Source: Rebecca billardiae RCC1528 (lineage: Eukaryota; Protista; Haptophyta). From it: DNA of 64,000 bases. The stretch is from NCBI GenBank assembly GCA_965240325.2, contig OZ251232.1:2046001-2110000 (forward strand), read 5' to 3'. Made by a program: the position numbers and the translations under genes. The notes under the pieces are model-generated. The model did no database searches, had not been told where the DNA came from, and was given only the letters and a program-made list of their open reading frames with translations. This document shows, piece by piece, positions 1-64,000 of this stretch (position 1 is its first letter; each line of letters starts with the position of its first letter).

Positions 1-365
1 GCGCCCTACTAATTCTATGATTTAAAGACACAGGCACGAGGGCGCAGCTCTCCTGATTCGTCTGTAGTGGTACTGGTCGAAGCTTGCAGCAGTTGCAGTG
101 GTGTGAGCGCGTTGATGTTGGTCCCCAATCCCCATGGCGGATGTCGTTGTTGTCGTCGTCCGGACGTCGTCAGGACCACCAGGAAGTGCATGGGTACGAA
201 ATCAAAGGCGAGTGAGCATGTTGGCGTCGGCCAGGCCGTCCCCTACTTGGTCAGCAGCTGGTGCGGATGATGTCGTCGCCTACTTGGTCAGTGGCAGGTC
301 GTGGTGGACGATGGTGTAGCCTGTTCTTGGTCAGCAGCTGGTGGATGATGTTGTGGCCGAAGTTA

Positions 366-1143
366 CAGGGGTCTCAACAATTAAACGTCACATTCTGACT
401 GAGCTGCACGCCACTGCTCACCCTGCCCCCCTGGGCTGACCCAGGCGGCCCCCACGGCCAGTGCACGACGGTTTCGACCCAGCGCGTCAGCCCCAGCGCG
501 CGTGGGCTGGAGTTGGGCACACCAGCAGGTCACACGGCTGCAGGCGTACAGCCTGTCGCAGCTGGCCAGATCCTGCCGCAGGCTTGTCGTCACTGGTCGC
601 GGGCCGTGTGCCCACACAGACCAGGCCTAAATTGTGCTTGGCAGTGGATCTGGTACCCCCTAGGGTGGGCTGCATGCCACCTGGGGGGGAGCTCATGGGA
701 TGCAGCTGCTGTGGCACAGTGCCCAATCCCGCACCCCCACCTGCGCAAGGACCTGTCGGGTCAGCTCCCCTGCACTGGGAGGCCAGCAGCAGCACCCGCT
801 GACACGCCCCGAGGGTGGCCAGCCACCCGACTTGAGGGGGCTGGAGTGGGGCTGGTGCAGCCAAGAGCTCTGCAGCCTAGCTGCTGGTGGCTGGCCTGCA
901 TGGATTTTCAAGCTGACCACCCACTGCTGCCTGCCGCACCCCTCGCTGCACCCACCTGGGCTGCTGCACATGCGAACTCTGGATGGCACCACAGCCCAGC
1001 ATGGAGAGCTGGCCAAGCAGCCACCCACTCGTCAGAATGGCCAGGGAGTGGGCTGTGCTAGACCACATCTAGCCAGGCAATCAAGTGCTCACATGCCTGT
1101 CCAGTGGCACAAACAGAGATACAGCTAATTGTTGAGACCCCTG
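366..1143. mobile_element. 778-bp MITE, left copy (Tc1/mariner/pogo-type CAG...CTG termini)
   Basis: Perfect 18-bp TIR CAGGGGTCTCAACAATTA (366-383) / TAATTGTTGAGACCCCTG (1126-1143). TA on the left, TG on the right. Confidence 0.9.
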
Positions 1144-4100
1144 TGCGGGGTCGGATGCACTTGCACATCATCACCCAGGCTCAGCAGGAGCCCAACAATG
1201 GCTCTTATGAGCAAGAGCAGCTGCGCATGTCACGCCAGACCTGTGAAAGATGCCACTAGGGACCAGCCCAGCTCGATCTGACCGGCAACCTCGCTGGTCT
1301 GGCACCGCTCATAGCGGCTGCACAGCCAGCCGTGGGCCACGGTCCGCACTGGCGCCCACTGGCCGCAGGGCAGACGTAGCATCTGGGCTCGGGCTAGGTG
1401 ATGAAACCGGGGCTGCCGTTCGGCCCAGGCGGTCCGTACGGGTCGCGTACGACACGCCAGGCCCGATCCTGCCCATCATCTAGCTGGTCTGGCACCGCTC
1501 ATAGCGGCTGCACAGCCAGCCGTGGGCCACCCGCACTGGCGCCCACTGGCCGCAGGGCAGACGTAGCATCTGGGCTCGGGCTAGGTGATGAAACCGGGGC
1601 TGCCGTTCGGCCTGGGCGGCCCGTACGGGTCGCGTACGACACGCCAGGCCCGGTCCTGCCCATCATCTAGCTGGTCTGGCACCGCTCATAGCGCTGCACA
1701 GCCAGCCGTGGGCCACCCCACTGGCTCCCACTGGCCGCAGGGCAGACGTAGCACCTGGGCTCGGGCTAGGCGATGGAAGAGGGGCTGCCGTTCGGCCTGG
1801 GCGGCCCGCACGGGTCGCGTACGACACGCCAGGCCTGCTTCTTGTGCCACGCCCTGCATTGCAGGGCAGTGAAGCCGAACTTGGTGCCAACATCTTAGGG
1901 GTGGACACCTGCATCTGCACGAGGTAGGTGATGATGGCCTTGGCCCCTCATATGGGGTGTACTGGCCAGGGCCAGCTGGTGCTTGTGAGCACCGTCACGG
2001 GCTGACCAAGGTGCCTCCTCTTCTTGCCACCTGGCTTGGCCACCATCAGGCACGTAATGAGCGTGGGCTTCACCATCGCGCGAGTTGCGCCCGCCAGTGG
2101 CCGCCCACCTTTCGGGGTTGCATGGTAGCGGCCGGCCAAACTGTTTGCGTTTGCCCGCGGGAATCCGGCGGGCCCGCAAAACGCCTTTCCGAGTCGAGCG
2201 AACGTTGATCACGCCCGGAAGCTGCTTCGGAAGGCCGACCCGACGCCTGTCGGAATCGAGACTTTGAGCTTGATTCGGGCGCGAGAGTCCAGCCGCCAGC
2301 AGCGAGCTGTCAAAGTCAGCCGCCGCATGGACCCCTGCGATGGCAGCCGCACTCGGGCGGCGTTGCCAGGCATGGCTGTACCAGCCCTGGCGGATGTTTC
2401 CGTGCTCAAATCAGCGCACTGCAGGGATGCATGGGCCCAACTTGGCATTGTACGACTGCCAGGCCCTGCCCCCTGCCTCCCCAGGGGCAGAATCACCCCT
2501 GCCGTAGCCCTCTCGCACCAACCGTGAGAGCAATCCTTGAACAAAACAAAGCAGTGTGCTGCAGAAGATCTAGGTCTTCTCGCACGAAAGCAGGCTTGCA
2601 TTCCGTCCTACCAACATGGTGGCGGATCACCCACAAAGCCATGGTGCCTATCCATGCCTGGCTTGTTCTACTGGCACTGTGCGGGGTCGGATGCACTTGC
2701 ACATCATCACCCAGGCTCAGCAGGAGCCCAACAATGGCTCTTATGAGCAAGAGCAGCTGCGCATGTCACGCCAGACCTGTGAAAGATGCCACTAGGGACC
2801 AGCCCAGCTCGATCTGACCGGCAACCTCGCTGGTCTGGCACCGCTCATAGCGGCTGCACAGCCAGCCGTGGGCCACCCGCACTGGCGCCCACTGGCCGCA
2901 GGGCAGACGTAGCATCTGGGCTCGGGCTAGGTGATGAAACCGGGGCTGCCGTTCGGCCCAGGCGGTCCGTACGGGTCGCGTACGACACGCCAGGCCCGAT
3001 CCTGCCCATCATCTAGCTGGTCTGGCACCGCTCATAGCGGCTGCACAGCCAGCCGTGGGCCACCCGCACTGGCGCCCACTGGCCGCAGGGCAGACGTAGC
3101 ATCTGGGCTCGGGCTAGGTGATGAAACCGGGGCTGCCGTTCGGCCTGGGCGGCCCGTACGGGTCGCGTACGACACGCCAGGCCCGGTCCTGCCCATCATC
3201 TAGCTGGTCTGGCACCGCTCATAGCGCTGCACAGCCAGCCGTGGGCCACCCCACTGGCTCCCACTGGCCGCAGGGCAGACGTAGCACCTGGGCTCGGGCT
3301 AGGCGATGGAAGAGGGGCTGCCGTTCGGCCTGGGCGGCCCGCACGGGTCGCGTACGACACGCCAGGCCTGCTTCTTGTGCCACGCCCTGCATTGCAGGGC
3401 AGTGAAGCCGAACTTGGTGCCAACATCTTAGGGGTGGACACCTGCATCTGCACGAGGTAGGTGATGATGGCCTTGGCCCCTCATATGGGGTGTACTGGCC
3501 AGGGCCAGCTGGTGCTTGTGAGCACCGTCACGGGCTGACCAAGGTGCCTCCTCTTCTTGCCACCTGGCTTGGCCACCATCAGGCACGTAATGAGCGTGGG
3601 CTTCACCATCGCGCGAGTTGCGCCCGCCAGTGGCCGCCCACCTTTCGGGGTTGCATGGTAGCGGCCGGCCAAACTGTTTGCGTTTGCCCGCGGGAATCCG
3701 GCGGGCCCGCAAAACGCCTTTCCGAGTCGAGCGAACGTTGATCACGCCCGGAAGCTGCTTCGGAAGGCCGACCCGACGCCTGTCGGAATCGAGACTTTGA
3801 GCTTGATTCGGGCGCGAGAGTCCAGCCGCCAGCAGCGAGCTGTCAAAGTCAGCCGCCGCATGGACCCCTGCGATGGCAGCCGCACTCGGGCGGCGTTGCC
3901 AGGCATGGCTGTACCAGCCCTGGCGGATGTTTCCGTGCTCAAATCAGCGCACTGCAGGGACGCATGGGCCCAACTTGGCATTGTACGACTACCAGGCCCT
4001 GCCCCCTGCCTCCCCAGGGGCAGAATCACCCCTGCCGTAGCCCTCTCGCACCAACCGTGAGAGCAATCCTTGAACAAAACAAAGCAGTGTGCTGCAGAAG

Positions 4101-7100
4101 ATCTAGGTCTTCTCGCACGAAAGCAGGCTTGCATTCCGTCCTACCAACATGGTGGCGGATCACCCACAAAGCCATGGTGCCTATCCATGCCTGGCTTGTT
4201 CTACTGGCACTGTGCGGGGTCGGATGCACTTGCACATCATCACCCAGGCTCAGCAGGAGCCCAACAATGGCTCTTATGAGCAAGAGCAGCTGCGCATGTC
4301 ACGCCAGACCTGTGAAAGATGCCACTAGGGACCAGCCCAGCTCGATCTGACCGGCAACCTCGCTGGTCTGGCACCGCTCATAGCGGCTGCACAGCCAGCC
4401 GTGGGCCACCCGCACTGGCGCCCACTGGCCGCAGGGCAGACGTAGCATCTGGGCTCGGGCTAGGTGATGAAACCGGGGCTGCCGTTCGGCCCAGGCGGTC
4501 CGTACGGGTCGCGTACGACACGCCAGGCCCGATCCTGCCCATCATCTAGCTGGTCTGGCACCGCTCATAGCGGCTGCACAGCCAGCCGTGGGCCACCCGC
4601 ACTGGCGCCCACTGGCCGCAGGGCAGACGTAGCATCTGGGCTCGGGCTAGGTGATGAAACCGGGGCTGCCGTTCGGCCTGGGCGGCCCGTACGGGTCGCG
4701 TACGACACGCCAGGCCCGGTCCTGCCCATCATCTAGCTGGTCTGGCACCGCTCATAGCGCTGCACAGCCAGCCGTGGGCCACCCCACTGGCTCCCACTGG
4801 CCGCAGGGCAGACGTAGCACCTGGGCTCGGGCTAGGCGATGGAAGAGGGGCTGCCGTTCGGCCTGGGCGGCCCGCACGGGTCGCGTACGACACGCCAGGC
4901 CTGCTTCTTGTGCCACGCCCTGCATTGCAGGGCAGTGAAGCCGAACTTGGTGCCAACATCTTAGGGGTGGACACCTGCATCTGCACGAGGTAGGTGATGA
5001 TGGCCTTGGCCCCTCATATGGGGTGTACTGGCCAGGGCCAGCTGGTGCTTGTGAGCACCGTCACGGGCTGACCAAGGTGCCTCCTCTTCTTGCCACCTGG
5101 CTTGGCCACCATCAGGCACGTAATGAGCGTGGGCTTCACCATCGCGCGAGTTGCGCCCGCCAGTGGCCGCCCACCTTTCGGGGTTGCATGGTAGCGGCCG
5201 GCCAAACTGTTTGCGTTTGCCCGCGGGAATCCGGCGGGCCCGCAAAACGCCTTTCCGAGTCGAGCGAACGTTGATCACGCCCGGAAGCTGCTTCGGAAGG
5301 CCGACCCGACGCCTGTCGGAATCGAGACTTTGAGCTTGATTCGGGCGCGAGAGTCCAGCCGCCAGCAGCGAGCTGTCAAAGTCAGCCGCCGCATGGACCC
5401 CTGCGATGGCAGCCGCACTCGGGCGGCGTTGCCAGGCATGGCTGTACCAGCCCTGGCGGATGTTTCCGTGCTCAAATCAGCGCACTGCAGGGACGCATGG
5501 GCCCAACTTGGCATTGTACGACTGCCAGGCCCTGCCCCCTGCCTCCCCAGGGGCATAATCACCCCTGCCGTAGCCCTCTCGCACCAACCGTGAGAGCAAT
5601 CCTTGAACAAAACAAAGCAGTGTGCTGCAGAAGATCTAGGTCTTCTCGCACGAAAGCAGGCTTGCATTCCGTCCTACCAACATGGTGGCGGATCACCCAC
5701 AAAGCCATGGTGCCTATCCATGCCTGGCTTGTTCTACTGGCACTGTGCGGGGTCGGATGCACTTGCACATCATCACCCAGGCTCAGCAGGAGCCCAACAA
5801 TGGCTCTTATGAGCAAGAGCAGCTGCGCATGTCACGCCAGACCTGTGAAAGATGCCACTAGGGACCAGCCCAGCTCGATCTGACCGGCAACCTCGCTGGT
5901 CTGGCACCGCTCATAGCGGCTGCACAGCCAGCCGTGGGCCACGGTCCGCACTGGCGCCCACTGGCCGCAGGGCAGACGTAGCATCTGGGCTCGGGCTAGG
6001 TGATGAAACCGGGGCTGCCGTTCGGCCCAGGCGGTCCGTACGGGTCGCGTACGACACGCCAGGCCCGATCCTGCCCATCATCTAGCTGGTCTGGCACCGC
6101 TCATAGCGGCTGCACAGCCAGCCGTGGGCCACCCGCACTGGCGCCCACTGGCCGCAGGGCAGACGTAGCATCTGGGCTCGGGCTAGGTGATGAAACCGGG
6201 GCTGCCGTTCGGCCTGGGCGGCCCGTACGGGTCGCGTACGACACGCCAGGCCCGGTCCTGCCCATCATCTAGCTGGTCTGGCACCGCTCATAGCGCTGCA
6301 CAGCCAGCCGTGGGCCACCCCACTGGCTCCCACTGGCCGCAGGGCAGACGTAGCACCTGGGCTCGGGCTAGGCGATGGAAGAGGGGCTGCCGTTCGGCCT
6401 GGGCGGCCCGCACGGGTCGCGTACGACACGCCAGGCCTGCTTCTTGTGCCACGCCCTGCATTGCAGGGCAGTGAAGCCGAACTTGGTGCCAACATCTTAG
6501 GGGTGGACACCTGCATCTGCACGAGGTAGGTGATGATGGCCTTGGCCCCTCATATGGGGTGTACTGGCCAGGGCCAGCTGGTGCTTGTGAGCACCGTCAC
6601 GGGCTGACCAAGGTGCCTCCTCTTCTTGCCACCTGGCTTGGCCACCATCAGGCACGTAATGAGCGTGGGCTTCACCATCGCGCGAGTTGCGCCCGCCAGT
6701 GGCCGCCCACCTTTCGGGGTTGCATGGTAGCGGCCGGCCAAACTGTTTGCGTTTGCCCGCGGGAATCCGGCGGGCCCGCAAAACGCCTTTCCGAGTCGAG
6801 CGAACGTTGATCACGCCCGGAAGCTGCTTCGGAAGGCCGACCCGACGCCTGTCGGAATCGAGACTTTGAGCTTGATTCGGGCGCGAGAGTCCAGCCGCCA
6901 GCAGCGAGCTGTCAAAGTCAGCCGCCGCATGGACCCCTGCGATGGCAGCCGCACTCGGGCGGCGTTGCCAGGCATGGCTGTACCAGCCCTGGCGGATGTT
7001 TCCGTGCTCAAATCAGCGCACTGCAGGGATGCATGGGCCCAACTTGGCATTGTACGACTGCCAGGCCCTGCCCCCTGCCTCCCCAGGGGCAGAATCACCC

Positions 7101-10100
7101 CTGCCGTAGCCCTCTCGCACCAACCGTGAGAGCAATCCTTGAACAAAACAAAGCAGTGTGCTGCAGAAGATCTAGGTCTTCTCGCACGAAAGCAGGCTTG
7201 CATTCCGTCCTACCAACATGGTGGCGGATCACCCACAAAGCCATGGTGCCTATCCATGCCTGGCTTGTTCTACTGGCACTGTGCGGGGTCGGATGCACTT
7301 GCACATCATCACCCAGGCTCAGCAGGAGCCCAACAATGGCTCTTATGAGCAAGAGCAGCTGCGCATGTCACGCCAGACCTGTGAAAGATGCCACTAGGGA
7401 CCAGCCCAGCTCGATCTGACCGGCAACCTCGCTGGTCTGGCACCGCTCATAGCGGCTGCACAGCCAGCCGTGGGCCACCCGCACTGGCGCCCACTGGCCG
7501 CAGGGCAGACGTAGCATCTGGGCTCGGGCTAGGTGATGAAACCGGGGCTGCCGTTCGGCCCAGGCGGTCCGTACGGGTCGCGTACGACACGCCAGGCCCG
7601 ATCCTGCCCATCATCTAGCTGGTCTGGCACCGCTCATAGCGGCTGCACAGCCAGCCGTGGGCCACCCGCACTGGCGCCCACTGGCCGCAGGGCAGACGTA
7701 GCATCTGGGCTCGGGCTAGGTGATGAAACCGGGGCTGCCGTTCGGCCTGGGCGGCCCGTACGGGTCGCGTACGACACGCCAGGCCCGGTCCTGCCCATCA
7801 TCTAGCTGGTCTGGCACCGCTCATAGCGCTGCACAGCCAGCCGTGGGCCACCCCACTGGCTCCCACTGGCCGCAGGGCAGACGTAGCACCTGGGCTCGGG
7901 CTAGGCGATGGAAGAGGGGCTGCCGTTCGGCCTGGGCGGCCCGCACGGGTCGCGTACGACACGCCAGGCCTGCTTCTTGTGCCACGCCCTGCATTGCAGG
8001 GCAGTGAAGCCGAACTTGGTGCCAACATCTTAGGGGTGGACACCTGCATCTGCACGAGGTAGGTGATGATGGCCTTGGCCCCTCATATGGGGTGTACTGG
8101 CCAGGGCCAGCTGGTGCTTGTGAGCACCGTCACGGGCTGACCAAGGTGCCTCCTCTTCTTGCCACCTGGCTTGGCCACCATCAGGCACGTAATGAGCGTG
8201 GGCTTCACCATCGCGCGAGTTGCGCCCGCCAGTGGCCGCCCACCTTTCGGGGTTGCATGGTAGCGGCCGGCCAAACTGTTTGCGTTTGCCCGCGGGAATC
8301 CGGCGGGCCCGCAAAACGCCTTTCCGAGTCGAGCGAACGTTGATCACGCCCGGAAGCTGCTTCGGAAGGCCGACCCGACGCCTGTCGGAATCGAGACTTT
8401 GAGCTTGATTCGGGCGCGAGAGTCCAGCCGCCAGCAGCGAGCTGTCAAAGTCAGCCGCCGCATGGACCCCTGCGATGGCAGCCGCACTCGGGCGGCGTTG
8501 CCAGGCATGGCTGTACCAGCCCTGGCGGATGTTTCCGTGCTCAAATCAGCGCACTGCAGGGACGCATGGGCCCAACTTGGCATTGTACGACTACCAGGCC
8601 CTGCCCCCTGCCTCCCCAGGGGCAGAATCACCCCTGCCGTAGCCCTCTCGCACCAACCGTGAGAGCAATCCTTGAACAAAACAAAGCAGTGTGCTGCAGA
8701 AGATCTAGGTCTTCTCGCACGAAGCAGGCTTGCATTCCGTCCTACCAACATGGTGGCGGATCACCCACAAAGCCATGGTGCCTATCCATGCCTGGCTTGT
8801 TCTACTGGCACTGTGCGGGGTCGGATGCACTTGCACATCATCACCCAGGCTCAGCAGGAGCCCAACAATGGCTCTTATGAGCAAGAGCAGCTGCGCATGT
8901 CACGCCAGACCTGTGAAAGATGCCACTAGGGACCAGCCCAGCTCGATCTGACCGGCAACCTCGCTGGTCTGGCACCGCTCATAGCGGCTGCACAGCCAGC
9001 CGTGGGCCACCCGCACTGGCGCCCACTGGCCGCAGGGCAGACGTAGCATCTGGGCTCGGGCTAGGTGATGAAACCGGGGCTGCCGTTCGGCCCAGGCGGT
9101 CCGTACGGGTCGCGTACGACACGCCAGGCCCGATCCTGCCCATCATCTAGCTGGTCTGGCACCGCTCATAGCGGCTGCACAGCCAGCCGTGGGCCACCCG
9201 CACTGGCGCCCACTGGCCGCAGGGCAGACGTAGCATCTGGGCTCGGGCTAGGTGATGAAACCGGGGCTGCCGTTCGGCCTGGGCGGCCCGTACGGGTCGC
9301 GTACGACACGCCAGGCCCGGTCCTGCCCATCATCTAGCTGGTCTGGCACCGCTCATAGCGCTGCACAGCCAGCCGTGGGCCACCCCACTGGCTCCCACTG
9401 GCCGCAGGGCAGACGTAGCACCTGGGCTCGGGCTAGGCGATGGAAGAGGGGCTGCCGTTCGGCCTGGGCGGCCCGCACGGGTCGCGTACGACACGCCAGG
9501 CCTGCTTCTTGTGCCACGCCCTGCATTGCAGGGCAGTGAAGCCGAACTTGGTGCCAACATCTTAGGGGTGGACACCTGCATCTGCACGAGGTAGGTGATG
9601 ATGGCCTTGGCCCCTCATATGGGGTGTACTGGCCAGGGCCAGCTGGTGCTTGTGAGCACCGTCACGGGCTGACCAAGGTGCCTCCTCTTCTTGCCACCTG
9701 GCTTGGCCACCATCAGGCACGTAATGAGCGTGGGCTTCACCATCGCGCGAGTTGCGCCCGCCAGTGGCCGCCCACCTTTCGGGGTTGCATGGTAGCGGCC
9801 GGCCAAACTGTTTGCGTTTGCCCGCGGGAATCCGGCGGGCCCGCAAAACGCCTTTCCGAGTCGAGCGAACGTTGATCACGCCCGGAAGCTGCTTCGGAAG
9901 GCCGACCCGACGCCTGTCGGAATCGAGACTTTGAGCTTGATTCGGGCGCGAGAGTCCAGCCGCCAGCAGCGAGCTGTCAAAGTCAGCCGCCGCATGGACC
10001 CCTGCGATGGCAGCCGCACTCGGGCGGCGTTGCCAGGCATGGCTGTACCAGCCCTGGCGGATGTTTCCGTGCTCAAATCAGCGCACTGCAGGGACGCATG

Positions 10101-11876
10101 GGCCCAACTTGGCATTGTACGACTGCCAGGCCCTGCCCCCTGCCTCCCCAGGGGCAGAATCACCCCTGCCGTAGCCCTCTCGCACCAACCGTGAGAGCAA
10201 TCCTTGAACAAAACAAAGCAGTGTGCTGCAGAAGATCTAGGTCTTCTCGCACGAAAGCAGGCTTGCATTCCGTCCTACCAACATGGTGGCGGATCACCCA
10301 CAAAGCCATGGTGCCTATCCATGCCTGGCTTGTTCTACTGGCACTGTGCGGGGTCGGATGCACTTGCACATCATCACCCAGGCTCAGCAGGAGCCCAACA
10401 ATGGCTCTTATGAGCAAGAGCAGCTGCGCATGTCACGCCAGACCTGTGAAAGATGCCACTAGGGACCAGCCCAGCTCGATCTGACCGGCAACCTCGCTGG
10501 TCTGGCACCGCTCATAGCGGCTGCACAGCCAGCCGTGGGCCACCCGCACTGGCGCCCACTGGCCGCAGGGCAGACGTAGCATCTGGGCTCGGGCTAGGTG
10601 ATGAAACCGGGGCTGCCGTTCGGCCCAGGCGGTCCGTACGGGTCGCGTACGACACGCCAGGCCCGATCCTGCCCATCATCTAGCTGGTCTGGCACCGCTC
10701 ATAGCGGCTGCACAGCCAGCCGTGGGCCACCCGCACTGGCGCCCACTGGCCGCAGGGCAGACGTAGCATCTGGGCTCGGGCTAGGTGATGAAACCGGGGC
10801 TGCCGTTCGGCCTGGGCGGCCCGTACGGGTCGCGTACGACACGCCAGGCCCGGTCCTGCCCATCATCTAGCTGGTCTGGCACCGCTCATAGCGCTGCACA
10901 GCCAGCCGTGGGCCACCCCACTGGCTCCCACTGGCCGCAGGGCAGACGTAGCACCTGGGCTCGGGCTAGGCGATGGAAGAGGGGCTGCCGTTCGGCCTGG
11001 GCGGCCCGCACGGGTCGCGTACGACACGCCAGGCCTGCTTCTTGTGCCACGCCCTGCATTGCAGGGCAGTGAAGCCGAACTTGGTGCCAACATCTTAGGG
11101 GTGGACACCTGCATCTGCATGAGGTAGGTGATGATGGCCTTGGCCCCTCATATGGGGTGTACTGGCCAGGGCCAGCTGGTGCTTGTGAGCACCGTCACGG
11201 GCTGACCAAGGTGCCTCCTCTTCTTGCCACCTGGCTTGGCCACCATCAGGCACGTAATGAGCGTGGGCTTCACCATCGCGCGAGTTGCGCCCGCCAGTGG
11301 CCGCCCACCTTTCGGGGTTGCATGGTAGCGGCCGGCCAAACTGTTTGCGTTTGCCCGCGGGAATCCGGCGGGCCCGCAAAACGCCTTTCCGAGTCGAGCG
11401 AACGTTGATCACGCCCGGAAGCTGCTTCGGAAGGCCGACCCGACGCCTGTCGGAATCGAGACTTTGAGCTTGATTCGGGCGCGAGAGTCCAGCCGCCAGC
11501 AGCGAGCTGTCAAAGTCAGCCGCCGCATGGACCCCTGCGATGGCAGCCGCACTCGGGCGGCGTTGCCAGGCATGGCTGTACCAGCCCTGGCGGATGTTTC
11601 CGTGCTCAAATCAGCGCACTGCAGGGACGCATGGGCCCAACTTGGCATTGTACGACTGCCAGGCCCTGCCCCCTGCCTCCCCAGGGGCAGAATCACCCCT
11701 GCCGTAGCCCTCTCGCACCAACCGTGAGAGCAATCCTTGAACAAAACAAAGCAGTGTGCTGCAGAAGATCTAGGTCTTCTCGCACGAAAGCAGGCTTGCA
11801 TTCCGTCCTACCAACATGGTGGCGGATCACCCACAAAGCCATGGTGCCTATCCATGCCTGGCTTGTTCTACTGGCA
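1144..11876. repeat. Tandem array of seven near-identical ~1530-bp units joined by CTG
   Basis: Units start at 1144, 2680, 4213, 5746, 7282, 8814 and 10347 (periods 1536, 1533, 1533, 1536, 1532, 1533). Each begins TGCGGGG and ends CTGGCA. Junction CTG at 2677, 4210, 5743, 7279, 8811 and 10344. Confidence 0.97.
1293..1835. repeat. Three ~187-bp sub-repeats inside each array unit (first unit shown)
   Basis: GCTGGTCTGGCACCGCTCATAG recurs at 1293, 1483 and 1670. The third copy is more diverged and truncated. Confidence 0.93.
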
Positions 11877-12654
11877 CAGGGGTCTCAACAATTAAACGTC
11901 ACATTCTGACTGAGCTGCACGCCACTGCTCACCCTGCCCCCCTGGGCTGACCCAGGCGGCCCCCACGGCCCGTGCACGACGGTTTTGACCCAGGGCGTCA
12001 GCCCCAGCGCGCGTGGGCTGGAGTTGGGCACACCAGCAGGTCACACGGCTGCAGGCGTACAGCCTGTCGCAGCTGGCCAGATCCTGCCGCAGGCTTGTCG
12101 TCACTGGTCGCGGGCCGTGTGCCCACACAGACCAGGCCTAAATTGTGCTTGGCAGTGGATCTGGTACCCCCTAGGGTGGGCTGCATGCCACCTGGGGGGG
12201 AGCTCATGGGATGCAGCTGCTGTGGCACAGTGCCCAATCCCGCACCCCCACCTGCGCAAGGACCTGTCGGGTCAGCTCCCCTGCACTGGGAGGCCAGCAG
12301 CAGCACCCGCTGACACGCCCCGAGGGTGGCCAGCCACCCGACTTGAGGGGGCTGGAGTGGGGCTGGTGCAGCCAAGAGCTCTGCAGCCTAGCTGCTGGTG
12401 GCTGGCCTGCATGGATTTTCAAGCTGACCACCCACTGCTGCCTGCCGCACCCCTCGCTGCACCCACCTGGGCTGCTGCACATGCGCACTCTGGATGGCAC
12501 CACAGCCCAGCATGGAGAGCTGGCCAAGCAGCCACCCACTCGTCAGAATGGCCAGGGAGTGGGCTGTGCTAGACCACATCTAGCCAGGCAATCAAGTGCT
12601 CACATGCCTGTCCAGTGGCACAAACAGAGATACAGCTAATTGTTGAGACCCCTG
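11877..12654. mobile_element. 778-bp MITE, right copy
   Basis: Same TIRs (11877-11894, 12637-12654). About four substitutions seen versus the left copy. CA on the left, TA on the right. Confidence 0.9.
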
Positions 12655-12665
12655 TAGTAGTAGTC

Positions 12666-14833
12666 GGGCCGGGGGTTTGGTGGTAAGGATTTTCCGAAAA
12701 ATCGGCGGCCGCTTTTTCCGAAAATCGCGGGACTGTGGCGGACGCGATCCATGCCGCACGACGGTGATGGCCGCGCCGGGGGAGGACGCGGGACCGCCGG
12801 ACCGGAGGTGCAAGCAGGCCGCAGCTGCGATTGTTGCGTTGATGGGACGGGCGGCGCGGCGGCCAATGCGCCGGCCCATGATCCGGGCGATACCCGGACG
12901 TCGAGACCGGGGCACAAGTTCCCGAGCGGGTGCCGTAGGAGAATCAGCACCTGCTCACACGTAGCAAGCATTGCCCTTGGTCTTGTTCGCGCGGGGATCA
13001 ATCTGGCCCACAGCTTCGCGATGCTGCGCACTGTGGGCCAGGTGATGCAGGCTTTCCAGTTCGCCGAACTCAAGAGGACTGCTCGCACTGCCAAGGCTTG
13101 GGCCTGTACCGCGGTGGTGCTCGGCGGACCTGATCCAAAGCCACAGCTGTGGTTTGACCTCGCGGGCGTACATGGCAAGACTGTATGGTCGCAAGGCCAT
13201 CGATGTGAACGTGTGCACGGCACCACTCTGCCATGCTTCAACTCGTCTGGGTCGAGCTGAGGGCAATCATTCGTGCCCGGAGCATCTGTCAGGCGCGCGT
13301 GCATGCATGCGCGCTGCGCGCCGCGCTGCGGCCCGCGGCTACAGCTCCTGTCACCTTAGCAGATATCTAATGCTGACCACCCCTTTGCGCATCCTGCAGT
13401 AGGCTGTGACAGGTGGGCCTTTCGCGACTGCGCCCATCGTCATCATGTCGCCGTGATCATCTGTCAGCAGCTGATCGTCGAGTCGTCTGCAGCTGGTCAG
13501 ACTCTCCGCCCGTTCGCCGGGCCCGGCCTCAGGCTCAGGCTGCTCTCGATCGGGCTGGCGCCCAGCTCAAGTGCTAATCTTCGGCTCACACGTAGTCACA
13601 TATCCGGCGGCGGATGGCAGCGGTGGGAGAAACAAGTCTCACGCGCAGGCTCAGCTGATGGCCGCCGAGGCCAGCAGTGCGTCAAAATCGTCAGTATAGT
13701 AGTACGCGTAGCATCATCGTCAACGGTCAGCGACTATGTACTCATAGTCATACTGCATCCCGTCGACTCGTCCTCAGCCGCCGGTTGCGCCTAGGAGCGG
13801 GCGCAGCGTCGCCCTGGCGACCTCAACTGCAGGCCAATCGCGTCGGGCGGCAGCGGGGGCAGCATGATGAACGCCAAGTCGACGAGTGCGAGATTTGCCG
13901 CTGGCGCCTCGCCCGCCGCTCGCCGCGCAGCACTCTCAGGGATGACTGCCGGCAGCGCGCGCAGCTCTGAGCTCACCGGCGATCAGCGCGCGCAGCTCAT
14001 GCGCGCGCGCTGACCGGTGAGCGTGCCCGCGCCCATCGCGCGGACGAGCGCGGCGTAGGCCGAGAGCAGTGCGGCTCTCCGCACGTGCGTGTGCTCCGCC
14101 AAGCCCCGCGCGAGCTCGAGCTACACGCCGTGCGCAAGCCGAGCTCAACCGCATCGCACGCTTGAGATCACTACGCGACAGAACGCAGAGGTCGGTGAGG
14201 CTTTCAGAGCGGCGCTCACTGAGGCGGCTTGCGCAGGGCGTAGCTCGGCGAAGCGCTACTGGAGATGAATACCTGTCCCCGAGACGCAAGCCACGACATG
14301 TCTGTCAACTGGGACAGCACACTGAGGGAAGCATCAGCTGCGAGGTCAGGGTGTCTACTGCCAGACATCTGCCAGTAGAACGCCTCGCGCCCCACCTTCG
14401 TGCCAGCTGGGCCGAGCAGGTAGCAGCAAGAGTTCGCGCAGTACGGTATGGCAGCGTCCACGAACGGCGAGAGGGTCGCCCAACCGCCATGTACTTGGAT
14501 CGACAGCTCGGCGCACGCGCTGAACGATTGGAAATGCACTTCTGCGTGAACGGCAGCTTGCGCGCCTGCTTGCCCGCGGCAGGAGCCAGCACGACGGCGG
14601 CGCACGAAACAAGGAACGTCAGCACGCTCATGGCGAATGTTTGCCGTCCTCCGCCTCGCCGCTCGCATCCGAATCGCGGCCGATTCGGCGACGTGCAGAT
14701 GGGCGGCATGGCGCAGCCAGCTCCCAAGTACCTGTAAGGTATTCGCACATAGGAGCCGGCTTCATAGGCGACTCGCCTTTGAATAGCAGCTGCCTTCATA
14801 GGCGCGCGCTCAAAATAGCGCACGCTGACGAAG
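12666..14833. mobile_element. Partial non-autonomous TIR element, copy A (one terminus at 12666)
   Basis: Starts CGGGCCGGGGGTTTGGTGGTA, followed by two TTTTCCGAAAATCG repeats. 13543-14833 is an inverted, diverged copy of 26194-27502, whose outer end carries the same terminal motif. Confidence 0.55.
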
Positions 14834-15429
14834 TCATCGGGGGGAATTTCGGCGAGCGATTTTTTTGCATGATGGCCGCTGCCGCGCTGCGGCGGCGGCC
14901 ACGGGAGGCGCTCAGGAGGCGCGCGTCGCACCAGACGACGCGCGTCGACGCTTGCCTACGGTTCTAGACAGAGTGTGCGCCACGCTGCATGCTATACAGT
15001 CACGGCACGCTCGGCAGTCAGGTCGACACTCGTCGACGCCGTCCGCGTGCAGTGCCGACACGAGTTGTGATCGAGCGCGTCGGCGCGCTCAGCCATCTGG
15101 TCGAGAATCATGCTGTGGTCTGCGGCCGAGAGAACGACCGGGATCTTCCTCAACGCCTTCCCCATCGTGCTCGAGTTGTGCGTAGTCTCGCCCGCGGGCG
15201 CGCTCGCAATCACCATCTGCAATCTGCGCTCGCCTTGCGCTGCAGCGCTCCTCGGAGTGCTACCACGAGAGCTCGCGGTACTTCTACTGGGTATTGGAGG
15301 AGTCGAAGGTGCGCCAGCCAAGTAGATGAAGTCGACCACCTCGGTGCCAGCCACGATCAGTCCCCAGACGCCCCCAAAGCAGTGTCGGGGCCCAGAGGTA
15401 AGCGTCGAGGATCAGTAGTAGCTTACGGC

Positions 15430-16070
15430 GCAGTGTCCGAACGGTGCTCAACAGGACAGTACTGCAAGAAAATGAGATGGTACTCGTAGTCTGATTCACT
15501 GTCATCAGACTAGTTGCCGCCGGCGTCATCCACGGCTGTGATGGCCCCGTTGTGACCGGGCTCAATGAGTGCCACGCGTCGCTGCTGGTCGTCCAGGAAG
15601 CGCTCTGCGAGCCAGTGTCAACCCGGAGCTGATGCGCTCGGCCGCTCGGGCCTCGGCGGCGCTCGAGGAGGGCGCCCCGCATTATCAGCTTCACCAAGGA
15701 GATCGCGCGCTGGCTGGGGACGGCCAAGCAGATGGACACGGAGCTGGGCGGCTCGGAGCTGATTATGAACCGCACGCGCGCGCAGCTCGCGAGGACGCGC
15801 GATCGTGTGGTGGTACCCTACGCCGAGATCACCGCGACTTTCCGGGGTACGACACAATCGACCCGGCGACGCGCGACGAGAAGCGCGCCCGCACTCAAGC
15901 CGGAAGAGCTTCCACAACCTGCGCATCGACCAGGCGGGTCGCGTGTGGGTGTGTCGCTGGCCGTGCTCGTGCGCACCGCGCCGTGCCGCGCTCCCGCGCA
16001 ACATGTGCCCGACATCCGGTCCCTGGCGCTCCGCCCCATCTTCAGCGAGCTCAACGACTGGCACGTCGCA
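15430..16070 (+). pseudogene. Frameshifted relic, probably of a DNA-transposon protein
   Basis: Motifs in order across frames: SERCSTGQY, HGCDGPVVTGLNEC, FHNLRIDQAGRVWVCRWPCSCAP, IFSELNDW. These resemble, from recall, the SDGCxxQY / HGKxxxDG / PCxCxxC...LNDW pattern of eukaryotic transposon-derived proteins. Multiple stops and frameshifts. Confidence 0.35.
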
Positions 16071-16297
16071 CGACGTGACGGCGCAGCTCCAGCGGAAGGC
16101 CGGCGCTGGAGCTGAGGACTCGGACGATGAGATCGAGGTCGACCGGGACTTGCGTAGCGCCTCGTGCCCACCTCCTCACGCGTCTTGCGGGCTGCAGCAT
16201 GCGCTGAATCTTGAGCTCCAGCCCTTCTGAGCTTTCTTGCCGCGTCGACCGCGCGCGGAGAGCTTCTGCTTCCGCTTGGACATGAGGGGGTGCCCAC

Positions 16298-16438
16298 TTG
16301 GATGCAGAGTGTTCTCGACGTAGGTCACGCCCCAGCCTGGCGCAAGTGGATTGCTGCACTCACGATAACCTCAGGGGTGCAGCGATCGCGTTCCCCGCGG
16401 TCCAGACGCCATCCTCGTAGAGAACACTCTGCATCCAA
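16298..16438. repeat. 19-bp perfect inverted repeat around a 103-bp spacer
   Basis: TTGGATGCAGAGTGTTCTC (16298-16316) / GAGAACACTCTGCATCCAA (16420-16438). No TSD seen. Confidence 0.85.
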
Positions 16439-18832
16439 CCGGGCGTCACGCGGATTCCCACTGGGATGTCGCCGTCACATATTTGTTGGTATTTATTCAA
16501 TTTGCAACAGGCCTCTGAGACCACCCGAACTAACGAGGCCAGCCGATTTCCGGACGAAGCGCCTTGGACCAGTATGCGCCGCCATCGTGATTCGCGCTCG
16601 CGGGTTTGGTACACGGGCCCTCCGGGCCCGCATAAGAGACGCACACAGCTCAATAACCGCGAGATCGACCATGGCGGGCGTGAATGCCCGTCCCAACGCG
16701 ATCTAAGGCCCCAGCGCCACGGCCCGGTCACTGGGAGTCACTCTGCTCTCTCTCTCTATCTCAGCAGCTCTCATCTCTGCTCTGTCTTAGTCACTACTCT
16801 CTCTCTTAGCTCTCTCTCGATCTCTAGTATAGCGCGTCCTCAGCATACGACTCTGCAGGCGTCGTTGTCGTCGGAGGTGTCGGACGTCGCGTGCGTCCGT
16901 CCTCGACAGTGTCACGACGTTTGACGTGACTCTTTATTGTTGGCGCTCATCATAATCATTGAACATCATGTCACAGTGAACACGCCCCAGCGGCGGAGCG
17001 GACAAACAAAACTGCTTGGGAACCGGCCGATTTGGCAGGGCGATGGCGGGATCTCAGTCGTCCGCCCGAGGCCTTCCGCCGTCACTCGGCCGCTCTAGCC
17101 GGGCCCACGGGCGCGATCATCCGTGGGCCCATCCCGTACTGGGCGGACCGTATAGCTGGCCATTACATGGGACACTAGCTCGGGTGTCGCGCCACGACTC
17201 TGCCACGAGAAGCCGCCCGCGTCCGAAGCAGGCGTGTTTGAGCTCGCAGCAGCACGCGATCGACATGTGATGCTTGCTCCCACCCGTCCCGATGGATGGC
17301 GGGCCTGGGTGGCTGTCTGAGTGGTTGGTTAGGTGCAAGTACTTGCTCGCATGCTCCTTTTGGACCGCTGGAAATGTCTCGCCCCCAATATCCTCCACCT
17401 CAAAAGTGCTGCACTAGTTGGCCGGTCGAGTGGCACGTCGAGCGCGTGCCCGTCGGGTCACATCCTCAAGCATTCAAGGTGGACCTGAGCATTGTTTGAG
17501 ACGCGCCTAATGTCAGAAGGGCCATCGAGCGCGTCCTTCTCGTCCGACTTGGCGACTCATGCCTTCGCGTCTACGATGTGTACGGATCGGGCCCATCTGA
17601 CCGACTGCACAACGGGCTCTGAACAGCGACGGCCAGTGCACCAGGCGAATGGTGCCGGCCATGGCTGACGGTGCGTGTGCCCGCACACTGCGAGTGTGCT
17701 CGCGGACGCCCGCCTCCCCGACCGTCAGCGCCTCTGCGCACCAAGCTAGGGCTGCATGATTCCGACCCACTTTTGTGCTCACGCAATGATGCAGGCGGCG
17801 CGGCCCCTTCTGCGCACGCGCGCAGAACAGCTCGTTTGCGCTGACTCAGGGCGACCTGAGCGAGCTTGACTACATTCACGACCTCGTTGCGCACTTGCGC
17901 ACTCGACGACGTGCCGAGGTCGCGGTTCCGCCGATGGTAGCGTCTCGTTCGGGCGCACATCACAGCAGTGTGCATCCGTATCGGATGACGAATGCGAGCA
18001 ACTCAGCGAGGCACAACCATGCCCAGTCGGGTGCGCTTTGGGGTGCCGCGCGAGTGCGAAGGCCTCGCATTCCACGATTCACATCGCTCACGTCACCCTC
18101 TCTGCGTCGACCCACTGCCCACGCGCTTCGCGCGCCGTCGCGCAGATCACTGCTCATCAGCTTGCAGCTCAAAGGAGACGATGCGGTCGCGGCAGTGCGC
18201 TGGCTCGTCGAGCTGACGTGCCGCGGTCGCGGCAGCTGGGCGCCAGCTTGGCAGCTCGTGTGCGGTCTTCTTCCGCGAGCAGCTGCCGGCCTGCTTCAGC
18301 TTCGTGGGCAAGCGCGCGCGATGTCTTTGCGCGGGAGTGCGCAGGGTGCAGCTGCGGCAGCAAACGCATCGTGCTCGAGCAGCGCGCGAGGAGGCGGCAC
18401 GGGCGATTCGAGGCTCATTCGAGTCGCGGTGACTCTGCCAGGGCATATACTCTCCACACCTCACCTACCGAGCTGGACCCTGTCTTCGCTTCCTCCAGCG
18501 ATCCGCGCGCGCACACGCGGTGTTGACGGCTCGATCAGCCGCAGTCTCGGTGCCGTTCGGCGCCGAGCTCGAGGACGGGCAGGGCGAGCAGCTGCGCTGG
18601 CATGAGAGCTCTCTGACGCTTCTGACAGGGCGCTATGCGTGTCTAGCTGTCCGCTGACATGTCCCAGTCGCCGCAGGCCCTCCGTGGGCTCGGCCATCGA
18701 GCCTCACGCGAGCGACCCGCGAGGCGGGCGTCCGCCATTTTGTTTGTCCGCTTCGCCGCTGGGGCGTGTTCACTGTGGTTGCTGCATGTATCTCGCCCCG
18801 CGTGGCGGAGCTCTCGTCGTCCTCATCGGCGC

Positions 18833-20176
18833 TCACCTTGGCGAACCACCGTTCTCCTCGCCCGCGTTGTCCGCGCGAGCGTCGGAGGACCAACCGGAGT
18901 CCGACGCCGAATCGGTGTCGTCCGACTCCGAGCCGTGGCGCGCGCTTGCAGGCGCGCTCCCCGTCTCAGCTCCGCGAGCAGCGGCAGCAAGGCGAGCGGC
19001 CTGTGCGGTGCGACGCGAGCGGAGCTTCTCCCGGAACGCCTGCCCCGCCGCCCGGCGCTCGGCCTCGCGCCGCTCGAGCTCGAGCTTCCGCAGGTGCAGC
19101 TTGCGCCCGCGCTTGTCGAACAGCCGGCGCATCGCCGCGCACGTGATGCCGCGCACGCGCAGCAGCTTGGCGTCCTCGTCGGGCACGCCCGGCTCGTGCA
19201 CCTCGGTGTCGACGACGTGGTCGGCGCGCGGGCGGACGAGGAACGGCATGGAGAGCCTCGGCGCACACCGCGCGCGAGGCCGCACCACGCGGTGCACCGC
19301 GCTGGGGAAGTAGCCCCTGGTGAGCGTGCTCAGGAAGTCGCCCACGTGCACGAGCAGCTGCATCGCGCCCACGCCTGGCTCGGCCTCGACCGCGTGCCAC
19401 GCGTGTGCGGGCGCGCGCATGTACTCTTCGTGCTGCGCGCGCGCGGAGGCGTCGAGGAGCTGGAGCCCGGGCGTGCGCGGGTTGAGCAGGGACAGCGTGA
19501 GCAGCGACGAGTCCGTGTGCGCATCGAACACGACCTCCTGCTCGCGTGCACTCGCGCCGCCGTCGGCCGCGCCCGGCGAGTCAGCGTCGCTCGCAGCGTC
19601 GGGCGCGCTGGCCCCGGCGGCCCCGTCCGCCCCGGCGCCATCGCCCACCGCGCGGTCGTCAGACGCGGTGCCGGTGTAGTGGCATACGCGCAGCACGCTG
19701 TGGAGCACTTCCTCCGCGCCGAGCGCGCCCGCCGCGCACCCGTCCAGCATGCACGTGAACGCGCTCTCAGGTAACGCCATGTGCCGCGCGATGCAGCGCA
19801 GCAGCGCGTGCGAGATGGCGTGCAGCTCGTCGACGAGGGTGACGGCGACGGGCTCGAGGCCCGCGGACTCGGGCGGGGGCGTCGGCACGAGCGCGCCCGC
19901 GCCGTTGCGGTGCAGCTCCAGGAACTCGCTCCGCGTGATCTCGTCGAGCCGAAAGCCTGCGTACGTGTTGCCCACAAATTTGAAGTCGCCCACAGCCTTC
20001 TTCTCGTCCTCGGGCAGCAGGAAGAAGCTCTCCGCCTCGTGCCGCATCGACGAGACACGCTCGTGCATGCTGACGGGCAGCGCCAGCCGCGCGAACCCTC
20101 CCCGCAGCGCCTCGCAGAACGCCTCGGCGCTCGGCGCGTCCGCCAGCACCGCCTCCAGGGAGAAGAGCGGCGTCAT
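18833..20176 (-). CDS. 2OG-Fe(II) oxygenase, isopenicillin N synthase-like (DOXC-type), ~447 aa
   Basis: HTDSSLLTL (HxD), VHVGDFLSTLTRGYFPSAVHRV (distal His), RLSMPF (RxS), N-terminal GFARL...FFLLPEDEKK. Start chosen at ATG 20176; the frame is open further upstream. Confidence 0.88.
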   Translation of the reverse strand: MTPLFSLEAVLADAPSAEAFCEALRGGFARLALPVSMHERVSSMRHEAESFFLLPEDEKKAVGDFKFVGNTYAGFRLDEITRSEFLELHRNGAGALVPTPPPESAGLEPVAVTLVDELHAISHALLRCIARHMALPESAFTCMLDGCAAGALGAEEVLHSVLRVCHYTGTASDDRAVGDGAGADGAAGASAPDAASDADSPGAADGGASAREQEVVFDAHTDSSLLTLSLLNPRTPGLQLLDASARAQHEEYMRAPAHAWHAVEAEPGVGAMQLLVHVGDFLSTLTRGYFPSAVHRVVRPRARCAPRLSMPFLVRPRADHVVDTEVHEPGVPDEDAKLLRVRGITCAAMRRLFDKRGRKLHLRKLELERREAERRAAGQAFREKLRSRRTAQAARLAAAARGAETGSAPASARHGSESDDTDSASDSGWSSDARADNAGEENGGSPR

Positions 20177-20316
20177 TGCGTGTACTTCGCCGGGGCCTTG
20201 GCGAAGGCCGCTCGGTTCTTCGTCGCCACGATGTACAGGAGCGGGAAGATCACGCCCGCCGTCATCACCACCAGCCCGAGCAGCCATCGCGTCAGCGACA
20301 GCTCGGGCACAGCCAT
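20173..20316 (-). CDS. 47-aa single-pass membrane microprotein (upstream ORF)
   Basis: MAVPELSLTRWLLGLVVMTAGVIFPLLYIVATKNRAAFAKAPAKYTQ has one hydrophobic helix, a basic tail and mostly G/C-ending codons. Its TGA overlaps the oxygenase ATG (ATGA). Confidence 0.6.
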   Translation of the reverse strand: MAVPELSLTRWLLGLVVMTAGVIFPLLYIVATKNRAAFAKAPAKYTQ

Positions 20317-20648
20317 CGAAGGCGGCCGCCGCGACTCCCACGGACCACCGCAAGGCATCAACGACTCTCACCTCGCGTGTTGAAGCTGCGGACTCTATCT
20401 CGGCTTTACAGTCGAAAAGTACTGTAGTCCGTGCAAGGGTGCTCACCAGTTCAGTCAGACAGTACTCACAGCCGTCCGGCAAAGTGTCACCACGCGGAAC
20501 CCGCCAGCGGGCGGAGTGCTGCGGCAAAAACTGTGTGGGGCGTCGTCAGGGCCGGCCAATAAGGTGACCGACCACCTGATGAGTGATGTGTGCGCATCAC
20601 CGTCCTCCGAATATCTGATGGCATCAGTCGATCATCAGCAGAGTCGTT

Positions 20649-23132
20649 TCACCGCCTGATGGCAATGCCTGGCGCCCTGACGCTGACTCCTGCCAGACGC
20701 GCGAGATGACGGAGATCGCCATCGTCGTCAGAGTGCGAGCAAGGCCTTGATGGCACATCTCGGCGCGTGAGCGTCTGCTGCGTGCGTGCTCGCAGACGGA
20801 GCGCTGCGGCGGCGGCCACGCTTGCCAACGCCAGCCCGGCGCACACCAACATGATGGCGCGCTGGCGCTGCCGGCCTGGGCGCACAGCGCGCCATCGTTG
20901 GCTGCTCAGCGCAGCTGCCTGCTCGCGCCGCTGCAGGTCGGGCGTCCAGCCGCCGCCGCACTCGCAGCACGCCAGCTCGGGGAACAGGTAGCGCTCCCCA
21001 TGCGGGACCCCTGGCGAGGCCAGCTGGCCGGCGGCGCACCACCCCCTCGCGGCGTACGCCTCGCACGTGCCGCCCATCGGGTCCTCCCAGTCCTGCGCGC
21101 TCACGCACTTGCTGAGGTCTCGCTCCACAAACGGAGGCGCGGCCGTGCGCAGCACGACAAAGGCCTCGTCGAGCTCGGCGTTGTCCGCCTGCTGCTCGGT
21201 GCACGCGTAGCAGTAGCCGAGCGAGGGCGAGAAGGCGAAGGCGGGGTGCGCGATGCGCAGCGCGGCCACCGCCTCGCGGCACGCGAACACGTTGTCGCTC
21301 GCTGAGACAGGCCGATGCTTGTCGCCGCACCGACGGCCGGCGTGCGCGTGCCCGGGCTGCAGCGCGACGAGGGCGCCCACCCCGCGCGGCGGCGGCGGCG
21401 GCGGCGGCAGCGCAGGCGGCGGTGCGACCGGCGGCGGAGGCGGCGCGGCGCTGATGACACCCGCGACGAGCACGTCGGCGTCGTCGTTGCCGCCACCGAA
21501 GCGGCCGCCGGCCGTCGCCGCGTTGGCCGCGGCCGCCATCGCCGCCATCGCCGCCGCCTCGTCCCGCGCGTGCTGCTCGAGGGCAGCGCGCGCCGCGCCC
21601 TCGTCCAGGCCCGCCCACTGCTGCCAGGGCTGGGTCACGGACAGCGCCGTCGCGGGCGACGGCGGCGACTTGTCCATGCGCCTGTACGCCGCAAGGAAGG
21701 TCGGGTAGTAGAAGGAGCCGGGGCAGATCATGCCGAAGCAGTGCAGCGGCGACGGCGGCGACGCGGGCGGCGCGGGCGGCGCCGGAGGCGGCGTCGGGGG
21801 CATCGGCCCCGCCCGGTGCCGTGCGGAGCTGGGGCCGTCAGAGGCGGGCGCGCGGGGGCATGCCGTGCTCGCGCGCGCCTCGTCGAGCCCCGCGTCACGA
21901 TGCGCGCCGCGCCTCGGCGCGCCCTGCTTCGAGAGCTCCCGGGGCCGGACGCGCGGGCAGGCGGTGCCTGAGGCGGTGCCGCCCATCACGCTGCCGGGCG
22001 CGGGCGCGGGCTGGCGCCAGCCCGGCGGCACCGCGGCCGAAGTGTCCGCTGGCTGCTCGCGCGGCGGCGGCGGCGGCGCGGCGACGACGACGCCGGCCAT
22101 GAGCGGCGGCGGCGGCGACCGTTCACGGCCCACCGCGCTCGCGGGCGCGCCGCGCCCCTCCGCCTCGCCTCGCGCTGAGACCGTGTGCAGGCCCGGCCAG
22201 CGCTGCGCCAAGCGGCCCGTGCTGCCGCCCGCCTCGGGTGTGACAGCGGCTGCGGGTGTGACAGCGGCTGCCTGGTGTGCGGCCTCGGCTGCGCCGTCCG
22301 CCTCGTCACCCGGCGTGACCACGTGCAGCCCTGGCCACTTGCGCGCCACGCTGTCCGTGCCGTCCGCCTCGCCATGCGGCGAGATCACGTGCAGGCCCGG
22401 CCAGTGGCGCGCCGCGCCGCCCGCGCCGTCCGCGGCTGCAGGGGCTGCGGGCGCACGCCCCGCGGCGCTCTGCTCAGCCGCGCCGCCAGCCGAGAGTGTC
22501 CCGCTGCTGGCCTCCGTGCCCCCAGCGCGCTCAAGCTGCGCATCCACTGCGCGGGAGCGTGGGAGGTTCCAAGGCGGAGGCGTCAGTGGCGGCGGTGGCG
22601 GCGAGGGCGGTGGCGGTGGCGGCGACGGCGGCCTCGGTGGCGATGGCGACGGTGGTGGCGGCCTCGGCGGCGATGGTGACGGTGGCATGGGCGAGGGCGG
22701 GCTCGGTGGGGGCGGTGGAGGATGTGGGTGGTGCCGACGGTACCATCCTCGCCGGTGGTCTCGCTGATGCGGAGGCGGCGCCGGCGATGGCGGCGGTGAC
22801 ATGTGGATGATCCGCTGGAAGGCAGCGCGCGTCTTCTCGATCGGCGGCGGCGGCGGCGGCGGCGGCGGGAACGGGCTGTGGCGCATGGTCCAACGGCGAG
22901 TGTGCCGCCGACGATGCGCGCCGTCGAGGTCCCCGGGGGGCGGCGACGGCGACGGAGGCGGCGGAGGCGGCGAAGACGGCTCATCCTCACCGTCGCGATG
23001 ACGTCTCCGCCGGGCGCGTCGCGCTCGCGAGGGGTCGGGCACAGATACGGTCGACAGGGAGGTGGCCAGCAGTATCACTGCCAGAGCGCAGCACAGCGCG
23101 GCGGCTACGAGCACGCCATGCCGCCTCCGCAT
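20649..23132 (-). CDS. Proline-rich secreted or membrane-anchored protein, 827 aa
   Basis: N-terminal hydrophobic signal or anchor, SPPPP tracts, three WPGLHxx(S/T)xxxEA(D/E)G repeats, Cys-rich modules (WEDxxGGTCxxYxxxxWC...CCxCGGG) and a C-terminal TM helix. In-frame introns not excluded. Confidence 0.8.
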   Translation of the reverse strand: MRRRHGVLVAAALCCALAVILLATSLSTVSVPDPSRARRARRRRHRDGEDEPSSPPPPPPSPSPPPGDLDGAHRRRHTRRWTMRHSPFPPPPPPPPPIEKTRAAFQRIIHMSPPPSPAPPPHQRDHRRGWYRRHHPHPPPPPPSPPSPMPPSPSPPRPPPPSPSPPRPPSPPPPPPSPPPPPLTPPPWNLPRSRAVDAQLERAGGTEASSGTLSAGGAAEQSAAGRAPAAPAAADGAGGAARHWPGLHVISPHGEADGTDSVARKWPGLHVVTPGDEADGAAEAAHQAAAVTPAAAVTPEAGGSTGRLAQRWPGLHTVSARGEAEGRGAPASAVGRERSPPPPLMAGVVVAAPPPPPREQPADTSAAVPPGWRQPAPAPGSVMGGTASGTACPRVRPRELSKQGAPRRGAHRDAGLDEARASTACPRAPASDGPSSARHRAGPMPPTPPPAPPAPPASPPSPLHCFGMICPGSFYYPTFLAAYRRMDKSPPSPATALSVTQPWQQWAGLDEGAARAALEQHARDEAAAMAAMAAAANAATAGGRFGGGNDDADVLVAGVISAAPPPPPVAPPPALPPPPPPPRGVGALVALQPGHAHAGRRCGDKHRPVSASDNVFACREAVAALRIAHPAFAFSPSLGYCYACTEQQADNAELDEAFVVLRTAAPPFVERDLSKCVSAQDWEDPMGGTCEAYAARGWCAAGQLASPGVPHGERYLFPELACCECGGGWTPDLQRREQAAALSSQRWRAVRPGRQRQRAIMLVCAGLALASVAAAAALRLRARTQQTLTRRDVPSRPCSHSDDDGDLRHLARLAGVSVRAPGIAIRR

Positions 23133-23442
23133 GCTCTTGGACCGCGCTCACGCTGCGCGCGCGGCGGAGCGCATGGCTTTTTCCTTATTATGATCGCTGC
23201 ATCAAGCTGGCCAGCCTGCACACCTGCCGCAAGCGCGTTGACCCTGCTCCGGCAGTTCGAACCCCGTGACATTGACTGTCGCGGCGGTTGAAATGCGGAT
23301 CGTGGTCGTCTCGCTCGTCGGCGAGACCGCCAGCAGATTCTCCGCCGTCCGCGCAGCGCGCCCGCCACGCGTGTAGAGTCTCAATTTTGCGACAAGAAGG
23401 CGCTGAAATCATTTTTCGAGCGTGGCCACGGCCCACGGGCCC
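22477..23442. repeat. Left copy of ~950-bp direct duplication (5' part and promoter of the Pro-rich gene)
   Basis: Matches 43271-44216. It is 20 bp longer owing to five indels (3, 4, 3, 3, 7 bp), all upstream of the ATG. Confidence 0.95.
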
Positions 23443-23449
23443 ACTACCA

Positions 23450-23625
23450 TCTACTCTACTTAATCGTGTAAAGTGGATCCGCGCGGCAGGTGCGCCCGGA
23501 ATACGAAAATGCCCACAATTCGGACTTTACCTACGAAAAGTCAGCGGATCGACGCTTTTTACTCCGAAAGTCAGCGGATCGAGGGGTTTTACTCCGAAAG
23601 TCAGCGGATCGCCGGCTTTTACCCC
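23450..23625 (+). mobile_element. Helitron-like 5' terminus with subterminal 30-bp repeats
   Basis: A|TCTACTCTACTTAATCGTGTAAAG fits the A|TC AT-rich Helitron start. Three copies of (T)ACTCCGAAAGTCAGCGGATCG...TTTT at ~23530-23622. The 3' end is not securely assigned. Confidence 0.45.
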
Positions 23626-25436
23626 GCGTACCCGTGGTTGGGACAGTCTTCGCACATAAACAGCGGGGGCCTGGCGGCCTTGTCCCGGTGGGGCTGGTCG
23701 AACACAGCGCGTCTAGGACGCGACGGAGAAGCTGGTTAGGGCCGGCAGACCCGACGACGATGGGACGAGTTGGCCGTTCAGCGCTGACTAACGGGATCAT
23801 CCGGTGGCGCGCCGCAGTCGCGCGTGCGATTAAGCCAGCGGCGCGGCAGCGCGGCACTTCTGCAAGGCCCACCGAGGCGCACGGCGAGGCGCGCGTCGAT
23901 GCAGTCGTCGCTGCGCACGGCCGCTCGGGCACGACGGCGCGGCAACGGCACGCACCGCGGATGGCCCACCGGTCTGCAGGTGCGGGGCGAGCGGCGCAGG
24001 GCACAACCGACTGCACGGCGTAGACTCCTGCAGCCGTCGCTGAGCACGGCCCGTCGGGCACGACGTGGTACGAGCGGCTCGCGTCGGTGTGCATGTTGCG
24101 TCGTGCAGCTCGCGCCGGCGGGCACGCACCTCCGCGATGGCGCCGCGAGCCGCGGGCGGCGCGGGTGACGGCTCGAAGGCCGCGCCTGTTGATGACGAGC
24201 CAGTGAGCCAGTAATAGTCGGGCAAGTCGGCGAGGTAGGCTTGTGGTACAAGCTTCTCCATGAGGCCGTTCGTGCACGTCATCTGATGCGGTTGCGGCTG
24301 CTTGATCGCCGCCACGTGCCGCTGGATCTCCGCCAGATCGGCGCAGTTCCTCGCGACGCCGACGATGGCATCTGGCGCTGGGTTCGGCGGAGGCCCGCGG
24401 ACAGCTGATCCTCGTCGCACACGTGTGTGCGAGCGCGAGTGCCGGCAGCGTCGTCGAGCCACGCCGGATGAGCGCCATTCTGCGTGTCGCGCGCGGCCTT
24501 CGCCGCCTGCAGCAGCGCGCTGAGCTCGTTCGTCATACTCAATCGTGTGTGCCGAGCGCACGCGGCGCGGCGGCGAAAGCACTCGTCGCGGTTCCTCAAG
24601 GTGGGAGCGGATGGTCGTAGAAAAGCGTCCTATGTGGGAATCGCAACGACATCCCTATGATGCGCGCTCAAAAAGGTAACGACATGCGTTCTCGATTCCC
24701 GAGGCGTGCCTAATCAAAAATCGTTTCGGGGTCCATTGTTCGTATTCCTACTCCGATATTACTTTGGACAGCAGTAGGTGACACCCAATTAAAGGGGGTC
24801 GGAGCTGGGTCTCCCAGGGCTTTCTCACGAATTAAAATTGTTTAAAAGCTGTGTTCACCAGAATTTGCTGCGACAGTAGATAGTGCCAATCCACGTGTGA
24901 GGTATGCGTTTGTCCTTTCCTGCTTGAGTTGCCGCTATTTGGGCCCCGCGCGGCCATGAGTATTGTTCAATATACAGCTGCGAGGTACAAGTATTCAACG
25001 CAGGGGTCGTATTCGTCGATCGATTACAGCCGACGCGACTCAAGTTCATTGGCGGCTCATTATTTGAACAGCAACCGCGATGATACTCGCTCGTCAAGAG
25101 GGGCCCGCTCCAAAGAAATAGAGGGGGCGCTCGGGCCAGGCTGACCGCCGTGACGGGAGGTCGAGATGCCACCGCGGGCGCCGCGGGGCTGCGACCGAGG
25201 GTGTGGACCGTCGGGGTGATGTGTGAGCAAGATGTTCACGCCCTGTCACCTGCAACTGTCGACGGCCGTCCTCCACCTGCACCTCGCCTGCACCTCACGA
25301 CCGGGTGCCCGGATGACCGATCTGTAACGCTCGACGAGTGATCCCGACGGCTCGACGAGTGATCGAGTGATCCGCACGACGGGCGTCGCTTGCAACTGAT
25401 CACGGCCGCTCTCCTGCCCGGCGCTCATGAGGCGCA

Positions 25437-25992
25437 CGCTTGATGCGTGTCCTGCGCGGTTGTCACCTAACGACCTGCCCTGGCGGTTGCAACTCGGCTC
25501 TACATCTCTCGACGGAGTGGCGCGCCGCCGTCCGCGTTGCTCGACTGGATCTGCGCACCGGGCCTCGCCTGCAACTGTTTTGATGCGTGCCATGCCCTGC
25601 GCGGTTGGCACCTGGCTGCCTGCCCCTGCTGCTGCAACTCTCGACGGCGGCGCGCCGATCAGTGTTGCTCGACTGGATGTGCGCACCGGGCCTCACCTGC
25701 AACTGCAAGTGTTTACGGCCGTCCACCAGCCCTACGGTCCGAGGCTCAGTCGGCGCGCGCGCTTGATGCGTGCCGTGCCCTGCGCGGTTGGCACCTGGCT
25801 GCCTGGCCCTGCTGCTGCCGAACTCTCGACGGCGGTGCGCCGAATCAGTGTTGCTCGACTGGATTACTGCGCACCGGGCGTCGCCTGCAAGTCGGTTCAG
25901 TACGGCCGTCCACCAGCCCTACATACACGGTGCGAGGCTCAGTAGACAGTAGGGGCGCGCGCTTGATGCGTGCCCTGCGCAGTTGTCAACCG
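25437..25992. repeat. Degenerate tandem repeat, ~140-200-bp units
   Basis: TTGATGCGTG...CCTGCGC(G/A)GTTG recurs at ~25440, 25580, 25763 and 25963, with shared TGCTCGACTGGAT and ACGGCCGTCCACCAGCCCTAC blocks. Confidence 0.85.
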
Positions 25993-26140
25993 CGCAGGCT
26001 GCACCCGCCACCCGCCCCAGCGTCCGCAGCACTCGGGACCGTGGCGGCAGCAGCTACCTTGACGAATGTATCAATGAGTAATGACCCGGGACCGCCAGCT
26101 GTCTTAGTCTATTACTTAGTATGACGCTGCGGCTGCTACT

Positions 26141-27502
26141 CGGGCCGGGGGTTTGGCGGTAGCGAAGTTTGTCACTTTGACAAACTGTTTCAGCTTCGTC
26201 GGCGTGCGCTATTTTGAGCGCGCGCCTATGAAGGCAGCTGCTATTCAAAGGCGAGTCGCCTATGAAGCCGGCTCCTATGTGCGAATAGCTTACGGGTACT
26301 TGGGAGCGGGCGCTCATATGGCTCACCAGGCCGCGAGGCTGCGCCATGCCGCCCATCTGCACGTCGCCGAATCGGCCGCAAATCGGATGCGAGAGGCGAG
26401 GCGGAGGACGGCAGACATTCGCCATGAGCGTGGTGTCGATCCTTGTTGCGTGCGCCACCGTCGTGCTTGCTCCCGCCGCCGGGAAGCAGGCGCGCAAGCT
26501 GCCGTCCACGCAGGAGGACAATTCCTATCGTTCAACGCATGCGCCGAGCTCTCAATCCAAGTACATGGCGGTTGGGCGACCCTCTCGCCGTTCGTGGACG
26601 CTGCCATACCGTACTGCGCGAACTCTTGCTGCTACCTGCTCCGCCCAGCTGGCACGAAGGTGGGGCGCGAGGTGTTCTACTGGCAGACGTCTGGCAGTAG
26701 ACACCCTGACCTCGCAGCTGATGCTTCCCTCAGTGTGCTGTCCCAGTTGACAGACATGTCGTGGCTTGCGTCTCGGGGGCAGGTATTCATCTACCGTAGC
26801 GCTTCGCCGAGCTACGCCCTGCGCAAGCCGCCTCAGTGAGCGCCGCTCTGAAAGCCTCACCGACCTCTGCGTTCTATCGCGTGCCGCCTCATGCGTGATG
26901 CGGTTGAGCTGCCGTTGCACGCGGCGTGTGGCTCGAGCTCGCGCGGGGCTTGGCGACGCACACGTACGTGCGGAAAGCCGCATTGCCCTCGGCCTACGCC
27001 GCGTTCGACCGCGCGATGGGCGCGGGCACGCTCACCGGTCAGCGTGCGAATGAGCTGCGCGCGCTGATCGCCGGTGAGCTCAGAGCTGCGCGCGCTGCCG
27101 GCAGTCATCCCTGCGAGTGCTGCGGGGCGAAGCGGCGGGCGAGGCGCCAGCAGGAAAGCTCGCAATCGTCGACTCAGCGTTCGTCATGCTGCCCCCACTG
27201 CCACCTGACACGATTGGCCTGCAGTTGAGGGCGCCAAGGCGACGCTGCGCCCGCTCCTAGGGGCAACCGGCGGCTGAGGACGAGTCGAGCGATGCAGTTT
27301 GACTATGAGCTGACCGTTGACGATGATGCTACACGTACTACGACTACTGATGACGATTTTGACGCGCTGCTGGTCTCGGCGGTCATCAGCTGAGCCTGCG
27401 AGTGAGACTTGTTTCTCTCAATGCTGCCATCCGCCGCCGGATATGTGACTGCATGTGAGACCACGATTATCACTTGAGCTCGGCGCCAGCCCGATCGAAA
27501 GC
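26141..27502. mobile_element. Partial non-autonomous TIR element, copy B (inverted relative to copy A)
   Basis: Begins CGGGCCGGGGGTTTGGCGGTA. 26194-27502 is the reverse complement of 13543-14833 with many substitutions and indels. Confidence 0.6.
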
Positions 27503-29331
27503 ACAGTCCGCCACCCGCGAGGGAATGTGCAGCACGCGGGGCGGGGCGGGTGGCCCGTTGCCCCGCGCGAGCGCGGGTACGCGCTGTATGGCGTAATCGA
27601 GCGCCTCTCCGCCGACGAAGCCGCCTGAATAGATCATGTGCCGCTGTCCTTATCCTGCCGCCAGCCGAGAGCGGTCGTCGCGAGGACGCTTGCCGATGTC
27701 CGCCCCGGGCATGATGGGCTCGGCGCAGGTCGCGTTGACATCGTACACCACCGCCACGCTGAGTACGCGCGCGTTGACGTTCACGCGGTCGTCGCTCTTC
27801 GCCTCTTCGACAGGCCTGGCGCCCGCGTGTTTGGCCGCACGAGGAGCTGTTGGTTGTGCGCGCGCGCGCGCACAGCGACAGCGTGTGCCACGCGCGATCG
27901 AGAGTGGGCACGAGCTGCTCACGCAGGCACGCGAATTGCAGCGTCTCCGTCACCGGCGTGACGACTTCTGCCTCGTCCCGCAGCGCCTGCGCCATGGACG
28001 AGGATGGCGCGGCGAGGTTGCATGCTCGACGTTTCATCTCTCTGCGGATGGCATCACGGGCTTGTCTGTGTCGCGCTGCGGCGAGGGTCGCCGACTCGCG
28101 AAGACGCGGTTGCTGCCACGGCGACAGACCCGGGAGGTGCGTCCGCTGCGCGTCGTCCGCCGTTGGCGCTGCGCTTCCCGTCGCATTCGTCACCGTCGAC
28201 GCCATGCACGGCGGACGTGGGCTTCGGATGAGGGACCGCGAGCGACGAAGGACTGATGAGTCCGGTGCGCGGATTCCGGCGATCGAGTTCAGAAGGCCGC
28301 GCCAACAGTCTGCAGACCCGGACCTACGCCCCGGACACCCCCCCCGACAATGGTCCGGTAAGGTCCGGCTGCAGACTGGCCGCGCCAAATCTTGCGTCGC
28401 GTGCGATGGCGCTTCCCGCGCCCGCGAGACACCTCGTGATGAGGGCCTTTCCGCACCGAGCCCAACGCGCGGCGGTGGATCGCGCGAGATGGTTGTCGTG
28501 CGCAGCGCTTGATGCTATGGCCCGTGCGAGCGCTCGCCGTGCAAGTCAGGCGAGGACCGCCCCAGGTCGCACGATCGTGTCGACGCGCCGAGCGTACCTC
28601 CAAACGCGTCGACTTTGGCCCTCGTTCGACGTGCACGCGAGACGACGAGGGCAGCAATCGCGAATCGGGCGAAAAGCACCCTCGGGAGTCATCGCGCGAT
28701 GTCCGCGCCGGCGTTGGATCTGGCGCGCGCCGCCCACGCGCTCCGCGCCATCCGGTAACTCTTTTTCGGCCGAGCGTCCCCAGTGGGAGCTGCGAGGGCG
28801 CCCGGTACAGTTTATTTGTTTTAACGTGCGTAAGGCTCACGGTGGCAGGTTGCCGCGCCATCCTTCATCGCACGCTCTCCGAAGAGAGACCTGGAAACTG
28901 GGGGTTTGAACCCATGACCTCAGTAGTGAGCGAGGCGATTTTCTTTTCTTTGCGAGGCGATTTTCTGCTTTAATTTTCCCTTTATTTCTTTTTCTTATTA
29001 TCTTTTCCGCCCGGGCACAGTTACAAGGGGACCTACAGTTTACTATGTTTTAACGTGCACACTTGGTTAAGGCGTGATTGACGACGGCCATCCAACACTG
29101 CACAAAGACACCGCCGCCACATCAATAAAACATTAAGTCCGGCGCAGGCCGCGGGTGAGGCGGGCGCGTTGCCGCACCAGCCCGCACCTCATCGAGGCGG
29201 CCATTGGCAGCAAGCGGCCGCCCCGCGCTCGGAGGCACGCGCTCGGGAGCGCGCTCTGACACCACACGGGGAGGGTGCTGCACCTGGATGTTGTATCCGC
29301 CCAGCCACCTCGAGAGTGCAGCCGCGCCAAA

Positions 29332-31284
29332 TAGGTGGGTCCCTCCCAACTGGGGCGATATTCTGGCGCACTCAGAATGGCGTCCTAGATTTCGTCTCTC
29401 ACCCAGAATCGACGCTATAAATGCGTCCCATCGGGGCGGAGCAAAAGTTTCGACCTCAAATCCTACTCCGCGTGCCGTCGCGCGGCCGAGCGCGCGCGCG
29501 CCGCGCCACTAGTGTCACATAGAGATTTTGCGAAGCGTTACTTGATGGTTATGGTGGCTAGATGGCGACATGCGATCGGAATGACTTATTGGCAACCGTT
29601 GACACCCGACCGAACCATTTTATGAAGCAAAGAGTGGGGCTCTATGCTGTGCGCGGATACCTCCAACAAACTACAGCAAGATCGAGCAGATTACCCACTT
29701 TGTATATAGCCAATTACCCGTATATATAACGACGGTTACCCACTTTATATTGACCATGGATGTGGCTCACTATATATTCAAATTCGTTCCTATATGTGGG
29801 TACGTTTGTTGGGTCATCGAATAGGCGCCGAGCGACGCGGACACAGGCAAACCGGGCCGCAACGGGACTGCCTGCGAGTGGCAGTGTTTGTGGCGGGCTG
29901 CGTGCCGAGGCACGCATCATCGCCCGCCACCGAGCATGTCACCGTCGTCACACGGGAGCCCTCCGCCGTCGAGGCTGGACTATCAGCCAACGCCACCGCC
30001 GGAGCTTGCCGCGCTCGGCGGCTTCCGTGCTCGTACTCAGCGTGTCACCGGTCGTCGTATGCCCACCCGCGTGAGGCCGCCACCAGTCCACGACTACCGC
30101 AGCTGCAGCCCATGCCGTGGACGATACCTCCTACAATCTTCTTGCCAGGCAGCAATACGATAGGTTCACCGACGCTGCTGCTAGGCTGAGAGCACTCAGC
30201 CAGTTGGCCGGCGAGACGTCAGATGGTTGAGCTGCTGGCCTAGCCATCACGTTGCGGCTTCCGCTCGCTCAAGTACACCCAACGTGACGACGAGAACGTG
30301 CCGGGCAATCATCAGACATGTGTCTGAGGGGTCTACCACGCCTAGCCGTAGATTTGCTGAGTACGAGTCTTCGCAGATAACAAGCGGAACGAGTGGGACC
30401 ACCCGATGGCAGGAGCAACAGCGTGGGGTGGCACCCGCGCCTGTCAACGCGACCGAGTTCTGTCAAGAATGGACCCATATCCTGCGACCACGCTCGAGCA
30501 CCGCATATTATGCCCACACTCGGCATAGGGAAGGATCGCTGAGCGCCTGCTGCCGCTGTCAAAGGCCCTGCTGATCTTCCTGGCGCTTGATCGTGCACAC
30601 GGATGGCAAGTCAGCGTGCTCGATGCACATCGCGGCGGCTTCTTAGCATCCCAAGTCCTCAGTGCACCCATCCCAGGCCTGCTGGTCGATTATTGGTACC
30701 AACCCCCACCAAACACGCCCTCTCGGAAGTCGCCAATCGCTCACATGGCTCCCCGAGAGCCCGGGGCTGGCTGTCGTGCGTTCTCACGAGCAGCTTGCGC
30801 GCAGCCCAATTGTCACCTTCACGGTGCGTAGAGCTGCTCAAGATGGCGGGAGCGTCAAGCGTATGCACATGCCTGATGGTGACCCATGCCTCCCGTCGCC
30901 TGACCCGCTTGTAGCGAAAAGTGACCCTGCTCGAAGGCACGGGTCGAACACCTGCCGATCGATTCAAGTTGTCTGTACGCGTCTAGCCGGGCGAGAGTCA
31001 AACATGCCGGCCCGTGCCAGGCGGGGGATGTGTGACCACGGATCCCATCCGTGAGCACGCGCAAAGCGCTGGAGCGCGCGATAGGTGTTGGCAGTAGTCT
31101 ACCCGACACACGGCGGCTCGGTCGCGCTGGAGAGGCGCTCCGACATCGTCGGGAGCGTTCAGATCGGGACCCCGGCCGGCGGCCCGGCGATTTTCCCGAG
31201 CCGCGCCCCGCGCGAAAAGAAATCCGGCCATAAAACACGGTAAATGTTTAAAAGACCGCTGGAAAATCGCCAGGGACCCACCTA
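29332..31284. mobile_element. 1.95-kb TIR element with 7-bp target-site duplication
   Basis: 13-bp perfect TIR TAGGTGGGTCCCT (29332-29344) / AGGGACCCACCTA (31272-31284). TSD CGCCAAA at 29325-29331 and 31285-31291. Interior looks like decayed coding sequence. Confidence 0.8.
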
Positions 31285-31340
31285 CGCCAAACGTACACCT
31301 GCCTGCGCTGTGAGCGACGCCACAAACGGCCCGCGCCATA

Positions 31341-31854
31341 CAGGCAATCGCGGGCAATAAGAAGTCAGAGATCTCACGGCTAGCCTCGGTTTCTTAGCCG
31401 TTCGGTAGCCCGAGCGCCTACGGAGTCTCAGTTTCTTAGCTAGGTCCGCCCGCCGCGCAGGCGCGGGGGGCGCAGGGGGGCAGAGCCCCCCGCTGAGTCT
31501 TTAGGCCCGGCCGGCGAGGCCAACGAAAAGTTTGGGCCTTTTTGGAGCAAATCTGGCATGATGTTGCATGGATGCTGCGGTGCACTGGCCAGGAGTCAGT
31601 CATCAGGAGAAGTCGGGACTTGGCCTGTACTCGTAGTCGGGCCGCGCGCCGCGTCCCCGACGGGCCGACTGCGCCTCGCCCCTCGGCGGACCACTCGACA
31701 CTCGTCAGCCGGGACGACGTAGTCCCGGTTTCTTAGTGTGACTATGCGTATAGCGAACCAGCCAATCGCTAGCCTCAGTTTCTAGGCCAGATCCGCAGAT
31801 AGCAAGCGCCCCAGTTTCTTAACGTGACAGCTCCTTATTGCCCGCGATTGCCTG
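31341..31854. mobile_element. 514-bp MITE with TA target duplication
   Basis: 21-bp perfect TIR CAGGCAATCGCGGGCAATAAG / CTTATTGCCCGCGATTGCCTG with TA on both sides. Internal repeated GTTTCTTAG-like motifs and a GGGGGCAGAGCCCCC hairpin. Confidence 0.92.
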
Positions 31855-31866
31855 TAGCTACACTTA

Positions 31867-32807
31867 CAGGGCACAGAAGGCCTGTTTTATTTCTACCAGA
31901 TTCCATTTACTATGTCACGGCGACAAACCCGTGCCCGCCAGTGGGAATCGGTGTCACGCCCCGTTCAGTGTACCTCTCACGGCCGATGGCGGCCCCGGCG
32001 TGCGCGAGGAATGCGATTCCTGCACTCCTCGGTGACCGGTGAGTGCAGGAATCCAGTTGCGGCGCTCGTCCGCCTCGTCGTCGTCGCACACGAGGTACAC
32101 TGAAGAGCACGGGTCAGAAGCCAGATCTCTCTGCGCGCTCGCGCCCGCGCGGCGAGGCACTGGCAGGCTTGTTCTGGCATCATCTTGGCCAAGACTGCAG
32201 CCTGCGAGATGCGCGAGGACGCGTGTGCACGCCTTTCCCGCGTCATGGGTGCGCGTGGCACGCACCCTGTCGTCATCTACGCCGAGGAGGCCTGAGCAAC
32301 CAGCCCACCAACCTGCCGTGACCACGTTCAAATGCAGGCGGCAAGCTGCATGCGAGCGCACGCAACGGAAGCATCTCACGCTCGACAAGGAAGTGGCGGC
32401 GGAGCGAGTGTAGCTGGTATCGTTTGCAGCCCATCGGTTGTTCAACAATCCTGGTTCAACAACTGACACGGGCGCGACGCAGCCAAGGCAGAGTGCTTGC
32501 AGCTCGCAGCGCGCCCGCAACTGCGGTTTGCCGCCGCGGCGCGGCGATCGTCACACCGCCGTGCGCTGCGAGTGACCTCTGTGTCATGGCGAAGCACCAT
32601 GGCAAGGCTAAGCAGCATGCCTTGGCAACACCTTTCGCTACAGCTCAGCGCCCTAGTACGAACATGCGCCGACGACGTGCCATCCCTACTCCGCAATCGC
32701 GCCGGCACCCACCACCAGCGGGCAAGCCGCCATTTTACCCGGTTTTGGCGAATGTCGCCGTTGGGCTCTCGTAGAAATAAAACAGGCCAGAAGTACGATG
32801 GCGGCTG
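31867..32807. mobile_element. 941-bp TA-flanked element with bipartite asymmetric ends
   Basis: TA|CAG-9 bp-GGCCTGTTTTATTTCTAC (31879-31896) ... GTAGAAATAAAACAGGCC (32771-32788)-16 bp-CTG|TA. Internal 13-bp hairpin at 32015-32053. Confidence 0.7.
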
Positions 32808-33304
32808 TATATGCACACTACAATATATATATATAATAACGGCACTCGTACGCCGCCTACAGCCTACTGGGCGTCGTCGGCTCAGCTGAAGCGCTGCCAC
32901 TACTCTCTGACTACTAGCTGTCGCGGCCGACTCCACGGGAATCGGACACGACGCCTGCGGTACCCGGCGACCAGAGTGACGCCGCCGTGAGTCGGCCTGA
33001 CGGTCCGACGCGCGGCCGTGAGTGCGACTGACAGGCTGACAGCGGAGACAGGGGTGCGAGACAGGGCAGGGCGAGCCGGGATCACGGGCCTTCAGCGCAT
33101 GGGAGCTGCGCGCGCCGGCGCGGCCGCGCCGGCCGCGGCTGCCCCGGCCCCGTCGCGGTGGTCACGACACGTGACCGGACGCGTCGGCGCCAGGTCGGGT
33201 AGTACATACATGGACGCCTTCGCCGAGCGCGCGCTCGCCTGCCGACTCGCCACTCGCGGCCGGCCGCGGCCGGCCGCGAGCGGCGCGCTCGCGCTCTCGG
33301 CGCG

Positions 33305-36300
33305 TCAGGTCTCCGTCGTCCCGCCGCGCTCGGCGGCGTACGCGATGAGGTACCTCATCTCCTCCTGGCACGCGCACGCGGTGCGCTGCGGGGCCGAGGA
33401 CGAGCCTGTCGCGGGGCGGGCGGCGCGGCGCGGGCGCAGCGTGAGCGAGCGGCGCGCGCGCCGCCGCGCAGCGCGGCGCGGCGCGCGCACCGCTTGCTGC
33501 AGCGAGCGCGACGTGCGCTGCCATGTAGTCGCACTGCGTGAGCGGCCCGCCCTGCGGGATGTACTTCGCGAGCACGAGCCGCTCCTCGAACGTCCAAGCG
33601 TACGAGTTGCCGCGCTTCGTGCCGTCGCCGCCGCCGCCGCCGGCGCGCTGGCCCGGCGCGAGCGGCCGTGCCAGCTTGAGATCCTCGCCTATCATGTGCT
33701 TGTAATCCAGGTGCGCCGCGAGCTCCGTCGCGTGCGGAGGCCCGGCTTTCGTCTTGGTGCCGCTGCCGGGGACCCTGTACTGCGCGCGATACACGTCGCC
33801 CGCCTCCAGCCGCTGGACGGTCACGCCCTTCAGGGTGCACTGCTTCGGCAGCCGCTTCTTCGGCGGCGGCTCGGGCGCGGAGGCGATGAGGGCGCGCTCC
33901 TCCTGTGTCGGGCGGTACAGGACCGAGAGGGGCACGATCTGCTCCTCGCGGTTCTTCGCGCGCACCATGGCGTCGAAGGCGTCCTCCGCCGCCTGCCGCG
34001 TGACCCTCTCCTTCTTGTGCGATTTTCCGGGCACATTGAGCCTCGCGTAGAAGACCGTCTTCCCCCTCGTGTTGGTCTTCGCGTCGGTCGCGCAGCCATA
34101 ATTGTTGTTGCGCGGCGGCTCGCCGCCGCCCGCGCCGCCGCCGCCGCCCGCACCGCCGCCGCCGCCCGCGCCGCCGCCGCCGCCCGCGCCGCCGCCGCCG
34201 CCCGCGCCGCCGCCGCCGCCCGCGCCCAGCCCCATCTCAGCGAGCTCGCTGTCGAGGGGCTGGTTCACCGCGCGCATCGCCGCGTCGCGCACGGCGCCGG
34301 CGAGCTCGCGCACGCGCTCCGCGGTCGCGGTCGAGAGCTCGCGCTGCAGCGCGCCGACGGGGCCCGCCACGTCGCCGCACTCGAGCGCGAGCCGCAGGTT
34401 GGACGCGATGCGGTCGAGCTCGTGCACGCCGTGCGCGCGGCACGCCTCGATCAGGTTGTCCACGCGCCCCGCGCGCGCCTCGTTCGTCTCCCGCACCGCC
34501 ACCTCGCCCACGCCGACCGCCGCCTCGAGCGCCGCCTCGAGCGCGCGCGCCGCCGCCGCCACCGCCTCCGCCTCCGCCGCGCCGCCGCCGCCGCCGCGCG
34601 CCGCCACCTCGATCGCCACGGCGAGCGCGATGGCGGCGGCGCGCACGGCGCGACTCCCGCCCCACTGCGCGAAGAGCGACTCGCGCGGGCTCGGCAGGAC
34701 CACGCCGTGCAGGCCGCGCACGTGCGCCGCGTGCCACAGCAGCGCGCGCAGCTCGCACCGGCGCCCGACCGCCATGTCGCCGCGCGCGCTGCCGAGCGCG
34801 CCGTCCGCCGCCTCCGGCTCCGGCTCCGCCGCCTCCGCCGCCTCCGCCGCCTCCTCCTCCGGCGACGGCACCGCCTCCGCCTCCTCCTCCGCCTCCTCCA
34901 CCGACGGCACCGCCGCCCCCGCCGCCCCCGCCGCCGCCCCCGCCGCGCGCGCCGCCGCCGCCGCCGCCGCGCGCGCCGCGCGCACGAGCCGCGTGAGCCC
35001 GCGCAGCGCCGCGTCGAGCGCGTGCGCGGCAAAGCCGTCGCGCGCGAGCCGCGCGGCGGCCGCCGCGTACGCGGCCGCGCTCGCGAGCTCGACGCACTGC
35101 GGGCCGTGCACGGCCGAGGCGAGCGAGGCGCGCTGGTTCCACAGCTGCTCGCGCGCGGCGCGCGGCACCGCGCCCGGGCCGAGCACCGCCTCCAGCGCGT
35201 CGGCCACCGCCTCGACGTTGATGGTCGGGAGCGCGTCGCTCGGCGGCGGCGCGTTGCCCATGGGGCGGAGCACGCCGCGCGCGGCCAGGCGCGCGTGGAG
35301 GGCGGCGAGGCGCTGGAACACGGTGGACTCGGCGTCAGACGCGAGCACCGCGTCGAGCAGCGCGTCCACGTCCTCCTCCTCGCCCTCCGGCAGCGCCGCG
35401 CCCGCGCCGCGCAGCGCGGCGGCGAGGCTCGGGTACGCCTGCGTGGGCGTGAGCACGCCCAGCAGCTCGTCGCGCTGCTCGGCGCACGCGGTGCGCAGGA
35501 GGTGCGCGGCGCGCGCCCAGAGGGCCGCGTCGTCGTCACCGCCGCCCTCGGCGTACGGCGCGAGGCACGCCATGCGCGCGAGCAGCGACGCCGCGCGCAG
35601 CCGCGCGATCACCTCCGACGGCGGCACGGCCACGAAGCCCGCACCGTCGTGCGCGGCGTGCGCGGCGCGCGTGAGCCGCTCCGTCGCCGCGCGGCCGAGC
35701 GGCGTGACGATAAACTCGCGGTGCACGGGGCCGTGCTTGTCGAGGTCATCGCTCGTCAGGCCGCGCAATGGCAGCGCGAGCTCGATGGCCTTGGGGTCGG
35801 CGAGCAACTCCGTCCGGACGCCGCTCGCCGTCTCGAGCACGCAGAAGCCCTGGAGCAAGCCCGGCGCCGCGCCCGCGTCGGCGCCGTCGGCGCCGCCGAG
35901 CAGGACGAGCACCGGCGCGCGCGCGACGCCGGGGCGGCTGCGGAGGTCGTCGAGGAGGTCGTGGATCCACGCGTACTGCTGCACGCACGCGAGGCACCAC
36001 GCCTCCTCGACGCCGACGGTCTCCGCGCCGAGCAGCCGGCAGAGCGGCACGACGCCGAGCGCGCGCGCCGGGAACCACAGCCGCAGCGCCTTGGCGATCA
36101 GCCCGAGGTGGAAGAACTGCTGGTGCACGCACTGCAGGTTGGCGAGCGCGCGCAGCAGCGCGCGGCCCTGCTCGTTCAGGTCGAGCGCCTCGAACGCCGC
36201 GCGCCCACCCACGCCGCCGCACGCGGCGCCGCGCTCGTCCACCGCGAGCAGCAGCAGCAGTTGGAAGAAGAGCGTTCGGCGCAGCTGCGCGTTCGGGCCG

Positions 36301-38816
36301 TCGCCCTGCACGACCGAGACGTCCGGGTCGCCCTCGAGCGTCTGCATCAGCACGGCCGCCGCCGGCGCGTGGTGGTTGGAGCCCTCGACCACCTCGGACG
36401 TGCGGATCGCGAGCTTGATGCCGAGCGTGCGCAGCAGATTGTTGATCTGCTCGACGCTCAGGCCGCCGCTCGCGCCGCCGAGCGTGCTCGCAAACTCGAG
36501 CACGTGCGCGCCGCCGGTGCGGTGCGCCTTCTCGAGCAGCTTGAACAGCTTGGAGTTCTTGTGCTGAACGAACTCGGGCGGGACATCGCCCGCGCGCATG
36601 TGGCGGACAAAGAGCGCGCGCGCCGCGTCGCTCTCCGCGAGGAAGAGGCGCAGCATCGCGGCCGTGCACGCGTCCTCCGCGTCCTCGAGGTTTGGCTCGA
36701 ACGTCACGTCCGCAAGCTCGGCCGCGTCCGCGCCCTCGGCGAGCAAGCCCGTCACCGACTCGACGCACCACGCGCCGACGTTCGCCACGCGAAGCACGTC
36801 GCCCACGCGCAGCGCGTACGCCATGCGCGGCTTCATCGGCCACCCGTTCAGCTTCGCGCCGCCCGACTTCGGCCCCTTGTTCCGGCCGAGGAAGACGGCC
36901 GCGGCGCCGATGATCCTGAGGTACCGCGGCCCGCCGGTCGGGGGAGCGTCACCGCGCGCGGACTCGATCCGAACGTGCGTGCCGTGCGTCGCGCGGACGA
37001 GCGCGTCGCCCGAGCGGAGCGCGGGCGAGCCCGAACCCGCTTCGGGCGCGAGCTGCGTCTCGCCGCCCATCGCCGCCGACGCGAGGGCGGCGCGCAGCTT
37101 GGGCTCGAACCGCGCCGGCGCGCCGTCCGCGCACGCCGCGCCGCCGCCGCTGCCGCCTGCGGCGGGTGCGCCCGGCGGCGGCGGCGGCGCGGAGCCGGGG
37201 CCCATCTCGGCGCTCGCGCCGACGTCGTCTGCAGGCGGCTGCGCCGCGCCGCCGGCACCACCCGCGCCGCCGACGCCGCCGGGCGGCGCATCCGCGCGCT
37301 CGGGCGCATGCGCGCGCGCGCCGCGCACCTCCGCGCCCGCCGGCTGCTTGCCTCGCGCCGGCGCGTCGGCGCCGGCGCCGGCGTGCGCGCTCGCGGCGGC
37401 GGCGTCGGCGCGCGGCGGCGTCGGCTCGGGCTCAAAGTCCGAGTCCGACGCCGCCGGCCCGCCGCCGGAGGTCGAGGCCGGGCCGGCGCCGTCCGCCACC
37501 GACTCGACGGTCCACTCGAGGGCGTTGTTCACCGTGAGCCCCGCCACGCGCAGCACGTCGCCCTTGTGCAGCGCGTACGCCGTGTGCGCCTTGAGACGGT
37601 AACCGTTCAGCGAGACCACCGTCGAGATGCGCGAGGCCGGGTTGAGGTCGGTCACCGCGCCGCCCTTGATCTCGACGTGCTGCCGGCCGAGGTTGTTGTT
37701 GTGGACGCGCACGCGCCCGCCCGCGGGCGACTCGCCTTGGACCGCGCGGCCGAGCACGTCGCCCGATCGGAGCGCGGGGGCACCACCAGAGCGGCCCTTG
37801 AGCAGCGCGTGGCCGCCCTTGCCGCTCGGCGCCGCGGCCGCGGCGGCGCGCGCGGCGAGGAAATCGGACTCGCCGTCCGCCTCGCGCGGCTCGGCGCCGG
37901 TGATGGCGTCTGAGCCGGCGGCGAGCGCCGGCGCCGCTGCGTCGTCGGCGCGCGTATGCGCATGCGCGCGCGCGCCGAGCGCCTTCGCGCCCGCCGGCTG
38001 CTTGCCTCGCGCCGGCGCGTCGGCGCCGGCGCCGGCGTGCGCGCTCGCGGCGGCGGCGTCGGCGCGCGGCGGCGTCGGCTCGGGCTCAAAGTCCGAGTCC
38101 GCCGCCGCCGGCCCGCCGCCGGAGGTCGAGGCCGGGCCGCCGCCGTCGGCGGACGCGGGCGCGCTCGCCGCGCCGCTGTCGGCCGCGCGGGCCGGCGGCG
38201 GCTGCTTCGCCGCCTCGGCGTCGGCGTCGGCGCCGGAGGCCGCGGCCGCGCGGGTACCGTCGCCACCCGAGACGTCGCGCGGCGGCGCGGGGGCGAAGTA
38301 CCGGTGGATGCCGATGGGCTCGCCGCCGCGGCCGCCGCCGCGGCCGCGGCCGCCGCTGCCGTGCCCGTCGCCTTGCGCGCTCGCCGCGCGCGGCGGCGCG
38401 GCGGCGGACTGCGCGTCCTCCACGTGCGCGCGCGCGCCCGCCGCGCCGCCGCGCGCCGCCGCGCCGTCGGCCGGCGCGGCCGGCGCGGCCGGCGCGGCCG
38501 GCGCGGCCGGCGCGGCCGGCGGTGCCGCGCCCTTGGGTGCTTGCTCGACCTTGGCCTCGTCCTTCGGCTCGCCGTCGGGCACGACGGCGTTCGACGCCAC
38601 GAGCGGCCGCGCCCGCTTCGGGGCTGGCTCGCCGCCGCCGACTCGCTCGGCGCGCGCGGCCGCGCCGTCGCGCGGCTGCCCGCGCCCATCGACCGACGCC
38701 GCACGGGCCGCGGCGCCGAGGCTGGACGCAGCCAGCGCGTCGGGGCCCTCGTCGTCCACGTCCATGCCGTCCGTCAGGCGCTCGCGCGCCGCCGCATCGC
38801 CCGTCATCGCGCTCAT
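33305..38816 (-). CDS. Large (~1808 aa) multidomain protein: two FHA-like, central helical region, two AP2-like, C-terminal Myb/SANT-like
   Basis: 5.7-kb open frame with host codon bias. FHA-like LNGYRLKAHTAYALHKGDVLRVAG and LNGWPMKPRMAYALRVGDVLRVAN. AP2-like FYARLNVPGKSHKKERVTRQAAEDAFD and KGVT...YRAQYRVPG...HATELAAHLDY. Removing GT-AG intron 33406-33490 joins AWTFEERLVL to PQRTACACQEEMRYL. Start uncertain. Confidence 0.75.
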
Positions 38817-39396
38817 CGTGCTCGTTGCGTGCCCTTGGGTTGCTTCGCGCGCTTCGCCGCTGTGGATGAAGTCCAACGACCTTCCTCCGCGCCAAAGCGC
38901 ACGCAAGCGCGCGAACGAGCGGAGAGCGAGTCCGGCGTCCGATCCGGGCGGAGCGCCCGGACCGCGTCAGCGGAGCCGCCGGAGCGCCCGGACCGCGTCA
39001 GCCGGACTCGCCCCAGCCGCTGGGCGCGCGCGCCTCGCCCGCGCGCGCGGCCGCGCGCGGCGCCCGCGCGCGCTGCGCGGCAGCGCGCGGGCGGCAGCGG
39101 CCGCGGCGCGGCTGCGCGGCGAGCGAGAAGCGACGGCCGCGCGCGCGGGCCGGCGGCAGCGCCAGCGCCGCCGCCGCGTCCCGCTGCCAGCGGCGCGGCC
39201 GCGCGGCGGGCGGGCGGCCGCGCGCCGCTGCGCCGCCGCGCCGGCTACGCGGCAGCCGCCGCGCCACGCGCGCCGACGAGCGCGCAGCCGCACCCCGGCA
39301 CCAGTCAGCCCACGCGCGCCGCATTCCGTCCGCCACAGCCCACCGCCCGCCCGCCGCCGCCGCCACCGCCGCCACCGCCGCCACCTGCGTCGCCGC

Positions 39397-39440
<44 letters not shown>

Positions 39441-41289
39441 GCCGCCGTCCGCCGCGCCGCCCGCCGTCCGCCGCACCGCCGCCGCAGTCTGTGCGGCGAC
39501 GGCGCTGCACGACGCGGCAGATCGGCGGGCGCGCCACCACCTCGCCGCCCGCCGCCACGGGCGCGCCAGCCGCCTCGGGCCCGCGGCGCGCGCCGCGGCG
39601 GCGGCGGCGGCGGCGGCGCGGCGCGCGCCGCACGCCGCGCGCCGGTTGCGCGGGCGCGGCGCGCGGCGCAGCCCGGCCGCCGCGCGCGGGCAGGCGGGCG
39701 CCCGCGCGCGAGGCGCGCGCGGGCGGAAGCGCGCGTACGCCGAGGGCCCCGCCCGTCGGTGTGCGCGCGTGTGCGCGCACGCGCGCGCGCCGCGTGCCGG
39801 CGCTCGTCAGGCGCGCGCGCGTCTGCCGCGGCTCGGCCGCGGCAGACGCGCGCGCGCGCGGCCGCGGCGGCGCCGATGGGCTCGCCGCGCGGGGGGCGCG
39901 CCGGCGTCAGCGCGCGCCGCTGGCGGCAGCTGCACGCCGCGTGCGCGCCACGCCGCCACGCCTGCGCCGCGCCGCACGCCGCTGCGGCGCGCGCCGCGGC
40001 CGGCGGCAGCGGCGCGCGCCGCGGGCGGCGCGCGCGCCGCGCCGCGCGCGCCGGCGCGCCCAGAGGCGGCGCGCCGCGCCTCGCCGCGCGAGCGGTTCGG
40101 TCAAACCGCCACTGCGCCGCGCGGCGGCGCCCCGCCGCGCCGTCGGCGCGGTCGGGCGCGAGCGCCGCGCGCGAGCGGCGGCGCGCAAAGGCGCCGCCGC
40201 GCCGAGCGCGCGCGCGCGCGCCTCAGCGGGGCGGCGGCCGGAGCGCGCGCGTCGGCGGCGGCGGCAGGCGGACCTCTGCAGCGCCCTCACGCGGCCGCCC
40301 GGCCACCACCCCCCACCGTGCGCGCACGCGCGGGCCCCCGTCGTCCGAGCGCAGCGCCGCCCATGGCGGATGCCGCGTGCTGCAGCGGACTGCACAGCTG
40401 CAGACCTGCCCGAGCTCGCGGCAGCTCGGCGCGCCCCGAGCTGCACGGCGCAGCGGCGCCGCGGCGCGCGTGATTGGACCGTTTGCCACCCGGCGCGAAA
40501 CGACGAAATCCGGTGGCACTCGCGCGCGCCACCGTTCAAAATCTCCGGCGCGGCGGGCAGTCCGGTCGCCGCTCGCGCCATCAGCCATGGAGGTGGTCCC
40601 CCGCCCGCGCGCTTGCTCCGCGCCGTCGTGTGCGCCGCTCGGTACCGAAGCGCGGCCGCTCCATGTGTCCAGGGCCAACGCCTGGACAGCTGAGAGTGGC
40701 ACCTTCAGCGTGCACGCCGCTACCGCCGATGCGCCGACAGCGGCAAACGTCCCGCGCCTCAGCGCCGTGCGCGACGGCCGCGGCGGGGTGAGTGGCGGCC
40801 GGGGCGGGCGGCGTGGAGTGTGTGGGTTGAGCAGCGGCGGGGCCACTGTTGAGTTGGCCCTCGGCGAGGCGGGGTGATATGCTGGGCGCAGTGCCAGAGC
40901 CCGGTGGTTGTGCAGTGGTGAGCCTCGGGGCCAGCTCCTCTCGACAGTGCCGAGCGCTGCTGAGGTGCCCCGTCTTGACCTCCCCCGCAGCCCGAGCCGC
41001 TCGGCGGCAGTCAGTTCGGGAGCAGCTGCGTCGGGCACGGCATGCTTGCTGGCTCCAGCGAGCGTACAGCCAACCCCGCTGCTCTAGGGAGCGGGTGGTC
41101 GGGGGGCCCGCGTACCCTGTCCCCGCGTGCGCAGGGCTCTCGCCGGCCGCCGACCCCTATTTATTGTCTCCGCCTCAGGCTGCTCGGCTAGTTGGGGCTC
41201 GGACGCGCGTCGCGGCACAGCGCCGCGCGGCCGCGAGCGCGGCGCGCGCATCGGCCGCCTGCCTGAGGCTCGGCCCGGCGGGCGCGGCG

Positions 41290-43200
41290 CGGGGTGGGAC
41301 GGGCGGCGAGGGCTGGCGCCAGCCGCCTCGGCCGCTCGGCCATGGTACCTACACGACCACCAAGCTCGCAAACACCGGCCTCATCCCCTCCGCCCCAGGC
41401 CGCATCAGGCGCGGGGATTAATTTCGGAGGGGGCTAGACTGAGCGCGCGGGCTCAGGCGGCAGAGCGCGGCGCTGCCTCGCACGGCCGGCACATTGTCCA
41501 CCCCGCTGCCGAGCCAGCACTCGGGCTGGCGCCAGCCGCCTCGGCCGCTCGGCCATGGTACCTACACGACCACCAAGCTCGCAAACACCGGCCTCATCCC
41601 CTCCGCCCCAGGCCGCATCAGGCGGGATGAATTTCGGAGGGGGCTCAGACTGAGCGCGCGGGCTCAGGCGGCAGAGCGCGGCGCTGCCTCGCACGGCCGG
41701 CACATTGTCCACCCCGCTGCCGAGCCAGCACTCGGGCTGGCGCCAGCCGCCTCGGCCGCTCGGCCATGGTACCTACACGACCACCAAGCTCGCAAACACC
41801 GGCCTCATCCCCTCCGCCCCAGGCCGCATCAGGCGGGATGAATTTCGGAGGGGGCTCAGACTGAGCGCGCGGGCTCAGGCGGCAGAGCGCGGCGCCTCGC
41901 ACGGCCGGCACATTGTCCACCCCGCTGCCGAGCCAGCACTCCTCCCGGCCTGACAGGCCGCAGGGCCAGGCGCGATTAAATTCGACGAGTGATTTAAACT
42001 GATTTTCCGAGCCTCACTCAGGCTCGGCCGGCCGGCCGCCGGCGGAGGCCGCGGCGGCGGGGCGCGGGGCGGGCGGCGAGGGCTGGCGCCCGCCGCCTCG
42101 ACCGCTCGGCCATGGTACCGACGCCGGAGGAGGCCGCGCCGGCCCCGGGCTATGTACCTCCCGGCCCTGACAGGCCGCAGGGGCAGGCGCGATTAAATTC
42201 GACGAGTGATTTCAGTGATTTTCCGAGCCTCACTCAGGCTCGGCCGCCGGCGGAGGCCGCGGCGGCGGGGCGCGGGGCGGGCGGCGAGGGCTGGCGCCAG
42301 CCGCCTCGACCGCTCGGCCATGGTACCGACACGACCACCGAGCCTTGAAACGCCGGCCTCATCCCCTCCGCCCCAGGCCGCAGGCGGGATGAATTTCGGA
42401 GGGGGCTAGACTCTGAGCGCGAGCTGGCTGCGCCGTCCGCGCGGCAGTGCGCGGCGCCTTGCTCCGCCTCGCGCTGCCGCGAGCCGGCAAGGGCTGGCGC
42501 CAGCCGCCTCGACCGCTCGGCCATGGTACCGACACGACCACCGAGCCACGAACGCCGGCCTCATCCCCCCCGCCCCAGGCCGCAGGCGGGATTAATTTCG
42601 GAGGGGGCGCTAGACTCTGAGCGCGGGCTGGCGGCAGAGCGCAGCGCTTCGCTCGGGCCGCGGCACAGTCCACCCGGCTGCCGAGCCAGCACCAGGGCTG
42701 GCGCCAGCCGCCTCGACCGCTCGGCCATGGTATCGCGCCACCACCGCAGCTCGTGGGCGCCGGCCTCATCCCCTCGATCCGCAATACTCAATAGGCCGCA
42801 GGCGGGTGATTAATTTCGGAGGGGCGGGCTACGCCTATATAGATTCTGAGCGCGGGCTGGCGGCCGGCACAGCGCGGCGCCACGCCGCTCCGGGCCGCGG
42901 CACAGTGCCACGCACAGTCCACCCCACCGCTGCCGAGCCAGCACCCCTGGGGCTGGCGCCAGCCTGCCTCGGCCGCTTGGCCGCTAGTGGTACCGCGCCT
43001 ACCACCGAGCTTAATGATGCATGGGTGCCGGCCTCATCGGCCCGCTCCGCCCCAGGCGGCAGGCGGGACGCGGGTGACGATTGATTTTCGGAGGGCGGGG
43101 CTGGACTCTGCTGAGCGCGCGGGCTGGCAGTGGCGGCAGCAGAGCGCGGCGCCTCGCAGCTCGCTCGGGCCGCGGCACAGTCCACCCCGCCAACGCCTGC
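41290..43200. repeat. Satellite-like array of ~205-213-bp units, progressively degenerate
   Basis: GGCTGGCGCC(A/C)GCC(T)GCCTC starts at ~41311, 41524, 41735, 42081, 42289, 42492, 42696 and 42951. Recurrent AT-rich core GAT(T/G)AATTTCGGAGGGG. The first three units are nearly identical. Confidence 0.92.
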
Positions 43201-43926
43201 GCCGCCGGCCGCGCCGCCGCCTGCGCCCCTGACCAGCAGCGAGATCCAGGAGGGATCCGCGTGAGCTGCCGCCGCGCCGCCAGCCGAGAGTGTCCCGCTG
43301 CTGGCCTCCGTGCCCCCAGCGCGCTCAAGCTGCGCATCCACTGCGCGGGAGCGTGGGAGGTTCCAAGGCGGAGGCGTCAGTGGCGGCGGCGGCGGCGAGG
43401 GCGGGGGCGGCGGCGGCGACGGCGGCCTCGGTGGCGATGGCGACGGTGGTGGCGGCCTCGGCGGCGATGGTGACGGTGGCATGGGCGAGGGCGGGCTCGG
43501 TGGGGGCGGTGGAGGATGTGGGTGGTGCCGACGGTACCATCCTCGCCGGTGGTCGCGCTGATGCGGAGGCGGCGCCGGCGATGGCGGCGGTGACATGTGG
43601 ATGATCCGCTGGAAGGCAGCGCGCGTCTTCTCGATCGGCGGCGGCGGCGGCGGCGGCGGCGGGAACGGGCTGTGGCGCATGGTCCAACGGCGAGTGTGCC
43701 GCCGACGATGCGCGCCGTCGAGGTCCCCGGGGGGCGGCGACGGCGACGGAGGCGGCGGAGGCGGCGAAGACGGCTCATCCTCACCGTCGCGATGACGTCT
43801 CCGCCGGGCGCGTCGCGCTCGCGAGGGGTCGGGCACAGATACGGTCGACAGGGAGGTGGCCAGCAGTATCACTGCCAGAGCGCAGCACAGCGCGGCGGCT
43901 ACGAGCACGCCATGCCGCCTCCGCAT
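42835..43926 (-). pseudogene. Truncated duplicate of the Pro-rich gene reading into the satellite (363-codon chimeric ORF)
   Basis: About the first 218 aa are identical to the 827-aa protein. The rest is translated junction and satellite sequence. Confidence 0.7.
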
Positions 43927-44216
43927 GCTCTTGGACCGCGCTCACGCTGCGCGCGCGGCGGAGCGCATGGCTTTTTCCTTATGATCGCTGCATCAAGCTG
44001 GCCAGCCTGCCTGCCGCAAGCGCGTTGACCCTGCTCCGGCAGTTCGAACCCCGTGACATTGACTGTCGCGGCGGTTGAAATGCGGATCGTGGTCGTCTCG
44101 CTCGTCGGCGAGACCGCCAGATTCTCCGCCGTCCGCGCAGTGCGCCCGCCACGCGTGCGTCTCAATTTTGCGACAGCAAGGCGCTGAAATCATTTTTCGA
44201 GCGTGGCCACGGGCCC
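43271..44216. repeat. Right copy of ~950-bp direct duplication
   Basis: Matches 22477-23442 and continues directly into the 5' region of the gene at 44257. Confidence 0.95.
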
Positions 44217-44256
44217 GGGCCTCCGCTAGCGCCGGCGGGCGGGCTTCAATCCCACG

Positions 44257-45801
44257 ATGGCGGACGCACCAACAGCGCCCAGTGATGATGAGCTCCACGA
44301 CCTTCTCGTGGATGAGGCGCAGCGTGTGCTGCCAGAGCACACGAGCGTGGCCGATGCGGCGGCCGTTTTGCGTGACGCCGCGCGCAGGCGAGTCGTGGAT
44401 GGTAGAGACGTGCGGCTGCACGTGCTGCGTGTGCTGCTCGGCAGCGTCATCTCACACGGCGGCGCGCGAGACTCGGCCGCACTTGACAGCCCCGTGTGCG
44501 CGCTCGTGCGCGCGGCCGAGGCGTCAGTCGGCTGTGGCGACGACGAGCGCCCTCTACTCGACGCCATCGTCGCCGTGCTGAGCGCACACCGCGCGGGCGG
44601 CGAGCGGCTGCTCGACTGCGGTGGCGGCGCCCTCTTTGCCAACGCAGTGCAGGCGTTCCTCTGGGCGGAGGTGCTGCAGCCGCTGAGCGTGATCGCGTGG
44701 CACGCCGCTAGCGACGCGACGCCCGTGCCGGACGAGGCTGCGCCGTCAGCTTTGGACCCGCGCGCGACGACGCCGTGGACGAAGCTGGTGCGCTGGCTGC
44801 GTGAGCACGCGCTCGCGGGTGGCGCGGCGGCCAGCGAGGACGATGCGCACAGCGCCGAAGGCGCTCCGAGCGCCGCGCGCTGCGCAGGCGGGGTGGGCGC
44901 GTCGATCGCGCGCCCTCCCGCGAGCTCGGACGAGTGGGAGCGCATCGCGTGCTCGGCGCGCACCAGCTGGACCCCTGAGCGCGTGCGCGTCGCTCTGAGC
45001 GTCGAGCTCGGCGCTGCGCGCGAGCAGGTGATCGCGCTCGACGGCGTGGTGGATGAGTGGATGCGCGCGGCCATCCTCGAGTTTGTGACCGAGCCCGGGT
45101 GGGACCACTCGGGCGGGCCGCCGCGTGCCAAGTGGGAGCGCGCCACCGCCGACGGCGAGGGCCTCCCGCGCACGTGGGGCCTCAAGCGGCACGTGCCGGA
45201 CGGGCTGAAGGCGCTGCCCGCGGTGCGGGAGCTGCACGCGCGGCTGCGCCGGCTGTACCCGGCGTACGCCATTGCGCACATGCCCGCGGTCGGCTCGGCG
45301 GCGAACGGCGCGGTCGCGACGTGCACGCAGTTCGTGGGCAACGCGACCGTGCCCGGGGACAGCTACCAGTGGCACGTCGATGCCGACCCGCTGCTGCTGC
45401 GGCCGGAGGCGCATGGCCGCGACCTCGCGGGGTACGCCAACGGCGCGCCCGGCCGGCCGCTGCTGGTCAGCATGCTGCTGTACCTCAACCCCGAGTGGCG
45501 AGCGTCGTGGGACGCGGAGACGCTCTTCCGAGACCCCGAGCGCTCGGCGGGGGTGCTCGTGCAGCCGATCCCAGGGCGGGTGGTCCTGATGGCGCAGGAC
45601 GTTGTGCACCGCGCGTCCGCGCCGTCTGCGCGAGCGCCTTGCCCCCGCTACTCGCTCGTGTGGAAGCTGGCCTTCCTCGGTGGACCGCAGAGGCACGGCG
45701 GGGCCAGCGCAGACGCTGTCACCCCTGGTACGGCGGCTTCGCAGCAGGCGGTGCGCGTCTCCCTCGCGCGTGAGGAATGGGGACCGCCCTCGCTCGTCTG
45801 A
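44257..45801 (+). CDS. 2OG-Fe(II) oxygenase, prolyl-hydroxylase-like, 514 aa
   Basis: YQWHVDAD, VSMLLYLNPEWRASWDAETLF, VQPIPGRVVLM...VVHRASAPS and RYSLVWK motifs. Confidence 0.88.
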   Translation: MADAPTAPSDDELHDLLVDEAQRVLPEHTSVADAAAVLRDAARRRVVDGRDVRLHVLRVLLGSVISHGGARDSAALDSPVCALVRAAEASVGCGDDERPLLDAIVAVLSAHRAGGERLLDCGGGALFANAVQAFLWAEVLQPLSVIAWHAASDATPVPDEAAPSALDPRATTPWTKLVRWLREHALAGGAAASEDDAHSAEGAPSAARCAGGVGASIARPPASSDEWERIACSARTSWTPERVRVALSVELGAAREQVIALDGVVDEWMRAAILEFVTEPGWDHSGGPPRAKWERATADGEGLPRTWGLKRHVPDGLKALPAVRELHARLRRLYPAYAIAHMPAVGSAANGAVATCTQFVGNATVPGDSYQWHVDADPLLLRPEAHGRDLAGYANGAPGRPLLVSMLLYLNPEWRASWDAETLFRDPERSAGVLVQPIPGRVVLMAQDVVHRASAPSARAPCPRYSLVWKLAFLGGPQRHGGASADAVTPGTAASQQAVRVSLAREEWGPPSLV

Positions 45802-45849
45802 GAAGGCGCGCAGCAGACTTCGTCGGACGACTTACGCCGCCATCGCGGC

Positions 45850-47164
45850 TATAAATTTATGACCGCGTTCCGCGGTCCTTTTCTGCATAGAATCAACGCA
45901 GTTGGGGGCCCGCGGTGGCCGTGCAATCGCGGCTCTCCGCCGTAGTGGCAGTTCGCCAGTTGAAGTCGGTTCTGAGATGACTCGGAAGCTATATTAGTCC
46001 GACCGTCGCCCTGCCTGCGCGACCGCGAGACTCATTCACACTTCTGACTTCACACAATCACAGCAGCGGACCTGAGACCGCACCCGGCACCGGTCGTCAA
46101 ATCGGACGTCCGTCTGACAACTAGCTGCCAAATGTCCAACTGGCTGATCAGCTCGGATCCGACCCGTCCGCGATCGTGCCATCGGCATCGGAATTACTAC
46201 TAGTAGCTGCCAAACTGTGTCCAACTCTGGCTGATCAGCTCGGATCCGACCCGTCCGCGATCGTGCCGAGTGAGTCGTGCCGCGGAGCTCGGAGTACTGA
46301 AGGAGTCGGGTGTGACAGCAGGGTGCTTTAGCGCTGCGGCCCGTGCCAGCCAACGACCAGACGTACTCTGGCCACTTGACCCGTTGCACGGGTGAGTGAC
46401 CGTACGCCCTGCCTAGTGCCTACCGCGCGCGCCGCGCGACCGGCGACTCGGGGTGATGGAGAGCGGATGGCGACAGCAGCAGCAGTCCTCATGAAGACGA
46501 TGAAACTGGCGGCACGGGTGCACGAGGTGGCAGGCGAAAGCGCGCCGACGAGACCGCATTTGACACACCTGAGCCGCACGCGCGTGCCGTCGCCGAGCGG
46601 CGAGCGCTGCAAACGCGCAACCGTACCGCGCGCGCCACGACGGCGCGGCACTAGCTGATGCAGGCCGTACTGCCGGCACTGCTTCTGCGATCATGCGCCA
46701 CGGTCGCAGCTGACTGCGTGAGCAGCAAGCGGGAGGCGGGTCCGGAGGCACGTGCAGGCGCCGTCCCGCATATCCGCCATCGCCCATCGTGCCGGGGCAC
46801 GTCACCTCCGACGATCCGGATGTGGCCCAACGGTCCGGACGTCACGCGATCCGGGAAGACGAATACGATTCGCTCGTAACGAACCGTTACACTAATGTCA
46901 CGTCCAGCTGACGTCCAGATCGCACTTTACTTAAGGGAATCAGCTGGGCGCGGTTTTTTTTGGCCTGATAGACCTCTCAATGCGATCTCAAAAACTCGAA
47001 ACTCGGTCTCCGCCAGCCCTAAAAATCGCCCCCCGTCCCTTTTTTTTCGCCGCCCCCCGTCCCTTTTTTCTTGATCAACGATCTTTTTGAAACGTGGTTC
47101 GGGCCCGCTGGTGCGGGCTCCACGCTGCGCGCTCCGCCCTGCACCGCGGGCCATAAAATTTATA
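45850..47164. mobile_element. Possible degenerate non-autonomous element
   Basis: Imperfect inverted ends TATAAATTTATGACCGCG (45850-45867) / CGCGGGCCATAAAATTTATA (47145-47164). Contains a ~60-bp direct repeat (46121-46180, 46204-46267) and two CGCCCCCCGTCCCTTTTTT repeats. Confidence 0.35.
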
Positions 47165-47262
47165 ATATAAGACACTAGCTGTCTAGCAAGACGGCGGCAC
47201 TCTATTGGCGCTGCCGCAGCAACCATGACTGCTGCGTGACGACGATGTATACTACGACATAA

Positions 47263-47265
<3 letters not shown>

Positions 47266-47301
<36 letters not shown>

Positions 47302-47399
47302 CTGGCCGCGCGCTAAGTGGCTAGCTGCTGATCGAACTGATACTGACGTCCATCCAGGATATATATATATCGTCGCGATATATATATATATGTATATAT
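47266..47399. repeat. (CT)n and (AT)n microsatellites
   Basis: (CT)~17 at 47266-47299. AT runs at 47359-47399. Confidence 0.95.
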
Positions 47400-47751
47400 G
47401 TCCAGCAGCATCATCGATGAGTCGATATCATTGCAACGACGCGCGATTCAAATTGATGCGCCTGCAGCATCACGCGCAATATCGTCACGTAATCAGCACC
47501 CATCTGCCATCGTCACTCGAACAGCGTCGGCTCACATGGCGGAGTGACATGGCCATGCTCGGTCCGAGCGCAGCCCGACTGCATTCGAGTCTGATGCTGC
47601 CCGGCGGCCGCCATCGACATTGTCCAGTGTCTGAGATGATCAGATATATGAGTAGCAGACAGAGTATAGCTGCTGATGCATAGCAGTAGTCACGTCCGCC
47701 AAGGCTTAACGGATGATTGATGAGCGGCACTGAGTCGCGCGGACGATCCGG

Positions 47752-49671
47752 TTATCCGGGCGGCGACTTCATCGCCATCGCCCCGCCCGCCACTACCGGC
47801 GGCGACGACCCCCAGCCTGGCTTGCGCGTGCGCGCGCGCCGCTGTGCCTCCGCATCGGCGTCCATGCGCAAGCGGCGCTCGCGCATGAGGCGAGTCAGCT
47901 CGGTCTTGTGGCCATTGGCCCACTCCACGTTGTGCAACCCGCGGGCGCGCAGCTCCCTGTACCGCGGCCGGCTGCCAGACGCGCGGCGCGTGGGCGAGAC
48001 GCGCACGCAATAGCGCGGGGGTTACGTCGTCGGGCGGGCGCAGCGGGGGCCGTGCCGCGGCCAGTGGCATCGGGCGCACACCTTGCGACCGCGTTCCAGA
48101 CGTGCACCGCCTCAGCGGTGTGCGTGTGCACGAATGTGAGCTGTCCGCCAGCGCCGCCGAGCGGGTCACGGTAGTCCGCGAAGAGCAAGCGCCGCGCGCG
48201 GTGGTTGCGGATCGCGGGCACGAGGATGGTCGCCAGCGCGGCGGCTGCGTAGAAGGCCGGGATCACGCGCCGCGCCACACGGTCGCACGCGTGCCCCGCC
48301 TCTGGCCCGCGCGCCTGCATGGCGAGGTCGGCAGCGACGGCTGCGAGCGCCGTCGCGCCGATGGCACACATCGTGACGGTGACCAGCCGGTCGATGGCCG
48401 TGAGGTGCGAGAGCTTCGGCAGGAACGCGGCGATCACGAAGACGAGCGTGACGTTGGCGACGAAGGCGGAGAGCGTGAGCGAGAGCCGCGCGGCCAGCTC
48501 GTCCGCCTCCATCAGCAGCGAGCACAGACCGAACGCGCCCACGATGGCCATTGGGAGCACCGCGCGCAGCAGGTAGTACCCCGAGGCGCGGCAGATATGG
48601 AAGGTGAGCGAGATGGTGGTGGGCGTGTAGACGAACGCGCTATGCCCGTCGGTGCGGCTGCCTGCGGGCGCCATGCGCGGCACGACGCTGAGGGTGCTCG
48701 CCTCAGTCGGCGCCCCCTCTGCCACCGCACACGAGTCGTCCAGCGCCGACGCCGCCATCGGGATCCAGCCGCTGCCGATGGCCGTCGCCGAAGGGGCGGC
48801 GGCCTGGGTGCCGGCCTCGTTGAGCGACGTGGTGACCGCGCGCAGCGACCACTCGTGCAGCGAGCCGTCCCAGAGCATGCGCAGCCGCCGCTCCGTGTCG
48901 CCCGGCCGCCGCGCCACGTCAGGCGGCAGTGGCGCCCCTGACGGCGCTGTCGCGAGCCAGCGCAGCTTGTACGTCTCCTCGGCGACGGAGGCGCCCCAGT
49001 CCTTCCCGTCGCGCGTGGCATAGTCAGATGACGTGCGGAAGAGCACCTGTGCGGCGCGCGCGCGAGGCGCGTGAGCTTGGCGCCTCGGCACACGCGCAGC
49101 CGCGTGCCTCGGTGGCAGCGGCCGCGGCCGTGGCCTCGGCGCAGCGCGCGGGCGAGCGCACTACCTCCACCTCGTCGATGTCAAACGGGAAGTCGCGCAG
49201 ATCCATGCTGTTGATGATGGTGCCCGTGTACACGAGCATGCGCCTGAGCAGCCCCTCTGCCGGGCGCACGAGGTCGAAGAAGACCTGGTCGACGCGCACG
49301 TCGAGCGCGTTGTGCAGCCGCAGCCGCGGGCCCCACAGCTTGCCCGGAAGCGTGAAGCGGCCGGCGCGGCAGGCGCCGTCGTCGCCGCTGCTCCACATCT
49401 CGGAGAGCCGACGGTCGCGCCAGTAGAGGACCACCCCGCACTTGATCACCGCCGTGGCCTTGACCGTGTCCACGGCGGTGACGTGGTGGGCCTCCAGGCA
49501 GACGGAGACCGCGATCGGCCCGCCCTCCTCGCCCTCGGGCGGCAAGCTCCAGTCGACGCCTGGGGAGCTGGGCGCGGACATGCCGTCGGGGTGCTTGCCG
49601 CCCTCCTCCTCCTCATCGTCGTCGTCGTCGACAGCGTCCATCCCAGCGCGCGCCCAGGAGAAGAGCGACAT
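47752..49671 (-). CDS. Pentameric ligand-gated ion channel family subunit (Cys-less Pro-loop), ~563 aa, 3 exons
   Basis: LYWRDRRL, LWGPRLRLHN, MDLRDFPFD, RASGYYLLRAVLP (M1), RLSLTLSAFVA (M2), LPKLSHLTAID (M2-M3) and four TM helices. GT-AG introns 49047-49164 and 47972-48081 restore the frame. Confidence 0.9.
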
Positions 49672-49924
49672 GTTGACCCCGCGCCCGCCCACGGCCGATG
49701 ATGCGCGATCGGCGCCGATGCAGACCGGCTGGTTCGGCCGATTACTATAACCAGTCGGTTTGCCGGTGACCGGACTTGTTTGCCGCACCCGCAGGCACCG
49801 GAGCGCTCAGCGGCCCACAGCGCCTGCTCCCCGCGCCACCCCGGACGGAGATCGCCATCGGCGCTGCTCGCTGCTCACTGACACTGGGTCTGTCTGCTGC
49901 CTGCTGGGCCGTGTCGTTGCTGCA

Positions 49925-49996
49925 CCCGACAGGCGTAGTTAGCGTCGCCGCTCTCGGAGACCCGACAGGCGTAGTTAGCGTCGCCGCTCTCGGAGA
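49925..49996. repeat. Perfect 36-bp tandem duplication, intergenic
   Basis: CCCGACAGGCGTAGTTAGCGTCGCCGCTCTCGGAGA occurs twice. Confidence 0.95.
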
Positions 49997-50075
49997 CACT
50001 CGTCACGCGGGCAGGTGCCTGGGGCTGCCTGAGTCTGCTCATCTGCTGCTGCACGCTCGCGTCACACGCAGGCAC

Positions 50076-51566
50076 TCAGAGGAGCAAGTCCTCCAGCGCG
50101 GAGGCCATCTCATTGGCCTGGCGCAAGGCGGCGGCGCGCTCCTGCGCGGCGGCGCTCAGCCCAGGCGGAGCCTCAGCTGACGGCGGCCCTGGGGCCGAAT
50201 CGTGTGCTCCGGCGCTGTCGGCAAGGCCGTGGGCTGCCGCGGTAGCCGCGCCCTCTGAAGGCGGCGTGCCCCGGTCGGCGAGCTCGCGTGCCTCCTCACG
50301 CTCCGCGCGTCCGCGCGCGCTGTGCCCGCAGTGCTCGACGCGCAGGCACACCGCCACGCTCGGTATCGGGTACTCCGTGGCGAAGCAGAAGGGCGCGTCC
50401 GAGCCAAGCGCGCGCATGGCGGCGCTGCCCGCGTCCGCGTCGGAGGGCTGCGTGCAGAAGTGGCCGACGGTCTCGACGACGGTGACGCTGTACTCCCCAA
50501 CGGCGCGGCACTCGGTCGCACGGCGTGGCATGCCGCGCGCGCTGCGCGGCCTCGGCCCGGCCCGCTCGTGCGGCGCCGCGGGCCGCAGCGCGACGCTCTC
50601 GTGGCCCTCCGCCAGCGCCGACACGCTCATCACGTCCACCGCCGCCAGCCAGAAGGAGCGCGGCGCGCCGAAGAGTCCCGCGGGCGGCGGCGGCGGCGTC
50701 TCGCCCGCCGTGGGCGCATCGAGCACCTCGCGCACGTGCAGGCTCAGGCTGAGCTCCGTGTGGTCCGCGCCCGCGGTCGGGCGCGGCGCCGGCGGCGGCG
50801 CGAGCGGAGGCAGCGCGCGCGGCAGCGGCGGGCATCGCGCACACGCGCCGTCTTTGGCCGCGGCCTCCTGGCCCGCGTCGTCACCGGCAAGCTCCGGCGC
50901 GGTCGCCGCCCCTCCGCCCACCTGCTCGCCCGCGGCACCTCGCCGGCCGTCCTGCCCCGGCCCGGCGTCCGCGCGCAGCCGCACGGTGAGCGCCTCGCGC
51001 CGCTGCGTGCTCAGCCACACGAGCGCGCTGCCGCCGGGCGCGTGCTCGACGACGGCGGGGAGCGCGTGCTCGCGCGGCGTGGTGGCGGGGATAGCCGCCG
51101 CATCCACGTGGCGGTCGATCGCAATCGAGACCAGCACCGTCTCCTGCGCCTCGCCGAGCGCCTGCATCGGCGAGCCCGCTGCGGCCGGCGTGGGTGACGC
51201 CGGGAGCTCCGCGTGCTTCACGTCGAGCACGCGCAGTCGGTAGCCGCCGACGCGGTGGGCGGCCGCGGAGAGCTTCCGACTGCCAAGCCACACATGCAGC
51301 GGCGGGCCCACGGCGCCCACCGGCTGCGCGCGCACGTACGCGCCGCCCACCTTGCTGCCCTGCGGCGGTTGGAGCATCAGGCCCACGTCGTGCGTGAGCG
51401 CGTGGTGCTGGTCGGCGTCGCGCGAAGCCGCACCGACCCACACGTCGAGCTCTTCGACGCGCTGCGGCGGAGCGTCGAGCGCGAGCGTGTGCACGCCCAG
51501 GAAGTGCGGCGCGCGCAGGGTGGAGATGCGCTCGGCATCGTTGGCCGTTGGCGCGCCACCCGCCAT
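50076..51566 (-). CDS. Hypothetical protein, ~496 aa
   Basis: Long ORF with host codon bias between AT-richer intergenic zones. No family recognised. Start chosen at MAGGAPT. Confidence 0.7.
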   Translation of the reverse strand: MAGGAPTANDAERISTLRAPHFLGVHTLALDAPPQRVEELDVWVGAASRDADQHHALTHDVGLMLQPPQGSKVGGAYVRAQPVGAVGPPLHVWLGSRKLSAAAHRVGGYRLRVLDVKHAELPASPTPAAAGSPMQALGEAQETVLVSIAIDRHVDAAAIPATTPREHALPAVVEHAPGGSALVWLSTQRREALTVRLRADAGPGQDGRRGAAGEQVGGGAATAPELAGDDAGQEAAAKDGACARCPPLPRALPPLAPPPAPRPTAGADHTELSLSLHVREVLDAPTAGETPPPPPAGLFGAPRSFWLAAVDVMSVSALAEGHESVALRPAAPHERAGPRPRSARGMPRRATECRAVGEYSVTVVETVGHFCTQPSDADAGSAAMRALGSDAPFCFATEYPIPSVAVCLRVEHCGHSARGRAEREEARELADRGTPPSEGAATAAAHGLADSAGAHDSAPGPPSAEAPPGLSAAAQERAAALRQANEMASALEDLLL

Positions 51567-51746
51567 TGTCCTAGCGGTAGCGCCGTCGCGGGGGTGCGTG
51601 GCGCCGAGTGTGGCAGTGTGCCCCCCAAAGCGCAGTGTTATTGTTTTGAAAAGGCTGCACTTGGAGTACATTGAGTACTTTTAATGTTACGACTCTCATC
51701 AGATAGCTACTACTAGCAGTACAGTCACAGTAGGCGCAGGTATATA

Positions 51747-53099
51747 TTACTGCATAGTAGTATTCTGACACTCGCGATGACTACCGTGCGTAGTGTCGTC
51801 ACTGTCCGTCTGTCCGACCGTCGACGTCGCGCGGCCGAACAGCATGATGAGGAGCTTCTGCGCGTGTGCTTCGAGCCAGGCGCCGTGTTCGAGTTGCGCG
51901 ACCCACGAGCTGGGCAGGCTCGAGAAGCCGAGGCGACATCCGACCAGCGCGCCTGCTACTGCGCCGTTCGTGTCGGCATCCCCACCCTCAGCCACGACGC
52001 TTCGCAGCACAGCTTCGAACGACTCAGTCGTTGATCGGAGCGCGCACAGACCAGCTCCAAGGCACTTGAATGTGTAGCCCAGTGCGTGCGGGTCGTCGAG
52101 GCCGAGAGCGCGAAGCCCGTCCGGCGGATCTGCCGCGGTGGCCATGGCAAGAGCCTGCAGCTCCTCCCCCACCTCTCGATCGTCGGCGATTGCGCCCAAG
52201 GCCGCGCGGACGGCCGTGCCGATGATCACCTCCACATCGTCGGGGCCGTGAGCTGGCGCGCCGCGGAGCATCTCGCTCACGCACACCGCGACAACGACGC
52301 ACGAGACAACGCACCTCTGGTCGGCGTGCGTGGCGCGGCAGATGTCGGTGGTGGTGGAGATGACGGTGGAGAGCGACCAGAAGCTGGGGACGCCCGTCAC
52401 CGCGGTGCGCATCACCGCGCCGTTCGCCGCGCTACTCCGTCCTCCGCGCTCCCACACGTCGCGCGCCGCCTCGTGTGGCTCCGCGGGGAAGCGAGGATGC
52501 GCCACGACGCTCTTCGTGTGCCGGCCGAGCCCGGCAGGGCCCGTGTCCCCGTGGCATGGGAAGCCGCTGCGGCACCAGGAGCTTAGGCGCGCGGCGAAAT
52601 CGGCCGGGTCGCCGCGGCCCTGCGTGTGAAGCAGCGATTGCAAGACGAGCACGAGCTGGTCCGTGTCATCCGTCCAGTCCCCGGGCGCCCACATCATGCG
52701 GTGCGTGTCGGGGTACACGCGAGCGGGGCGCGGTGAGAAGGCGAACCCGTCGCCGTAGAAGTCGCGCACCTGCGCGCGGCTGAGGAACTCGGTGGCCAGT
52801 CCCGTCGCATCTCCCAGAGCCGCGCCAAAGACCAGGCCGCGCACCTTGTCGGCAATCTCCTCCTCGGAAAGCACGGACGCGCCGGTGGGCATCGGCGACG
52901 CCCATGGCGCGTACCGCTCTCGGCTGACTGCCGCTACTGCCGCGAGCTTCTCTTGGGGGGAGAGCCGCGGCACAAAGTGGGCGCGCAGTGCGTCCAGGGC
53001 GGACGCCTTGGACGGAAGCGGTGCGTTTGCGTCGCCGAGCACGCCCAGTGCGGCAGATACCTCCGAGTCCGCGAGCGGGCGGGCTGCGGCGTTCCCCAT
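51747..53099 (-). CDS. ADP-ribosylglycohydrolase (ARH/DraG family), ~450 aa
   Basis: GAALGDATG, WTDDTDQ, AANGAVMR, THAD and GGDADTNGAVAGALVG motifs. Start at MGNAAA. Confidence 0.93.
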   Translation of the reverse strand: MGNAAARPLADSEVSAALGVLGDANAPLPSKASALDALRAHFVPRLSPQEKLAAVAAVSRERYAPWASPMPTGASVLSEEEIADKVRGLVFGAALGDATGLATEFLSRAQVRDFYGDGFAFSPRPARVYPDTHRMMWAPGDWTDDTDQLVLVLQSLLHTQGRGDPADFAARLSSWCRSGFPCHGDTGPAGLGRHTKSVVAHPRFPAEPHEAARDVWERGGRSSAANGAVMRTAVTGVPSFWSLSTVISTTTDICRATHADQRCVVSCVVVAVCVSEMLRGAPAHGPDDVEVIIGTAVRAALGAIADDREVGEELQALAMATAADPPDGLRALGLDDPHALGYTFKCLGAGLCALRSTTESFEAVLRSVVAEGGDADTNGAVAGALVGCRLGFSSLPSSWVAQLEHGAWLEAHAQKLLIMLFGRATSTVGQTDSDDTTHGSHRECQNTTMQ

Positions 53100-53248
53100 T
53101 GCGCCGTGTCGGACGGGTCCAGGCGACCAGGCCTGGACCGCCTGTCCGCCAGTGTCGGTTGCCGTAATGCCGTTCAACGGCGAGGTACGATGGCGAGTTG
53201 GCGACACAGTCCGTGTATATTGCTATGACTATTGTATGGCTCGAACAG

Positions 53249-54847
53249 TCATCGCGCAGCTCGAGCGCGCGCGATGGCCAACCCCTGCCGCGCATCCTCG
53301 TCGTGCGGATGCGCCTCGACAAGCGCGGCAAAGTGCGCCTCGGCGCGCGCGAACGCGCCCGCGTTCAGAAGGAGCACGGCCAGATTGAAGCGCGCGCCGG
53401 CAGCGGTCGGCTCGATTTGAAGCGCGCGCTCGAGGGCGTCACGCGCGCGCGCGTCATCGCCCGCGCTGCGCAGCGCCGCGCCCAGGTTGGCGTGCATGGA
53501 CGCCGTCTCGGGGGCGAGCTGGACGGCGGCGGCGCACTCGCGCACGGCCTCCTCCGCGCGCGAGTCGTGCCCGTCCTCCGCGTGCAGCAGCAGCGCGCAC
53601 AGGTTGGTGTGCAGCTCGGCCAGCTCGGGCACTCGGCTCGCGGCCGCCGAGCCGAGCGGTGGCCGCGCCGAGTGCTCACCCGCGCCGGCTGCAGGGCACG
53701 CGCCGTCGGCGCCGGCGGCGGGCGCGTCGTCGAGCGCGCGGCGTGCGAGGGCGATGCCGGAGCGGAAGCTCGCCTCAGCCGCCTCGCGCTCGCCCCCGCT
53801 CGCCAGCAGCAGCCCGAGGTTGTTGTGCGCGCCCGCGCTCGGCCCAAGCTCGAGGGCGCGGCGGCAGGCGGCGCGCGCCTCGGCGGCCTCGGCCGGGGCG
53901 GCGCCGCCGCGCGCTCTGGCCTCCTCGTGCGCGTGCTGTGCTGCGCGGCCGAGGGCGGCGCACAGGTTGGCGAGCAGTGTCGCATCCTCCGCGCTCGCCT
54001 CGACCCCCGCCCGCGCGAGGTGCGGCGCCACGCGCAGCACCTCCGCCTCAAAGGCGGCGCGCGCCAGCTCCGCAGCCGTGTGCTCCCACGCAGCGTGCGC
54101 GGCGCGCTCTTCGCCCGCGCGCGGGCCGTGGCCGGCGGCGGCGTGCACGTCGGCGCCGCTCGCATCGGGCGCAGGGGGCTCGACGCGCACCGAGACGAAG
54201 CCCTGCCACACGTACCGCACGCCGCGCTCGAGCGCCGCGCCGCTGGAGTGCACCTGGCCGCCGTAGTACACCAGGGCATGCCCGCGCGCGGGCGGACGCA
54301 CGGTCGCGTTGGCGAGGTGTGCGAAGCGAGTGCCCACTCCGGCCGTCGGCGCGGCGGCGTCGGAGGCGTCGGTGCCACCGCCAAAGTCGGACGGATCCGA
54401 GAGCAGCACGTTGAACGTGAGCACGCCGTCGCCGTCCGTGTGCGCGCGCACGGCGCGAGCGCCACCCTCTGCCGCGCTGTACTTGATGATGTTCGACTCG
54501 TCGAGCTGGAGCTGCAGCGAGGGCGACGCGGCGGTGACGGGCGGGAGGTGATGCGCGCGAATGATGCGCCACAGCTCCTCGCGCCCGGCCGAGTCGAACC
54601 ACGCACGCGCCGACGCCACCTCGTCGAGCGGCACCTCGAGCGTCTCGTACCGCAGCACGCTGCGCCACCCGACCGCCGAGGCCTCGGCGTCGGCGATGAA
54701 CGCGTCGCACGTGCGCGCGTCCAGCAGCGGCGTGACGCTCACTGCGGCGAGCGGGCTGCTCACGAGCTCGCTTGGGCCACTGGTGGGCACGAGCACCGTG
54801 CTATCCACCACCGTGCTCAGAGCACACAGCGCGACGGCGGCCGCCAT
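53249..54847 (-). CDS. 2OG-Fe(II) oxygenase (procollagen-hydroxylase-like) fused to TPR repeats, ~532 aa
   Basis: IIKYS...HTDG..LTFNVLLSDPSDFGGGT, H..G.ALERGVRYVWQGF. TPR motifs AHNNLGLLL, MHANLGAAL and ARFNLAVLL. Hydrophobic N-terminus. Confidence 0.88.
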   Translation of the reverse strand: MAAAVALCALSTVVDSTVLVPTSGPSELVSSPLAAVSVTPLLDARTCDAFIADAEASAVGWRSVLRYETLEVPLDEVASARAWFDSAGREELWRIIRAHHLPPVTAASPSLQLQLDESNIIKYSAAEGGARAVRAHTDGDGVLTFNVLLSDPSDFGGGTDASDAAAPTAGVGTRFAHLANATVRPPARGHALVYYGGQVHSSGAALERGVRYVWQGFVSVRVEPPAPDASGADVHAAAGHGPRAGEERAAHAAWEHTAAELARAAFEAEVLRVAPHLARAGVEASAEDATLLANLCAALGRAAQHAHEEARARGGAAPAEAAEARAACRRALELGPSAGAHNNLGLLLASGGEREAAEASFRSGIALARRALDDAPAAGADGACPAAGAGEHSARPPLGSAAASRVPELAELHTNLCALLLHAEDGHDSRAEEAVRECAAAVQLAPETASMHANLGAALRSAGDDARARDALERALQIEPTAAGARFNLAVLLLNAGAFARAEAHFAALVEAHPHDEDARQGLAIARARAAR

Positions 54848-54975
54848 CGTGCCAAACAAACGCACACCCACGCCGCGAGTCGCACACAGTTCTTCACGCC
54901 CGTCTGGAGTCCAACGTTCGACAACGTACGCCAGGGAACTCGTCGAGACCTCGCCGCGAGGCGTGGGTGTGTGCG

Positions 54976-56091
54976 ATGAACGCGGAGGAGTGGTCGGCGT
55001 TCGTGATCCCAACGCTGCCGTTCGCAACGACCGATGCCGCCGCTGACTTCCTCGGCGTGCCGCCCGAGCAGCGCTCCGACAAGGAGCGGGTGAAGCAAGC
55101 GTACCGCAAGATGTGCCTGAAGACGCACCCGGACAAGAACCAGGGGCACGCCGAGAGGGCGGCGGAGGCGTTCCGCGCGGTGACGGCCGCGCTGCACACG
55201 CTCACCACGACCAACTTTGACTTCGAGCGCTGGGCGCGCAACTTCACCATCCCGCCGATGCAGTCGCTCGAGGACGTGCTGATGCTCGCGCTGCGCGGAG
55301 CGCACCCGGATGAGATCGAGGCGATGCTGCGGAAGCGCGGGGACTACCGCCCGCACCCCGAGTTCGGCGTGAACCTGTCGATCCCGTGGCACGCCGGCGG
55401 GCACGCCGACCCCGCGTGGGACGTGCCAGACTCGTCTGAGTTCACGACGACCAAGCAGATTGGCGCGAGCGCGCGAGCGCGCGCCGACGCCGGAGCGCTC
55501 GTTCGCGCTGGGGACACGGCCGAATCGCTGCTGTCGCGGCTGGGCGAGGACCGGGCCGTAGGGGCCTCGAGCAGCAGACCGTGGGAGACCGTCGGCGGCG
55601 TCGGCTTCGGCGGCGCCGGCGACACGGATGCTGGCGCGCCGCCGTACGTGCCGCCGACGCTGCGGCCCGACCTGCAGCCCGGAGACGCGACAGCCGCCGC
55701 CGAGGCGGACCGCTTCAACGACGAGGCAATCGGCGCGTTCAAGGCGGGCGATTACAGGCGAGCGCGCGAGTTGGGCAAGGAGGCCTCGCGACTCGCCCCC
55801 GACTCGGCCGTGTATGCGGCGAACGCCTCGGCTGCGGCGCTCAAGCTGGGCAAGGCGCGCGACGCGGCCAAGCTTGCCGAGCACGCGGTGGCGTGCGACG
55901 GCGCGTACGCAAAGGGGCTCCTGCGCGCGGCGCAGGCGCACCTCGCGCTCGAGACGCGCGAGTCCGTGCAGCAGGCGATCGACGAGTTCGCAAAGGTGCT
56001 CGTGCTCGACCCGGAGAGCAAGGCGGCGAAGAAGGGGCGCAAGGAGGCGTTGCTCACATGGGAGGCCGACTTCGAGGATGAGGATGACTGA
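54976..56091 (+). CDS. J-domain (DnaJ) protein with C-terminal TPR, ~371 aa
   Basis: VKQAYRKMCLKTHPDKN...AEAFRAV J-domain with HPD. TPR triad from FKAGDYRRA to KVLVLDPES. Confidence 0.9.
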   Translation: MNAEEWSAFVIPTLPFATTDAAADFLGVPPEQRSDKERVKQAYRKMCLKTHPDKNQGHAERAAEAFRAVTAALHTLTTTNFDFERWARNFTIPPMQSLEDVLMLALRGAHPDEIEAMLRKRGDYRPHPEFGVNLSIPWHAGGHADPAWDVPDSSEFTTTKQIGASARARADAGALVRAGDTAESLLSRLGEDRAVGASSSRPWETVGGVGFGGAGDTDAGAPPYVPPTLRPDLQPGDATAAAEADRFNDEAIGAFKAGDYRRARELGKEASRLAPDSAVYAANASAAALKLGKARDAAKLAEHAVACDGAYAKGLLRAAQAHLALETRESVQQAIDEFAKVLVLDPESKAAKKGRKEALLTWEADFEDEDD

Positions 56092-56360
56092 TACGAGCGC
56101 CGGCTGCACTCACGCAGCGGGGACGACGCTCCGACTCAGCGACCCGGACCGGGACCAGGCTCGAGCTCAGCGCACGCAGTGTAGTAGCTAGTAGCAGGAT
56201 ATTCAGCGCGCGGCATTACATCAGAAGTGGCGACAGAGCGCATGCATTGTAGCAGTTGAACATCGTCAGCCGTCTACTAGCTCACGTCACACGTGGCACG
56301 CTGGCATCACGTCACGACACGTGACTCTGTCGTGAGTCAAGAGTGTCAAGACGGTGAGTC

Positions 56361-56389
56361 AGAGTGACGCGGCGTCACCGCGTCACTCT
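56361..56389. repeat. 12-bp perfect inverted repeat between convergent genes
   Basis: AGAGTGACGCGG-cgtca-CCGCGTCACTCT. Confidence 0.75.
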
Positions 56390-56537
56390 CGCCTCTCGGA
56401 CGGCTCGGTTCGGCTGGCACTCTGTCGCTGGCAATAATATTTAATATAATACATCACGTACAATATGCTACAGACGACGAGTCAGCGCTCTCACTAACTC
56501 TGAGCCGCATCATCTGACGCGCGATCATCATCAACGA

Positions 56538-59500
56538 TCAGTGGTCGCTCCCCTCCCCTCCCGAGCCCTCGCCTTCAGAGCCCCCCTTGGAGCCGTCGCC
56601 CTCCGACGGGTCTTTGCTCCCGGAGCCGCCCGATCCCGTCCCGCCGGAGCCGCCCGAGCCGACACCGGTCGAGCGCGGCTCGGAACCAGAGCGCTTGCCC
56701 TGCGCGGATGCCGTCGATGTTGGCTCAGGGCGCACGCCGACAGGGCTGCGGTTCTCGTTGGCGTCAGCCGCGTGCATGCCAAGTGCGCCACGCCGGCGTG
56801 CGCCGCGCTCGTCCGACGAGTAGCGTGCGCTGCGCGTGACCAGCTGCGCGCACGTGCAATCGGGGGCGTGCGGCGCGAGGCGGGGGAGAGTGCGGTGAGC
56901 GCGCAAGCCCCCAGCTGGAGCCGCTGCGCGCGCGCGCGCGAGCGCAGGCGCACACCTTCTTGGCGATTTGGAGGATCAGCATCTCCAGGCTCTCCTCGGC
57001 GAGCAGGTGCTGTTCCTTGGTCCTGTTGGGCACGCGGCCGGCGGAGCGCACACGCACAGCGCGGCACGGCACGTCAGACGCGATGCGATGGGGCGCGGCG
57101 CTGGGCATGGCGAGCGCGCGAAGCACGCACCGCTGGAATCGATCCTCGAGCTCGTTGAGCATCGCGGTCATCTCCTGCACCCACAGCGCATGCTGCTGCT
57201 GCGCGTTGCTCGTGTACAGCGCGCGGCGCGGGCGGTTGACCCCGCCCATCGCCAGCGCAACCTCTGTGGCCGTGTGCGGCGTCCGCACGACCAGCTGCTC
57301 GGCCTCGTGGCCGTGCGCTCCCACGGCGCCCGAGTACACGCCGCCGGAGCCCGAGGCAGGGCCGCCGCCCGTCGCCACACCGACCGTGCTCGGCGAGGGC
57401 GCGCGCAACGTCGAGCCCGACACGGGCATGGACGCGTCGCGCTGCCGGCTGGCCGCGCGCAGCTTGCTCGGTCGGCGGATCAGGTGGAGCCGCTCGCGCC
57501 CGAGCTCGCGCGTGAAGTCGCGGTGCGCAAACTCCAGCCGCGCGTCGAGGCACGACGGGTTGGCGAACCGGGCGAAGCTGTACGTGGACAGCTGCTGCGT
57601 GAACGACGTGAGCTGATTGTGCTTGAAGTAGTTCGGCAGCACCTCGCTCGCCAGTTGGTCGGTGTCTGCGCGGGCGCGGGCGTGGCGGCGCGGGCGAGAG
57701 CGCGCGCGAGGTGGGTTGAGCACGCGTGCGCCTCGCGCCACCGCGTGCGGCGAGTGCGTGGGCGCAGGGTGCAGCCAGGCGCTGCGCGGCGCGCGCGCGC
57801 ACCATTGATGACGAACGACTTCCCCGACGGCGCCCAGCGGATGCAGTAGTCCGTCGCGCTCGAGCACACCATGTCGTACAGCTTGAGCACGAACGGCGCG
57901 ATGCGCAGCTTCACGACCGCGGCCGCGTCCGAGAGCGAGCCGCCTGCGTCGTGCGACGTCGACGGGTTGCCGCCGCGCGGGTCGCTCATGCACGCGGAGG
58001 GCTCGCGCGCGCGGCTCGAGACGTTTCCGCGCGAGCTCGACGCCACGGGCTCCCCGCTGCGCTCCGTCGCGACGGGCGGCGAGTGCGTGGGCGCGCTGCC
58101 GACCGCGTCGAGCAGCGGCCGGAGGGACGCGCGGACGCTCTCCGGCAGCCGGCCGGCGGCCGCGACCGTCGCGGCCAGCGCCATCACGTCCTGCTGCTCG
58201 AGCGCCGGCGCGCCGGCGCTCGCCGCCGCGGAGCTCGAGGGCACGAGCGCCTGCGCCGAGGCGTCGGCCGGCGTCGCCGGCAGCGGCGAGGAGACGGCGG
58301 TGGACGCGGGTGGCATCAGCGAGGCCATCACGCGCTCCATCGACGGCAGCAGCGACGTGAGGAACTGCGGCCGCGAGATGCCCGCGTAGTGCGACGGGCG
58401 CTCGCCCGCGGCGTCGCTGAGCGGCGCGACGCAGAGCATGTTCATGAACGGCCTGCGCGCGCGCGTGTAGTTGAGCACCATCACCGTGATCGACTGGTTC
58501 TGGCTGACCGCCTCGGACAGCTTGGCGAGCACCTGCCGGCACGTGCCCGGCCCCTGCAGCACCGCGCACGTCTTGCCGATGATCTCGTCGCGGCGCCAGC
58601 CGCACAGCGCGGTCCACGCGTCGTTCACGTGGACGATGCGGAAGGGCGGGTGCGGCTCGGTCACGACGAGCACCTCGCCCACCACGCGCAGCGCCGCGTC
58701 CAGCGTGAGCGGCATCGAGAAGCGGCTGAGGTCGGCGTTCACGACCTCGCGCGTCTCCTGCGCGCCCGCCGGCTGCGCGCCCGCGGCCGGCGCCTGCGCG
58801 GGCTGCTGCGCAACCGGCCGCTGCGCCGCCGGCGTCGCGTCGCGCATGGGCTCCGCGACTGCTGTGTCGCCGCCGCCCGCATCCTCCATCACCGCGTCCT
58901 CACCGTCGGCAGCTTGCTGCTGCTGCTGCTGCTGCGCTCGGCTCGCCGGCTGCGGCTGCGCGTCCGCGGGCGGCGACGTGCCCGAGTCGTGCACCGCGTC
59001 CGAGGGGCGCTGCGTCTTGTTCGGACGCGCGCCTCGACTGTCCGTCGAGCCCGAATCGTTCTCGCCGTCACGCGCGGACTCGCCCCCATCGTCCGCGGGC
59101 TGTGCCTCCGGCGGCAGCCCCGCCGCCACGTGCGAGGGCGGCGTGCCCTGGTGCGACGGCGGCGCACGCGCGCGCTTCACGTGCGCGGCGGCGTCATCCG
59201 CGTCGGCGTCGGGCATCGGCGCGTCGGGCAGCGCGGCGTCACGAGGAGGAGCCCCGTGCTCCGCGGGTCTGGCGCGCTCCGGCGGGAGCGCCGCCGCCGT
59301 CACGCTGGCCGGCTGCAGCGCCATTTGTGTTGGCAGCGGCGGCACGGGCGTCGGCTCCGCGGCGCGCGCGCCCGCGGCCGTGCCGACAGCGCTCGCGATG
59401 ATCGGGCATCGTCGGCGGCGTGGCGGCACGACCAACGGCGCTCCGCTCGCGCGCTCCTCCTCCAGTGGCGTCACCTTCAGCGTGCCGATGTAGTGCGTCA

Positions 59501-59834
59501 CGTCGCCGCGGTGCCCGCGCACGGGCTGCAGCGACAGCGCGTTTCGGAATGCGGTGCCGTCCTTGCGGTAGTTGACGAGCTGCACGGCGTGCGTTTTGCT
59601 CGCCAGCACCGCGTCGCGCAGCGGGCCGAGCAGCGATGCGTCTGTCTGCCTGCCCTGCAGCATGCGGCACGTGCGGCCGAGCGCCTCGGCCGCCGTGTAG
59701 CCGCACGCCTGCTCCCACGCGGCGTTGACGTGCGTGATGACGAAGGGCGGGCGCGCCTCCGTCACCACGACGGGTAAAGAGGCGCTTGGCAAGCGTGCCA
59801 GCGCCTCGGCCAGCTCGACTGGCCTGTCGTTCAT
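56538..59834 (-). CDS. LOV/PAS-LOV/PAS-HSF transcription factor, ~979 aa, 4 exons
   Basis: GRTCRMLQG...VNYRKDGTAFRN and GKTCAVLQGPGT...LNYTRARRPFMN. HSF DBD PFVLKLYDMV...IRWAPSGKSFVI|D...VLPNYFKHNQLTSFTQQLSTYSF. Introns 57666-57802, 57023-57130 and 56844-56955 are all GT-AG and frame-consistent. Confidence 0.9.
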
Positions 59835-59879
59835 GCGTTCGATGGCTGAGAGTTGCCCGGTGACCCGAGCGGGGGGGCG

Positions 59880-60540
59880 TGTGTGATGAGTCCCCTTCTG
59901 CTTGCTTCTCCTTTTCCAAATGGAGTGCTTCTCAATGAGCGGACGCAGGTCGGCGGCGTCCGATTGGTGGCTTTGGCGGAGATCGATTGGAGGCTCATTT
60001 GCCGCCAAATGACATTCCAGCCAATCACCGTTCAGGCAGCACAATCTTGTAAAATCTCGACCAAACGGTCCATCATGAATATCGAATGCCTTGATCGGAT
60101 TTGCAATCTTCCACACGGCAACTTACTTGCTCCCCGAGTTACTTTTATTACTCCGCGTACTCGCCTTTCCGTCGTCGGTTGGGGTTTCGATGTCGTTCGG
60201 AAGAATTCGTGGTGTGGCTTTGGTGGAACCGTATAGTAAGCGCATAGGCCAAATTCCTCCTTCGAGCTTGGGGTGTGAGCGATCATACCGGTTCGTGAGT
60301 CCGTTCATTCCTTCGGTGAGTCTGGGGAGGATTGATGATGAGATGGCGATTGGTTGCTCTTCTCCCAAATGAATGGGACTGCCTCTTGAACCGTCGTTAC
60401 CCAGATTTGGCGTTCATAATCATCACGCATCTCATCTCCAGGCGAGAGATCCACATCTGATTCTCAAAAGAATATGGGGAGATTGCCGGCTAACCACCCA
60501 TCTTGCCCAATCCAAGGGTCCCAATCCATCCCAGACTGAC
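59880..60540 (-). promoter_or_regulatory. Low-GC upstream region of the LOV-HSF gene with six CCAATC motifs
   Basis: CCAATC/GATTGG at ~59962, 59985, 60021, 60348, 60507 and 60521. GC is markedly lower than in the flanking genes. Confidence 0.5.
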
Positions 60541-60830
60541 CTCCTCTCCGCCATTGTTGCCGCTCGCCAACGCCACGCCCCCGCCGCTAACGGAGCGCAT
60601 GTGCCAGCATACCCGCCGCGATCAGCAATCAGATCGGCGCAGCGATGGCCGACGCTGACCGCCCGGCCACTTGCTGGGCGCATCACATGGCATGGCCGCG
60701 CGGATGACGAGGCAGGCGCCCCACCGCGAACGAGGCGCCGGCGCGGCACCGTCTTACCGGGCCGAGCCCGAGGCGCGGCACGGCGGCCCCCGACACGGTC
60801 TGCACTACAACGTGGTCTGCACGCGCGCGC

Positions 60831-62717
60831 TCAGGCGTCGGCGTCCGACTCGTCGTCCCCGCCGTCGTGGTGCTCGCCAAAAGAGGCGCCGTCGGCCATC
60901 TTGCGCTCGAGCTCAAAGAGCCGCTCGCGGATCGCGCGAAGTGTGCCTTCGTCTGGCGCGGGCGCGTCCTCGGCCGCGCGGCGCGCGTCGTGCGCCGCGT
61001 CACGCCGCGCCGACGCCTTGCCTGCGACGGGCGCGCTCGGGCGCGCGGTGGAGCGGTGCTCGCGCACGGACGTGGCGGGCCGGCGGGCCGGCGGCGTGTT
61101 TGCGCGCGCGTACGCGCCGGCTGCGGGCGCGCTGGCAGCGGCGATGGCGGCGGCGTTGGCGGCGGCATGCTTGTGCCAGGCCTTCTCCGCACGCTCGAGC
61201 ATGCGGCGCAGCTGCGACGCGTCGCGTGTGAAGCCCTCGACGTCGAGCGCGCGCCGCACCTCCAGCCGGCGCAGCTGCTCGCGCAGCCCGCGCACCGTCG
61301 CCTCGAGCGCGGCGATGCGCGCTGCGGACGCCTGCTCGAGCGCGCGATGCTTCTCGGCGAGCAGCTCCTTCGCCTCCTCCGCCGTGTGCAGCTGCGTGCG
61401 GTAGTGCGCCTCGCGCAGCTCGGCGCGCGAGAGGCCGCCCTCCTGCGCCTCCTCCTGCGCGCGCTGCGCTGCCGCCGCCGTCGCCGTCGACGCCGCCGTG
61501 CCCTTCTCGCCGCCGGCGCCGCCGCCCGAGAGGTGCCTCGTCGCCGAGGCCGCGCGCAGGCGCTGCGGGAGGGAGCGCGCGCGACGCGCGATCGCGGGCG
61601 GGGGCGCGGGGTGAGCGCGCGCGGCGTGCGCCGGCCCGCGCGGGGTGCGCGCCGCGCGCACCGTGAGCTCCTCGCGGTCGTGCCGCTCGCGCTTGCTCGC
61701 CTCGTGCCGCAGCTTGAGGTAGTCGCGCATCGTCGCGGCGAGCGTCTGCTGCGCGGTCTGCAGCCGCTTGGCGTCGACCTCGTGCGCGGCGCGCGCGTTG
61801 GAGAGCTCGGCAGCCACGTCCTCCTCGCGCCGGCGCCGGTCTTCGAGCATCGCCGAGATGCGCTGCGTGGCGAGCTGCTCGTGCTCGCGCAGCTGCTGCC
61901 TCAGGTTCGCGACGCTCACGACGAGCGACTCGACCTTCTCGTTGGGCAGGTACACCGTGCGCAGCACGCGCCCGCTGCTCACGCCCACGCCGGCAGCGCC
62001 GGGCTCGGTGGGCGCGCCGGCGGACGAGGGGCGCGTCGACCGACGCAGCGCGCCGCGCAGCGACACGTCCGCGTCCGCCTCGGCCGCCCCGACGACGAGC
62101 TTCTCGGGCGCGCGCTCGTCGCGCGCGCGCGCAGAGCCCGCGCCGCGCGCGCGCGCCGAGTTGTTGCGCTTGGCGTGCGCGCCGCCCACGCCCTTGCGCG
62201 CGCGCGGCGACACGCCGGTGCCGGCGCGAGCGCCCGCGTATTCCGGCGCGAGCCGCTCGGCGGCACCCACGCCGAGCGCGTGTGGGAAGCGCGTGATGCC
62301 GTCGGGCGGCTGGTCGTGCTCGATCGTGAGCTCCTGCGCGACCGGCTGGTGCAGCGCGAGCAGGTGGCCCATCTTGCGCTGGTCTTCGAGCTCGCGCAGC
62401 CTGAGGGCGTCGTTCTCGGCCTGAACCTTCAGCCGCGCTTCGCGCTCCTCCCACAGGAACATGTGCGCGTCGCTCAGGGCCTTCCGCAGCTGCGCATTCT
62501 CGGCCTCGCGCTTGCGCGCCTCCCACTGGGCGGCGTGAACGTCCGCCTGCCCGGCAAGCCGCTGCTCGACCCAGGCCTGCACGTCGGCGAGCTCGCGCTC
62601 GGCGTGCTCGACACGCTGCTTGTAGTACGCCAGGCGCGACTCGAGGTTGAGGCGCTCCGCGAGCCCGTCGCCCAGGTCCTCGCCCACCGCCGCCAGGGCG
62701 CCGCCGGCGCCCGGCAT
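60831..62717 (-). CDS. CCDC77: Coiled-coil domain-containing protein 77-like
   Basis: LAYYKQRV...LRKALSDAHMFLWEEREARLKVQAENDALRLRELEDQRKMGHLLAL matches the recalled CCDC77 N-terminal signature. Probable in-frame intron 61563-61661. Confidence 0.8.
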   Translation of the reverse strand: MPGAGGALAAVGEDLGDGLAERLNLESRLAYYKQRVEHAERELADVQAWVEQRLAGQADVHAAQWEARKREAENAQLRKALSDAHMFLWEEREARLKVQAENDALRLRELEDQRKMGHLLALHQPVAQELTIEHDQPPDGITRFPHALGVGAAERLAPEYAGARAGTGVSPRARKGVGGAHAKRNNSARARGAGSARARDERAPEKLVVGAAEADADVSLRGALRRSTRPSSAGAPTEPGAAGVGVSSGRVLRTVYLPNEKVESLVVSVANLRQQLREHEQLATQRISAMLEDRRRREEDVAAELSNARAAHEVDAKRLQTAQQTLAATMRDYLKLRHEASKRERHDREELTVRAARTPRGPAHAARAHPAPPPAIARRARSLPQRLRAASATRHLSGGGAGGEKGTAASTATAAAAQRAQEEAQEGGLSRAELREAHYRTQLHTAEEAKELLAEKHRALEQASAARIAALEATVRGLREQLRRLEVRRALDVEGFTRDASQLRRMLERAEKAWHKHAAANAAAIAAASAPAAGAYARANTPPARRPATSVREHRSTARPSAPVAGKASARRDAAHDARRAAEDAPAPDEGTLRAIRERLFELERKMADGASFGEHHDGGDDESDADA

Positions 62718-62953
62718 GTTTGAACCTGACTGAACTGTTCGCCTGGCGGCAAGCAAGCCAAGCTGAAAGCAAGGCGTTCGTCCGGGCGCGCGGGGAGAGG
62801 GCAAGTTGAAAGTCCGGGGGGCACCTGCCGACGACAGCATCAGCCCGCAGCCGCCCTGCGCCCAGCCAACACGGGCCACGTGCGTACTGCGCGTGCCCAG
62901 CCTCAAGGCCGAGGCGAGCGCGCGCCGAAGCGGCGCCTACGCCGCGGTTGGGC

Positions 62954-64000
62954 ATGGCCGAGGCCGAGAAAGACGCCGCGCACAAGGCGCACCGCGCGCG
63001 CAAGGCCAAGGGCGCAAAGGCCGCGCACAAGAAGGGCGCGGTCGCGGCGGCAAAGGCAAACCGCGGCGCGGGCAACAAGCACAACAACCCCAAGGCGTTC
63101 AAGTCATTCGCCGGGCCGGGCGGCGTGCGCAGCGCGGTGCGCACGCTCGAGAAGCGCGAGAAGCGGCAGCACGCACCGGTCGTCGATCGCTCCGCCGAGG
63201 TCGTGCTGCCCGCACCGTTTGTGGTCGCGGTCGTCGGCCCGCCGCAGTGCGGCAAGTCGACCGTGATCAAGTCGCTGGTGAAGCACCACACGCGCCAGTC
63301 GATCACGGGCGACATCAAGGGGCCGATCACCGTCGTCACCGGCAAGTCGCGCCGCCTCACCTTCATCGAGTGCCCGAACGACCTGCACGCGATGTGCGAC
63401 GTCGCCAAGATCGCCGACCTCGTGCTGCTGCTCGTCGACGGCTCGTTCGGCTTCGAGATGGAGGTGTTCGAGTTCCTCAACGTGTGCCAGGTGCACGGCT
63501 TCCCGCGCATCATGGGCGTGCTCACGCACCTCGACCACTTCCGCAACAACAAGGCGCTGCGGCGCACCAAGAAGGCGCTGAAGCACCGCTTCTGGACGGA
63601 GATCTACGACGGCGCCAAGCTCTTCTACTTCTCGGGGCTGAGCCACGGCCGCTACCCAAAGTCGGAGGTGCAGAACCTCTCGCGCTTCATCTCGGTGATG
63701 CGCTTCCGCCCGCTGTCGTGGCGCAACACGCACGCCGCCGTGCTCGCCGACCGCATGGAGGACCTCACGCCGCCGGCCGCGCTCCGCCTCACGCCGACGA
63801 CCGATCGGACCATCTCGCTGTACGGGTACGTGCGCGGCACGTATCTCAAGCCGCGCTCGACCGTGCACGTCGCCGGCGTCGGCGACTTCGCGCTCGACGC
63901 GCTCGACGTGCTGCCCGACCCGTGCCCGCCGCCCGACGCGCGCCCGGCCGGCGCGAGAAAAGCCACGCTGCGCGACCGCGAGAAGCACATCTACGCGCCG
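62954..64000 (+). CDS. BMS1: Ribosome biogenesis GTPase BMS1, 5' part (runs off the window)
   Basis: NPKAF, VVAVVGPPQCGKSTVIKSLVK, GPITVVTGKSRRLTFIECPND, AKIADLVLLLVDGSFGFEME, HGFPRIMGVLTHLD and LKHRFWTEIYDGAKLFY motifs. Confidence 0.97.
   Translation, partial: MAEAEKDAAHKAHRARKAKGAKAAHKKGAVAAAKANRGAGNKHNNPKAFKSFAGPGGVRSAVRTLEKREKRQHAPVVDRSAEVVLPAPFVVAVVGPPQCGKSTVIKSLVKHHTRQSITGDIKGPITVVTGKSRRLTFIECPNDLHAMCDVAKIADLVLLLVDGSFGFEMEVFEFLNVCQVHGFPRIMGVLTHLDHFRNNKALRRTKKALKHRFWTEIYDGAKLFYFSGLSHGRYPKSEVQNLSRFISVMRFRPLSWRNTHAAVLADRMEDLTPPAALRLTPTTDRTISLYGYVRGTYLKPRSTVHVAGVGDFALDALDVLPDPCPPPDARPAGARKATLRDREKHIYAP

Follow-up and report, generated by a model that had tools for sequence, protein, structure and literature searches.

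A seven-unit tandem array inside a composite Tc1/mariner-type insertion and the probable excision footprint at its joints

The 64,000-nucleotide stretch of DNA analysed here (the window) carries, within its first 12.7 kb, a TA-to-TA block of ~12.3 kb (364–12656) in which two 778-bp modules in the same orientation enclose seven 1.53-kb units (U). We propose, with a probability of about 0.6, that the block is a composite Tc1/mariner-type insertion in which a founding break at the module ends was followed by unequal exchange. The block itself is a single TA-flanked insertion of a non-autonomous, composite-like transposon whose direct modules enclose the non-coding U. Since founding joints decay, the founding of long-unit tandem repeats can seldom be observed; this array is young, its joint is intact and single-copy sisters lie in the same genome, and the first step can therefore be read directly. 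The block is made up as follows.

364–365, no strand: left TA target-site duplication of the whole 12.3-kb unit
366–1143, plus strand: left 778-bp end module, a MITE-like long terminal direct repeat without a Pfam domain; 18-bp inverted repeats at 366–383 and 1126–1143
1144–2676, plus strand: U1, 1533 bp; with U4 it shares a derived GGT insertion and a derived T at position 1285
2677–2679, plus strand: joint 1, CTG (inside 2671–2690)
2680–4209, plus strand: U2, 1530 bp; position 1315 carries a derived A, as in U5
2829–3368, plus strand: 187-bp internal sub-repeat, 2.9 copies, found in every U
4210–4212, plus strand: joint 2, CTG
4213–5742, plus strand: U3, 1530 bp; T at position 1347, private to this unit
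5743–5745, plus strand: joint 3, CTG
5746–7278, plus strand: U4, 1533 bp; variants identical to those of U1
7279–7281, plus strand: joint 4, CTG
7282–8810, plus strand: U5, 1529 bp; the U2 variants and a private 1-bp deletion
8811–8813, plus strand: joint 5, CTG
8814–10343, plus strand: U6, 1530 bp
10344–10346, plus strand: joint 6, CTG
10347–11876, plus strand: U7, 1530 bp; sole unit with the ancestral T at position 777
11877–12654, plus strand: right 778-bp end module; inverted repeats at 11877–11894 and 12637–12654
12655–12656, no strand: right TA target-site duplication

The array proper (1144–11876) consists of seven head-to-tail U copies of 1529–1533 bp each, and the left and right modules differ at 4 positions between 366–1143 and 11877–12654. 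U starts with TGCGGGG and ends with CTGGCA, neighbouring units being separated by three extra bases, CTG, so that all six internal joints read CTGGCA-CTG-TGCGGGG. The array edges carry no extra bases: on the left, module sequence ending in GAGACCCCTG meets TGCGGGG between 1143 and 1144 (CCCCTG/TGCGGGG), and on the right, CTGGCA meets CAGGGGTCTC between 11876 and 11877 (CTGGCA/CAGGGG). These are exactly the readings of edges and joints given in an earlier note on this DNA. The 187-bp sub-repeat within U varies in copy number among composites at other genome loci.

The module belongs to a dispersed family in the genome searched, which is the window's own assembly (72 Mb, 41 contigs, one strain). 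At least 40, and about 45, copies are present genome-wide, about 30 of them solo. The module termini read CAG...CTG, with a perfect 18-bp terminal inverted repeat in both window copies, and this inverted repeat has 89 ends in the 72-Mb genome against 0 for a reversed control. Among the module copies matched to both ends, 25 of 26 have TA at each outer end that does not adjoin U, and a second pattern search returned 66 exact TA-plus-inverted-repeat ends genome-wide. The module ends lacking TA number 18 genome-wide; all have a CA/TG flank, and most share descent. A Pfam search of the four longest frames of the module gave no match. On the strength of its TA flanks, inverted repeat, CAG...CTG termini and lack of a Pfam match, we assign the module to the Tc1/mariner kind, as a non-autonomous, TA-targeting element with CAG...CTG ends. 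The earlier note had called the flanking MITE mariner-type, and the TA targeting, the ends and the 18-bp inverted repeats bear this out.

Genome searches with Pfam DDE_1, DDE_3 and mariner models found no cognate transposase carrying the module's inverted repeats. Their only two hits, a DDE_3 open frame (C31:420119-420556) and a DDE_1 frame (C26:648473-648823), are doubtful as autonomous partners, both being unlinked at the level of exact and one-mismatch inverted repeats: such a repeat is absent from C31, and its copies on C26 lie far from the DDE_1 frame. An inverted-repeat search allowing three mismatches gave 171 places, of which 100 were listed; a 3176-bp element on C16 (C16:2225203-2228378) is bounded by the module's inverted repeats.

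The arrangement seen in the window recurs elsewhere with a single interior unit. The earlier note had proposed a search for single-unit composites, and six were found at different TA sites (C3:351463, C10:783754, C15:1155089, C12:539103, C8:2109987 and C11:1712011). At each locus a module lies on both sides of U, the outer flanks all differ and the inner joints are identical; with the window included, TA lies outside in 7 of 7 composites, and module-U-module measures 3089–3489 bp. Its presence at six further TA sites with different flanks means that module-U-module is a mobile unit, an inherited architecture rather than a chance pair of MITEs. The composite family has moved recently, as the near-identical pairs C3/C10 and C8/C11 attest. 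Composites with a single U represent the older condition and the common one, and include a diverged subfamily B as well as a degenerate U copy on C5 that retains only the left module and an unchanged left inner joint. The family has the layout termed LTDR-INT-LTDR, with long direct terminal repeats carrying their own inverted repeats, TA duplications, solo repeats and an n=7 form.

Comparison of left and right modules revealed a close concordance. All 17 of 17 lineage-specific module substitutions are shared by the two modules of a composite, left and right, and the only departures from left-right identity are confined to single copies (4 in the window, 1 in C10, 3 events in C8). Lineage variants of the composites are also carried by solo modules. 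To judge from these substitutions, the concordance suggests that the two modules often undergo exchange or conversion with one another, or that a single-module intermediate exists. An LTR retrotransposon, TRIM or LARD was considered and rejected: the module has CAG...CTG ends, 18-bp inverted repeats and a 2-bp TA duplication, there is neither a primer-binding site nor a polypurine tract, the interior starts with TGCGGGG and not TGG..., and the interior end is pyrimidine-rich on both strands, leaving the identity of left and right modules as the only LTR-like feature.

The interior unit does not travel by itself. Exact matches to the first 26 bases of U number 14 genome-wide, and those to its last 25 bases 13; outside the window, 7 of 7 U starts and 6 of 6 U ends touch a module. 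Because every start and every end adjoins a module or a CTG joint, U is non-mobile on its own. This bears on an alternative raised in the earlier note, that U is a TG...CA element in its own right that inserts at CWG, and on the related idea that a U array is ancestral and acquired its modules later. U does start with TG and end with CA, and the joint is quasi-palindromic, but the flanks are CTG and CAG with no direct duplication, and the 14 of 14 starts and 13 of 13 ends next to a module or joint speak against independent insertion. Nor does later arrival of the modules fit, as module insertion is confined to TA, which the joint lacks, and the single-U composites, including subfamily B and the C5 copy, are common and older. 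We regard either version as highly improbable.

No coding content was recognised in U. Pfam searches of its ten longest frames gave no match, and neither did an Rfam search of window positions 1–13500. The possibility that U is a transposase-gene remnant was dropped for want of a Pfam match, an 'HGGGS'-like stretch seen by eye being without support. A metagenome scan for the U ends yielded one chance 20-mer match on an unrelated contig.

The joint itself is confined to this array. The window contains the joint 16-mer, CTGGCACTGTGCGGGG, at six positions and no more (2671, 4204, 5737, 7273, 8805 and 10338), compared with 0.28 occurrences expected there with up to 2 mismatches, and an exact search of the 72-Mb genome allowing CAG or CTG found it nowhere else. 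The alternative CAG junction that the earlier note had suggested seeking is accordingly absent from the assembly. Four near-matches with one mismatch lie on C8, C12, C22 and in a 56-bp satellite on C27; they have nothing else in common with U or the module and were rejected as an ancestral contiguous joint. The genome likewise contains no ordinary locus without modules at which GGCACTGTGCG is contiguous, the finding that the earlier note had named as contrary to its reading.

At all joints both U ends are complete, and the CTG between them corresponds to the last 3 nt of the module. This is the canonical footprint geometry of Tc1/mariner elements, but with CA/TG as flanks. The canonical scars of Sleeping Beauty, TACAGTA and TACTGTA, hold the terminal 3 bp of the element between the flanks, and more generally end joining after Tc1/mariner cutting leaves the terminal 2–4 nt of the element. 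How far such cutting tolerates changed flanks differs among the elements studied. Sleeping Beauty leaves no footprint once both flanking TAs are removed, at least one TA being needed; altering the base that adjoins the element makes Hsmar1 stall once the first nick has been made; for mariner the T beside the 3' end is critical, any base being accepted at the position that follows; and in Tc3 flank changes have a moderate effect only. In the composite described here, the inner module ends on the transferred strand both read module/T-G, keeping the T that adjoins the 3' end. The flanking base that counts in the relatives studied most closely is therefore present, and we rejected an equation of the inner flank with the 5'-TG change that stalls Hsmar1, since here the other base of TA is altered and the critical T is kept. 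Cleavage at the CA/TG inner flanks is thus disfavoured by the Sleeping Beauty test with both TAs deleted and allowed by the mariner rule. The earlier note had taken CTG for the expected excision footprint; the Sleeping Beauty geometry and the retained mariner T agree with this, while the CA/TG flanks, where Sleeping Beauty needs at least one TA, do not. Weighing these points, we consider that the CTG joint is probably an excision footprint.

Genome-wide traces of cutting at 3 nt, as opposed to 2 nt, were also sought. TACWGTA occurs 5341 times in the genome against 2995 for the reversed sequence, a 1.8-fold excess over a single crude control, and 110 kb of local sequence shows no enrichment of TA-CWG-TA (6 against 4 expected). 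We rejected the excess as evidence for 3-nt cutting because it is too weak.

The joint could also have arisen by a tandem duplication that owed nothing to a transposase. Through a template switch or end joining at a single shared C, the U end, extended by one base into the right module, would have been joined 3 nt before the U start inside the left module, and the match to a footprint would be coincidental. The joint can indeed be parsed with a 1-nt microhomology (C), as ...GGCA-C-TGTGCGG, only a single independent event would have to be explained, and the genome searches found no cognate transposase. Such an origin must, however, place both breakpoints 0–3 nt from the module ends, in the exact Tc1/mariner geometry that had been predicted beforehand; by a rough estimate, two random breakpoints would match this geometry about 1 time in 200, even if both were restricted to ±10 bp of the boundaries. 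The recent mobility of the composite family (C3/C10, C8/C11) also argues against it. Because both breakpoints match the geometry predicted beforehand, we rate a template switch below a footprint and think it unlikely.

If the joint is a footprint, U would have been duplicated once at this locus by a break 3 nt inside the module ends, the site at which Tc1/mariner transposases cut the non-transferred strand, and end joining of the 3-nt overhangs would have given CA-CTG-TG. We infer a transposase as the maker of this break, and two routes to it may be envisaged. First, unequal exchange between modules could have produced module-U-module-U-module, from which the middle module was then excised. 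Second, cuts at both inner module ends, made on sister chromatids, could have been followed by joining of the U ends. Exchange between modules is plausible in view of the 17 of 17 lineage substitutions found in both modules of a composite. Excision of a middle MITE was one of the routes offered in the earlier note, and it has a precedent in KolobokP (PMC9587614); as for the precursor, no module-U-module-U-module, no other U-MITE-U arrangement and no (LTDR-INT)n-LTDR multimer of the module/U family was found in the assembly.

The growth of the array can be followed from variants among its units, which we polarised against the six other composites. At position 777 the ancestral T is found in U7 alone, and the derived C is common to U1–U6. 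Sharing has a period of three, with U1 equal to U4 (GGT insertion, T1285) and U2 to U5 (A1315), and one or more private changes mark each of U3, U5 and U7. Derived variants shared in this way indicate that the units were made by successive duplications, and the six joints therefore represent one founding event and not six independent observations. The statement in the earlier note that every junction reads CA-CTG-TG thus holds insofar as the six joints are alike, but what it describes is one founding joint that was copied. Judged by these variants, the array grew in at least three steps, probably by unequal exchange. In the simplest history, one duplication would have given two units, the left unit would have become three, the three-unit block would have been duplicated and the private mutations would have followed; the passage from two units to seven by unequal exchange would thus take at least two further steps, one of them the duplication of the three-unit block. 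The units differ by ~0.1%, with at most 3 differences per 1.5-kb unit, and the modules by 0.5%, which makes the array more recent than the point at which its two modules last matched exactly.

The same variants bear on a different origin, also put forward in the earlier note, in which U was excised between the inner module ends, closed into a 1.53-kb circle containing CA-CTG-TG, amplified by rolling circle and recombined into a resident U. The joint and the flanking modules are as this origin predicts, and inter-transposon circles form part of the model for maize Ac reversed-ends transposition (PMC3744419). The nested and periodic variants, with U7 ancestral, U1–U6 derived and a three-unit block, call instead for several duplications, which makes amplification in one burst unlikely; more steps are also required, and neither a free copy nor a further integrated copy of the joint occurs in the genome. 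The circle is for these reasons a very unlikely source of the array. That the assembler collapsed or expanded the repeat is a concern for any array of near-identical 1.5-kb units, which are hard to assemble. Here the units carry distinct and phylogenetically coherent variants, unique flanks lie on both sides and the assembly, with 72 Mb in 41 contigs, is of high contiguity, and we see hardly any chance of an artefact.

Returning to the footprint, we tentatively raise the further and rather doubtful idea that inner-end cutting at TG flanks is a regular side reaction that repeatedly seeds arrays of kb-long units in this Tc1/mariner lineage. If so, head-to-tail interiors would form via sister chromatids or after multimer formation, macrosatellite birth would be transposase-initiated and recurrent, and the identity of the modules within each copy would be explained. 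The scar reading by itself, if true, would mean that cut-and-paste transposases found tandem duplications in Tc1/mariner elements too; transposase-founded duplications have so far been documented genetically for maize hAT elements and inferred for the animal KolobokP. The composite architecture with direct end repeats would in that case have had a second, independent origin, in a different superfamily and a different eukaryotic supergroup. With its short element and its specific predicted products, namely a CA-CWG-TG joint, 1.53-kb circles and 2.31-kb circles, the system lends itself to testing.

The composite and its joint can be compared with several known systems. In bacterial composite transposons of the Tn5/Tn10 type and in IS26 translocatable units, two small elements bracket a cargo and mobilise it through their outer ends, as two small element copies do here. 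The bacterial arrangement is opportunistic, whereas the layout here is inherited and homogenised, its modules sharing lineage changes. The footprint TAC(A/T)GTA of Sleeping Beauty and other Tc1/mariner elements resembles the joint in that the terminal 3 bp of an element with CAG...CTG ends and a TA target lie between intact flanks; it differs in that those flanks are TA/TA and ours CA/TG, and in that no enzyme was found in the genome searches here.

Maize provides two further comparisons, the White Cap locus, where a Tam3L macrotransposon holds 1–23 tandem copies of a 28-kb cargo (bioRxiv 10.1101/082677), and Ac/fAc elements, whose reversed-ends transposition yields tandem direct duplications (PMC3744419). 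In both, as here, a cargo is moved as a single unit by two transposon copies lying close together, and, as we propose for the module-U array, an interaction of transposon ends founds a tandem duplication that grows by unequal crossing over. The maize elements are hAT transposons with 8-bp duplications, and transposon or composite transposon sequence stands between their repeats, in contrast to the bare 3-nt scar that joins a non-coding cargo in the module-U array.

The nearest counterpart is KolobokP of animals, in which LTDR-(INT)n-LTDR forms have been ascribed to excision of an internal LTDR from a multimer (Kojima and Bao 2022, PMC9587614), so that a path leading from transposon to tandem repeat by way of excision is known already in an unrelated transposon family of animals. 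The differences are several. KolobokP makes 3–5 bp duplications and belongs to another superfamily, whereas the family here has TA and CAG...CTG Tc1/mariner ends; its interior encodes a Kolobok transposase and a His-Me nuclease, whereas U is non-coding with no Pfam domain; its INT-INT joints lose 3–4 bp, whereas here 3 nt of the module are added at the joint; its hosts are animals, and ours is a GC-rich, alga-like eukaryote; and no (LTDR-INT)n-LTDR multimer was found in the assembly for the family here. Membership of the KolobokP lineage was rejected on the TA duplication and the interior without a Pfam domain, and the likeness is architectural only. It extends to long terminal direct repeats with their own short inverted repeats, an interior, solo repeats, duplications round the whole unit and LTDR-(INT)n-LTDR forms in both.

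The composites, whose U parts (the 1.53-kb non-coding interiors) were compared at L031-L036, fall into two subfamilies: A, comprising the C3, C10, C15b, C12 and window composites, and B, comprising those on C8 and C11. Divergence between A and B is very uneven along the length of the element. It amounts to ~6.5% in the unique part of U, but to only ~1.7% in the flanking 778-bp modules and 0.7% in the first 146 bp of U.

Module ends also occur outside the composites. Among the matches listed, three further ends (C11:1310296, C27:633378 and C35:442220) have the CA flank that characterises inner joints, and U searches of the genome did not find U beside them; these ends may belong to other types of cargo using the same module. 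A 3176-bp element at C16:2225203-2228378 bears the same 18-bp inverted repeats at both ends with TA outside, and contains no U and no DDE_1 or DDE_3 match in our genome searches. Related inverted-repeat families, in which TACAG is followed by the core ...CTCAACAAT or CCCAACAAT (TACAGTGCTCTCAACAAT and TACAGGGTCCCCAACAAT are examples), are present in many copies among the genome-wide matches listed. The module is part of a larger group of TA-flanked elements.

At L022 2256-3767 (genome C29:58811-65849), a second insertion breaks up a module copy close to the module's right end; its minus-strand frame of at least 433 aa looks like a transposase-associated protein of a different element. At C27:573790-574253 (L051), the units of a tandem repeat with a 56-bp period contain CTGGCACAGTACGGGG, one mismatch from the joint between U units; beyond this look-alike, comparison of L051 with U and the module revealed nothing else in common. 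Elsewhere in the window, tandem repeats at 41310-42775 with a period of ~203-211 bp (3 + 1.8 + 2.4 copies, 84-98% matches) sit within a very GC-rich stretch, and GC content reaches 77-86% at 34000-40000, where short GC-rich repeats are numerous.

Within each composite, the left and right modules (366-1143 and 11877-12654 in the window; L031-L036 elsewhere) have all 17 of 17 lineage-specific substitutions in common, and differ from one another only by private, tip-level changes. Conversion or multimer cycling may account for this concerted evolution, as may an intermediate with a single module. The modules evolve in concert, in the manner of LTRs, within an element of the cut-and-paste type.
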